A DNA stretch of 64,000 bases from Botryllus schlosseri (lineage: Eukaryota): assembly GCA_051294905.1 (NCBI GenBank), contig CM119372.1, positions 16,060,001 through 16,124,000 on the forward strand. Direction: 5' to 3'. The position numbers were made by a program, and so were the translations under genes. Below the pieces are notes generated by a model, which saw only the letters and a program-made list of their open reading frames with translations, did not search any database and had not been told where the DNA came from. Numbering within the stretch: position 1 is the first letter of the stretch; each line of letters starts with the position of its first letter. This document shows, piece after piece, positions 1 to 64,000 of this stretch.

Positions 1-21
1 CACAATCCTTCCATTCTTTAG

Positions 22-186
22 TGAAGGACACCAGACGAAAGGGGCTTGTTGCGTTGGAAAATGCCTACCGGGTGGTACTGGAGCGAGTTGGAGAGGATCC
101 CACAAGACAAGGCGTAGTGAAAACGCCCTATCGCGCTGCCAAAGCTATGCTGTACTTGACGAAAGGCTATCAACAATCTTTGGAAG
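22..186 (+). CDS. GCH1: GTP cyclohydrolase I, first visible coding exon (gene begins upstream of the window)
   Basis: Translates ...[45 protein letters not shown], matching the GCH1 GE(D/N)PxRxGxxxTPxR...TKGY motif. GT donor at 187 (phase 1). The acceptor at 20-21 (ttctttag) is inferred; the frame is also open back to base 3. Confidence 0.9.
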
Positions 187-673
187 GTATAGGCACATAG
201 ATAATATTAGAGTGGTGCGACCTTAGGAGCGTTAACCCGCTGCTTTAACTATGACATGAAGTTTATCTTCTCTTGCCGCGTTGTAGGATGGTGGCCTGCG
301 TATAGGCATAGAAAACAATTCTCCTAATGATGGTCTGGTATTAGCATAATTTCGTTTCTAGCGAAGTCACTCAATGATGACAGGTAGATGTTCATATAGT
401 GAGATGGAATTATCCAACCATACCCGTCGGTGAGTATTTATTCCAGTGGTAATAACTAGGGCTAGGCAAAATCGAGCTGCATACCGGAATCATTCGATTT
501 TTAATGGGGTATTATGCTACGAGGCGAATATTCGAGTATCTCTCATCATGACGTCCCAGTAGTCTTAATGATGGGCAAAGTTCCCACCTGTACCTATACA
601 AAGAAGATAATGCCAACTCCACAACACAGCAAAGATGATTTGGTAATTTTTCGACCACACCAATTTCAATGTA

Positions 674-870
674 CACTGTAAAAAATAAACCGTGTATTTA
701 ACGTGTTTTTTGCATGTTTTTTCCAATAATACGTTAAACGACGGAAAACGCCGACGTGTTTTTGAAATAAACAAGTTTAAAACCGAAAACGCGACGTGTT
801 TTCCAATTAATCAAGTTCAAAACTGAAACGTAACATGTTATGTAGAAAACATGTTGCGTTTCAGTTTGGA
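674..870. mobile_element. Left end of a CACTGTAAA-type (CACTA/EnSpm-like) non-autonomous element in the GCH1 intron
   Basis: ta|CACTGTAAAAAA followed by repeated ACGTGTTTT-like subterminal motifs; no matching right end recognised. Confidence 0.4.
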
Positions 871-875
871 ATAAC

Positions 876-1155
876 GTTGCTCTGATTTGAAAGCTACTGT
901 CGCGCTGATTCCGAAAATATGCATTAAAATCTAATCAGGGCAATGGAACGCCTTCGAAATACACCCAAAAGTATGAAATTCGGCATTGTTCCGAACCACG
1001 CGTTATAGGGCCATTGTGCTGCGTCGCTGCGATTGTTTGGAACAATGCTGATTTTCAGATTTTGAAGGCTACTTCGGGGTAATTCCATTGCCCTATTGAA
1101 ATTTTAATGTATACTTTCAGAATCATCGCCACGGTAGCTTTCAAATGAAATCAAC
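876..1155. mobile_element. Degenerate hairpin MITE
   Basis: Imperfect inverted arms of about 125 bp (tttgaaagctac...gggcaatggaa...gcattgttcc versus ggaacaatgc...ttccattgccc...gtagctttcaaa). Confidence 0.65.
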
Positions 1156-1299
1156 TATATCTAATTTGAGCGCTCGGGTCTGAAGCTATGGGATATGAAA
1201 TTATGTAACGTTCAGATTGCTGAGCAAGCAAGCGTGACGATAGCTGTTGCGAATCTATCCGTATAGGTTAGCTATCTATTATAAAACATGTGAGTATTC

Positions 1300-1515
1300 G
1301 TCGTAATATATTAGTTCACACCTTACACGATTTCAGTATCCGTCGTGATTGGTTGAAAAACGGCGGCATCATATTAGTTCACACCTGACCTCACACGATT
1401 TCGGTATCCGTTGTGATTGGTTGGAAAACAGGAAATTTTAGTTCGCGGCTCATACGATTTCAGTATCCGTCGTGATTGGTTGAAAACGGCGGTGATATAT
1501 TAGTTCACGGCTGAA
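1300..1515. repeat. Minisatellite, about 3.5 copies of a ~60-65 bp unit
   Basis: Repeated atattagttcac...acgatttcagtatccgtcgtgattggttgaaaa. Confidence 0.8.
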
Positions 1516-3935
1516 AAATGGGTTGAACCGGATGAGTTCAAAACTGAACAGTGAACACAATGACTCGCACTCAGACCCTAACCACAACACTACAACACGA
1601 CCCTCTACTCACTGACATGGATTCGGACTTGACTAAGGCGTGAATTGAGAATCAATCGACTTGACTCGAGTCAAAACAAAAAAAAGTTAGATTGACTTGT
1701 GACTTGGAACCAAGTGTATTGGTTACAGCCCGGCTTTGCAATGCATGCTACGTATGTTGCGATGCGATTAATCCGGGTGTACAGACTTCCACAGGGCAAA
1801 ATAATATCAAAATTCCAATTATCGTTGATAAATTAGGCTACCTTTCAATGCCAGGAGCATATGATTTCAGTTTTCGAATGAACAATCTGTCACTGTACTC
1901 GGCTCGAATCAAAAATATAGATACTTGTTCCGTTCGAATACTCGAATCATTGTGCGCAGCATTAGTAACAGTCCGAAACGCCTCTGTTTGCTGCAGTTCC
2001 GTCTTCGCGTAACTTTATTGGCATCCGTCTTCGCATAATCGTATTGGTATCCAATCAAATGTTGCTGACAATAATAAATGCTTCGTGGTACAGAACTGTC
2101 AAATTACTTGTAATAGAATGTTGATCGAAATATGTATTTCTTCACATCTATTACAACATTCGGTTTGAACTATTCTAACTAAAGCACTGGCTGGTTCTAC
2201 ATTTTTCAACTCGTCACTCGGCATCTAAATGTATTGGGGGCAATCTTTATCAACCCTTCTCAGGTCAGCAATTTTAGGTAACTTTATCGGAATACACGTT
2301 GTCAAATTGTCAACATGGCATTTCCTTCCGAAGAAGCTAGTCTCATGATGAATTTGTTATTTTGAGTGATTTGGTATTGATAAAACCTTAACAAACGAAC
2401 AGTGATCCTAATTCGGAGTTTTTTTTGTCACGAACATAGTTGTAGCTTGTATTAGTCAAGAATCTACTAAAATTTCAAGATTTGCAAATTTTTTCTTCCA
2501 TGTCTGATAAGATTTTTCGGAATATGTAATTGGAACCAAACTCACTATAGTCCTACGGAGAAAATCGCTTTTGAGACCGGAAGTGCATGAGCCCCGTCCG
2601 TGTCTGGGTTCGTCAAATTTAGATTGCATTTTTAGGCTTTATTCGACCGTAATGCTCGCGTGCGACGTAACATGCGACTATCGCACCTATGTCCATCTAT
2701 TATTCGATCCGCACTAACTATAAGGTCTGTGGCATAAATGGATGTGGTTGAATTCGTGTCCGTTCAAATTTTGAAAATTGGGAAGTAGATGATCATTTTC
2801 CGGTACTTACTGAATTTTAAAACCTTACCCAGTATCGGATCATCTATTGATATAAAAATTATATTATCATTGAAATGTAGGGAATTATTTCATCTGCTGA
2901 CATCTGTCCCGTGGCATAATGTTGACAACCTGTCCGATTCTTGAGTTGTTAGCAAAGTTCATCCAAGGTCCAAGAAAGTCGAAAACTGGAAAGGAACAGG
3001 AAAACATGTTCTACTGTGGCGTATTGGTGCGCACAAACTGTGTTCAAATTCACGGTTTAGAAGACATAGTGTGACTTTTATATGTTACGAAATTGAAATG
3101 ACTTTTTCTCGAAATTTTGATGTTTCATACCTTGAAAGGCATGAATCCTTTTTGAGGCAGATGCAATTATCCGAGAAACTTTAAAATTTAAGGGTCAATA
3201 TATCTTGGGATGCTGAACCGGACTATAAGGTTCCTTTTGAGTGTAAGTGAGGGGTCAACCCCTGTGGGTTGGTCAAAGTAAAAAATCAGCAATTTTTCAA
3301 ATCTCTCCTGAAATTTTTTTTATCTGGATTCTTCTTGCTCAGATGAAAAAAAACGTTTGACCTGGTTCTTTGAAATGAGTTAAATCCACAAAGAGTGTCG
3401 CGGAAAAACTCTGAAAATATTTCCATGAAACGATTTGCGAAAAATTATTTTCAAAAATCATAAAGTTCAATGACAGTAAAAAAACGTCGATAATTTTCCA
3501 CAGAATTTTTACAAAAGTTGATATGTCTGCCCAAGCATCACGAGTCCAAATTGTAATAAGATTGCTTCCTAAGTTTGAAGGTTAAGAGCGAATGACTAAT
3601 TTTATATTTCGAGGGGTAGCCTAGCGCCTTAAACCAAATTTAGGCCGGCAAAACGAATCCCTTAATAACTTGGAAATTTCAGAATGCTTCGTGTTGACGT
3701 ATCAAATACCATTGCTTCACTTGTATCATTGTTCCTGTGCAAAGCCGGCTTTAACAGCTGATAACATAATATTACGTCGTAATGATTTATATCGTACTGC
3801 TCCGCGTCAATTTTACAATTTGTATTCACCCTTTTATTGGCAATTCTTCCCGACGAGAGTCAATCGAACAGCTTCAAAGAACGTGAAGAAATGTATTGAG
3901 GTGAATGTTCTATTACCAGTGACTGATTTTTTCAG

Positions 3936-4045
3936 ACATCATAAACGATGCGGTTTTTGAGGAAGACCACGATGAAATCGTTGTTGTGAAGGATATAGAA
4001 GTATTCTCGATGTGTGAACACCATCTTGTACCCTTCATGGGTAAG
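3936..4045 (+). CDS. GCH1: GCH1 exon with the zinc-binding SMCEHH motif
   Basis: ttttcag|(D)[36 protein letters not shown]|gtaaat; 110 bp, phase-compatible with the previous exon. Confidence 0.97.
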
Positions 4046-4107
4046 GTAAATACTGCCATTACTGAAAAAAAGCCCATTGTCATTTTTTTCAATGAGCTGC
4101 TTCTCAG

Positions 4108-4163
4108 GTAGCCATAGGATACCTTCCGGACAAAAAAGTGTTGGGGCTCAGCAAATTAGCCAG
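4108..4163 (+). CDS. GCH1: GCH1 exon
   Basis: ttctcag|[18 protein letters not shown](R)|gtaggt; 56 bp; GLSKLAR signature. Confidence 0.97.
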
Positions 4164-4486
4164 GTAGGTTTAACTACGATATATGCCGTGTGATATCAGC
4201 AGGTAGATCTAGTTTAAATTATTTTAAGTCATGATCTACTGAGTTTGAATTTAGTGGCGTTGACTAAAAATAAGAAGTAATCTTTTCGACTCGACTCCGT
4301 AAATACCAACTTTACATGAAATTTTCCGTTGGTTGACCTTGAAAAAGGTCGTCTTTCTGGCACAACTCCCGAAAGTCCCGCCGATCGGTTACTTGAGTGC
4401 TGATTTATGTGGAGTGAGATTTGAGTGGAAAGTTCGTTTATTTTCGTCTGCATCATCGAGTGGCTCGCATGATAGAGACGCACATT

Positions 4487-5585
4487 GGATGGTGTCAACG
4501 TGAGGTTCACGTTCGCGTTCTGTGTGTGAATCTCAGGAATTTAGAGGTTCACGTTCACAAACGAACCTTGGTAGGCTCTGCACTGTGAACCTTTTTTATA
4601 TATTACAATTTCCACGCCATTATAACATCTTTGGTTGAGATTTATTTCATTTCAACTGCGGGCCGCTCCATGCGTCGCACTGGCAGCATAAAAAAATCAA
4701 CATTAAACGAGCACGCATCTTAACAATATCATAAATTTTACCTACTTTGTTACAAAAGTTGGCTCGAAATATTCAGTTTTCCGTTTGTGAATATTTAGTG
4801 ACTCTCTGCTGTGTGCTTGACTCGCAATCACACAATATCAAGAACGAAATACGTTGCAGTCAGCGAATGATGCTTATTCAACCAATCAATGAAATTAATA
4901 AAATTAATACATCGTTGCCTGATGTAAAAAATTTAGCAGACGTGCGGAGTCCATCTTGATTTGACATATTTATTGTATCATAGAAAACAAGTCCATGTGA
5001 TTGGCATTATTATAGGCTATCACTTCACTGAAATGTAGGGTTGAAATTAGCAATATGACGTCACGTGACGTCATGGGGTTCACGTTCACGTTCACACAGA
5101 ACCTTTTAAAAAGGTTCGCGTTTACACGAACCTGAACGTTTCAGAGGTTCAAACCATCCCTACTTTTAACACTCTGTTCAATATCAACGTAGCAATACTC
5201 AGACGCCGAATACATATTTCGGTCTGACCTAGACCGGTAAGGCGTCTGCTTATAGTCCCTTGCCAGTCCTCGTCGAAATTTCTCGCAAATCGACGGAAGA
5301 TATTGATTTCATGGGATTATCATATCATTCGTTTGCTCCAGTTTATATATTTGGCGATATTTTAAAAGCCGGTATGTACTTCAGCATTGGGGCATAATGT
5401 GGCCCGAATCGCCGCCAGGTTTCGTGTTGTACATTAATATGTCACTTCACTGAAATGCAGGGTTGGAACTAGCAATATGACGTCACGTGACGTCATAAAG
5501 TTCACGTTCGCGTTCACACAGAATCTTCAAAAAAAGGTTCGAGTTCACACGAACCTGAACTTTTCAGAGGTTCACACCATCCCTA
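4487..5585 (-). mobile_element. Two fused, rearranged copies of the TAGGGATGG hAT-type MITE in a GCH1 intron
   Basis: Reverse-complement match to the copies at 45500 and 59789; two ...accatcccta ends (5162, 5585). Confidence 0.85.
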
Positions 5586-5714
5586 CCTTGGATACCAGTT
5601 TCACGATAAAAGACTTTGATCTTACCCGCCCATGGATTGAGCTTTAATAGCAATCGTGGAGTGTCGAATAAACTGTTCGGTGATTTGTTCTCATAATTAA
5701 AATTTAAATTCCAG

Positions 5715-5831
5715 AATAGTTGATATGTTCGGAAGAAGATTTCAAGTCCAGGAGAGACTCACTCGTCAAATTGCATCAGCCGTAGAAGAAGCAATCGGCG
5801 CTACTGGCGTGGGAGTAGTCATTGAGGCGCA
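5715..5831 (+). CDS. GCH1: GCH1 exon
   Basis: ttccag|[38 protein letters not shown](Q)|gtaaat; 117 bp; QVQERLT signature. Confidence 0.97.
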
Positions 5832-6319
5832 GTAAATGAGCTTGACATTCTATCCAATTATTAAACTTTTACGATCATTGCCTACAGTCACCTCAGAGCT
5901 AATAAGATGTTTTGCTACGACTGTCATACTACGGCTAGAGTTGATCTCGTGACACTTGGGCCCCAAATAATTTTAGACTATTTCACCTCAGGCTGGTTAT
6001 TCCACCAGCACCAATTACGTCGTGATTCAAATACCCATTTCTAAAGTATAGGCATATACCAATATCCAATTGTGAACTTGAAAGTTTACAATTCCCAGCT
6101 ATAAACTTACAATTTGCTCAATTCACGAAAAAAATCTTTGAAATCGAGTAACTATTTATGGAAATAAAAACTTGATTGATTTACAATCTAAAGTTGATCC
6201 AAACACTATTTCGGCAGTGTTTTTTTTCACATCAGTTGATGCATGTTAGCGATAGAAAGTTGATCGAATGCAACCGAAAACCTTCCGTAAAACCAGGTGA
6301 TACCCATTGTTTTGTTCAG

Positions 6320-6452
6320 ACATATGTGCATGGTGATGCGTGGCGTTCAGCAAACGATGTCTAGCACCTCTACCACTTGCATGCTGGGAGCATTCAAAGA
6401 CGACCCGAAAAAACGCGACGAGTTCCTGGCTCTAGTTGGAATTTCAAAATAG
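6320..6452 (+). CDS. GCH1: GCH1 last coding exon
   Basis: tttgttcag|[43 protein letters not shown]; third Zn ligand in HMCM; TAG at 6450-6452. Confidence 0.97.
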
Positions 6453-6831
6453 CATAAAATTTTCATGGTAACAAAATCCGGATGGCTAATACCAAACGAC
6501 CACGGGCGACATTGCTTTTATTGTTTTCTTTTACGTGATACTGTTAGAATTGCATTTCTCTATATTTCAAGGAGAATTGTAAGTTCTCTACAAAATTGCG
6601 TCGAAACGAATAGGCCATACAATTATTCAGCGAGATAAATTGTCATGGTTGTTTATAACATGCTACATCAAAGCATCTTCTCCGATACGAATGTTTATGT
6701 CAAGCTGTCTGCATGTATTGAGCTCTGTGTGTTGGAATCGCAAGTTATAAATTTCGTACGAGACCTCTAAGAATTCATTTCGTGCTATAGGCTATTATGC
6801 TAGCTCAGTCAAGTCAGGACAGTGTACAGGC

Positions 6832-7877
6832 CAGGTGTAATCAACCTTGTTTGGCTCATGGCCCACTAAATTATTTAATAGATATTGTCGGCCCATCATC
6901 GATCAATGAAAAACAAAACGGCAAGAAACAATCATTCTTCAAAAGTCCTATCTTACAGATAAGATGAATATTGTCAGTTACCGGTAAACCGGAGTAGGTA
7001 ACGATGAAAACAAGACTAACATTACTACGAATCAGAATCGAATACAATTATGTCATGAACGTTCTGTACGAACGTTCTGTAGCGTTCATCTTGTTTCTGT
7101 CCGTGGCGCAAAAAGCCTCTAGTTGCGATAAGCGCCACTTTTTCCAATGTGTTTTTCTCTTAAGAATAATAATGTCATGAAAACTGAGTGTGCGTAGTGA
7201 ACTAACAACCTAACCGCGCAAAGCGCAAAAATTTTTCTAAGTCACCGAATGAGTTCGGCCAATACTATTGTCACTTGCATATATCGCATCTGCATACCGC
7301 TATGATCATTTGTCAAGGATAGGATTATTCGGCGCTTGGACTTATAAATATCGAAGATTTCGGCGAATATCCGTCCTTCAATTTGTGCAAAAGTTTCATC
7401 GCCGACCATCTTTCTGCAAGTACGGACGCGAAGTCTCATGTTTGACGACACGTTCTCCCATAATTGCGAATATAGTCTGACTCAATTCAGTAAATACTGC
7501 GTATTTTTAATTTTCAGGGGGGCACTAAAAGCCACAAACTGAATGACAATAAATCGCGAGAAGTGCTGCGAAAAATGTCAAGTCAAATAAATGGTCCACG
7601 AAATATTTTACTTTATGGTCATATACGAAGATTTACGGAAAATGTGGCTGGCTACTGGCGTATACGCCAATGCGTGGGCACTAATAATTTTGTCATCAAT
7701 ATTTCAAATTCTGCGGTCTGGTGATTCAAATCTTCAATTGGCCTAGCAAGTTCACAATAGATGATCCGGGTAATTTATTATTTGATATTTCATCTGATTT
7801 CGAGAATTATCTAGCGGGCCACTCAAAATCTTCTCGCCGGCCACATTTGGCCCGCGTGCCACGGTTGGCCGTCCCTG
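6832..7877 (+). mobile_element. hAT-type MITE; uninterrupted relative of the split element at 14562-33452
   Basis: CAGGTGT...CCCTG termini; 7270-7545 matches 14840-15070 and 7545-7877 matches 33152-33452. Confidence 0.7.
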
Positions 7878-8131
7878 GTCCACAGCTTCGCCACGAATAG
7901 TTACCATGTTCAAGTCCTGCAGAGGCTTACTCCAGAATCCTACCCCAAGTGTTAGAGGTTTAACTAGGCTCCCTCTCGCCATCTGATCCTAGTATAGTGG
8001 GTCAATGCAACAAGTCGGCATAATAAAGAATATCGGCCTGGTTTGAATGTCCATTGCAGTCGAAAAAACATCATGAATCCCACGAGAATCCCACAAACGG
8101 CAAACTATAGCAACCGGTCGGAAGAGTCTAA

Positions 8132-9038
8132 TAGCGATGGTGTGAACCCGTGGAAGGTTCAGGTTCAAGTGAACGCGAACTTTTTTGAAAGGTTCTGTGA
8201 CGTTATCTTGTTAATTTCATCCTTACATTTCAGTGAAGTTATATATTAATTCCCAGCGTCGACTAAGGCCACATTATGCCACAATGCTGAAGTAGGCTAC
8301 ATGCTGACTTTTTCAAAGTCACCAAATGTATCAACTGCAGCAATCAAATGCTATAATAATCCCATAAAATCAATATCTTCTGTCGCAGTCTAGAAGTTCG
8401 ACGAGGACTTGCGAACGATCGCTTACGCCTTAACCGTCTAGGCCAGGCCGGACTATGCATTCGACGTCTATGACCAATTTAACCAAGTTATACAGTAGTC
8501 AACACCCCAATAGCAAGGAATTGGTTTTTATGATACAATAAACGTATCAAATCAAGATCCAGTATGCTAGATTTGTCACGTAAGACAACGATGTATTCTT
8601 TGTATCAATTAGATATATATATATAAATATATTTATTGGTTGAATAAGCATCATTCGCTGACCACCTGTAGGTTGTATTTCGTTCTTGATGTTGTGTAAT
8701 TGCGGGTCAAGCTCACGGCAGAGAGTCACTAAATATTCACAAACGGAAAGCTGAATATTTCGAGCAACCTTTTGTAACAAAGCAAGTAAAGTTTTCGAGA
8801 TTGGCAAGGTACATGCTCGCTTAGTGTTGATTTTTATGCCACCAACGGTATGCATAGACTGACGTTGAAGTGCAAAGAACTTCAACCAAATATGTTATAA
8901 TGGCATGCAAAATTGTAATATATAAAAAAGATGCATAGTGCTGAACTTCCCAAGGTTCATTTGTGAACATAAACCGTTAAATTTCAGAGGTTCACATCAC
9001 AGAGCGCGAACGTTAACCTTACGTTCACACCATCCCTA
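8132..9038 (+). mobile_element. TAGGGATGG hAT-type MITE, diverged copy
   Basis: tagcgatggtgtgaac...ttcacaccatcccta termini; internal similarity to the family. Confidence 0.85.
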
Positions 9039-10618
9039 TAGTGTCTAACTTGTACTGAACTCTGGACTCTGAACTACTAACTCATACAGATGAATTAGCA
9101 TGTGTATTGAATATCACGAAATTGCCGAAGTCATTTCAAAAGAAATGTCGTCTGCACATATGTATTGCGTGTAACTTTATAGGCTACTTGTCATACTGTG
9201 ACATTGAAAAAGAAAATTGATGAAAGCTTGAACAATCCTGTGCAAAATTTTTCTACTTAGGCTCAATAATGCCGATGGCAACTCAAAATGACGATGTAGA
9301 GTAGGCCTACGTATTACACATACCCGAAGTACTCCTTCACTTTAAACCCCAATGGTTCACATTAGATCGTATAATCCATCAAAAAACGCGGATTTTGCTG
9401 TAGTTTTGGTAAAGCATCCAATGATACAATAATTATTGTAATATGTACTTGGTTTTCGCATGGAATTTTATTTCCTTTTTGTATACACTTTATATATAGA
9501 TAAAATTCGAATTAGGCCTATTACTCATCTGCGCAGACGCAAGCGGGTTCGACTTTTCATATACGTGCGTATTCCGCCAATAAATCGTAACGGTGTCGAC
9601 CGATGTAGGCAGCTTATGCTATTCGTCTTAATATTGCCCCGATTGCCCAAAACGAATATAAATCATTTCGAAAATATACCGGCCATGAGTAAGTTACAAC
9701 CGGCACCTTTCCCTGAAGCTAATATCAAAGCGAAAGTAATATGATATGTTTATGAATTAACACATAACTATTTCCTGAATTGTTCGAAAACTATACACAA
9801 TTCATTTTCCTAATTCTCAGGATTAAGTGGCCAGGATTAAGCCGGCATCATCAAACATATAGTACCAGAATAGGAAATTTGTATTTATTCGCTACGTGCA
9901 TGTCATGCGTGGCTTATGTCACGTACTAGCGGGCTCTAAGCACTGATATCATTTTTTCATATGCATATTATGCAAACTTTGTTTCAATGCAAAAAATTGT
10001 ATTGCGTGGATGGGTTCGCGTAGGACTGAATCACGATCTGAGGATACCTAAACATTGAATGATGAAGTAACAAGACCTACATGTTATGCCGTAAATAAAG
10101 AACTGACATCCCAACGTAAATGGTTGTAGTTATGGTGATTTTTTCCAGTCGTAAAGTGGTCGCGCATTATCTGGATAGTGAAAATAGTAATACTTGGTTA
10201 TGAATACTCAAAGATTAATTACTTCTGTAGCAACAAATTTGGAAACGCCAAGAATGAAATTGGTTAATCGACATACTAAGAGAGACGAAAAGGGCAAACA
10301 TGTAATTTGGTGTAGGTATTCCTACAAAAGTATAATTTGGTGAGTGAATTGGGGATGTGAAATATATACTGGGTTAACTTAGCAAAATGATATCAGGATC
10401 GTAAATGCCGCAACCCAAACTCTCTAATTGAGGAGACGGAGGCAAGCTCGAATGGGGCTCACAACTAGTTCGTAAATCAATAAAAAGTATACATATGTTC
10501 ATGAACAGATTTATGCGACTCTTATTTCCAATAAATAAGTCGAACTGTATCACGTATATCGAATTATAATGTGATGTTATTGATGTGTAATCTGACACTC
10601 CAGAAGGTAGCGTTACAG

Positions 10619-10954
10619 TATGGTTACCATATTTTTGAATCGGGATAGGAGAACACTTTTTCAAAATTTTCAAACACAGAATACCGATGGAAAATCCTGA
10701 AAATGTGTTAAATTTGTACCACTTCGTAGTCGGTTGACTAATAAAAAAGGTCAACTTTCGGTCAGCTCCCGTCGGAGCGTCACTTCGGTGCTGATTTCGG
10801 CATCACAGTCGAATTTTGCTATAAATTTGACCAAAATTCCTAACAAAGAGAACAAAATTTCAAAAATGAGGACATTTAGGCGTTCTCGGAGGACATTTTC
10901 AAAAACCCGAAAAAGGAGGACAAATCCTCCTAAAGGAGGACGTATGGTAATTCT
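10619..10954 (+). mobile_element. TAGGGTTACCA-type MITE, diverged copy
   Basis: Similar to 43422-43851 (ggttaccata...aggaggacatttaggcgt...tggtaa). Confidence 0.7.
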
Positions 10955-11007
10955 AGCGTTTCGTATCCGCTGAGCTTCTGTCTTTCTCCGACGGATCTGA
11001 CTCATCA

Positions 11008-11201
11008 ACAATGTTCCGTCTATGCTGCGCACGTGCGCAAACGCGCAGTGATGACACGGTCGTTGCGCACAGAAAATCCAAGTTGCGCACAAAAAAATCC
11101 GAACTGATGACCTTTTTTAGTCTTTACGCACTGTTGTCCAAGGGTCTGCGCAGTGAGTTGGTAAGTGTGCGCAGACTCTTCAAAAATTAGAGGTAACAAT
11201 G
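11008..11201. mobile_element. Short MITE; inverted copy at ~61657-61848
   Basis: caatgttcc...agaggtaacaatg termini; reverse-complement match to 61657-61848. Confidence 0.7.
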
Positions 11202-11921
11202 CACATCAACCTATAATATTTTAACGTAATACGCGACAGGCTGTCTTGTAGACACAGAGACCACGACACGACAAGGATTTATTGTGACCGTTCCAACGGA
11301 ATTTGGTCTTTATCGAACGGCATATGAATTCGAATGTATGAGAATTTCATAATACAGGCACATATACTCATATCAATACAAGAGTATAACAGCGTGGCAG
11401 TTCTAATCAAGCTTTCGTGCAATTCATAAAGTCTTATCGGGTGTTTCTTGGGAATCTAATGATATCTTACATCTTATATATCTTGGCGATCTGTCTGTAA
11501 TCATTTTATACGATTTACAAAATGGTCTAATGAATATAATCCGTTACAAATTCCATTCCTAATTATGAGGGACCGCTGTATTGCTAATATCGCTTTCGGC
11601 CGTTTCAGACCTCTGCGATTAGGGTAAAACAACAATCAATTTGAAACAAACATGTTTAAAACATGGCCTTCGTTTAAAACAAAACTTTCATTTTTTTGTC
11701 TGAGATAACGTCACGAATCTTAAATTGTGACGCTACAGTGACTTATCATTATTATATGAGTCCTTAACAATTTTAATGAAAAGTATGGGGAAAAGGGCTT
11801 CACACCTCTGTGTAAAAGGAACAAAAATATTTGACCGGGACTACATCGTCATACATCATTTCACGGTTAGCAGTCATCATCATCAGAACATCCATTCCAT
11901 TCCGTTCCAGTGACCTATAAC

Positions 11922-13563
11922 CAGGGCCGTAACAGCACTTCGTCAGGCCCCCCAAAAAACTTTGGTCTTGGGCCCCCCATAGTGTTATAGACCGAACCCA
12001 CTGTTATATAGTGTTATAGACCCCAGACCCCCCTCCGGCGATACACTGTTTACCACTATTCATCATTTTCATTGGGAGTTTCTTTAGTGAATCAGCTTTA
12101 GTCGCCTAAGCGCGCGGAGCGCGCAAAATTTCTAGTATTCATGATTTCATCGGTCAGTATGATCGGGAAATGCATACATTGTTATCAATTTTTATCTTCT
12201 CTCTGCTCACGTAATCAGATTTGCCGGTAGAGCTGAGTGAGGTGTGTTTGATAAGGTAGGACCACTCAATAATAATTAAACATCTTCGGGCGTATACCCG
12301 TTGGCAGGAACAAAACAGCACCTCGTCAGCCCCCCCCCCCCAAACGTGGGTCGGGTCTTGGGCTCCCATACGATGATAGAACGCCCCCCCCCCCCCCCAT
12401 CACGTTGTTCGCGTTTGTCACGAAATTACCCGTACTGTATTGTGAGCCAGCGCGAGGCGCGAAAATTTTCGATAATTTATGATAAAATCGCTCAATCAGA
12501 TCGGCGACTGCATATATAATATGTTATCAATATATTGTCCTCTCTACTCACGTAATCAGATTTGCCGGTAGAGCTGAGTGAGGTGTGTTTGAAATGGTAG
12601 GACCACTCAATAATAATTAAACATCTTCGGGCGTATACCCGTTGGCAGGAACGAAACAGCACCTCGTCAGGCCCCCAAGAACGTGGGTCTTGGGCTCCCA
12701 TAGGCTGATAAACCGACCCCCCATCACGTTTTTCACGTTTGTCACGAAATTACCCGTACTGTATTGAGAGCCAGCGCCAAGCGCGAAAATTTTCGATAAT
12801 TTATGATAAAATCGGTAAATCAGATCGGCGACTGCATATATATTATGCTATCAATTTATTGTCTTCTCTACTCACGTAATTAGATTTACCGGTTGAGCTG
12901 AGTGAAGTGACTTGAAAACGGGAGGGCCCGTAAATAATGATTAAACATCTTCGGGCGGGCGGAACCGTTGATATGACTTCGCTACATGATGTTATTTCGT
13001 GACTTCCAGTCTGCTATATCAGAAAATATAGAACCGCCCAAACGTAGGCTTCTAAACTAAGAGAAGCACACGATTTCAAATTGGTATTTCTTCACTGGCA
13101 TAAAATTTTTCCCAGCGGGATGGTATTTGTCTTGTGAGGTTCAGATTGCAAAGACAGGAACATTCGGCGCCAGTCATTTAGGCGCCTATGGACAATTAAA
13201 CCTATATGTATTTTGTATAGCCTATATAGCGAAGTCTTTGATCTGCATAAGGGCATAGACCTTTTCGGCCAAGCTTTTCTCGCTGCCAATCGTTCTGGCA
13301 CACTTCTTGGAGTCGCATGTTATATGGCCTAAAACTTGATTGTATGTCTTGGTGCGTCGTGGCGCGGTAATGGCCCAATACCCAATAAGAAATATAAATG
13401 GCTACGTGAATTCGCGCACAGCGCGAAAAAATTTTGAAAAAATTGCATCAATTTTCAAAAAATACTCTTTGATTTATGCTAATTCACGAAATAATTTTGG
13501 GCCCCCCATCGAGCTCGCCCCCCCCCCAATTGAAGGTTTTGGGGTGCGGCAGTTACGGTGCTG
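11922..13563 (+). mobile_element. hAT-type MITE with three internal ~330-bp tandem units
   Basis: CAGGGCCGTAAC...GTTACGGTGCTG termini; flanks cctataac/cccataac (7/8 TSD); units start near 12120, 12455 and 12780. Confidence 0.8.
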
Positions 13564-16500
13564 CCCATAACCACGTGTTATAACCAGGGCCGTGGAGTCG
13601 GTAAATGTTACCACCGACTCCGGCTCCGACTCCGACTCCACACATTTTCAATATACCGACTACGACTCCGAATCCTGAGTCTTTAAACGTACCGACTCCG
13701 ACTCCGACTCCGACTCCGACTCCGACTCCGACTCCTGGGTCTTTAAACGTACCGACTCCGACTCCGACTCCCGACTCCGACTCCAGCATTATTACCAATT
13801 TACTTCGAAAATTATATTCCACATTTTCGGTTGAATGACTGTCATAGAACCATTAAACATATGCAAACATATGATTAACGGTGGCATGCTAAATTGTTTC
13901 ATTGTGGCACAGCTCGAATTATCCACTATGCAATTCTCACAAACTCCGATTTGAAAGAAAGATTTGCTAAGTATCCTTCCCTTTTCAAATTTTTATAACA
14001 TGGACTCTCTAATATCCTGAAATGTATGAATCATTCAAATGGCAGATATCCAATCCTGTATAATAAAAATGTAGATAAAAAATCCAAGTGTAGCTCTTGT
14101 GTATGAGTCAGCAACTAATAAAAATATTGAACCTACTAATTTTGTCATTGCACACTATACTATGATTACAAGCACACACACTCTTACTAATAATAGCCAT
14201 TGGTCATAAATGGAATTTAGTTAAGTAGTCAAAGAACATAGCCTATGTCTAGTCTATATGTACTTAATCAAGTATTCAAGGATTGGGACTTGCAGTCATT
14301 CTTAATCATTTATTCGACCCAAACAGCTAAGCTACATTACAAATATTTTTAAATTTGTCAAGTGGAAAGCATCGTTTGGTCATATTTACATCACTTCTAC
14401 AATTTTACGAAATCAGCAGATGCATTTGCTCTGTCACAATATTATAGTATAATTCCAAAAATTGCATCAATTTTGACTGCATCGCGAAAACGCATATTGC
14501 GATTTTCTTACCCTGTGCAACTGAGTTGTAATTTGCAAGTAATGTCTAGTTTTATCTATATCAGGGGTGGGGAACGTTTTCGGCCAAAGGGAGACAGGAG
14601 ATTTACGAATCATTACGCGGGCAACTGGAATGTTGTAACCTTTTTTTAGTCGTCCGATAGGAGCGAACCGAATTAGGTAACATTGCAACAAGACTTATAT
14701 TAATACGCTCTAAAATTGATAACAATATGTCATGCAACTGTGCAGTGCGCAATCAGGCCGTGGTCGCACGAAGCGCGAATTTTTTTGCAATATAATGACT
14801 GAATTATATCAATAAATATGTTGCTAACATACATCGGGGGTCGCATCTGTATGGCTACCACTGGGCTCATTTGGCAGGGACAGGATTATTCGACGTTTAG
14901 ACATAGCAAAATCGACGGTATCAGTGAACATGCCTCTATCATTTTGTGCAAATGTTTCGTCGACGATCTCGCTGCGGGTGCACAAGCGAAGCCGCATGTT
15001 GGACGACACGTTATCTCCTAATTGCGAATAATATGTATTTATAATTTTCAGAAGGGGGCTCAAAAACTGAATGCAAGACATGTACACTGTAAATTCTGAA
15101 GTGTTGCTCAACCCGGAAAATTGAACACGAAACGTGATCCAAAAATTGAACGCCTAGAAGTGTTACGAAGTGTTTAAATTAAAAGTGTTTAACTAAAAAG
15201 TGTTCAGCCTCAAAGTGGCTGGTTGACTAGTCACCGGAACGCAGGGCTCAAAATAAAATCAGATTTTATTGATTCATGAATAGATGACGCTTATAATACC
15301 CAACCTGGGTGATTAAATACGTGCAAACATTGAAATTTCCAATAGCTGCTGTGACAGGGTTTCATAAATTCAGATCAGCAGTTGAAACCGTTTCCGGAAT
15401 AGTCCATGAAATCACGAACATCACAAATGATCAAGAGCAAACTCACTACAAATATCATGCAACTCGTTCAATCATGAAAATGAATGCATAGGGAATTAGG
15501 GATAGTGATAACAAAATATCAATTAGTATCTTTAACTTTCGTGACAATGGCATGGAGTCAAATTCATTGGTTATGTCCGTTAACGGAAAACATGATCAAC
15601 ACAAATCAATAAAACTTATTTAAAATTGATCAAATTATGGCTTGTAAATTTCTAATTTTATTGTAAATAAACAAACAATGAATGTATCAGTTTCACTACC
15701 ACTACCACGATAAACAAGTAACAAAGTATTTTTTTACTCTTAATGAAATTGGGCCTGCTAACCAGGCATCAAAAATATTCTTGGGCTTGCATTACAAGTA
15801 TTTATATCAGGTTAATGCCAATCACTTTTGTTTAAATAACAAAGAAATCGTTTCTTTGAGTCAATACAAATTTTGCAGATTTACAGAAAATATTTTGTTG
15901 TTATTTACCAGTCTGCAGCAAAATATGAGATCTGGAAGTCATTAGGGCACTGGTTCTTGAACATTTTTGGACACGCCCCGTTATGATAGCAAAAAAATTT
16001 CACACACCCCTTATCGTCGTATCATGAAATTAAAAAAAGCAACCAGAACGCTAGAAATCCCAACTGATAGTTGGATGGCAGTGACGGTAATAGTTGTTGA
16101 TGACAGAATATTCAAATAATAAATTCTGACCATACACATAAGTGGAAGCTGCCATGTGCGAAAAAGATTTTAGTTGACAGCGGCTTCACGCCCCTTCAAA
16201 TGCTTTCTCCTGTTTGAGAACCACTCCTTCAGGGTATGACAATCCAATGCATAGTAGCTCAAAACGTCAACAATGTTTCTGAATAATCCATTTTCACTGA
16301 AGCAGTTTTATATTCTTGGCATCAGCTGCGATCCAGGATCGGTCAATCTCTGATTCGTGGCGTGCCATGGTGTTTGCTTCTTTTCTACTGGTCGACTCCA
16401 AGTTGCGCTCCTTGAAAATGTGATTAAATTCCAAAGTTTTGAATATGTCAATGAAAATTCTAAATTTTATGCAGAAATAAATATAAATATTTCACACATG

Positions 16501-17298
16501 CAGGTTACACAAGCGCAGGAAAGGCGCTCGGGTACATGTGAAATCCTATCACTGAGAAGGACTAAAATTCGCATAACGACTAATAAAAATATCTTGAATT
16601 AGGTCTGCGTTTTTTTCAATTCGGCCATTTTGACATTTACATTGACATTCAGACGCACAGGCCACAGTCAGAATGCAGAACTGTAACTCAGAATGAAATT
16701 TATAGCAGAACGTCTATGTAAATTTGTATGGTCCACAAAACAGAAAGATTACGATACCTGTTTCAATAAGACATGCGCTTGGGTCTTGGATTGTATTAGC
16801 TTGTCTCTCAATTTGGCTTGGAGAAGAAGACAGTTGACTTCATCAACCTCGTTTTGCTGAAAATGTAATTGATTGCAAACAAGATCCGAAAATAAATATA
16901 GTAGAATCGTTATTCCTATGGGTTTGGATTTCCATGACAATAATTGACATATGGTAGGCTTTACATATAACTTCGATTCTAAGATTTTATAGCTGCTTTG
17001 AATTGAGACAAGAAAATATACTAGACAAAGGACACATTGATTGTCTTTAGTACAAAAAACTTTGTGACATCTTATCGAAGGTGTTGAATAATTTTCCTTC
17101 ATTGCAGTAATTGTAATTGTTCTCAATCTTTCAAAATCCTTCCTTCCTGATTAAATTTAATTTACGAAATTATTTGGAATTAGCACGACATGGGAAATGA
17201 TCTCAATTTGATGTTCCAAGTATAGTTCAGTAAGCAGTAGTTTAAATACAAGTTACCCCAGCTCTTTACATTCAAGAACACCTCTGTTCAATGTACAC

Positions 17299-19663
17299 TA
17301 GGGTTGTTCAGAATTGATCGACTTTAAAAAAGTCGTGGTTTTCAGTCCGATTCCCATGCCTTATACCATAAAAACATATTCTAGGTACTTTTTTTCGTAA
17401 TTCATCCCTTGCATCCGTGTGCACATTGAGCTGGAAGAATATCGGCTAAAAATAGGGGATTCCCCTAAAATTTGAGTGTCGCTATTCGGACTAGGCTAGT
17501 AAAACGTCATATATAAGCTAGTTTTATGTAGCTATTGCGGTTGGAGTGCTACATAACCTCACTATAGAAAGTCTTGTCAGTTCAGGACACCATTTTCATG
17601 TCCCACACTGCCTTAGAACTCCTCAAAATTGCCTAAGACTGATACTCATTTTGTTGGATCACCTATCCTACACTCCTCAACCCTACCCGAGATTGTTCAT
17701 CAATTGCCGGGATCACCACGTGCAAGAATACAACTGTAAATGTATCATTCACTCACAGCCACATCATAAACATCACATTGTTCAAAGGAAACGAAACAAA
17801 AAGGCAAAGAAACAGATCAACTTGGCAAATACTACTTAAATCAGGTCCGGATGAAATGGTTGCTTTAGAGAAATCGGCACATCTGTTCCCGTTATCTTCC
17901 ACGGCTTGTAAGAGGCTCGCTCGCTGTTCTTTGTCATCTGTTTTGAAAGCAGCAAAGTCGGCATTCAATTTCACCAAACGCTCTGCTGCGCCGTTAACTA
18001 TTTCAACGCTACTCACAAATTCTTGAGCAGTCACGAAATGCGAATCAGTATGCCATTCCGAAACTGGAAGACTAAACCAATCATGTTCGACATGTATAGC
18101 ATTGAATAGAAACCATGATTCCGGTTCAATTAAAGCAACCATACTCATTGACTCAGAGACAGAGTCAGAGATTAGACTCAGAGGTATAGCCTACCTCTGC
18201 GAAATTGTTCAAGGATTGGCATTTGCAGCAATTTAGCAGCCATCGCTTCCTTCACTTTGTCAGGAATATTTGGTTTAGCCGAGAACATTGTTGAAACCAC
18301 CGTTTCCTCGGTGAGATGCCAATGATGTTCTCGCATCTTTTTATATGCCACATCAGCAACTGTGAAATCGCACAATGAAAAGTCCGTCATGCCATGAAGG
18401 AATTTGAGATCAATATACTGTGCGTCACATGCATTACCAGTTTTCAACCAAGCTGGGACATAAAACAGGGCAACTTTCTAATGAACTCTTCAGAATAGCC
18501 CATTTACTCTCTCCACATGAACATTTTGGACAGTACAGCACTTGACTCATCCATCCAGTGCTATTAGTAGCACCAGGCTTGCGAAAACGATTATCAATAT
18601 ATTGGGCAGCTACAATCGCTAAGGCGCCATCAGCTTTGATCGCCAACCAGCTGCATTCATCAAACTGAAGTGTTTTAGAGCTTCTTAATTGATCAATATC
18701 TTTCCACTTCTTGGAAGGTATTAAAATCTGTGTTTTCAGGGCCTGTGGTCGCAGATCCAAACACACTTCACTTCCAGACCTCCCCGGATGACTAGTTCAT
18801 AAATATGATGGCGACAAGCAGAAGTAGAAAGTAGAAAACTTTCCTGTTTATCAATTCTTCAAGTAACAGAACCGCACCTTTATTTTTTCCATTGTTTGAG
18901 GGTGTTGTGTCAAACACAAGAGCTCTGACATTATTTGTTAAATTATAAAGTTCCAGCAGTTCAAATGACAGATCAGCCTGTGCTTTTCCTGTAGCACTCT
19001 CCAGAGTTCGATTGCCAAGAAGTTTGCCTTTCTCAAATGCGTTGGAATACGCAGACTATGCCAGCACTGCCAAGGCCTCAAATTTCCCTCCGAAACGACT
19101 TCTAGTGAGCTTTGCATCCCAGTGCAATGCAATGTGCCAAGTTGATCTGTTTCTTTGCCTTTTTGTTTCGTTTCCTTTGAACAATGTGATGTTTATCATG
19201 TGGCTGTGAGTGAATGATACATTTACAGTTGTATTCTTGCACGTGGTGATCCCGGCAATTGATGAACAATCTCGGGTAGGGTTGAGGAGTGTAGGATAGG
19301 TGATCCAACAAAATTACTATCAGTCTTAGGCAGTTCTGAGGAGTTCTAAGGCAGTGTGGGACATGAAAATGGTGTCCTGAACTGACAAGACTTTCTATAG
19401 TGAGGTTATGTAGCACTCCAACCACAATAGCTACATAAAACCAGTTTATATATGACGTTTTACTAGCCTAGTCCGAATAGCGACACTCAAATTTTAGGGG
19501 AATCCCCTATTTTTAGCCGATATTCTTCCAGCTCAATGTGCATACGGACGCAAGGGATGAATTACGAAAAAAAGTACCTAGAATATGTTTTTATGGTATA
19601 AGGCATGGGAATCGGACTGAAAACCACGACATTTTGAAAGTCGATCAATTCTGAACAACCCTA
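17299..19663 (-). mobile_element. hAT (hATm-like) transposon with ~530-bp TIRs
   Basis: TAGGGTTGTTC...GAACAACCCTA; perfect 8-bp TSD ATGTACAC; 17299-17827 is inverted at 19135-19663. Confidence 0.93.
17828..19134 (-). pseudogene. Frameshifted hATm-type transposase
   Basis: Ordered motifs in shifting frames: LHWDAKL, LVFDTTPSNNGKNKGA, ACRHHIYEL, FRKPGATNSTGWM, HHWHLTEETV, IVNGAAERLVKL...DDKEQRASLLQAVE. Confidence 0.85.
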
Positions 19664-20029
19664 ATGTACACAGATCAAGCCTCTCTTCAGCTCATATCGC
19701 ATATATAGATAGTTATTGAGAAAATTAGGATTGCAAAAACCAGCACATTACATAATCAATGGTGATATATGAAATGAATAAATAGACTTACATAATCACA
19801 TGTTTCCATGGGTTCTTGAGGCAAAAGTATTATCGCAAAAGACGACTGCACCGGCACAAAATCCGTTCAGATGACTCCTCACGTCACTATCAACACTGTC
19901 TGTTAGCACAGGCACGGTAGAACCAGGGGGTCTTTTCGAAGAGTCGACACCAGTTGGATGAATTTGAAGATCAATCCAAGACTGTTGAAAAGAAAATACT
20001 TGTTTGAAAAATTTGCAATACAAGGGAAC

Positions 20030-20205
20030 TATTCAATATTCGAACAGCTTCTTCGAGGTGCAAAACTTCAATATAAAATTGAATAGTATATGCATATTGA
20101 AAAGAGCCCGAATATTTTCGGCTGAGACTCGTCAGCAACTAGTAGAGAACTCGAAAGAACGTCGTACATCAAAAATCGTATCACAAAATATGACGTCACC
20201 AGCAT
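20030..20205 (-). mobile_element. Solo Penelope-like 3' terminal repeat fragment
   Basis: Matches 49045-49185 directly and 51670-51770 in reverse complement. Confidence 0.8.
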
Positions 20206-22793
20206 TCAGTATTACGCAGATATCAGACTGGATACATTTGTATGTGACAAAAGGGTGTCTTTCATAGAACAAATAATTATTGTAATGGAAAGTTGCAAGT
20301 GACCGTACCACCAATTTTACTCCAGCACGAGTAGCATACTTTCCTGGATTGTTAATCATTTTAGTGGAATTTTACCAGCAAACATTCATAAAAATAACCG
20401 AATGCAGCAGAATCAAATTCATTATCTAAGGATATACCAGTTTACTTACGAAACACCGCGATGCTTACCAGTATTTTAAACAACAAATGCATTTCAAGAA
20501 GGTGCCAATTGCAATACATACTACCTGCACATTAGGGCATTTTTCATATTCTTTCCATCAGCCGCAACCCAGGCTTGATGAGTCCCTGATTCGTGGCGTG
20601 CCATGGCGGATCTTTTTTTTACTGGTCCAATCCAAATGCTGCTCCTAGAAAATACGAAACATTACAAAGGAAAATTGTAAATTTGATGCAGAAGTAAATA
20701 TAAATATTTCACACAGGTAGGTTACAGAAGCGCAGGAGAGGTGCTCAGCCCCCCAGGTTGAGAGCCACTCACCTAGCCCATTATAGTTAAGTAAGCAATA
20801 GTTAAAGTACAAGTTACATGAGCTCATTACGTTCAACTACATCTCTGTTCAGTGTTCAGTGTACGCAGTTCAGGGTACACTGTACAGTGTACACTGTACA
20901 GTGTACACAGATGAAGCCTTTTTCAGCTCATATCGAATAGCCCGTAAGCTACTCTGCGAGATAGTTCGTGAGAAAAGTAGGACTGCAAAAACCAGCAAAT
21001 TACATAATCAATGGTGATATATAAAATGAATAAATGGGCTTACATAATCACATGTATCCATGGGCTCTTGAGACAAAGGTCTGTATCACATAAGATGACT
21101 GTGCCGGCAAAAAACCCGTTACGAACGACTCCTCACGTCACTGTCAACATTGTCTGATAGCGCAGGCACGGTAGACCCAGGGGGCTCTTTTCAAAGAGTG
21201 GACATCAGTTGAACGAATTTGAGGATCAATCCAAGACTATTGAAAAGAAATATTTGTTGCCAAAATTCGCAATACAAATGAACTGCTCAGTAATCACGCA
21301 GATATCATACTGGATACAGTTTTTTTTTCTGCAATAAGTTGTGCGTGACAGAAGGGTGTCTTTCATAGAATAATTAAGTAATGGAATGGAAAGTTGCACA
21401 TGACGTTACCACCAATTTTACTCTGGCACAGTTAGTATACTTCCTGGATTGTTAACAATTTTTGTGAAATTTTATCAGCAAACATTCATAAAAATCTTTA
21501 TCACAAAGATAACCGATTGCAACAGAATCAAATTCATTCTCTAAGGATGTACCAGTTCACTTACAAAATACCGTGATGCTTACCAGTAATACATACAGCA
21601 AATGCATTTCAAAAAGGTGCCAAGTTCAGTACATACTACCTGCAAAATAGAGTTTAGTTCAGTACCGTATCACAATAAACTCAGAAAAGTCAAATTTGGG
21701 GATTGGGCAAAACAAATACTACCCCTTGTGATCCATGGTTTGTTGAAAAGATTGTTTGTTTGGCTGTGCTATTATTGGGGCGATTTTTTGGGCCTAAAAC
21801 GGTAAGATTTTGACTAAAAAATTCACATTCACAGATATTTTGATGATGAAAAACTTAATTTTGACCCCATGTACTTAAATTAGGTGTTTCTCACATAGTG
21901 TTAGAATTGTATTACCGGAACTTATCTTTATTTCTGGCTGGAGCTGTCTGTTCTTCCGAAGTAATTTGACCTGAAAAAATCTTTTAACATGAAAATTGAC
22001 AAATTTTTACATGAAAAAGAACTTATTTTATCGAAATCTGGACCCATGAATAATTCTAGTATTAGTTACATCTCGTATTATGGTAGAAATAATTAAAAAT
22101 TTGTTGTAGTACAACGGAAGATACTTTCCTACATTTTCGGGTAGAAAGTGTCTGTCCTAACTAAGTAGCTTGGCAAGAATGAAGAAAGAACGTTCACCAG
22201 CACTCTCTCTTTCATTATGACAAAGTTGTCTACATCGCAATTTTTCATCATACGGTTTCTAATAGAAGAACCAATGCCCACGCAGTCTTGCTTCAATTAG
22301 GATAATGCAATAGGCTACGTTGAGTATTTGTTTCATTTGGCAGTTTATGATTCACAATGAGCAGACGATGGTCCGTCTACAACGGTAGGACTATAAAGTA
22401 GGCTACAAGATGTAAATTGTAAAATGATAAGTTCACCGAGAGTGCAATCATCTATGATGCAAACGAAATGCAAGTTGCCAACAAAATTTTGATTTTGTAA
22501 AGAATTTTGGCAATTTTTGACCTAACACCTTACCACTTGGAATAAACAGTACAGTGTAAAATGTGTTGCAGTTGAAAAATAATCAAAACCGTTGCATGAC
22601 TGTCATACCGGCATTCAATTGCTGACATTGCAGTACTTGTCCACAATGGACCACAATATCGTCTACATAGCGATATTTCAGTGTGGATAGAGAGAATTTT
22701 ACCAAATTTTATGTAGATCCGTCGCCAAAAACGTGTCCAAAATAGATAACCATGAATTAGCACTTGCAATATTTCAACCAAATACGCGAGAAG

Positions 22794-25700
22794 CTCTCGT
22801 GTTTCGATGAGCGCAGTTCCGGAAAACAACATTTGCAGTAAATGTACACGATATCACTAGACGAAGCTTGTATAGCACCTTAATCGTGCCAAATATTAAA
22901 GCTGTAGCAAATGTCTTAAGGGTCATAAACGCCGCCGACTTCTGGAAAAAATTACCACATTTTGGCGAATCGCGTCTATGAGAATTGCCACGAAATCGCA
23001 AAAACCTCTCGTGTTTCGATGAGCGCAGTTCCGGAAAACAACATTTGCAGTAAATGTACACGATATCACTAGACGAAGCTTGTATAGCACCTTAATCGTG
23101 CCAAATATTAAAGCTGTAGCAAATGTCTTAAGGGTCATAAACGCCGCCGACTTCTGGAAAAAATTACCACATTTTGGCGAATCGCGTCCATGAGAATTGC
23201 CACGAAATCGCAAAAACCTCTCGTGTTTCGAAGAGCGCAGTTCCGGAAAACAACATTTGCAGTAAATGTACACGATATCCCTAGACGAAGCTTGTATAGC
23301 ACCTTAATCGTGCCAAATATTAAAGCTGTAGCAAATGTCTTAAGGGTCATAAACGCCGCCGACTTCTGGAAAAAATTACCACATTTTGGCGAATCGCGTC
23401 TATGAGAATTGCCACGAAATCGCAAAAACCTCGCGTGTTTCGATGAGCGCAGTTCCGGAAAACAACATTTGCAGTAAATGTACACGATATCCCTAGACGA
23501 AGCTTGTATAGCACCTTAATCGTGCCAAATATTAAAGCTGTAGCAAATGTCTTAAGGGTCATAAACGCCGCCGACTTCTGGAAAAAATTACCACATTTTG
23601 GCGAATCGCGTCCATGAGAATTGCCACGAAATCGCAAAAACCTCTCGTGTTTCGATGATTGCAGTTCCGGAAAACAACATTTGCAGTAAATGTACACGAT
23701 ATCCCTAGACGAAGCTTGTATAGCACCTTAATCGTGCCAAATATTAAAGCTGTAGCAAATGTCTTAAGGGTCATAAACGCCGCCGACTTCTGGAAAAAAT
23801 TACCACATTTTGGCGAATCGCGTCTATGAGAATTGCCACGAAATCGCAAAAACCTCTCGTGTTTCGATGAGCGCAGTTCCGGAAAACAACATTTGCAGTA
23901 AATGTACACGATATCACTAGACGAAGCTTGTATAGCACCTTAATCGTGCCAAATATTAAAGCTGTAGCAAATGTCTTAAGGGTCATAAACGCCGCCGACT
24001 TCTGGAAAAAATTACCACATTTTGGCGAATCGCGTCCATGAGAATTGCCACGAAATCGCAAAAACCTCTCGTGTTTCGATGATTGCAGTTCCGGAAAACA
24101 ACATTTGCAGTAAATGTACACGATATCCCTAGACGAAGCTTGTATAGCACCTTAATCGTGCCAAATATTAAAGCTGTAGCAAATGTCTTAAGGGTCATAA
24201 ACGCCGCCGACTTCTGGAAAAAATTACCACATTTTGGCGAATCGCGTCTATGAGAATTGCCACGAAATCGCAAAAACCTCTCGTGTTTCGATGAGCGCAG
24301 TTCCGGAAAACAACATTTGCAGTAAATGTACACGATATCACTAGACGAAGCTTGTATAGCACCTTAATCGTGCCAAATATTAAAGCTGTAGCAAATGTCT
24401 TAAGGGTCATAAACGCCGCCGACTTCTGGAAAAAATTACCACATTTTGGCGAATCGCGTCCATGAGAATTGCCACGAAATCGCAAAAACCTCTCGTGTTT
24501 CGAAGAGCGCAGTTCCGGAAAACAACATTTGCAGTAAATGTACACGATATCCCTAGACGAAGCTTGTATAGCACCTTAATCGTGCCAAATATTAAAGCTG
24601 TAGCAAATGTCTTAAGGGTCATAAACGCCGCCGACTTCTGGAAAAAATTACCACATTTTGGCGAATCGCGTCTATGAGAATTGCCACGAAATCGCAAAAA
24701 CCTCTCGTGTTTCGATGAGCGCAGTTCCGTAAAACAACATTTGCAGTAAATGTTCACGATATCCCTAGACGAAGCTTGTATAGCACCTTAATCGTGCCAA
24801 ATATTAAAGCTGTAGCAAATGTCTTAAGGGTCATAAACGCCGCCGACTTCTGGAAAAAATTACCACATTTTGGCGAATCGCGTCTATGAGAATTGCCACG
24901 AAATCGCAAAAACCTCGCGTGTTTTGATGAGCGCAGTTCCGGAAAACAACATTTGCAGTAAATGTACACGATATCCCTAGACGAAGCTTGTATAGCACCT
25001 TAATCGTGCCAAATATTAAAGCTGTAGCAAATGTCTTAAGGGTCATAAACGCCGCCGACTTCTGGAAAAAATTACCACATTTTGGCGAATCGCGTCCATG
25101 AGAATTGCCACGAAATCGCAAAAACCTCTCGTGTTTCGATGATTGCAGTTCCGGAAAACAACATTTGCAGTAAATGTACACGATATCCCTAGACGAAGCT
25201 TGTATAGCACCTTAATCGTGCCAAATATTAAAGCTGTAGCAAATGTCTTATGGGTCATAAACGCCGCCGACTTCTGGAAAAAATTACCACATTTTGGCGA
25301 ATCGCGTCTATGAGAATTGCCACGAAATCGCAAAAACCTCGCGTGTTTTGATGAGCGCAGTTCCGGAAAACAACATTTGCAGTAAATGTACACGATATCC
25401 CTAGACGAAGCTTGTATAGCACCTTAATCGTGCCAAATATTAAAGCTGTAGCAAATGTCTTAAGGGTCATAAACGCCGCCGACTTCTGGAAAAAATTACC
25501 ACATTTTGGCGAATCGCGTCTATGAGAATTGCCACGAAATCGCAAAAACCTCTCGTGTTTCGATGAGCGCAGTTCCGGAAAACAACATTTGCAGTAAATG
25601 TACACGATATCACTAGACGAAGCTTGTATAGCACCTTAATCGTGCCAAATATTAAAGCTGTAGCAAATGTCTTAAGGGTCATAAACGCCGCCGACTTCTG

Positions 25701-26837
25701 GAAAAAATTACCACATTTTGGCGAATCGCGTCTATGAGAATTGCCACGAAATCGCAAAAACCTCTCGTGTTTCGATGAGCGCAGTTCCGGAAAACAACAT
25801 TTGCAGTAAATGTACACGATATCCCTAGACGAAGCTTGTATAGCACCTTAATCGTGCCAAATATTAAAGCTGTAGCAAATGTCTTAAGGGTCATAAACGC
25901 CGCCGACTTCTGGAAAAAATTACCACATTTTGGCGAATCGCGTCTATGAGAATTGCCACGAAATCGCAAAAACCTCGCGTGTTTCGATGAGCGCAGTTCC
26001 GTAAAACAACATTTGCAGTAAATGTTCACGATATCCCTAGACGAAGCTTGTATAGCACCTTAATCGTGCCAAATATTAAAGCTGTAGCAAATGTCTTAAG
26101 GGTCATAAACGCCGCCGACTTCTGGAAAAAATTACCACATTTTGGCGAATCGCGTCCATGAGAATTGCCACGAAATCGCAAAAACCTCTCGTGTTTCGAT
26201 GATTGCAGTTCCGGAAAACAACATTTGCAGTAAATGTACACGATATCCCTAGACGAAGCTTGTATAGCACCTTAATCGTGCCAAATATTAAAGCTGTAGC
26301 AAATGTCTTAAGGGTCATAAACGCCGCCGACTTCTGGAAAAAATTACCACATTTTGGCGAATCGCGTCCATGAGAATTGCCACGAAATCGCAAAAACCTC
26401 TCGTGTTTCGATGAGCGCAGTTCCGTAAAACAACATTTGCAGTAAATGTTCACGATATCCCTAGACGAAGCTTGTATAGCACCTTAATCGTGCCAAATAT
26501 TAAAGCTGTAGCAAATGTCTTAAGGGTCATAAACGCAGCCGACTTCTGGAAAAAATTACCACATTTTGGCGAATCGCGTCTATGAGAATTGCCACGAAAT
26601 CGCAAAAACCTCGCGTGTTTCGATGAGCGCAGTTCCGGAAAACAACATTTGCAGTAAATGTACACGATATCCCTAGACGAAGCCTGTATAGCACCTTAAT
26701 CGTGCCAAATATTAAAGCTGTAGCAAATGTCTTAAGGGTCATAAACGCCGCCGACTTCTGGAAAAAATTACCACATTTTGGCGAATCGCGTCTATGAGAA
26801 TTGCCACGAAATCGCAAAAACCTCTCGTGTTTCGATG
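22794..26837. repeat. Tandem array, 19 x 212 bp (left arm)
   Basis: Unit start ctc(t/g)cgtgttt recurs from 22794 to 26822, a distance of exactly 19 x 212. Confidence 0.98.
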
Positions 26838-27581
26838 CTGCAACCGTAACTCACAGTGCTTACTATCACATAGTTCCAACACCACAGATATCAGCGATAT
26901 GTATTCAAAGCGTCAGCGTCACCCACTCATCTGTCTGTAGTCGAGAGAATCTTTGGTTAGCACCAGATGCTGATTCCATATTTGTTGTTGTGTATTGTGC
27001 TCTCATCACAACTCCAACCATGATGTTTCCTGACTACCGAAATCTGTAAGTCAATATGTTGATGTAAAAAAACTGTATTACTATACACCACGTTATTAGT
27101 CTTATTTTAAGATCATACCGTGACAACTCATCATGGTCTTCAAAAAGCTGAATCGGTGTCAATTACGAGTCTTGACCTTTAGACTAAATCTGTCTACTTT
27201 CGTGTAGAAACGTATCACTCTTGATTGTGTTTCTCTACTTTCAGGTTCCTGGTGTCTCGGAGAAGTCAGTTGAACTGATTTAAAAGAATGAATGTGAAAA
27301 GGGACTGAAGTATAGAATTGAAGCAACTGGAAGTTCAAAACATTGTTATATGGGCATTGATACTTGAAATTATGACCGGTGTTTCGGTCTTAATTGCTAA
27401 AGTAAAAAAGGAAAAAACTGATAACATAAAAGACACTTCAGTTGCCCCAAAAGAAACTTCGCGGATTCGAGAAGACTGAAATTGAGGTGATTGGTGACGA
27501 GCCTCTAAACCCCTTGCTCGGCCTTTCGAAATGGTCTAGAGCCCTGTGCCTAGATAAGGCCAAATTGATCAAAGTCGTAAC

Positions 27582-27947
27582 ATGCTGCTTTCTTCCACTG
27601 TGTGGCTAAATAGCGACACTATCGATCATTTTATGTCGATGATGAAATCACAATTTCCTCAAGTATTAGATGGACTGACGCTTTGCGGCTATTATAGTAG
27701 AGATCGTGCGGGCCAGTTTACGCTCCTGAACAAGAAAAACAATTTATTCAAATAATTGACATAAATAACAATCATTGGGTCACCGCTTCGAACACGTGCA
27801 GATGTCGAAATATGTGTGCATGATTCCGCCTATAATTCTTCGGCATATAACGACAAAACCTTATGTTCAATCGGAATGCTGAGTAGGCCGTGTTCGAGCG
27901 CTCTTGAAGTGCTTTTTCCTCTCGTCCAACAGCAATGTAATGGTAGT
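27582..27947 (+). pseudogene. Ulp1/C48-like cysteine protease remnant
   Basis: WLNSDTIDHFMSMMKSQFP / frameshift / FIQIIDINNNHWVTASN / frameshift / VHDSAY...VQQQCNGS, then truncated before the expected DCG. Confidence 0.8.
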
Positions 27948-28599
27948 GTTATATATCATGTTTTATATTAAATCCACAAATGGTGGTTTATACGCATCAA
28001 CTTTGTTACATGTGCAACCCTGGGAATGCCGTGTTTTCTTGGGTACATGCGTTCTTCATGATAATGTGTCCCCTTTGTTAGCTCGTTCCTTTTGACGAGC
28101 TCCGTATTTTCTTCGCCATTCTCTCAATGCCCTTTCATCCTTTCTGAAGCCCTGCCTAGTTTCCTGTAAGTAAATATGATTCTATTATCATGAGACTACC
28201 ACAGTGGGCCTCTCGTGGGCCTGGCATCCAATTGTAGCATGTCTCTGACACTCTGCTTAGTTTCTGATGCGGAACTGGAAGTTGCAATGCAAATCAGCAA
28301 CGTTGTAACCATTTCTACTGCGCTATGTGTGATAGTTTGCACGCATCACGTCCTATCGCAACATTTTCCTTAATTTGCATGTAGACCTAGTAGTACTCTA
28401 TTTATATTATCAATATGTTAACACCGCACCATGTCTTTGACAACTCTGCCTCTGCTCAATGTTATGTTGGGCAGTAATTTGCACGCCTCACATCAATATC
28501 AGCAACACACTAAGTGCTGTGTACTGTAATATGCACGCATTTATCGGTATGTATTCTGGACGTGGTTTTGGTACAAATGCATCATGAAGGACTGTATGA

Positions 28600-29500
28600 T
28601 GAGGCGCGATGCTAATAGATGCATGGGTGTTCCATTTCGCAGTTTATCAAATGATGAGACGCAATGCTAATAGTTGCATGATTCTTCCATTTCGCAGTTT
28701 ATCAAATTTTCTTAGTTGTAAAATTTCATGATAATTATCTGCGCTAGTAAAATTTATTGCGACATCCAATCTCGCACCATGTCTTTGACAACTCTGCCTC
28801 CCCTCGATGCCAGACATCTTTGAATAATATTTTGCAGTTTTGTTGGCTCTTTGCACCAAATCGTCTAGTAGTGTTATTCACCCAACATCCAATCGCACCA
28901 TGTCTTTATAAATGCTCCTTTGCACAGAGTCACCTAGTAGTGTTATTCACCCAACATCCAATCGCACCATGTCTTTGTAGATGCTCCGTTGTACAGAATC
29001 ACCTAGTAGTCGTTTTATACTTTCATCAAAAAGCAGAATTTTAAATGTATGTCTTTTGTCATGTATTCTGCTGTTATGTATAGAATTTGCTCTTGTAGTT
29101 CTGCTGCAAGACAGCAACAGCCTTTCGACTCGTTGACAGTTTTGGTTGTAAAATTTCATAATAATTATCTGCGCTAGTGAAATTTATTGCGACATCCAAT
29201 CCCGCACCATGTCTTTGACAACTCTGCCTTCCCTCTATGCCAGACATCTCAGAGTAATATTTTGCAGTTTTGTTGACTCTTTGCACCAAATCACCTAGTA
29301 GTGTTATGTTATTCACCCAACAGCCTTTCGACTCGTTGACAGTTTTGGTTGTAAAATTTCATGATAATTATCTGCGCTAGTGAAATTTATCGCGACATAC
29401 AGTGGGCATGTTTATATCTCTGATTACCCTGTGCGTTGGTTATTGTTTCCAAACATCCAGTCTCACCATGTCTTTGAATAATATTTTGCAGTTTTGTTGA
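28600..29500. repeat. Irregular internal duplications in the foldback core
   Basis: ttgtaaaatttcat(g/a)ataattatctgcgctagt x3 (~28716, 29146, 29349); caccatgtcttt several times; two ~69-bp tandem units near 28865-29010. Confidence 0.8.
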
Positions 29501-30459
29501 CTAGCTATTTGCACCGAAGCTCCCAGAAGCATATGTTTAAGTTGTATCGATTCACTGTATTCACAGCCTGTTGAAACTTTGTGCTGAACTGGTATCATGT
29601 GTATATTACTTTGCATGATAATATATGTCCTTTGTTAGCTCTCTTCTGTTAAAGAGTCTGTGTCCACTACATGACCTATGGTAATTCCAGTTATCGTTGC
29701 TGAGTTCACATGTTCTGTTCTTTGAAAATCTATTGCGGAGTTCACATGTTCTGTTCTTTGAAAATCTATTGCGGCTTTCAACCACTCTCTGCCCCTGTTT
29801 ATGATGCTTGGTACAAACATACAGATGCCACAGCCTTGCACGTACAGTACGTATGTGTACAGTTGGAATAGTGCATTGATATATTATGCCACTGTTAGTG
29901 TTCATTGAATCCATATGCTGCTATTACAAGCATGTTGCCATAAATAACAAGTGTTTCAGTAATCCATATGTTTGCTTCTGCTTTCCTGCAAAGGGAGACT
30001 GCCATATGTTTATATTCACTGATATGATACATTGTGTTACTTCGCAGTAATGGAGATGATTAGTAACAAAACCTTAACGGTTATATTACTGTAACATTTC
30101 ATGTCTGAGAAAGCAATAAACGTCCGTGTCTCCCTTATAATGCCTTGAGAGATTTTATTATTGCACTGCAATGTCATATCCAGGATGGAGGATAGCGAAA
30201 GGTCATGTTTACATCGGGTGGGTATAGAGCTAGTAGGATTCCTGACGCGATGGCTACATCAGTATTTCTTTGTCATGTGGTCTGACTCCTTCGTGCGAAA
30301 ACTCTTTCATTTCTTTCACTGGTAACGGCTCTTCGGTAGGCCTACAGCAGTAATGTCAACCTGAACATAACAGCAAGGTAAATAGCGATGTGAGAGTTCG
30401 CGATTTGGTGGCGATCCGTCAATATGTCGTAATGTTTTCTATAAGTGGTCGTTGTCTTG

Positions 30460-32074
30460 GACCCTTGAGACATTTGCTACAGCTTAAATATTTGGCACGA
30501 TTAAGGTGCTATACAAGCTTCGTCTAGGGATATCGTGTACATTTACTGCAAATGTTGTTTTCCGGAACTGCGCTCATCGAAACACGAGAGGTTTTTGCGA
30601 TTTCGTGGCAATTCTCATAGACGCGATTCGCCAAAATGTGGTAATTTTTTCCAGAAGTCGGCGGCGTTTATGACCCTTAAGACATTTGCTACAGCTTTAA
30701 TATTTGGCACGATTAAGGTGCTATACAAGCTTCGTCTAGGGATATCGTGTACATTTACTGCAAATGTTGCTTTCCGGAACTGCGCTCATCGAAACACGAG
30801 AGGTTTTTGCGATTTCGTGGCAATTCTCATAGACGCGATTCGCCAAAATGTGGTAATTTTTTCCAGAAGTCGGCGGCGTTTATGACCCTTAAGACATTTG
30901 CTACAGCTTTAATATTTGGCACGATTAAGGTGCTATACAAGCTTCGTCTAGGGATATTGTGTACATTTACTGCAAATGTTGTTTTCCGGAACTGCACTCA
31001 TCGAAACACGAGAGGTTTTTGCGATTTCGTGGCAATTCTCATGGACGCGATTCGCCAAAATGTGGTAATTTTTTCCAGAAGTCGGCGGCGTTTATGACCC
31101 TTAAGACATTTGCTACAGCTTTAATATTTGGCACGATTAAGGTGCTATACAAGCTTCGTCTAGGGATATCGTGTACATTTACTGCAAATGTTGTTTTCCG
31201 GAACTGCACTCATCGAAACACGAGAGGTTTTTGCGATTTCGTGGCAATTCTCATGGACGCGATTCGCCAAAATGTGGTAATTTTTTCCAGAAGTCGGCGG
31301 CGTTTATGACCCTTAAGACATTTGCTACAGCTTTAATATTTGGCACGATTAAGGTGCTATACAAGCTTCGTCTAGGGATATCGTGTACATTTACTGCATA
31401 TGTTGTTTTCCGGAACTGCACTCATCGAAACACGAGAGGTTTTTGCGATTTCGTGGCAATTCTCATGGACGCGATTCGCCAAAATGTGGTAATTTTTTCC
31501 AGAAGTCGGCGGCGTTTATGACCCTTAAGACATTTGCTACAGCTTTAATATTTGGCACGATTAAGGTGCTATACAAGCTTCGTCTAGGGATATCGTGTAC
31601 ATTTACTGCAAATGTTGTTTTCCGGAACTGCGCTCATCGAAACACGCGAGGTTTTTGCGATTTCGTGGCAATTCTCATAGACGCGATTCGCCAAAATGTG
31701 GTAATTTTTTCCAGAAGTCGGCGGCGTTTATGACCCTTAAGACATTTGCTACAGCTTTAATATTTGGCACGATTAAGGTGCTATACAAGCTTCGTCTAGG
31801 GATATCGTGAACATTTACTGCAAATGTTGTTTTACGGAACTGCGCTCATCGAAACACGAGAGGTTTTTGCGATTTCGTGGCAATTCTCATAGACGCGATT
31901 CGCCAAAATGTGGTAATTTTTTCCAGAAGTCGGCGGCGTTTATGACCCTTAAGACATTTGCTACAGCTTTAATATTTGGCACGATTAAGGTGCTATACAA
32001 GCTTCGTCTAGGGATATCGTGTACATTTACTGCAAATGTTGTTTTCCGGAACTGCGCTCATCGAAACACGAGAG
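30460..32074. repeat. Tandem array, ~7.6 x 212 bp (right arm, inverted relative to the left)
   Basis: Reverse complement of the left-arm unit; 212-bp spacing of identical ORFs at 30535, 30747 ... 31807. Confidence 0.98.
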
Positions 32075-35000
32075 CTTCTCGCGTATTTGGTTGAAATATT
32101 GAAAGTGCTAATTCATGGTTATCTATTTTGGACACGTTTTTGGCGACGGATCTACATAAAATTTGGTATGGACAGAGTTCTATCTACGTTCTATCATATG
32201 TCAGTGTCCAAATCCGGATAAGCTATCCGGATACGCCGTTGTTTCATCATGATGATGATACCATCGTTCATGTTGTCACATTTCAGATTTAGTGGTTACC
32301 CTTCGATTTGTGTGATAGAATTTTGTGTGATAACTTCACTCTGGTGAGAGAACATCCCTTTATCCATATGTCAAAAAAGTTACTTTTATAGCAGCTTCCC
32401 ATCAGTACCGTAGTACTGGACCTGGTCGCAGCCTGGTATATTATCAGATTCGAAGCTCAATCATCCAGCAATAATATCAGACGAATCATATACTACAAAA
32501 CATCTAAAGAACATTCATATGAATAAGGGATATCAGTAGCCTACTAAAACATCTAAAACAAACGACGTTACTGCAATGTCAAAACGAGTTCATTTTATGA
32601 CTATTCTCACATTACATACATTCAATAACATTTACCGCATTTCCATACCTTACAGTACATGGATGTTATGATCCTTTACGCCATCAGGTAGTAGAAACCG
32701 CTTCAATATATCCATTTCGCCAAGTTTTTTCGTGTACCCTACTCTCTGCCTGAAGCCTGACGAACCACAAATCCAAACTGAAATCGAGCGCGCTCTACCG
32801 TAACGAAGGTGTTGACCCCTCTGCGTCACAGGGAAATATGTATATTTCATTGAAATATTACCCATAAACTTAGTGTTGGGTCAAGTGTGTAATATTATTT
32901 TACATATACCATGATTTAATGTGATCTCCAAACGTACCGATGGTTTATGAATGCAAAATTGATGATAAATTACCAAGTATAAATTTTCTTGAAAATAAGC
33001 CACAGTGGCGAAGTGTTACATGTAAACGGAGAAATACGCAGAAGCGTTGCGACGATAATGGCCCAATGCGTTTATATGCCCAAAAAGTGTGTCTGTACGC
33101 AGAAAAAAGTGTTATGAAGTGTTCAATACGACCTTGCGGATTTACAGTGTAGTGACAATGAATCATGTGAAGTACCGAGAATAATTTCAAGTCAAATAAA
33201 TCTGCTATGAAATATTCTACTTTATGGTCATATACGAAGATCTGGGATAAATGTGGCTGGCCCCTGGATACGCCAATGCGTCAGAACTGTTGTTTTAGTC
33301 ATCATCAAATTTCGCGGTCATGCTAATCAAATTTTGGTTGGCCTTGCAATTTTACCTGATGTCATAAATAATTTCGAGAATTACCTCGCAGGCCACGCCT
33401 AACCTCTTCGCGTGCCAAATTTGATCTGCGTGCCACGGGCAGGCCGCGCCTGATCTGTATGGTTATTAATAACAGTGATTGGTGGTAAATAAAAATTTTA
33501 TTGAAAATTCTTTGGAAGCAAATATTTTCATTAAAGAGAAGTTGGAGTCGGAGTCGAAGTCAGGGTCATTCTCACACACTCCGACTTCGACTCCGACTCC
33601 GACTCCAGCTATTATAGTTTTCACGACTCCGACTCCGACTCCGACTCCAGCTATTATAGTTTTCACGACTCCAACTGTGACTCCGACTCCATCAAGCGAA
33701 AATTATTCAGACTCCGACTCCGACTCCACCGACTCCGACTCCGACTCCACAGCCCTGGTGATAACTGTTGAACATACATCAATTTCGAGGGTTTCAACCA
33801 TTGCACGTCGTAAAAGTCGACTATATCTACTGCAAATACACGGAAATCTCATAGTAGGCCTCCATGTTTTTTTCGAAAATATTTAGAGAATTATAACAGA
33901 ATTATGAAACTCTTGCGAAAAAAAACGAACATTACTTTTAGTGTGACTTTTCAACCGGGCAATCATCGTACTTTTATCAATTCCATTGTTCGCGAATAAA
34001 GGTTTTGCCAAAGCCCACATGAATATATAGTATAATATGTAGTATAATAGTATATTGGTATATTATATTATATCACTGCTCATAATTATAAATACAGTTC
34101 ATAGTTATAATTATTTATATAGAAATGCTTGATAATACAGTATTCATTTTAAAACCAAATGCATTAGGTAACATTTTGGAATCAGTTGACTGGTGCGGCC
34201 CGCGAACGATTTGAAGGTTTGAATCCGGCCTGCAACGTAATTAGAGTATGACACCCCTGTTATAGAATGTGTGAATAATTTCGTATAACGATGCTGCTGC
34301 TCAGGAACAAGTGAACGGCGGCACGGAGAGAGTAAGAGGGAGAATGCGCAATCGGTGGCGTAACAATGGGCATTACGCAAGTGATTTGCGCTGCTCACTT
34401 GCTCCTGAGCGGTGGCATAATTGCTCCGGACAGCATTGCTGCGTAACAGCGCCAAATTTCGTCACAATGTACTAATTGAGACCGGATTTAGGAGATTCCA
34501 GGGCCATGGACGCTATAAAATATATTCTTTCGTTATCAGTACCGATTATACTGTCGATTGATATCCGTTTTATCAACTTTTGCTCTCGTCAAGTCCGTCT
34601 AGGTATTGCCGAAATTGCCTTTTGCTAAAAGGAAAGAACGACGTACGCAAACGCAGTGAGCCAGTCGACTTCGCTGTGTCCACATCTTTGTAGGACATTA
34701 TGGTCGTACACTTCAGCTACCATGATTGATTTGTCGCATGAATTATTACAGAAATGCATTGGTTGCCGCAGAAATTCACACTTTCATCTGTTCGCCATGT
34801 ACCAGTGCTTCTTGGTTCTGACTCACCAATAGGTTATTGTATTTCACCACTACACGTGTTTGATTCATTTGGAAACGTAGGCTGTGCTGAAACGTGGGAT
34901 ATCTGTCGGGTATTAGTTAGGGTCATGTAGTGGTAGTTGGGATTATAATTGGCTTCGATATGTATTTAATTGTCGTATTTGATTGTAATAAGAATTTCGC

Positions 35001-35773
35001 ATAAATAATTGGGTCAGTTGTTTGCCGCTGGTCAGGACACAGCTAGATTGAACGGTTCATTGCGATTTTGGCTACTTTACACTTTTCATTAGGCCAAAAA
35101 CAATTTTTGACCTGTTTGCTGAATGCTAAATTTGATGAAACGGGCATCAATGGGAAGCTGCTCCTGTACTGATTACGAAAATTTAAATTTCATTCTGCTT
35201 ATGGCCCTTGAACCCTTAACATCTGCCTTGAATTTTTGATTGTGATGGGGCTCTGCATTGTGACACAAAAATGCTGTCTGGCTCTTGCTCCCGAGCTGCA
35301 CTCTCGTTTGCCATATATTTTTTTCTTCGCGCATTCAGTTTCCAATCACTGTTGTTTCAGGTAAAAAAAGTAAGGTGAATAATCGTAGGCGCACCGCGAA
35401 ATAGTGTTTCAAGTCAGATTTACTGTACGCTCCATCCGACATTAATAAGCTGTCGACGTCTGAGTCCTCGGTCGAATGCAGACTATTTACCCGAATACGC
35501 AGAAAATCCGATGTCAGTGACTTTCGATGCATTTATTCAGTTTTGAATAGTATGCACACTGCACATTCATCGCACAAATGACATAATTGATATAAATTTC
35601 AAAGCGTAGTAATATGAGTCTTGTTTTCAACATTACCTAATTCGGTTAACTCCTATCGGACGACTAAAAAAGGTCATCAACCTTCAGGTTGCCCGCGCAA
35701 TGGTTCGTAAATCTCATGTGGCCTTTGCCCGAAAAGGTTGGCTACCTCTGATCTAGGTAAATGCTTATATACT

Positions 35774-36770
35774 TAGGGATGGTGTGAACCTCTGAAAGGT
35801 TTAGGTTCGTGTGAACGCGAACCTTTTTGGAAGGTTCTGTGTGAACGCGAACGTGAACCTCATGACGTCACGTGACGTCATATTGCTAAGTCCAACCCTA
35901 CATTTCAGTGAAGTGGAATCCTATAATAATCTACACGATAACCAGCAATGACTCGGACGGCCACATAATATCACAATGCTGCAGTACATATTGACGTTGC
36001 CAAATGTATCAACTGGGGCAATCAAATGATATAATAATCCCATATACCGAAGTCATATCTTTCATCGCTTTGCCAACAATTTCGACGAGGACTTACAAGG
36101 GAATATACGCTTACGCCTTAACGATCTAGGTCAGACCGGACAATGTATTCGGCGACTGAGTATTGCTACGTTGGTATTGAGCAGAGTGTAAAACGGTTTT
36201 CCTTCTATACTTGCTACCGACATTACACCATTAACAAGTTGCACAGCTGTAGCCAACACCCCAATGGCACGTATTTGGTTTTTGGGACGCAATAAACATA
36301 TGAAGTCAAGATTAACCCCGTACACCTGCTAGATTTTTTACATCAGACAATGATATCAATTTCATTGATTGGTTGAATATCATTCGCTGACTACATGTTG
36401 TGTATTTCGCTGTTGATGTTGTGTGATTGCGGGTCAAGCTCACAACAAAGAGTCACTAAATATTCACAAACGGAAAGCTGAATATTTCGAGCAAACGTTT
36501 GGAAAAAAAAGCAAGTAAAATTTTTCAGATTGTCAAGGTGCATGCTCGTTTATTGTTGATCTTTTATGCTGCCGGCGCCCTACATAAAGTAGCCCCAAGT
36601 TTCAATGCAATAAATTTTAACAAATATGTTATAATGAAGTGAAAATTGTAATATGTGAAAAACGTTCACAGTGCAGAACCTACCAAGATTCGTTTGTGAA
36701 CGTGAACCTCTAAATTTTCGAGGTACACAAACAGAACGCGAACTTGAACCTCACGTTCACACCATCCCTA
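35774..36770 (+). mobile_element. TAGGGATGG hAT-type MITE, full length
   Basis: TAGGGATGGTGTGAAC...GTTCACACCATCCCTA TIRs. Confidence 0.92.
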
Positions 36771-37467
36771 ATATACATGGCTGGCCTTTATTCATACATG
36801 ATATCCGTGAAATTATCCAACTATGATAAATCTAATACCCCTAAATATATAGTGCTGTTGCTGTATTTTGATTTAAAACAGTCTTCAGTGAGTAAAATTA
36901 ACAAATAGATTGAATTTCTGAACTTTGTAGTACGACTGATCCGATTTTCTATCCAGCCATTACAGCGAAAATGAGAGATTTTGGTCAAAATAGCCCCATG
37001 GATTATCTCTAAAATAAGAGCCAATTTGAGCAATTTGATGTCATATTCGGAATCAGTGCTCATCAGAACCCCCAACACCACTCTTACTTTGTTTGCCTAC
37101 GAATATGTGTTGACCAGTGTTATCAATGCTAAGTTGATACATTACGGCCGGACATGAAATTCACGATGACCGGCCATGGAATATCACTTTTCATGACCGG
37201 CCACAAAAAAAATCCGTGGCCAGTTGGTGATTTATGAGACACGTAAAGGTTTGCCAGAAAACTACTATGTACGTACAATGTCCCTAACTTATTCCGTAGA
37301 TGACTGTCAAAGAGTATATAGCCCTGAATTAACGAATAACAACGAATACAAACTAAACTGCGAGCGCAATGACACTCCTCCGCGTCAACTCCTGTTGAAA
37401 ACAATGCGCTCATTCGGTTAATTGAGTACGCGGTCACGTGACTAGTTATCAATCCCGTAGTCTAGAT

Positions 37468-37998
37468 TAGAGGTCGACCTATTATCGACATGGCCGATAT
37501 TTAGAGCTTTCCCCGGGCTGACATCGCGGCCGATATTTTATATTTGAAAACATTTCAAAAATATTGGAAATTCCATGCTCCGTGTTCTCAATCTCAAGAA
37601 ATCGACGACATAAAGGCCGATGTATGACAGCTTTACCCTTGCAGAACGAGTTTAACTGGGTGAGCATGCAGAGAAACTATGCTTCCTGCATTACAATCTA
37701 CCTTTTCTGGACTGATCTGCAATTCTGTATCATGTTTAGCTTTTTGGGTTATCCCAAATTTCAGCGAATGTGCATAATTAAGCAATCATTCTTTTCAATT
37801 TCAGTTTTCTCGTTTGTTATTCAGTTTTCTGGGGCATGAACAAGTGCCGTCTTGCCTAATATATAATATTTTTGATGAAATTGTTCTCTGCTCCTTCCAT
37901 ATCAATATCGGCCTATGATATCGGTTGTCGGCCTTGCGAGTGTGTCGATATATCGGTATCGGTATCGGCCTGTAAAAATCAATATCGGTCGACCTCTA
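37468..37998. mobile_element. hAT-type MITE
   Basis: TAGAGGTCGACC...GGTCGACCTCTA TIRs; perfect 8-bp TSD GTCTAGAT; atcgg subterminal motifs. Confidence 0.92.
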
Positions 37999-38014
37999 GT
38001 CTAGATATCCTTGG

Positions 38015-38968
38015 CGTGATGTGTGTGAAACTCACGAATTTATAGGTTCACATTCACAAACAAACCTTGGTAGGCTCAGCACTGTGACCTTTTTCATTTA
38101 TTACATTTTTTCACGTCGTTGTAACAGCTTTGGTGGAAATACTTTGCATTTCACCATTGGACCACTTTCTGCATGGTGATGGAAGGTAAAAAATATCAAC
38201 ACTTAACGAGCATGCACCTTGCTAAACTCAAAAACTTTACTTACTTCGTTACAAAAGTTTGCTCGAAACAATCAGCTTTCCATTCGTGAATATGCAGTGA
38301 CTCTCTACAGTGAGCTCGAACCGCAATCACACAAAATCAATAACGAAATACACTACATGTAGGTAGTCAGCGAATGATGCTTATTACACAAATTAAAGGA
38401 ATTGATATAAAGAATACAACGTTGTCTAATGTAAAAAATCTAGCAGGCGTACGGGATTCATCTTGAATAAATATGTTTTTTTATATCATAATAAACAAAT
38501 CAGTGCGATTTGGGTGTTGGCTACAGTTGTTTATGGGTTGATATCGGTGGCAAGTATTGAAACCCGTTTTACACTCTTCTCAATATCAATGTAGCAATAG
38601 TCAGAAGCCGAATACATTGTCCGGTCTAGCCTAGACCGTTATGGAGTGAGCTAATATTCCCTTTCATGTCCTTGTCGATATTGTTGGCAGATCGGAAGAT
38701 ATTGATTTTATGGGATAAAATATAACATATGATTGCCTCAGTTGATGCATTTGGAATCGCTTAAAAAGTCAGTATGTGCTCCAGCATTGTCATATAATGT
38801 GGTCATCATCGCTAGGTATCTTGTGTATCACTTCGCTGAAATGTGGGGTTGGGTTTAGCAATATGACGCCACGTGACGTTCTAGGTTCACCTTCGCGTTC
38901 ACACAGAGCCTTTCAAAAAGATTCGCGTTCACACGAACTTGAACCATTCAGGGGTTCGCAACATCCTG
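38015..38968 (-). mobile_element. TAGGGATGG MITE, diverged reverse copy
   Basis: Reverse-complement similarity along its length to 35774-36770. Confidence 0.8.
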
Positions 38969-41900
38969 CGAGGACACACGAGTAAATTATGTTCACGAAA
39001 TGTCGGACACAAAATAAGTTATTCATCGTGCAATTGCATGAAAAACGGTGTCCACAAATTACAACTGTAGGTGAAGAGACAGAGCGAAAGTCTCCCCATT
39101 CCTTTTTGACACTGTCGGATACTACTTCACCGTACTAGAGCGGTCCCATCAACTCTACTTATCATTGTACATAGGCAAAACACTGAATATTGTAATCGCG
39201 CAAATCATGCCTATAATATAAAAATGGTTCTGGTCCGGTAGAAATAGAAATGACTGTGGTATCAGTCAAATGCTATTGTGGCACCAATTCCAAAAATCCG
39301 ACTACTAACCATCGTAGAGCAGTGAAACCCCTCAAAATTGCCAATGAACGTGTAATTCGACTTTGTTACGTACAATGGCAGCGCATAGAAACGACAGCCA
39401 TGTGGGGCACGAAAGAATCCGCCTCACTCACTATCTGCTAACATTCGGACATTCGCAGCACGGTGAAACGTGCTTGCGATTTCGGAAACCGACACTGCCG
39501 TATGACTTTGTATAGTACCGATGGCCAATACGTAATGCGGACCAAATAACTCCCTTACTGATGTAACTGTTGTTTATTTTCCATCCATACCTACGTTAAA
39601 TTGTGGTATGTGATAGCTTACGTTTACCATATATATATAATATATATTTTAAGATCCAAAAAATAGGATACTTTTTAAAATTCTGAAAACTGTAATACCG
39701 GAAGAGAAAAATGGAGAATTTGAATATTTTTCGACCAATAGTACTGCATTCACTAAAAAAATGTCATCACTTAGGTTTGACTTCCAAATTACCCGCTTTT
39801 TTGCGATAATGTGTGGTGCTGACTAAAAAGAAGGTCATCACTTTGGCCCGACTCCCGTTTCACCCGATATTTTACGAAACTCTGACGTTCGCTGCGTCAG
39901 GGTTGAGTTATTGATCGCATTTCCGGGTCAGACTGCGGTTTGTGGTGAGTCGCTCTAGCCAGTGTTAGGATGACTCGAGTCAAGTTTTTCGTATGACTTG
40001 ACATGTCTCGAGTCGCTTCGAAAAAAGGACTTGACTTGACACGGCGCTTCAAAAATGTCGATTGACTCATGACTTGAAGCAAAATTTACAAGTCATCAAG
40101 TAAACGGTGTCGATCAAATCACTGTATCTTGTCGATATTCGGATTATTCACGATGCGCCGGTGTCACTTGTGAGAGCAACCAGTCTTTCGCTGATTGTAT
40201 GGTTCACTGATCCTCCATTGTTACATCACAAATAAACTGTCCGTAAACGAAATGATTGCAGCTTGCGTTGTCGTACTCGCAACAGCAGCGGTTGATTAAT
40301 CGCACAGCGACGTATCACTGTTTATTAGGCGGCTCCGCCCCCCCAGTTGCACAGCGCTCACCTTTACCAACCCTCTTGTATGATTTAAATCGAAATATTA
40401 TAGTTTATGCGTTTATATTCTCACGGATGTGTACATGGATACAGGATATTGTTCGATATCGATTTCTTTCAACTTCCCGAAGCTTCGTATTCGATCCTGT
40501 ATTTTATCTAAGCGCGACGAAAATTTTCAAGTTGAATAAATATCATCCAACAAACGACCAACGAAAAATTTTTGGACGTGATTTCAATCAAGCGCATTGA
40601 TATCGTGATTGCTGGTCTCCCCGTCATTGTATGGTCGCTGGCACGCCTACTCTTCTGCATCTACTTTCCAAGGGTTTGAACGAAATCTTACCGGATTTCC
40701 TGTGATTTTTTTGCAGGCTCATCGATGTTTTTATGGACAATCAATATAATCAGATATTACAGAATTTTTGAAATATTCCAAATTGTGAACAACTCTAATA
40801 CACACCCTTTTCAGTGTCATACGACGTATGACACTGCTGGAATAGTTGGTTACTTCAGCATCAACTTCCAGTTATTATACAATCGAGATTATATTCGTTG
40901 CTGTTAGCCGTGATTGTCATAGCCAGAGGGACAAAAGCCGCCGCTTCCCCCTCCCATTTTCGATTGTAGTCCTACATTGTGACTCCATACGTGCCACTAT
41001 ATGTCTCATCGAAATCGGATGAAAGTTTTATGTAGCCCACACATAATTTAACAATATCAATATGTTTTGAGCGGTAAACATAACAAATACAACTAAACTT
41101 TCTCTAACTCTATAATTTTCCAAATAGCTCACTGGCCCCACGTCACAATGCTCCTGTGGCCCACCAGTGGGTCATAGCCCACTGTTTGAGAACGCCTATT
41201 CTATACTAAGATGTTGGCCACAGAACATTTTCAATCCAGAAAATGGATCACTCTAATTTTTTGAGAGGCTAATCCATTTGTATACAACACGATCGAGCTA
41301 GCATTGAGACAAGTTGAATAGTAACATTATAGAATGCTTACATTCTATAGTAGCATGAACATTACAATTGACTTTGTCATAGTTTGATTTGAAGTTGAGT
41401 TGCCGACTTTCTCCAGCTGCATTCGGATTAATCATTCGCGCGATACCCATTTCGCTGTCTTCACACTGACACATAATAGCTGAATTTCTCTGAATATCTC
41501 TGTATGCGAATTATGGAATCAAGATGGTATTCAATCACTGTGTCAAGCTGTCACCTTGCCAAGATAATATTATTTCAAGTCCATAACACTGTTCTGTGTT
41601 ATATCAGTTAATAGGAATATTGTTGCTCGCGTAGCCTACATGTCAGATAATTCGCATATCGATTCAAACAAAGGTAAAAACCTTGCAACTCTATCTGCGA
41701 TCTGCTTATTTTTATCGTAATTGAGTTTCTGGAAATGCTATCACTATTGCGTGACGACATTTCAACATCTTATCACACACCAGAGAGTCAATCACTGAAA
41801 CTTGAGCAATAAAACAGTCTTCGGTCGGTAATATAATGACTAATGGTGAGTTGTGGTGAGTTCTAGCAAAACGCATCGAAATTTTCACAAGATTTGAACG

Positions 41901-42148
41901 TTGAATGGTCAATCGGCGAGTAGAGGTTTTGATGGTCCAAGTTGCATATGCGGTATGCGCATTGCACAACCTTAGTGTAGCCTACTCTGCTGCTGCGGAA
42001 AGTGTGAATTCACTACGTCATGCTTGTGATAATGACTATAACAAGTATTTGGAACTAAATTATATGGCCATACGCGTTGTTTTCATTTTATGTTTCCTTC
42101 GAGCTGGTATGCTGGGGAAGTAGTGGGCCATCTACAATCGGCGAGAGG

Positions 42149-42715
42149 TTATGGTCGTCCATTTTTGGTGTAATTGAGTTGAATGGACTCAGCTGGTACT
42201 GATCCTTTCTGGGTTACGGCAGTAGATGGTTTGAATACTTCTGGTGAATATCCAAGACGGACTATACTGCCATCATGTCTTGCATCGCGTACTTTGAAAC
42301 CGTCGCAGTTGACAGGAACCATTGAATTGCAGAATGGATCGGCCGAAGTGAAACGTCCAGCATGCCCGTCTCTTGATTCGCTGACCTGGGTGATGGCACG
42401 GCCCAATGGCACTTGACATGCTTGCTCGTACGCAGTAAATAGCAGCCTCGTGGGATCGGTTATCAAAGGTTCTTCAAAGCAATCTTCAGTATTTGCTACC
42501 GGCTTACTGAGTATAAGATATGCCAAGTGGCGCACAATAAAAAACATCACGGGGTAGGGCGGCAGCTTTTTCCGGTCATTGACGCATATTTCTTGACACA
42601 GCCAGCGGGCTACGCGATCTAGGAAATTTCCCGGTGAATTATCTCTGATCCATTTAAAGATACCGCCCATGCCATTTTCTCTCAAGATATGATTGTTTTT
42701 GTGTCTGAAGATCTG
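42149..42715 (-). CDS. Possible terminal coding exon of an unidentified gene
   Basis: Longest non-transposon open frame (203 aa); unique sequence, visibly less AT-rich than its flanks; candidate acceptors attcag|atacag| near 42715-42720; no recognisable domain. Confidence 0.35.
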   Translation of the reverse strand, partial: QIFRHKNNHILRENGMGGIFKWIRDNSPGNFLDRVARWLCQEICVNDRKKLPPYPVMFFIVRHLAYLILSKPVANTEDCFEEPLITDPTRLLFTAYEQACQVPLGRAITQVSESRDGHAGRFTSADPFCNSMVPVNCDGFKVRDARHDGSIVRLGYSPEVFKPSTAVTQKGSVPAESIQLNYTKNGRP

Positions 42716-43421
42716 TATCTGAATAATTGCTTGTTGAAGCCACTGCATCGTCGATCGCACGCATCAAAAAATCAGAAACTGGAAAATATTTTCAGTAAAT
42801 GTATTATTCAGTCATTCCAGTTATCAGGCGTTAGTCAGTCGAATGGCGTGCAGTCAGGGGAAGCAAGTGAGGCAGCAAAGGTCATCAGGACTAGTATAAT
42901 ACAATCGTGAAAACCTTCAATGAATATGATATGTTCCGTCGCTGTTCATGAATAACTAAATTTAAACATTTTTTTCACTCAACATCACCAATTTTCCTAT
43001 TCATTGTTCATAAATACAGCGCGAAAGGAGAGGTGAGGCACAGGTGAGGCACGGGCGGGTCGCGGCACAATGAAACGCACTGTCGATTTCGGAAACCGAC
43101 GGCGTTGTACGAATCGTGAAGTTGCGACAGCCAATCTGTAATGCAGAGCAAATACATTCCCTTGCTGATGTAGGTGTAGTGTATGTTCCCTCCGTACGCC
43201 TACTTTAAATTGTGGTATTCAAGCCTAATAATAGCTACTTACATAGCAAGCGTTGTTGTTACTTGTGGCATTTATGATGTTTTTCGTTTGCAATGGCCAC
43301 TTACACAGGCCGATATCCTACATTATAATGACACATCTGCCGACTTCTTGCACGAGCACGGCCCGCTTTTGCATGACACCCGCTTACGCGAATCAGATGG
43401 CAAGGAGCAACCTGGATAACC

Positions 43422-43851
43422 TAGGGTTACCATATTTTGGAATCGGGGAAGGAGGACACTTTTACCAAATCAGAAAAGTTTGTCGATTAGCACTGAAAAC
43501 AGTCGATTTCGCTATCTTTGTTGGCAAATTTGGAGAGTTAACTAAAAAAAGGTCATCACTTTCGTTCGACTCCCGATTTACTCACTTTTTACTTAAATTT
43601 AGTAGTTTTGACTAAAAAAAGTCGTCCGTCACTTGCGGTAGAACCACGAATTCCCCGCTCGAACGTCCGTCTTTGCTGTTTAGCATCATTTATGCCCATT
43701 TTCACTCAAATATCTCCATTTTCTAGCTCTAACAGCAGTAAAAGAGGAAAAATCACCAAAAAGGAGGACATTTAGGCGTCTTCGGAGGACATTTTCAAAT
43801 ACCTAAAAAAGGTGGACAAATCCTCCTAAAGGAGGACGCATGGTAACCCTA
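43422..43851 (+). mobile_element. TAGGGTTACCA-type MITE
   Basis: TAGGGTTACCAT...ATGGTAACCCTA TIRs; flanks ggataacc/agatagcc (6/8). Confidence 0.85.
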
Positions 43852-45499
43852 AGATAGCCTGCATGTGAAGATGGTCAATGTGATAAGAAACAGGTCGCCA
43901 ACTGAATCAGCTAGCGTTATCGGTTTGAAATATTTACGAATCTTATTCCAAAGAAATCTGCTTCCGCGAGGTTAGCGCCTCACCAGCCATGAATCTCACC
44001 GCACGTCACTGATCCATTCGTACATTCTTGATAGCAGATTTTATACTCTGTTGTGCGCTGCTACCAAAGCAAACTTTTTTCTGCACGTATTCCTTGATAA
44101 TGGTGAAGAATTTCACGCCCTCTACGTCATATCAAAATATATTAACAGAGCAACCAGGATTCTTGCAATCGCAGCACATTGGTTGGTGACATGAAAGGTG
44201 TAATGTCTGATTGAGACGCTTATGCAATATGGAATCATATGACTACACACAGAGCGATAATTATGTGCTGGAGGTAAATCACGCACAGCGTGAAAGAATT
44301 TCCATTTGAATACTTAGTAATACATAATCGTGTGCAATGTAGCACGTAGCAAATAAATATTTAAGCAATTTTTGTGCCTAATCCCTGTTATCATCACATT
44401 TGACGTTAGCTCAAACGTACCTGGTATGAGCTAAATAAAACACCAATGGCACAGCTACTCGCATTAGTCAGTTACTTTTCATTCAATGACATCTTCTGAT
44501 TAGTGCAAGGTTCGGTATCAGTCAAAATCTAGAATCGTGTATGGATGATGCGACGCAATTATGACATTGAAAATCACAATATAATCAGGATTTTTGCCAT
44601 TGTTGAAAACTGGCAGTTTCAGCACAAATAAACGTGTTCCAAGTTCTAGAAACATTTCTCCCAGGCTGCTTCGCGTCTACCCTGAATTTTCCACGCACCT
44701 TTTTTGAGAACCACTGTCCTAGAGGATGTATGGGACCGCAATAGCCTCATTAAATGCTACATTCAATGTTCGTCGGGTTTTAAGCCCAATGTACCGTTGC
44801 TTTCATTTCATCCGAGTCCAAGATAGTTTGCCTTATCGCAATGCCTTATCCTTCTAACCAGAGTTCGAAATGAATGTATTGGCGTGGGGTATGGGTGACC
44901 AACCTTTTCGGCCAAAGGGCCAAATGCAATCGACCAACCATGGCGCGGGCTACTAGCCGCGCGAAACGCCAAAAGTTTTCCATGTCAATAATACTGTTAC
45001 TTTGAGTATATTGCGGGTCTGCTGTATATCGCTAATAGGCTCAGTTTGCAAGGACTGAGCTATTAGGGGCCTGGACATATCGATATCGAAAGCTTCGGCC
45101 AACAATCGTCAATCATTTTGAGCCTAGATTTCATTGTCGACGACCTTTCTGCGAGCGCAAACGCAAGATTGCATGTTGGACGACAATTTCTCTCGAGATT
45201 GTGAATATTCACAAAAAAAACGTTGGAGTTTATGGTATCGATATGGCGGGTTTAGCTGAATATTTTGTGACCAGTTCGGCTGTTCGGTTCCGTTTTAACC
45301 AACACAACCCTAATATCTCGAAGCACATTCAACACCGACCGCCCCAGCCCCTAGTTCTTCAACGAATAATTTAATCAACGTATTGCGTCCGATTCCCAAA
45401 CACACACCACACATCACCACACCGTACCGAGTACGGTACAAGCTGGAATAACTGGCAACATATACGCAATAAAACGTATATTTTTCTACATCTTATTAC

Positions 45500-46485
45500 T
45501 AGGGATGGTGTGAACCTCTGAAAGGTTCAGGTTCGTGTGAACGCGAACCTTTTTGAAAGGTTCTGTGTGAACGCGAACGTCAACCTCATGACGTCACGCG
45601 ACGTCATATTGCTAATTACAACCCTATCTTCAATGAAGTGATACCCTATATTAATGTACACGATACCTAGCGACGGCTCGGACCACATAATGCCACAATG
45701 CATAAGTACAAATTGGCGTTTTAAACATCGCTAAATCTATCAACTGACGCAATCAAAGGATAAAATACCCCCACAAAATCATTATCTTACGCCGCTTTGC
45801 CAACAATTTCGACGAGGACCTACCAGTGTATATAAGCTTACGCCTTAACGGTCTAGGCCAGACGGAAGAATGTATTCGGCGTCTGAGTATTGCTATTGAT
45901 ACTGAGCAGAGTGTAAAACGGGTTTCTAGACTTGCTACCGATATTACCCCATTAACAAGTTATACAGCAATAGCCAACACCTCAATCGCATGGGTTCGGT
46001 TTTAATGATGCAGTGAAGACATGGAGCCAAGATTCACCCCGTCGGCCTGCTAGATTTTTTACATCAGAAAACGATATCAATCTCATTATTCGGTTGAATA
46101 AGCATTAAGCATCATTCCTTGACCACGTATTTCGCTAGTGATGTTGTGTGATTGCGGGTCAAGCTCATAGCAGAGAGTCACTAAATACTCACAAACAGAA
46201 TGCTGGATATTTCAAGCAAACTTTTGTAACAAAGCAAGTAAAACTTTTGAGATTGTCAAGGTACATGCTCGTTTACTGTAGATTTTTAATGCTGCCAACG
46301 CCATGCATAGAGTGGCCCGCAGTTGAAATGCAATAAATTTGAACCAAGGTGAAGTGAAATTTGTAATATATGAAAAAGGTTCACAGTGCAGAACCTACCA
46401 AGGTTCTGTTGTGAACGCGAACCTCTAAATTTCCGAGGTTCACACACAGAACGCGAACGTGAACCTCACGTTCACACCATCCCTA
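45500..46485 (+). mobile_element. TAGGGATGG hAT-type MITE, full length
   Basis: 16-bp TIRs; perfect 8-bp TSD CTTATTAC; ends resemble the Ac/Ds TAGGGATG terminus. Confidence 0.95.
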
Positions 46486-49071
46486 CTTATTACTACGCAC
46501 CCAAATCGTGATTATCATGTTTATGAATCATTAGGGTGAATTTATTTACTAGTTGCGCCCGGTGTAATTTTCTTTCAACTTTTTGTCAGTAATTTTGGTT
46601 GTCGCATTCATGACAATGTGTTCTCTGCCGTCTCAAAGTCCACGTGATCAGAAGTGCTTCAATAAAGATTCTGTCAGGATAATCTATGCAAATTTCACGG
46701 TTATCCCTTTTTTCTGTTTCGTCAAAGTGATCCGATTTAGGGTGTGCAATACAGTCTGCGGATCCCCACATGCATATCAATTTCGATCACACCGCGCGGA
46801 ATACGTTCACCAACCGTTCATTATTAGCTTGGAAGTCTCATTTTCACGTCAAAATACGTCATTGTGACCAATAACGTTTCGTTCTCCAGCGCGGAGTTTG
46901 TGACCCTGATCTTTCTATTCGATCATCTTGTGACGACCCGACGACCCGCGACTTCACTAGTCTTAGGCCTGCTATATACCTTAGAACAATTACAACGATA
47001 AACCATCCTACCATTATCGGCCTATGCGTCTTCTTCCTAAATGACTGCTGCTCTGATAAAGTTCCTGACACCTTCAATCGGTGGTTCAAATGTGAGCGAT
47101 ATCAGCCCTTTAGGCGATTTTTAGAAATGAGGTGGTAAAAAAGTGTCGAAGTATACCAGCAAACCATTTAGGAAAGTGGAAACAGCCTACCTGAATGCTA
47201 CGGAAAAGCAGACGGATAACGTTACCGAATACTCTGCGCATACATATGTAGCCTACAACTATCTTATTCTTGTGACAAACATAATGTGTGATATCAAACC
47301 ACCAAATTATTATATGAAGAGAGAAGTCGGTTTCATATTCACCTGAATCGTATATCATAGCACCTTCCAATGTCCAATTAAACGAATATAGGTATAGCTC
47401 GAGACAATGCATCATGCCGATTCGGGCGTAATTGGCTTGTATGCAATATGTAATATCGTAAAACATTATGCAGTATTAATCCAGCATTGCTTGCTCCTGG
47501 CCTCTTTAACACACGGTCTTATAAGTATTATCTTGAAAGCAGCAATATAACCATGGCCATGCCGCCACTATGTGTCGATTCACGGTCAATGTAGCCTACC
47601 CTCCAATGTGTAAGCTCGAGCAGAAATCGAAACGTCGTTTTCTGCTAACAAATGACTTAATATTTAATCAAATTGTCTCTGATGGCGACCAAATATTCTT
47701 CTTTGACTTGCTGTAGGTTAGATTATAGTACACAGCAAGAAAAGTTGACACATGTATTGATTTTTGAGTGTATGCTTCAAAGATCTCCTAGCCGTGTGCC
47801 TTTGGAGCCAGCCGGTAGGAAAACGATGTTGCGTTTAAGCAACAAATTTTAAACGTTCAAAAATAATTTTTGAGAAGGCGGATATATTCGTGAATATATC
47901 GGCGGTAGGTAGAGCTTGGATCGAAGTGTTGTGCCAACAAAAAATCTTCTGTCATCGGTCAAGTGGACCAAATAAATCTGATTTATCAATACTTTTACTT
48001 GTATGCTTTAGCCATTTCGATAGTCCATTTTGATAACGGAAATACTCCTTTAATCATTGAATGATAACTGTGACACTAGACACAGTGTTTAATAACTTCG
48101 CCATAATATACCACACCAAATATCATCATGAAACTTCGTAGCAAAACACTGTCAAAATTAAGACAGACCAACTTTTGCAATACCTATATTAGATGCAGTC
48201 TATCTTCACGATGTCATCCAACACTTTCTCGAGTTTCAAATTCTTCACTCGAACATTAGTGCAGTATATAGACTCTATAGCTTCATTGCCAAACTATTCA
48301 CTAAACTCCTAAACATTTGACACTATGGATATGTTGAGCATAGGAAGATATCTACTTTCACTAGACTGCTAAATACTTTCAAATTATAAGTTTTGAAGTC
48401 GAAAGAAAACTACTCCTACTGAACCACTTAACGCATTACAATGGATATTGTAAATTAAACTGAGTACTATACTTTTACTAACCTTATAAGCACCCTTAGA
48501 AGTAGTTTTCTATTTTTCGCGAGTTTAAAGAGTATCGCTCCCTTAAAAACCGCGTGAAATAACCCCAATGCGACGTAGAGAAAACTAATAAAAATAAAAT
48601 TCACCAAGTCCCAAAACGCTGTATTTGAGTTCTAAAAATATTCTAAAATTTTTCATCGCCGCGAAATCGATACGTTGTTAAGTGACTCGTGATTTCGAGA
48701 AGGCAAGCCTGAAGTAGGCTACTCAAATTTCGATGTCGTACAAATACTACAAACTGTGGTAGCAATCAGAGATGGTGTGTAAAGAAGTAGCCAATTTGTA
48801 CCTTTTCAGAGTGGTCAAGTAGGTTTAGCTTACATGCCCTAAATCAGTGGTTCTCGACTTTTTTTGCTTCGCGGACTCCTTTTGACCGTCACGGACCCTC
48901 GCAGAACCCCTCAAGTTTTAGTTCAATTTTAGCTTCATTATGGTGCAACCTTCATATGTTTTGTGCAAATATGAACTGGAGGCTTGTGATAAAGAGCAAA
49001 ATAAATGATTTTCCTTGAAAATAACATCATACTATTATGTAGAATTAAATAGTATATTCATATTGAAATGA

Positions 49072-49105
49072 ACCCGAATATTTTCGGCTGACACTCGTCA
49101 GGGGT
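49072..49105 (-). ncRNA. Minimal type I hammerhead ribozyme motif in the Penelope 3' repeat
   Basis: Minus strand reads ACCC-CUGACGA-GUGUCAGCC-GAAA-AUAU-UC-GGGU: intact core, 4-bp stem I, palindromic loop III, very weak stem II. Confidence 0.65.
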
Positions 49106-49206
49106 AATCGTCAGCAACTAGTAGAGAATTGGAAAGAACATTGTATATCAACAATCGTATCACAAAATATGACGTCACCAGCATGAAACTTCGAATGAGA
49201 GAGCGT

Positions 49207-50993
49207 TCAATGTACTATTTTTAGGTGATACACGAACTCCTTTTGTTGACAGAGTTTTGGTTGGTGTATTTTGATAAAAGTTGATTCCAAGGCACACAAA
49301 TGGAATTGTGAACGGCCTCGACCTACGATTTGAAATCGGTCGTCTCGATAATTATTCGCACAAATCGGATTATCCAACAGATGTTTGCCGATGGCAGAAT
49401 TAATGGCCTTTGATCGATCAGCATCAATCTTAAGTGGATGAGTTAAAGGTGAGCTTTTCACATCGCGTGACGCACGTGTTCTGATAAATCTGGGGACATG
49501 TTGGTTTATGCGGTCCTGCAGACGTCTTGACGTTCTTCCCACGTAGCCACAATCACAGTGGCACCTATATTCGTACACTACATTACTTTGTTGAAGTGCA
49601 GGAAGCACGTCTTTGCGTGTTGAAGGGAGCAGTTGTGTTGTTGTAAAAATCACATTGGTTTTGACTGTATCGTAACATTTACCGACAGCAGAAATCAATT
49701 GTTTTTCAAAGCGGGTGGAAATGGGGCCAATCCAAGGTAGATGGATATAAACATCTTTTATTGTTCGTGCGGTGGGCTCTGTTCGTTTTTCTGCGTTGAA
49801 TTGCGTTAATTTCCTCTCCGTGCCGCGGCTGATGACGTGTTCAGGGTAACCGTTATCAAGTAAGATTTTTCGGATGTAGTCAAGTTCTAAACTCAGTTTG
49901 TTACCCGAACATATCATCAACGCTCTATGCACGAGTGTGCCTATGAGGTTAATTTTTCTGCGCCGAGGACTAAATGAATTCCAGCGAAGGTATTGGCCTG
50001 TGAATGTCGGTTTCCTGAAAACAGACGCTTCAAATTTGTTGGTATTGCGCTTTTCAACTAATACGTCCAGAAATGATAATGAGTTATTGCGTTCTTTTTC
50101 TATTGTGAATTGCAAGGCCGGGTGAAGCGAGTTTAAGCGAATGAGAAATTGGTCACACTCCGATTTATTCCTGAAAATGACAAATGTATCATTTACGTAT
50201 CGGCGGTACAATAGTGGTTTGGCGGACTCACGCTGGGACAGAAGCTCGCCCTCGTAATACCCTACGAAAATGTTGGCCAAAATAGGTCCCAGGGGACTAC
50301 CCATGGCTAAGCCGTCTATTTGGCGAAACATGACCTCGTTAAAGCTAAATTCCACCGAGCAGGTTGCCGCTTGTAAAAGTTCAACAAAGACGTTACGCGG
50401 GATTGATGGTGGCGGTAACTTACCACCGTACAGCGCGTTGGCACAAATATCAATAGTCTCATGCAGCGGAACGTTCGTAAAAAGACTAGAGATGTCAAAT
50501 GAGCTCAGAAACACGTCTGGATTCGGCAAATCCAGGTTTCGTATTTCACCAGCGAACGTGAACGAATCGCGAACACATTCCGTGCCGTACAATTCCCGAA
50601 CCGGTTCCAAAATGTCAATAAGCCATTTTGCCAGCTGATGGTGAGCAGACCCGATCATGGAAAGTATAGGTCTCACTGGGACATTGTCTTTGTGAGTTTT
50701 TGGCAGTCCGTACATGCGTGGTCTTTGCGATCCCGTCGGTCTGATGGCGCTGTATGTTTCTGCCGTTAGGACACCGTTTTTCTTCAATGTCAGCAAACGG
50801 TTGGTCAGTGGTCTTTCAATTTTAGGTGTATTATCAAATTCCGAAACTGAACCAAGCGAGATAAATTTGGTTTTGTCATGCAATATTGATTCCATTTTCG
50901 AAATGTAGTCAGCTTTGTTCAGAATGACAACACCGGATCCTTTGTCTGGTTTGGTGACGTGAATTTCAGGGTTGGATAGAAATGCTTTGATGG
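49207..50993 (-). CDS. Penelope-like reverse transcriptase / GIY-YIG endonuclease (N-terminally truncated)
   Basis: KPDKGSGVV, YGLPKTHK...RPI, SFDISSLFTNVP, GLAMGSPLGP, RYVND, FLDV, NVVYEYRC.CDCGYVGRT.R.L..RI.QH; the frame stays open upstream of the annotated Met at 50895. Confidence 0.95.
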
Positions 50994-51509
50994 CTATTAT
51001 GTAGAAATTGGTAGACTTTTAATATTTCGAAGCTAATTTTGCTGCTGTATTTCTTGAAGTACGTGGTCGTGTCTTGGAAATCCACGTCTTCGTTTTGATA
51101 TGAACGAGGAGTGCCGAAAACCATTTCCGCAAATATAGACGGAGGCTAATTCAATATTAACGCATAACGCTTACGACGATACTTTTGGTGTAATCGCAAC
51201 ATTTATGGCTCCAAAATGAGGAAACATATATTTCATGAACATGTCACGCCCAGCATCTAGCGCAGGGACGGGCAACAGACGGACCGCGGGCCGGATTCGG
51301 CCCGCAGAGAGTTTCTACCGTCAAAGTGAAATCCTAATCTAAAAGTATAGACAAATTTTATGCGCCAAAGAATGGATCCAAGTTTTCCAACCTTCTAAAA
51401 CTGTTCTGAGACGCCTTGTTCTGTTCGGGTTTACATATATATAGACGAGCAAACATTTTCGACCATGAACAATTGAACATTAACAAGACAAGGCTGCATA
51501 CCAATATAA

Positions 51510-51770
51510 CTGGTGATATGAATTTCAGGGTTAGAGCGTAATGCTTTGATAGCCACGAAACACTCCTTGTTCATAAACAAAATAACTTGTCGATAGGGCA
51601 TCCGCTACAAGAATGCGCCAAATCTGATTGATAGCCGAGCTTTAAGAGCAGGTATATCATTGTCCGATTTATGACGAGTGTCGGCCGAAAATATTCGGGT
51701 TCATTTCAATATGAATATACTATTCAATTGTATATTGAAGTTCTGTACCTCGAAGAAACTGTTCAAATAG
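51510..51770. mobile_element. Penelope-like fragment: ORF piece (-) joined to an inverted terminal repeat (+)
   Basis: 51515-51552 resembles 50955-50993; 51670-51725 is the reverse complement of 49045-49100. Confidence 0.7.
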
Positions 51771-51919
51771 TGGTTATGTATATCACAGGATAAAATGTAT
51801 GTCGTGGCGAGGTTTCAATCCCTGCATTGGGACATACTTTGGAAATTTTTATTTCAAACGACTGTTCACTAATTTGATGAGACTGACAACTTCAAATCGA
51901 GAAGGTTTCGCAGACATTA

Positions 51920-52294
51920 CGGTTCCATACTATTACCGAGAATGCTATTACCGAGATGGACATTGCCGAGAATGCTATTACCGAGAATGGACATTACCGA
52001 GAACGGACATTACCGAGACTGGACATTACCGAGAATGGTCAATGCCAAGAATCTAGCTTAATGTAACGGAATTTGTCGAAAAATTTATACCTGAGAATTG
52101 ATACCGAATGTGGCAACGCCGTGATGCACACACACGACCTGTTCATATGCATAAGATGCCTGCATTGCATATATTGCATTCTCGGTAATGTCCATTCTCG
52201 GTGGTGTCCATTCTCGGTAATGTCCATTCTCGGTATTGTCCTTCTCGGTAATAGAATTCTCGGTAATAGCATTCTCGGTATTGACCGGACACCG
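51920..52294. mobile_element. Small foldback-type MITE with 16-19 bp subterminal repeats
   Basis: CGGT...ACCG ends; (attaccgagaatg)n on the left, inverted (cattctcggtaat)n on the right; 6-bp flanking repeat ACATTA. Confidence 0.8.
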
Positions 52295-52970
52295 ACATTA
52301 CGACGTCACCCTGATTGACGTTACTATCTCCATATTTTTATTTTTTTCACAGACCCAAACAAAACGTCTCTAAACAGCAATGTGTTTGTATCAGCAGGTT
52401 ATTGGAAAATTGGCAATGAAAATGAATTTCCACACTACGATAGTTAATGTGAGACGATTATTATTATGATATCAGTCATGAGGTTTTAGCAGTTGTGGTG
52501 CGAAACTGCCTCATGCTTTCTCAAATTAAAAAATAAAATAAAAATTAGGTTATCAACCATATTAATAATTTAGTGGTCTCGCGGACCGCCTGAAATTGCT
52601 TCGCGGACCCCCGGTTGAGAACCGCTGCCCTAAATACTCAGGTGTTTATGATGTTAGACTGTTTCAACTTCAAAACAGTTTCAGTATTAACCAAAAATAC
52701 ACCTAGAATACTAACTTTTTACTTACTCGGAAATGGCTACTTCTACTTTCATTGTAGAGATTCCTCAGACATCGTAGCTTCTCCTACTTGAGTTCTCCAA
52801 AATGTTCATTATAAAACTACTTCGCTATCGAATTGCTCTGGTAGGATAATTGCGACAAAAACTCGGGTACTAATTTCAAAGTAGCTCCGATCCCTAAATG
52901 AGCTCTGACTCCTTGTTATCTTGCAGACCACGGAACTACCACGTGTATTACCTTACCCTTACCTTTTCAC

Positions 52971-53340
52971 ATGAGAAAAAGGTGGAAATAAATCCAGAAC
53001 ATATTCCTTGTCAAGGAATTTTGTTATGTACAAACTCGACGGTCCAAGCGTTAAGGCAAATACGGAGGCTGAGATAACTTTACGGCGAGCTACAGATGAA
53101 ATGGTGAGGCCACATTAAAGTGTTGTAAACACACTCTCTAAACGTCTCCGTTATAGTGACGTCGAAGTCAATAAAAAATATGAAGAATATTCAGCCGATA
53201 AGCGAATGTTATTTATGATAGCTGATGAGATTTTTAAAGATACCCAAGACACCCGGGGTAGGATTGTCTGTCTCTTTGTGCTCGGTAGAATTCTTGACCA
53301 CAATAAAGAGGCTGAGCATCATGGCGAGCATATGGAACAG
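52971..53340 (+). pseudogene. Bcl-2-family (BH4-BH3-BH1) pseudogene
   Basis: One frame reads SRTYSLSRNFVMYKL (BH4-like), EITLRRATDEM (BH3-like), in-frame TAA at 53116-53118, then IADEIFKDTQDTRGRIVCLFVLG (BH1-like). Confidence 0.75.
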
Positions 53341-55167
53341 GGGTCGCCAACTCAAAGCGGGTCAATATTGAGGTAAAAAGAGGCAACGCAGTTTAACAAC
53401 TACGTTTTCATAACTCTATGTCAGTACAACGCCGTAGCCTGCTCTCTAACATGCAGGACGGGCATAGTTACGACAAAAGCAATCATACTTATTTGAAGAA
53501 ATACTGTCTGCGTCACATATATCAGGGGGTTCTTAAGGTATGGTTCTTAAGGTCGCGAAGGGTATAATTTTGGGTCGTGACGACACCGGAGAGATCTAAT
53601 ATATGTACGTAATATAGTTGTTGAAGTTCTTTCAACGAAAAATTTCTTCGCGCGTTTTTCTTTCGGATATTTTGTATATTTTCGATGTCACTGTCCTGGG
53701 TACTAAAGCCAATAAGCGAGATTTGCAGAAAAGTCGTCACTACAATACGGCTTGATAGGGAAAAGGCGTCGACCTTTGTTTTACACAAGCTGGTTTGAAG
53801 TCAATAAAGGATTTGTCCGACATTGGATTCACTAGAAAACACCGTCGGAGATCGTTGGGATGCGTTAGTGTAGAGGGGTGTGCAATGATCGAGGCGGGAC
53901 TATGAGACACATGTAATTCGAGAGCAACCCGCTTTCCGCACTGGAAGTTTCGGCCTTTTTACGGATCGCAAAAGTTCCATATCAACAAGATCCGCGGTGA
54001 TAAAACCTTGGCTAAAAGCGACCGTCGCTTGTTAGCTAAAACCTTCAATATTTATATATGTGGTCGTTGAAATGGGTGGTAATAGTCGGCACAGTTCTGT
54101 CCGCACAATAATTCACCCCAATTTGAAAATGCGTGCAATAGAAATGATTCTTAGTGCTACGTTACATACAACCGTCGTCTGCGCGTTCGCTACATCATAC
54201 AGGCCCGTAAAAACGTGTAGCAAAGTAGTAGAGGTTTCGGGTCGCGAGATGCCACTAAACTCAGATTTGGGTCGCGGCGCACATAGTTCAAGAACATCAG
54301 TCATATACGGTTCAATTGAGCGCTCTGACAATCCTCATAGCGAAAGACGCACTCTATAACATCGATTTTCTTATAGTAATTTTGTAATAGATTTTCTTCA
54401 ATCAAATCATTTTTTCCTCGGCTCTACGTTTTGTTTACTGAACGGAGAATTGCAGATTTCTTACCGTAAAACTGATTTGTTTCATACATCTCTATCGTTC
54501 AACTAAATCGAACACAAACATTTCTAGGGGAAAGCACTTCTGAAATGTTCGCATTTGTTTTAGTAAATACTATATTTCGTCCACATAATGCGTACCAGTT
54601 GGTGAGAGATTAATGTCTGGAAACTCCTGAACGATCCGCCGGACCGTTATATTGAGTGCGGATTTCCTATATTTCGACAAATCTCCTTAAAAGAGGACGT
54701 AGAGAAACCCTACTAATACTACTACTTATTTCAGGTTGCTATATATATTGCAGGAATAACAAGTGACTAGAAACGCTGCCGAAACTGTATTGGATCCTAT
54801 ACTTGCGGCCCGAAACAAGATTCTGTCGATCTTGCGTTCCTGTTTTTTTAGGATCATTATTCTAGAAACAGCTGAATCGCTGGCTTGCTGAAAAGTGGAT
54901 ATTTCGAGGTAGATTGCAGGTAAGTTTTTGGACCTACTTAGGTAAAGGCCAAAAAGAAGTCAGCCATCCCGGAGTGCTATATATCCCTGTATTATGCGCA
55001 GCAATGAATTACAATTCGCAGGCTTCCACAATACCACAGTGTGCAATTTCGAACTCCAATTAAAAAGACCAACACGAAAATCGCTCATGAACTATTTTGA
55101 ACGCGGGAATGCGACTCATGGGTGCAAATACAATATAATTTAGAGAAGGGGAACGGGAATCTGCTCG

Positions 55168-55388
55168 TCTCGAAATACAACGTCACCAGCATGAAATGAG
55201 ATCTCAATAAAAGAGCGTTCAATTCATTTTCAGTTCAATTTTCAATTCAATTCATTGAACGCTCTCTTATTTGAGATCTCATTTCATGCTGGTGACGTCA
55301 TATTTCGAGAAACGATTGTTGATATAATATGTTCTTTCCTTGCTGACGATTACCCGTGACGAGCGTCAACCGAAAATATTCTGGTTCT
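55168..55388. mobile_element. Penelope-like terminal repeat remnant forming an inverted repeat
   Basis: cgtcaccagcatgaaatgagatctcaa...gagcgttcaat is inverted across a ~30-bp spacer; matches 49070-49210. Confidence 0.75.
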
Positions 55389-55392
55389 AGCC

Positions 55393-56090
55393 CAGTGGTT
55401 CCCAACCGGGGGGAATTCCCCCCTTGGGGGGAATTTTGAAATTTTTAGGGGGGAATATGGCTTTGGCATTGTATCGGAAGATACATTGGGTTCACAAGGT
55501 TTTTAGATTTTTATGGTATAGAACTGTTGAATAGAAATTAGTTCTTTACAATTGTATGTTTCTTGTGGCGGATTTCAAGCTAGGTGGATGTTTAAATGCC
55601 TTCCGTATATATTACACCCCCTGATAAAGTGAGGCTCACGATACGATTTCGTTGGGTCCGCGACAGCCTTTCGATCAAATTGCTACTAAGCAGGAAAACG
55701 TCAAGCCGAATTCAGCACAAGGCCACTAGTGAAATTGTTCAACTTTTTAAGCCAACATATGAGCTAACGTGAAAAATATACCGTACCAAATTCATCGATT
55801 CAACTCAAGTCCATAGCCAGCGGACTTGGTGATTTATTCTTCGTCAGCAGCTACCCGACCGGTAAAAAACAGGTCAAATTTGACTGTACTTTACCAAAGT
55901 TTAGTGCGGTCCGCATTCGCAATAGTTCGGACATATCTGAATATGTTTGGCCATTAATTGCTCAGTCAACAAATGTTTGCGCGTTAAAAAGCACATTTTT
56001 TAGTCACAGTCAACTTTTTCATAGGGGGGGAATTTTAGCTCAAATATCGGCCAAGGGGGGGCACGAGACGAAAAAGGTTGGGAACCACTG
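55393..56090. mobile_element. hAT (Charlie-like) MITE
   Basis: CAGTGGTTCCCAACC...GGTTGGGAACCACTG; flanks ttctagcc/gtctagcc (7/8). Confidence 0.88.
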
Positions 56091-56094
56091 GTCT

Positions 56095-56610
56095 AGCCCA
56101 AACCGGACAGCGTATTCGGCTTCTGACTGTTGCTTGAGCAGAGTATAAAACGGGTTCATATGCTTGCTATCGATATCAGGCCTACGACATTAATATGTTA
56201 TACAGTAGCCGGCGCCCCAATCGCACGGATTTGGTTTTCATGACACAATAATGACTGGAGACCGTAAGCCCGCTAATTTATTTCACATTAGACAATGATG
56301 TAATCTTAATAGTTATTTCAGTGATTGGTTGAATAAGCATCAATCGCTGACTACTTACATGCAGTGCATTTCGTTCTTGATGTTGTGTGATTGCGGGTCA
56401 AGGTCACAGCAGAGAGTCTCTAATTATTCAAAAACGGAGAGCTGAATATTTCAAGCAAACTTTTGTAACAAAGCAAGTAAAACTGTAATGTATGGAGGGG
56501 AAAAGTTCACAGCGCAGAACCTACCAAGGTTCGTTTGTGGACGATAACATATAAATTTCAGGAATTCACACACAGAACGCGAACGTCAACCTCTTGTTCA
56601 CACCATCCTT
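56095..56610 (+). mobile_element. Right half of a TAGGGATGG MITE
   Basis: Matches 36130-36770 with a deletion; ends ttcacaccatcct. Confidence 0.75.
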
Positions 56611-59600
56611 ACCAACTATCATTATGTCCAAAAGCATGTCCAGTTTTTCACCTTAGTCAATATTCCAGCAATTGATACTAAATATATGCTAGACTCTGTT
56701 TGTGCGCTGTGTTTTTTGTGAATTGCAATATCCTGCGAGAATTTTCAGTTATCAATTTCTGATAATACAGGGATGAAGCAATATATTGTCGTAATAGCCT
56801 TACCGAGCTATGTCGTCATTACAGATTGCCGCTAAGCCAAGGGCGGGCAACTTCTCCGGTTGACGGGCCGGATATGGGGAAATAAAGTACTTGACGGTCG
56901 GGTTCCTGCATCGATACTCGTATTTAGCCACCGACACTGAGATTGGTCGTGTTTAATGTAAACTTAAGTTTAAAAATCACTATTATTTGTGTCTGAAAAA
57001 AGAATGAATAACCAACAGCCACTATGATTTGGCATAGTGAGCAAATAGTAGGGAATTGCGGCAAACTGGGACCACGGGCCGTTGCGCGCGCCTGGTGCAA
57101 TGTATTGTATACGAACGAGGGTTCGGGATATATTTCAAATTTACCAAGATATCAATTCATACGGGTTGAGAACATGCGTAAATTCCGGTAATGCAAGCCT
57201 TCTCGTGTCGACGAACTTACGAGTAAGCTCCAAACAGTCACACATGCACGCTAAAGAATAACCTACAGTCATGATAATTTGACGTAATAAGCATTAAGCA
57301 AGAAGATTGCGAAATACTGTGGCCGTAGGCCACATTATTATGTACGACCAGAAACTCTCTGTGGGCCGCTCAAAATGGTCCGGCCCGCAGGCCGTATGTT
57401 TTCCGTCACTGCTCTAAGCTTATACATACTGTCTCGTTGAACAGTTCAACATTCATTGAGATTTGACGCATGACTGAGTGTAAGGCTTCAGTGTTTCAAG
57501 CGTAAACAACGTTCAGCTTTTACCGACAATTAGTAACACCTCAAGCAACTCGATAATTGGATGTAGGGAGCCCAGATGCCCTATTGCTTTTTATTCTTAA
57601 TGTGCCATTTGATGCGTGGAATCAAATATTCAAGTCTACGGCAGTATCTTTTTCAGGTATTTTAGGCAATCTGGCAACCATTGATGAATTATTCCATCGG
57701 CTTACTTGAAACAATGACAATAGAAAGTAATACAAAATCTTTGTGTCAATATCATGTTTATGGTCGATCGTTTGAAAGTCAAGAATATGCTTTATTGAGA
57801 TAAACTTCTGCTGTCCTAATCATCTTGTGAGTCATCAATAAAAAATGCTCTGGTCATTCTAGCGGTCTTCCAATCCACACAAAAACATGCAGCTGAATGA
57901 TTTCCCTAAATGATTGAGTTTTATCTCTCCGTTTCAGGATCGCGTGTCCAAAGTTTTATTGTGCGCTGTGGTAAAATCGCGACATACATGTCACTGCAAT
58001 GAGCTGTATTTATTTTTCAGCCTCGATTACGCTGGCAACGATTGTTCATATAACCAGTGGTTCTCATCCTTTTCGGCCTTGCGGCACCCTCTCATGGGAG
58101 AAAATGGTTTGCAGCACCCAAGAACTAGCTCCAGTATACCCAAATTGGTGAGTAGCGTAATGTTGCACGTTACACCGGTGCAATACTATTTCGTCGCGCG
58201 TTCGATTCTGATCGGTGTCAACTTCTGATTTCGCTCCAGAGTGTTGTAGGCTTATCTAGGCTCATCCTCGCTGTCGGTCTGTTGTGAATCGGTGTCTCAC
58301 AAAAGGTTTGGAGCGAAAGTGAGTCGTGCTCTAAGTTATGGCATCTCAAGAATTAGCGTTCCGGTGTAAAATGACCATACAGGTAGAAATACCAGGAACA
58401 CTATACATAAACGACGAGAATACCCTGAGTGCAAGTTATACAAGATGCTGACCAAAAGAATACATTGATGAAAGGTCTTCATGGTTCAGCCACAGGCTTA
58501 AAAGGGGTGTCTATAGAAAAAGGTCCCCACCTTGGACCAATATCAAGATCTAATTGCTCGGGTAGTGACCATTAGTTTAGTAAGATTTACTCACATAGCA
58601 TATGCAAATATATGTGGATAAGTGGTCGTTTCGTCGCGAAGGCGGTGGAAGCTCCGGTTTGATTCTCAGCAGTAGCAAGTTGCGAAGCTTGAGAGTTTTA
58701 TCTGAGACTCTCCAGCCCTATGTCGCTGTGCTCACAACATTCTTTCAAAATATAATCCCCGAGAAAGTTCCGATCAATGATGAATAAAACTTGCGAGGAA
58801 GTCTACGAAAGAAAGATAAAGATCGAACACTGACAGCATGAGGCTCAGGGGGATGCCAGATTGAGAGACCGTACTTCGTCGCTTCGACATCCTTCTATAG
58901 TCGTTCACTATATGACATTGTACGTTGTGTGTAGGAGTAAGTAAAGAAAAAGAACCACCGATTATGTCAAGCTCAGAATTTTTGATTCCATAATTTTTGT
59001 TGTACGTCGACCTTGTTTACCACATTCGCTCGCGAGACCCCTGAGAAGCCCAGTCGGGATACTAGCGTTCCGCGGCAGCTCGGTTGAGAACCACTGACTC
59101 AAACCAGCGAGATTCAGCGCAATGCACGGTATCCCTAGGCCACGAAAGGCACTTGTCTCTGTGATATTTCCCATAATATACATTCTCTGAATGGTCGATA
59201 CTTGCTGAGAACAGCATATTAGGTTGTATAAGATCGCGTATGGATATTGGGTATGCGTCATCAGTATTATATTTGAAGCAGTTAACGGCACAGTATAGGC
59301 CTATCTTGCACTGTTTTGGAAATGATTAGGCGTCGAGCGTCGGAAAGTTTTCATTTTTTCGGGAAGGTATTACAATATAAGTTGATTGCGATGTCGATTA
59401 TTGGTAACGAGTTGTGTGTTGGATTTCGATATCCTTCAGTGTAAAGCTGTTAGTTTTCATCACGCCTTCGCTATCACCAAACGCCGCTTAGCATGGATTT
59501 GCTATGCCTTGAGTTGCCACAGAAGAATCCAGAGCAGATACGGCAAACTGCAAAATATAAATGAAATATATTACTGACGCTCTCGCAAACACTTTGCAAT

Positions 59601-59788
59601 ACCACGCTATTGACTTGAAGAGGATAGGTTTCAGAATTTGAAATTTATTTCGAACATGCAGGAAAAAGTGGTATTTACAAACACAAGACATCAAATGGTG
59701 AAGATCCACCTGTCTAGCAGTGTTTTAGTGCACAAATATACGTGTGTAACAGTATACATCGCTATCACATAAAATCAGATATAGATAA

Positions 59789-60777
59789 TAGGGATGGTGT
59801 GAACCTCTGAAAGGTTCAGGTTCGTGTGAACGCGAACCTTTTTGAAAGGTTCTGTGTGAACACGAACGTGAACCTCGTGACGTCACGTGACGTCATATTG
59901 CTAATTCCAACCCTTTCTTTCAATGAAGTGATAGCCTAATATGCCCTATATTAATGTACACGATACCTAGCGAAGATTCGGCCCACATAATGCCAAAATG
60001 CTGAAGTACATATCGGCGTTTTAAACGTCGCTAAATGTATCAACCGCGGTAATCGAAGGATATAATAATTGCATAAAATCAGTACATTCCGTCGCTTTGC
60101 CAACAATTTCGACGAGGACTTACCAAGGAATATAAGCTTACGCCTTAACGGTCTTAGCCAGACCGGACAATGTGTTCGGAGTCTGAGTATTGCTACATTG
60201 ATATTGAGCAGAGTGTACAACGGGTTTCTATACTCGCTACCGATACCACAAACAACAAGTTATGCAGCAGTAGCACGCACCTTAATCGCACGGATTTGGT
60301 TTTAATGATACAGTAAAGATACGAAGTCAAGATTGACCCAGTACGACCGTTCGATTTTTTACATCAGAAGACGATATCAATGTCATTGATTGGTTGACTA
60401 AGCATCATTCGCTGACTACGTATATCGATTGCGGGTCAGGCTCACAGCAGAGAGTCACTAAATATTCACCAACGGAAAGCTAGATATTCCGAGAAAATTT
60501 TTGCAACAAAGCAAGTAAAACTTTTACGGTTGTCGAGGTGCATGGTGCATGCTCGTTTAGTGTTGATTTTTTATGCTGCCAGCACCATGCATGGAGTGGC
60601 CCGCAGTTGAAATGCAATAAATTTGACCCAAAGATCTTATAATGGAGTGAAAATTACAATTTACCAAAAGGTTCACAGTGCAGAACCTACCAAGGTTCTG
60701 TTGTGAACGCGAACCTCTGAATTTCCGAGGTTCACACACAGAACGCGAACGTGAACCTCACGTTCACACCATCCCTA
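59789..60777 (+). mobile_element. TAGGGATGG hAT-type MITE, full length
   Basis: 16-bp TIRs; perfect 8-bp TSD ATAGATAA. Confidence 0.95.
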
Positions 60778-63039
60778 ATAGATAATTCGTGGTTTTTGAC
60801 GATGGATCGAAATTTTGTCATCATTTAGTTTGGATGCAATAGTATTTTGAGATCGAAAAATGATATTCGTTCATTTTAGGCCTACCATATTCATTCTTTT
60901 AGGAGGATTTTCCAAATACCTCTGTGGTCCACCTCAAAATACTACTGTGGCCCACCAGTGGGCCATGGACCACTGGTTAAGAACCACTAGCTTAATCTAA
61001 AGCTTGGTAAAGGTTAAGATTAGTCACGTCATTGAATAAAATACAGTATCCTATCCTATTGCAGTATTTGCGCAGCTTGGGTGGGATAATGCCATCGATT
61101 TAAATGGAAATATTATTACTATTTTTGTTATCATATACCCATGTGACGAATATCGAGCCGGCACTACGTTACTTCATCCGCCAACGATATTGGCCTATAT
61201 AGCAATTCTTACCTCAACGGTCGAATATCACAAAATTTGAAAACAAAGCCGCTGTACAAGAGTTTCATTACTAGTCGAATTTTAGCAGTTGGCATAACTG
61301 ATCCTACCTTGAGCGAAATGGAAATTATGGAAACGTAATTATTGACTCATTAAATGATAAAAAGATATGAGTGAGCATACATATTGAGTTGGAAATATGT
61401 TGGAATTGGGCAATGTATGGAAGAATGATACATAATCTTCCACACATTGTGTGGCAGCTAGTCCTATACGGAAACTGGGGGGTCGCGATCCACCTAAAAT
61501 TATGTACTTTAACAATGATTTACCATTTGTAGACACACAGCAATTAATATATAACGAAATTCCAGATAAAATCGTATTATCATTTGTGTTTACGTTTATA
61601 AATGCCTAGACAGAAAAATTCGCGACAAAAATCTCGAAATTGTAGGCCCTTGCCCAAGGGTTCCCTCTAATTTTTGACGAGTCTGCGCACACTCAGCAAC
61701 TCACTGCGCAGACCCTTGGACAACAGTGCGTAACGACTAAAAAATGTTCACCACTTCGGATTTTTTGTGCGCAACTTAGATTTTCTGTGCGCAGAGACCG
61801 TCTCAGCACTGCGCATTTGTGCACGTGTGCAGCTTAGAGGGGACATTGCCCTTGCCCCATGCACTACCAAATCTTGTCACGAGCCGCCACTGCATGCAAT
61901 AATGGATTTTGTACGACAGAGCTAAACAAACAAACACTCACTTTTTCTTTCTCCTCTCGTTCCATATATTCTGCAACGTGATGTTTTTCTCGACAAAGCA
62001 CAATAATGATTTTTGCATCGGTCTTCAATAAATCTGAGAATTCGCGTCACTATTGAAACGCAAAAATCCGAAGTTGAATAAACTTTCACGACTGTGATGA
62101 TTATGGTGACGCATATTTCGATGATTTTATCAGTGTGAATATTATTCAACATGGGCCTACATCTCGCTTTATTGACAAGGGTGCCACTGGTTTAAATTGT
62201 GGGCACCTGAAAAGATGTGCAATTAATCAATTATGCATCTTTTCTGGAATAACTGGATCCGCGGAACGGCTTTACATACCATGTTTATCGTATAATTGTA
62301 TATTCAATCATTCTGGAAACCAGTATTTAACATTCCGACGTATTTTAAATTGATGATACATATATATATACACCAATATTTACTCTATAACCTCAAGTCA
62401 ACGAAGTAGCCAATGATTACACTGAAGTAGGTGTATAGAGAATCCGAAAATACGATGCAATGTTTTTGTATACAAGTTGGTGGGTTAAGATGCTTTCCAC
62501 ACAGGATTTCCAAAAAATAGCCAGTATTATAGACACTTCTGAAATGGTATGTTCCGTCGCCGGTACAGTGGTTTTACTTCAAAAAAGAGACGTTTTCCTT
62601 GGCGCAGCATATTACTCAGATGTGACCATTAGGACTACATGATCCATTTCTGCCGAAACCCCTCCTAAATTGACCTTCAATATAAGATCGACAGCTGCCT
62701 AAGGTTAAGTCTGGAGTCCATCACTTATTTTGATACTCTCTATGAATGCAAATGTGCAGTCTATAACAGGGTTGGTATCAAGTCACTACCGTCGAGTCCC
62801 AAGTCCATTCAATCGATTTTTAGAGGAGACTCGCGTTAAGTGAAGTGAAGTCACGTCGAGTCAAGTCACGAGTCAAGTCACAAAGTCATGTCGAATTTTC
62901 GAAGTTCGAGGTATGATACAAGCCATTGCATTTCAAAAAATCATTGAATGCAGAATGATCCAATCGAGTAACGAATATCGAGTTGGTTACACTTTCAACG
63001 GGGTGTTGTATGGCTCACATGCAGGCAGTATCAACAGAG

Positions 63040-64000
63040 CAGAGGTGGTCAAAGTAGTCAAGAAAGCTACTCAAGTAGAAGTAGAAGTAGCGACGAAAAA
63101 ATCTACTCAAGTACGAGTAGAAGTATTTCTTTCATAAGTAACCTAAAACTACTTGAAGTAGAAGTAGAATTGACTGACTTTAAATCTATTCAAGTAAGTA
63201 AGTAGTTGTGAAAACGATCGTAATTAGTTCACATGGACTGATAAAAGCTGCAAATAGAGCTATGCGGAAGATTTAGAGAGCTTGATTCATATTGATGCAT
63301 CCCAGGAGGTGTCAATTTTTGATAGAATAAGCAGTCGTCCACATCATGGGATGAATGTAAGGCATTAAAACGCATGCTTTTATACTTCAACATGTATGTT
63401 CTCCAGACAAAGGAACTGCAACTATAATTAGAACTCAACGTATAATACTCGTAATTGAAAGAAAAATACAAATACTACTTCTAAAAAGCGGAAAATATAT
63501 TTCATATCTTTTGTCCAGAAACTTTCAACGGTTGTCTGCTAAAACAGGTATAACGTTAAAAAAGTCCATGTCCGGATTAGGACATGTCATGGGCTGCTAG
63601 GTATGATAAGTAATTGCTGGATTGCGATTAACGGCAGTTTCAAACGTTATGGGGGAATAGTTTCTGTGATGAAATATTTGATATAGGTGACAATGCGGTG
63701 TGAACGGAACCACGCAACCCGGTATCTAAATTATATTCGGCGACACTTTCGATAAAACATATTTGTCCCTCCATATCTACTGTGCGCGAAGAGCAACGAT
63801 AATTCTGGGTATTACATGGCTTTTATGAAAACTAAATGTTGGTACTACGTGAAGACAGCCTCAAAATTCCTTAGGCCATCTTTCTTATTGGAGGATTAAA
63901 CCACTTCTACTTGACAAACTGAAAATAGCGAAAACTCAGCAAGTAGTTCACAAAATATTACGTAGTAAAAGTAGAAGTAGTGAGAAAAAAGATCTACTTG
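63040..64000 (+). mobile_element. CAGAGGTGG-ended MITE with AAGTAG-rich subterminal repeats (runs off the window)
   Basis: cagaggtggtcaaagtagtc followed by (aagtag)n; similar motifs again at 63900-64000. Confidence 0.5.

Follow-up and report, generated by a model that had tools for sequence, protein, structure and literature searches.

Structure of the element

A 9.5-kb stretch (22700–32168) of the window, meaning the whole 64-kb stretch of DNA analysed, consists of mirror-image arms with 212-bp tandem units flanking a 3.6-kb core that contains a broken protease gene (Table 1). The longest inverted pair (22700–24462 and 30406–32168) is 1763 nt long and 98% identical, and by complementarity of the arms a 1.7-kb stem would be possible. 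The outer 94 bp of the two arms differ only at position 22766, confirming the near-perfect inverted ends described in an earlier note on this DNA, and arm identity ends abruptly beyond 22700 and 32168. The left terminus is either 22700 (TACC) or 22701 (ACC). This outer domain weakly resembles the second half of the 212-bp unit; 2 of 706 background stretches score as well. No further copies of the end, unit or core were found elsewhere within the window, and an Rfam search over 21500–33500 gave no matches.

Table 1. Positions of the element's parts and of adjoining features in the window.
Feature	Position	Strand	Remarks
Left neighbour, a separate, very abundant repeat outside the element	22063–22696		thousands of contigs on it
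Candidate decayed target duplication, left copy	22684–22692	+	8/9 match to 32169–32177; 7 nt off the left end
Left outer domain of inverted arm, 94 bp	22700–22793	+	93/94 identical to right end
Left array, 19.1 units of 212 bp	22794–26837	+	abrupt stop 16 nt into unit 20
Core, 3573 bp	26838–30410		without transposase match
Broken Ulp1/C48-type protease	27573–28015	+	in pieces, two frameshifts
Internal patchwork of short duplications	28412–29768	+	spacings 430, 203, 69, 55 and 36 bp; 89–97% alike
Degenerate inner end, eighth right-arm unit	30380–30459	-	score reached by 0/706 background stretches
Right array, 7.6 near-perfect inverted units	30460–32074	-	Tandem Repeats Finder, inverted pair, unit alignment
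Right outer domain of inverted arm, 94 bp	32075–32168	-	matches left end
Candidate decayed target duplication, right copy	32169–32177	+	flush with right end

Satellite arrays

Tandem Repeats Finder gave a period of 212 for both arrays, with 98% matches over the 19.1 copies on the left and 97% over 7.8 copies on the right (30411–32074). The right array resolves into seven full units and about 0.6 of a near-perfect one, the remainder of the eighth unit being degenerate; the earlier counts of 19 left units and about 7.6 inverted right units around a 3.6-kb core are borne out in this sequence. The degenerate part reads as an older unit that was left out of homogenisation, kept in the right arm and without a counterpart in the left. 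The flanks of the element were ruled out as further older units, with 87 and 355 of 536, then 56 and 418 of 706, background stretches scoring as well; the first figure of the second pair belongs to the left-neighbour repeat, which is not unit-like.

The arrays are recently homogenised, units differing by ~1.4%. Mean differences per unit are 3.3 within the left array, 2.9 within the right and 3.1 between arms. Four types of unit variant are found in both arms, in an order that is not mirrored, and the mirror register of the arms gives 20 differences, within a range of 14–27 over 13 registers. The left array also contains recent duplications of two-unit blocks (units 5 and 6 match 7 and 8; units 2 and 3 match 8 and 9). 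Folding of the 212-bp unit is no better than that of shuffles (z -0.99).

Protease remnant

The protease remnant that the earlier note had seen inside the core is real, though fragmented. It keeps the His and Asp motifs, while the helix with the catalytic Cys is missing and the PHD finger expected downstream is absent in this copy. It is 81% identical to P0002 over 53 aa, after which only 11 nt separate the matches to residues 110 and 124 of P0002; P0002 itself has a PHD domain above cut-off and a C48 domain just below it. Among 121 proteins, collected with a profile that included P0005, the best scores against the read-through remnant were those of P0002 (90.5 bits), P0005 (70.8) and P0121 (50.1). 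The last two are its best long relatives in this set, and both are Mutator-type transposase–C48 fusions. The remnant is 31% identical to P0005 over 128 aligned positions, and P0005 and P0121 are 41% identical to each other over 661 aa.

The N-terminal part of P0005 groups with MULE clusters. P0121 groups at 0.98 with an ESM Atlas cluster named “120.7 kDa protein in NOF-FB transposable element”, an automatic name; the link to the fly element runs via the protease only. This cluster contains the nearest long relatives of the protease, and part of its members carry C48 (45%) and PHD (34%); the PHD match of P0121 is below cut-off (E 4e-4). No FLYWCH domain was found on P0005 or P0121. In the tree, the set uniting the window with P0005 and P0121 has support of 92/96, unstarred, includes two unlabelled rows and comes from a tree from which 85 of 103 YqaJ rows were left out. 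The earlier note had considered the element unclassified; the protease points instead to NOF-FB/Rehavkus-type relatives of Mutator.

Outside the protease region, the core matched none of the 121 proteins at E 0.05, and a profile built from two transposases found no transposase in the six frames of the window. Pfam did not detect the protease in core pieces or in the read-through, and a word-index search for longer relatives of the read-through found none among 110 candidates. The linker upstream of the protease showed no significant likeness to P0005 or P0121 (1257/5000 and 451/5000 shuffles). P0003 and P0004 were discarded as relatives, their matches being repeat-driven and due to chance.

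Termini, target site and dispersal

Tandem arrays with a 197–205-bp repeat are borne by 7 of 25 loci encoding relatives of the NOF-type transposase, representing three or four families; the other 18 are without a ~200-bp array, many of them on short contigs. Two of the loci, L003 and L001, are 99.8% identical where they overlap and belong to a single element, which has inverted 203-bp arms, ends in ACC and is flanked by an exact duplication of 9 bp. All four ends of relatives found by pairwise alignment begin ACC, a motif that begins 1.2% of window positions. Elements encoding relatives of the P0121-type transposase end ACC...GGT, and the element here has ACC...GGT one base in, the arms reading T-ACC, which lends no support to the earlier view that its ends fit no superfamily. 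Beyond ACC, its ends are no more like those of the relatives than expected by chance (84/1236), and its unit has no significant likeness to theirs (best 16/300). A 10-bp duplication at the flanks of a second relative element was set aside, a TA on each side being the simpler reading. These features, namely ends in ACC, a duplication of 9 bp and units of ~200 bp, come from relatives in other animals.

At the element itself, TA stands at both ends, the only target-like signal named in the earlier note, and no exact 8–11-bp duplication is flush with them. A flush 9-bp target duplication has 2/9 matches under either end placement, a result for this copy only. Within 3 kb leftward, nothing but the candidate decayed duplication in Table 1 matches with one mismatch or fewer, and its left copy lies partly in the sequence of the neighbouring repeat. 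A second candidate (22690–22698 and 32171–32179, 7/9) was rejected: 463 of 20,000 random pairs did as well, and it leaves bases over on both sides.

Contig pieces from other sequencing runs suggest that the element is not confined to this locus. Of the 32 longest pieces (of 27,883), four begin matching at 22700, with 8–12 differences over 97–126 nt (7–10% diverged). They stem from two samples and were compared on the left side only; the letters outside 22700 number 4, 224, 47 and 10, only two of these exceeding 30. Because four diverged contigs start matching at the same position, the left end is likely dispersed. The terminus is then likely to be common to other loci, and the element as a whole probably dispersed. 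A 24-nt end pattern had no matches in metagenome contigs. One sequencing run, X6, lacks cover over most of the 94-bp end, an absence that carries no weight either way. Three of the same 32 pieces end at 22696, the boundary of the left-neighbour repeat; because this repeat leaves the window sequence there, a simple empty site is not seen.

The description of the element as young holds for the arrays, with their near-identical units, and not clearly for the insertion: the gene is decayed, the duplications in the core and the ends at other loci have diverged to the extents given above, and no intact target duplication is left.

Origin of the element

The earlier proposal of a foldback-type mobile element with satellite arms is supported, as is a place near the Mutator superfamily. 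The element is probably non-autonomous and derived by deletion from a Mutator-related cut-and-paste transposon of the NOF-FB/Rehavkus type, and is graded a likely derivative rather than a member because the flush 9-bp target duplication is absent. The parent would have encoded a transposase, a Ulp1/C48 protease and a PHD finger, as in P0121. The transposase would have been lost by deletion, probably where the left array breaks off at 26837, and deletions would also have taken the catalytic helix and the PHD finger. Such a copy would have moved only via a transposase from an intact relative, which would bind the outer domain and perhaps, on the model of Galileo, the tandem units as well. Galileo belongs to the P-element superfamily and is marked by a THAP-domain P-type transposase. 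Unequal crossing-over or slippage likely altered the unit number of each arm separately (19 and 7.6), and arm-to-arm exchange likely kept the units alike. The target duplication was likely lost by decay, by flanking rearrangement or by recombination between two copies after insertion.

Alternatively, TA could be a true 2-bp target duplication, the intact element ending CC...GG and being moved by a TA-targeting transposase, with the protease either cargo or the mark of a Mutator-related lineage whose footprint changed. A T precedes ACC at all six ends available (two in the window, four in contig records), compared with two of five in the relatives, and the absent 9-bp duplication would be explained without invoking rearrangement. 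However, the same pattern is expected if the terminus is simply TACC, and the contig records come from the biased set of longest pieces. In the relatives of the best-matching transposase, ACC ends go with duplications of 9 bp, and the departure of the neighbouring repeat at 22696 leaves no simple empty site in view. We regard this reading as unlikely. A more specific version is harder still to credit: that a foldback family of the NOF/Rehavkus lineage gave up the 9-bp footprint of its group in favour of a TA target but retained the arm units of ~200 bp (nucleosome-sized) typical of the whole group, conserved in length and not in sequence, with the two arms evolving as one pool.

Very doubtful is an origin from another protease-carrying transposon (Ginger1, YqaJ-linked or another C48–PHD carrier), with the foldback arms arising by convergence. 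C48 and PHD do occur on other transposon proteins (PMC2836005); similarity marks 103 of the 121 collected proteins as YqaJ-linked, several of the rest have C48 and PHD at their end, like P0002, and TIRs that are long and repetitive have arisen convergently in different superfamilies (PMC3573991). The best BLASTP scores of P0002 are to P0103 and P0108, because PHD is common to them. The protease alone, however, scores at most 33 bits with the C48 domains of YqaJ-linked and integrase-linked proteins, compared with 71 and 50 bits for the two fusions of NOF type, and a starred branch (98/96) divides YqaJ rows and integrase-linked rows, the latter so labelled from a reading of motifs, from the window. 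Ginger1, with a Gypsy-like integrase, has TGTNR termini and a 4-bp CG-rich target, CCGG or CCGT (PMC2836005), both absent here, where the ends read TACC.

Finally, it is highly improbable that this is an assembly artefact, or an ordinary satellite that was duplicated once in inverted orientation and was never mobile as a unit: the lack of a target duplication and of a second copy in the window would fit, but the arms do not mirror each other unit by unit, the old degenerate unit is in the right arm only, diverged copies start at the same base, the core holds a transposon-type protease, and the ends fit the ACC rule of the relatives one base in. IS3EU and Academ were also set aside as candidates, on the basis of their terminal rules alone.

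Comparison with known elements

Rehavkus elements (for example Rehavkus-1_TC and Rehavkus-3_TC) are Repbase DNA transposons placed in or beside the MULE/Mutator superfamily in available excerpts of three accounts (PMC6446971, PMC12581902, PMC10218199). The excerpts give them a 9-bp TSD, a PHD finger and TIRs of 26–400 bp (PMC6446971), together with subterminal tandem repeats that vary (PMC12581902). The inverted arms, outer ends and tandem arrays found here correspond to the structural definition in the excerpted PMC12581902. The exact 9-bp TSD is missing in this copy, as is the MULE-related DDE transposase, which the protease's best long relatives do carry; Ulp1 is unmentioned in the excerpts of all three accounts. 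The NOF-FB foldback element of Drosophila melanogaster (Dfam DF000001677) has, from a partial account, a satellite-like repeat in its long TIRs (10.64898/2026.09.13.751287), as here.

Tetris of D. virilis, as far as the excerpted description goes (PMC4079207), is likewise a non-coding foldback element, with an outer flanking domain that is partly unit-like, followed by ~220-bp tandem units in arrays that grow inside the element. It differs in keeping 8–10-bp TSDs, in having no protease remnant and in arrays of up to 66 units. Phantom and Tm1, in excerpts of PMC3169594 and PMC6446971, are Mutator-related with foldback-like TIRs and variable internal repeats; Tm1 units are ~14 bp, compared with 212 bp here, and some copies are without a TSD, one such case being attributed to crossover between copies. 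Phantom has a FLYWCH domain, a MULE transposase and an 8–10-bp TSD; neither a transposase nor a flush TSD is present here.

Asymmetric growth of satellites in the arms, which the earlier note inferred here, has been published, with unequal unit numbers per arm, for Rehavkus (PMC10218199, PMC12581902) and Tetris (PMC4079207), according to the portions available. With its architecture already published for Rehavkus, NOF-FB and Tetris, the element most likely represents no new class, and it does not alter existing knowledge of the seeding of satellites by foldback elements. It contributes a further family to a group that has been little described and is known mainly through Repbase, and for which ends in ACC, a duplication of 9 bp and units of ~200 bp together provide a simple search signature. 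The locus would be a rearrangement breakpoint if its lack of a target duplication goes back to recombination between two copies. It is also a clean case of satellite growth inside transposon arms, in which exchange between the arms can be measured from 26 near-identical units that share variants across the two inverted arrays.

Inverted arms and their arrays

The foldback structure claimed in the earlier note was borne out, with 19.1 units of 212 bp in the left arm facing 7.8 inverted units in the right (table). The outer 94 bp of the two arms are alike at 93 of 94 positions, the likeness breaking off at 22700 and 32168, and the longest inverted pair in the element is 1763 nt at 98%. No further match to the end, unit, or core was found elsewhere in the window. 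Among 26 full units 15 columns are variable. In the left array, blocks of two units were recently duplicated (units 5,6 are identical to 7,8, and 2,3 to 8,9). Four variant types are common to both arms, yet their order is not mirrored: 20 differences over 7 units were counted in the mirror register, where the 13 registers tried span 14–27. On average, 3.3 differences separate units of the left arm, 2.9 those of the right, and 3.1 units taken from opposite arms. At its inner end the left arm stops abruptly, and the right has a degenerate unit, with a score reached by 0 of 706 background stretches. The outer 94 bp have a weak likeness to the second half of the unit (2 of 706 background stretches). 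At 22751, 22762, and 22767 both arms carry an identical base, and most contigs aligned there carry another. These features fit either sequence exchange between arms or a subfamily that is small and recent; they fit neither a single mirror duplication nor a fold-back read artefact.

Probable dispersal of the end, and target site

Contigs from four sequencing runs on three samples were aligned to 22050–22870, and 32 of the 27,883 resulting pieces were listed. In four of these 32, from two samples, the match starts exactly at 22700, with 4, 224, 47, and 10 non-matching letters outside and 8–12 differences over 97–126 nt. Alleles of the element's own right end would match from this base too but would be expected to be ~99% alike; because these pieces are more diverged, they are likely other copies of the end. 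Three of the 32 depart from the window sequence at 22796–22803, which suggests relatives with the same outer domain but another unit.

The earlier note saw no target signal beyond a terminal TA, and this holds for either placement of the ends: no flush target site duplication (TSD) was found for 22700–32168 or 22701–32167 (2 of 9 matches). The best candidate, with 8 of 9 matches, abuts the right end directly but lies 7 nt from the left one. It is the sole such match within 3 kb leftward, and the 7 extra bases belong in part to the adjacent left-flank repeat. Another candidate, with 7 of 9 matches, was rejected; 463 of 20,000 random pairs reached it. T precedes ACC at six of six ends observed in the element's family and two of five in relatives, so the terminus may be TACC or the target may be TA.

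The left flank is a separate, very abundant repeat, with thousands of contigs per run in three runs and without a second copy in the window. It ends 3 nt before the element, and three of the 32 listed pieces stop at 22696. The right flank (32169–32232) begins with a 6-bp inverted pair followed by a hairpin, and possibly represents the terminus of a different mobile element.

Protease remnant

The Ulp1/C48 protease remnant in the core was translated by reference, with X placed at stops, and retrieved four proteins among 1.84 billion, two of which were dropped because repeats drove the matches. Protein P0002 is 81% identical to the remnant over 53 aa, with a PHD domain above the Pfam cut-off and C48 slightly below it. 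The remnant skips from P0002 residue 110 to 124, and the helix with the catalytic cysteine is gone; by comparison with P0002, the core also has no PHD. A wider search for longer relatives gave 224, of which 120 were listed. When the window protease (X at breaks) was ranked against 121 proteins, P0002 scored 90.5 bits, P0005 70.8, P0121 50.1, and the rest at most 42, including YqaJ-linked (up to 33) and integrase-linked proteins (up to 31.5). The labels “Ginger-like” and “Mut20700” on ranked proteins are our own assignments, based on motifs. Similarity to a ~900-aa YqaJ-nuclease protein common in marine animals (YqaJ, often PHD, then C48) was seen in 103 of the 121.

A protease tree of 37 rows, which omits 85 of the 103 YqaJ rows, places the window next to P0002 as a pair (support 100/98); these two, P0005, P0121, and two unlabelled rows form a six-row set (92/96, unstarred). 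P0005 has a MULE-like N-terminal part and C48, and is 41% identical over 661 aa to P0121, which has a C-terminal C48 plus a PHD match below cut-off (E 4e-4). P0121 falls at 0.98 into a cluster whose automatic name refers to the 120.7-kDa protein of NOF-FB. No trace of a transposase was detectable in the core by comparison with the 121 proteins, or in six frames of the window with a profile of two transposases.

Transposase relatives

Scanning with the P0005/P0121 alignment yielded 25 loci from metagenome contigs, many of them short, mostly with 27–53% identity over parts of the transposase. Arrays of 197–205 bp occur in seven and of 45–46 bp in four others; the seven sort into three or four families and so are not seven independent cases. 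Two loci overlapping at 99.8% were joined into one 4.4-kb element (L003:3512–6849 + L001:1–1939) from another organism. It has inverted arms of ~203-bp repeats, an exact 9-bp duplication, a partial NOF-like transposase, and ACC at each end. In L002 and L013 the aligned ends likewise begin ACC; the L021 end (L021:1842), added by a motif search that required ACC, is the same end as that of the joined element. The window arms have T-ACC at their ends, and ACC begins 1.2% of window positions. Past ACC, likeness to the relatives' ends lacks significance (84 of 1236), and their units show no relation to the 212-bp unit. No C48 match was found in any of the 25 loci, so their link to the window passes through P0005 and P0121.

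Origin and age

The excerpts cited here give Rehavkus a 9-bp TSD, terminal inverted repeats (TIRs) of 26–400 bp, and a PHD finger (PMC6446971), and inverted termini with variable tandem repeats, one family having 5 and 8 monomers and another up to 50, and derived arrays of up to 80.5 kb (PMC10218199; PMC12581902). One published Rehavkus unit is 164 bp (PMC10218199), which argues against a strict 200-bp rule. NOF_FB is described with long TIRs containing a satellite-like repeat (bioRxiv 10.64898/2026.09.13.751287), and the layout is also common to Tetris (PMC4079207) and Tm1, some copies of which lack a TSD (PMC3169594). Ulp1 is reported in Ginger1 and in hydra and lancelet Mutator elements (PMC2836005). 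In the PMC13359780 excerpts, Rehavkus serves as outgroup only. No statement on ACC termini for the Rehavkus/NOF-FB group was met in these excerpts.

The element, observed directly in its arms, protease remnant, ends, diverged copies, and absence of transposase, probably derives by deletion from a transposon of the NOF-FB/Rehavkus type. It behaves like that group but is not assigned to it, because this copy lacks the TSD and the transposase. The parent would have encoded a transposase, C48, and PHD; internal deletions would have stripped a copy, mobilised in trans. Units would have been gained and lost separately in each arm, and the arms would have exchanged sequence with each other. By analogy with Galileo, the units are putative transposase binding sites (excerpts of PMC3573991, PMC4079207). 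A protease role in transposition has been suggested in print (PMC2836005); the catalytic cysteine is missing from this copy.

The earlier description of the element as young applies to the arrays, which are recently homogenised; the decayed gene, core duplications 89–97% alike, diverged family ends, and missing TSD provide no indication that the insertion is fresh.

Surroundings

The surroundings appear to be those of an animal genome rich in repeats, with a reverse transcriptase ORF and many dispersed repeats. A second long-TIR element has ends CACTAGGG / CCCTAATG, with TA on each side, and minus-strand decayed transposase-like frames with no Pfam match. It is inserted in an older repeat, another copy of which lies nearby (table).

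Features of the element and its surroundings (positions within the window)
Feature	Position	Strand	Remarks
Outer ends	22700–22793, 32075–32168		
Left array	22794–26837		212-bp units, 19.1 copies
Core	26838–30410		
Protease remnant	27573–28015	+	
Right array	30411–32074		inverted 212-bp units, 7.8 copies
Left-flank repeat	22063–22696		
Right-flank hairpin	32212–32232		perfect 9-bp stem
Second long-TIR element	17296–19666		arms ~540 nt at 97%
Older repeat, other copy	~20900–21650		
~1-kb dispersed repeat	4487–5585, 8129–9038, 35764–36770, 38011–38966, 45492–46485, 56090–56612, 59786–60777	both	seven copies, 70–83% identity
603-aa open frame, reverse transcriptase domain	49207–51018	-	PF00078, E 6e-7
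Small foldback	51932–52280		inverted arrays of 16-bp unit, 6.9 and 6.7 copies
CCGACT microsatellite tracts	13654–13784, 33544–33750		one with inverted copy
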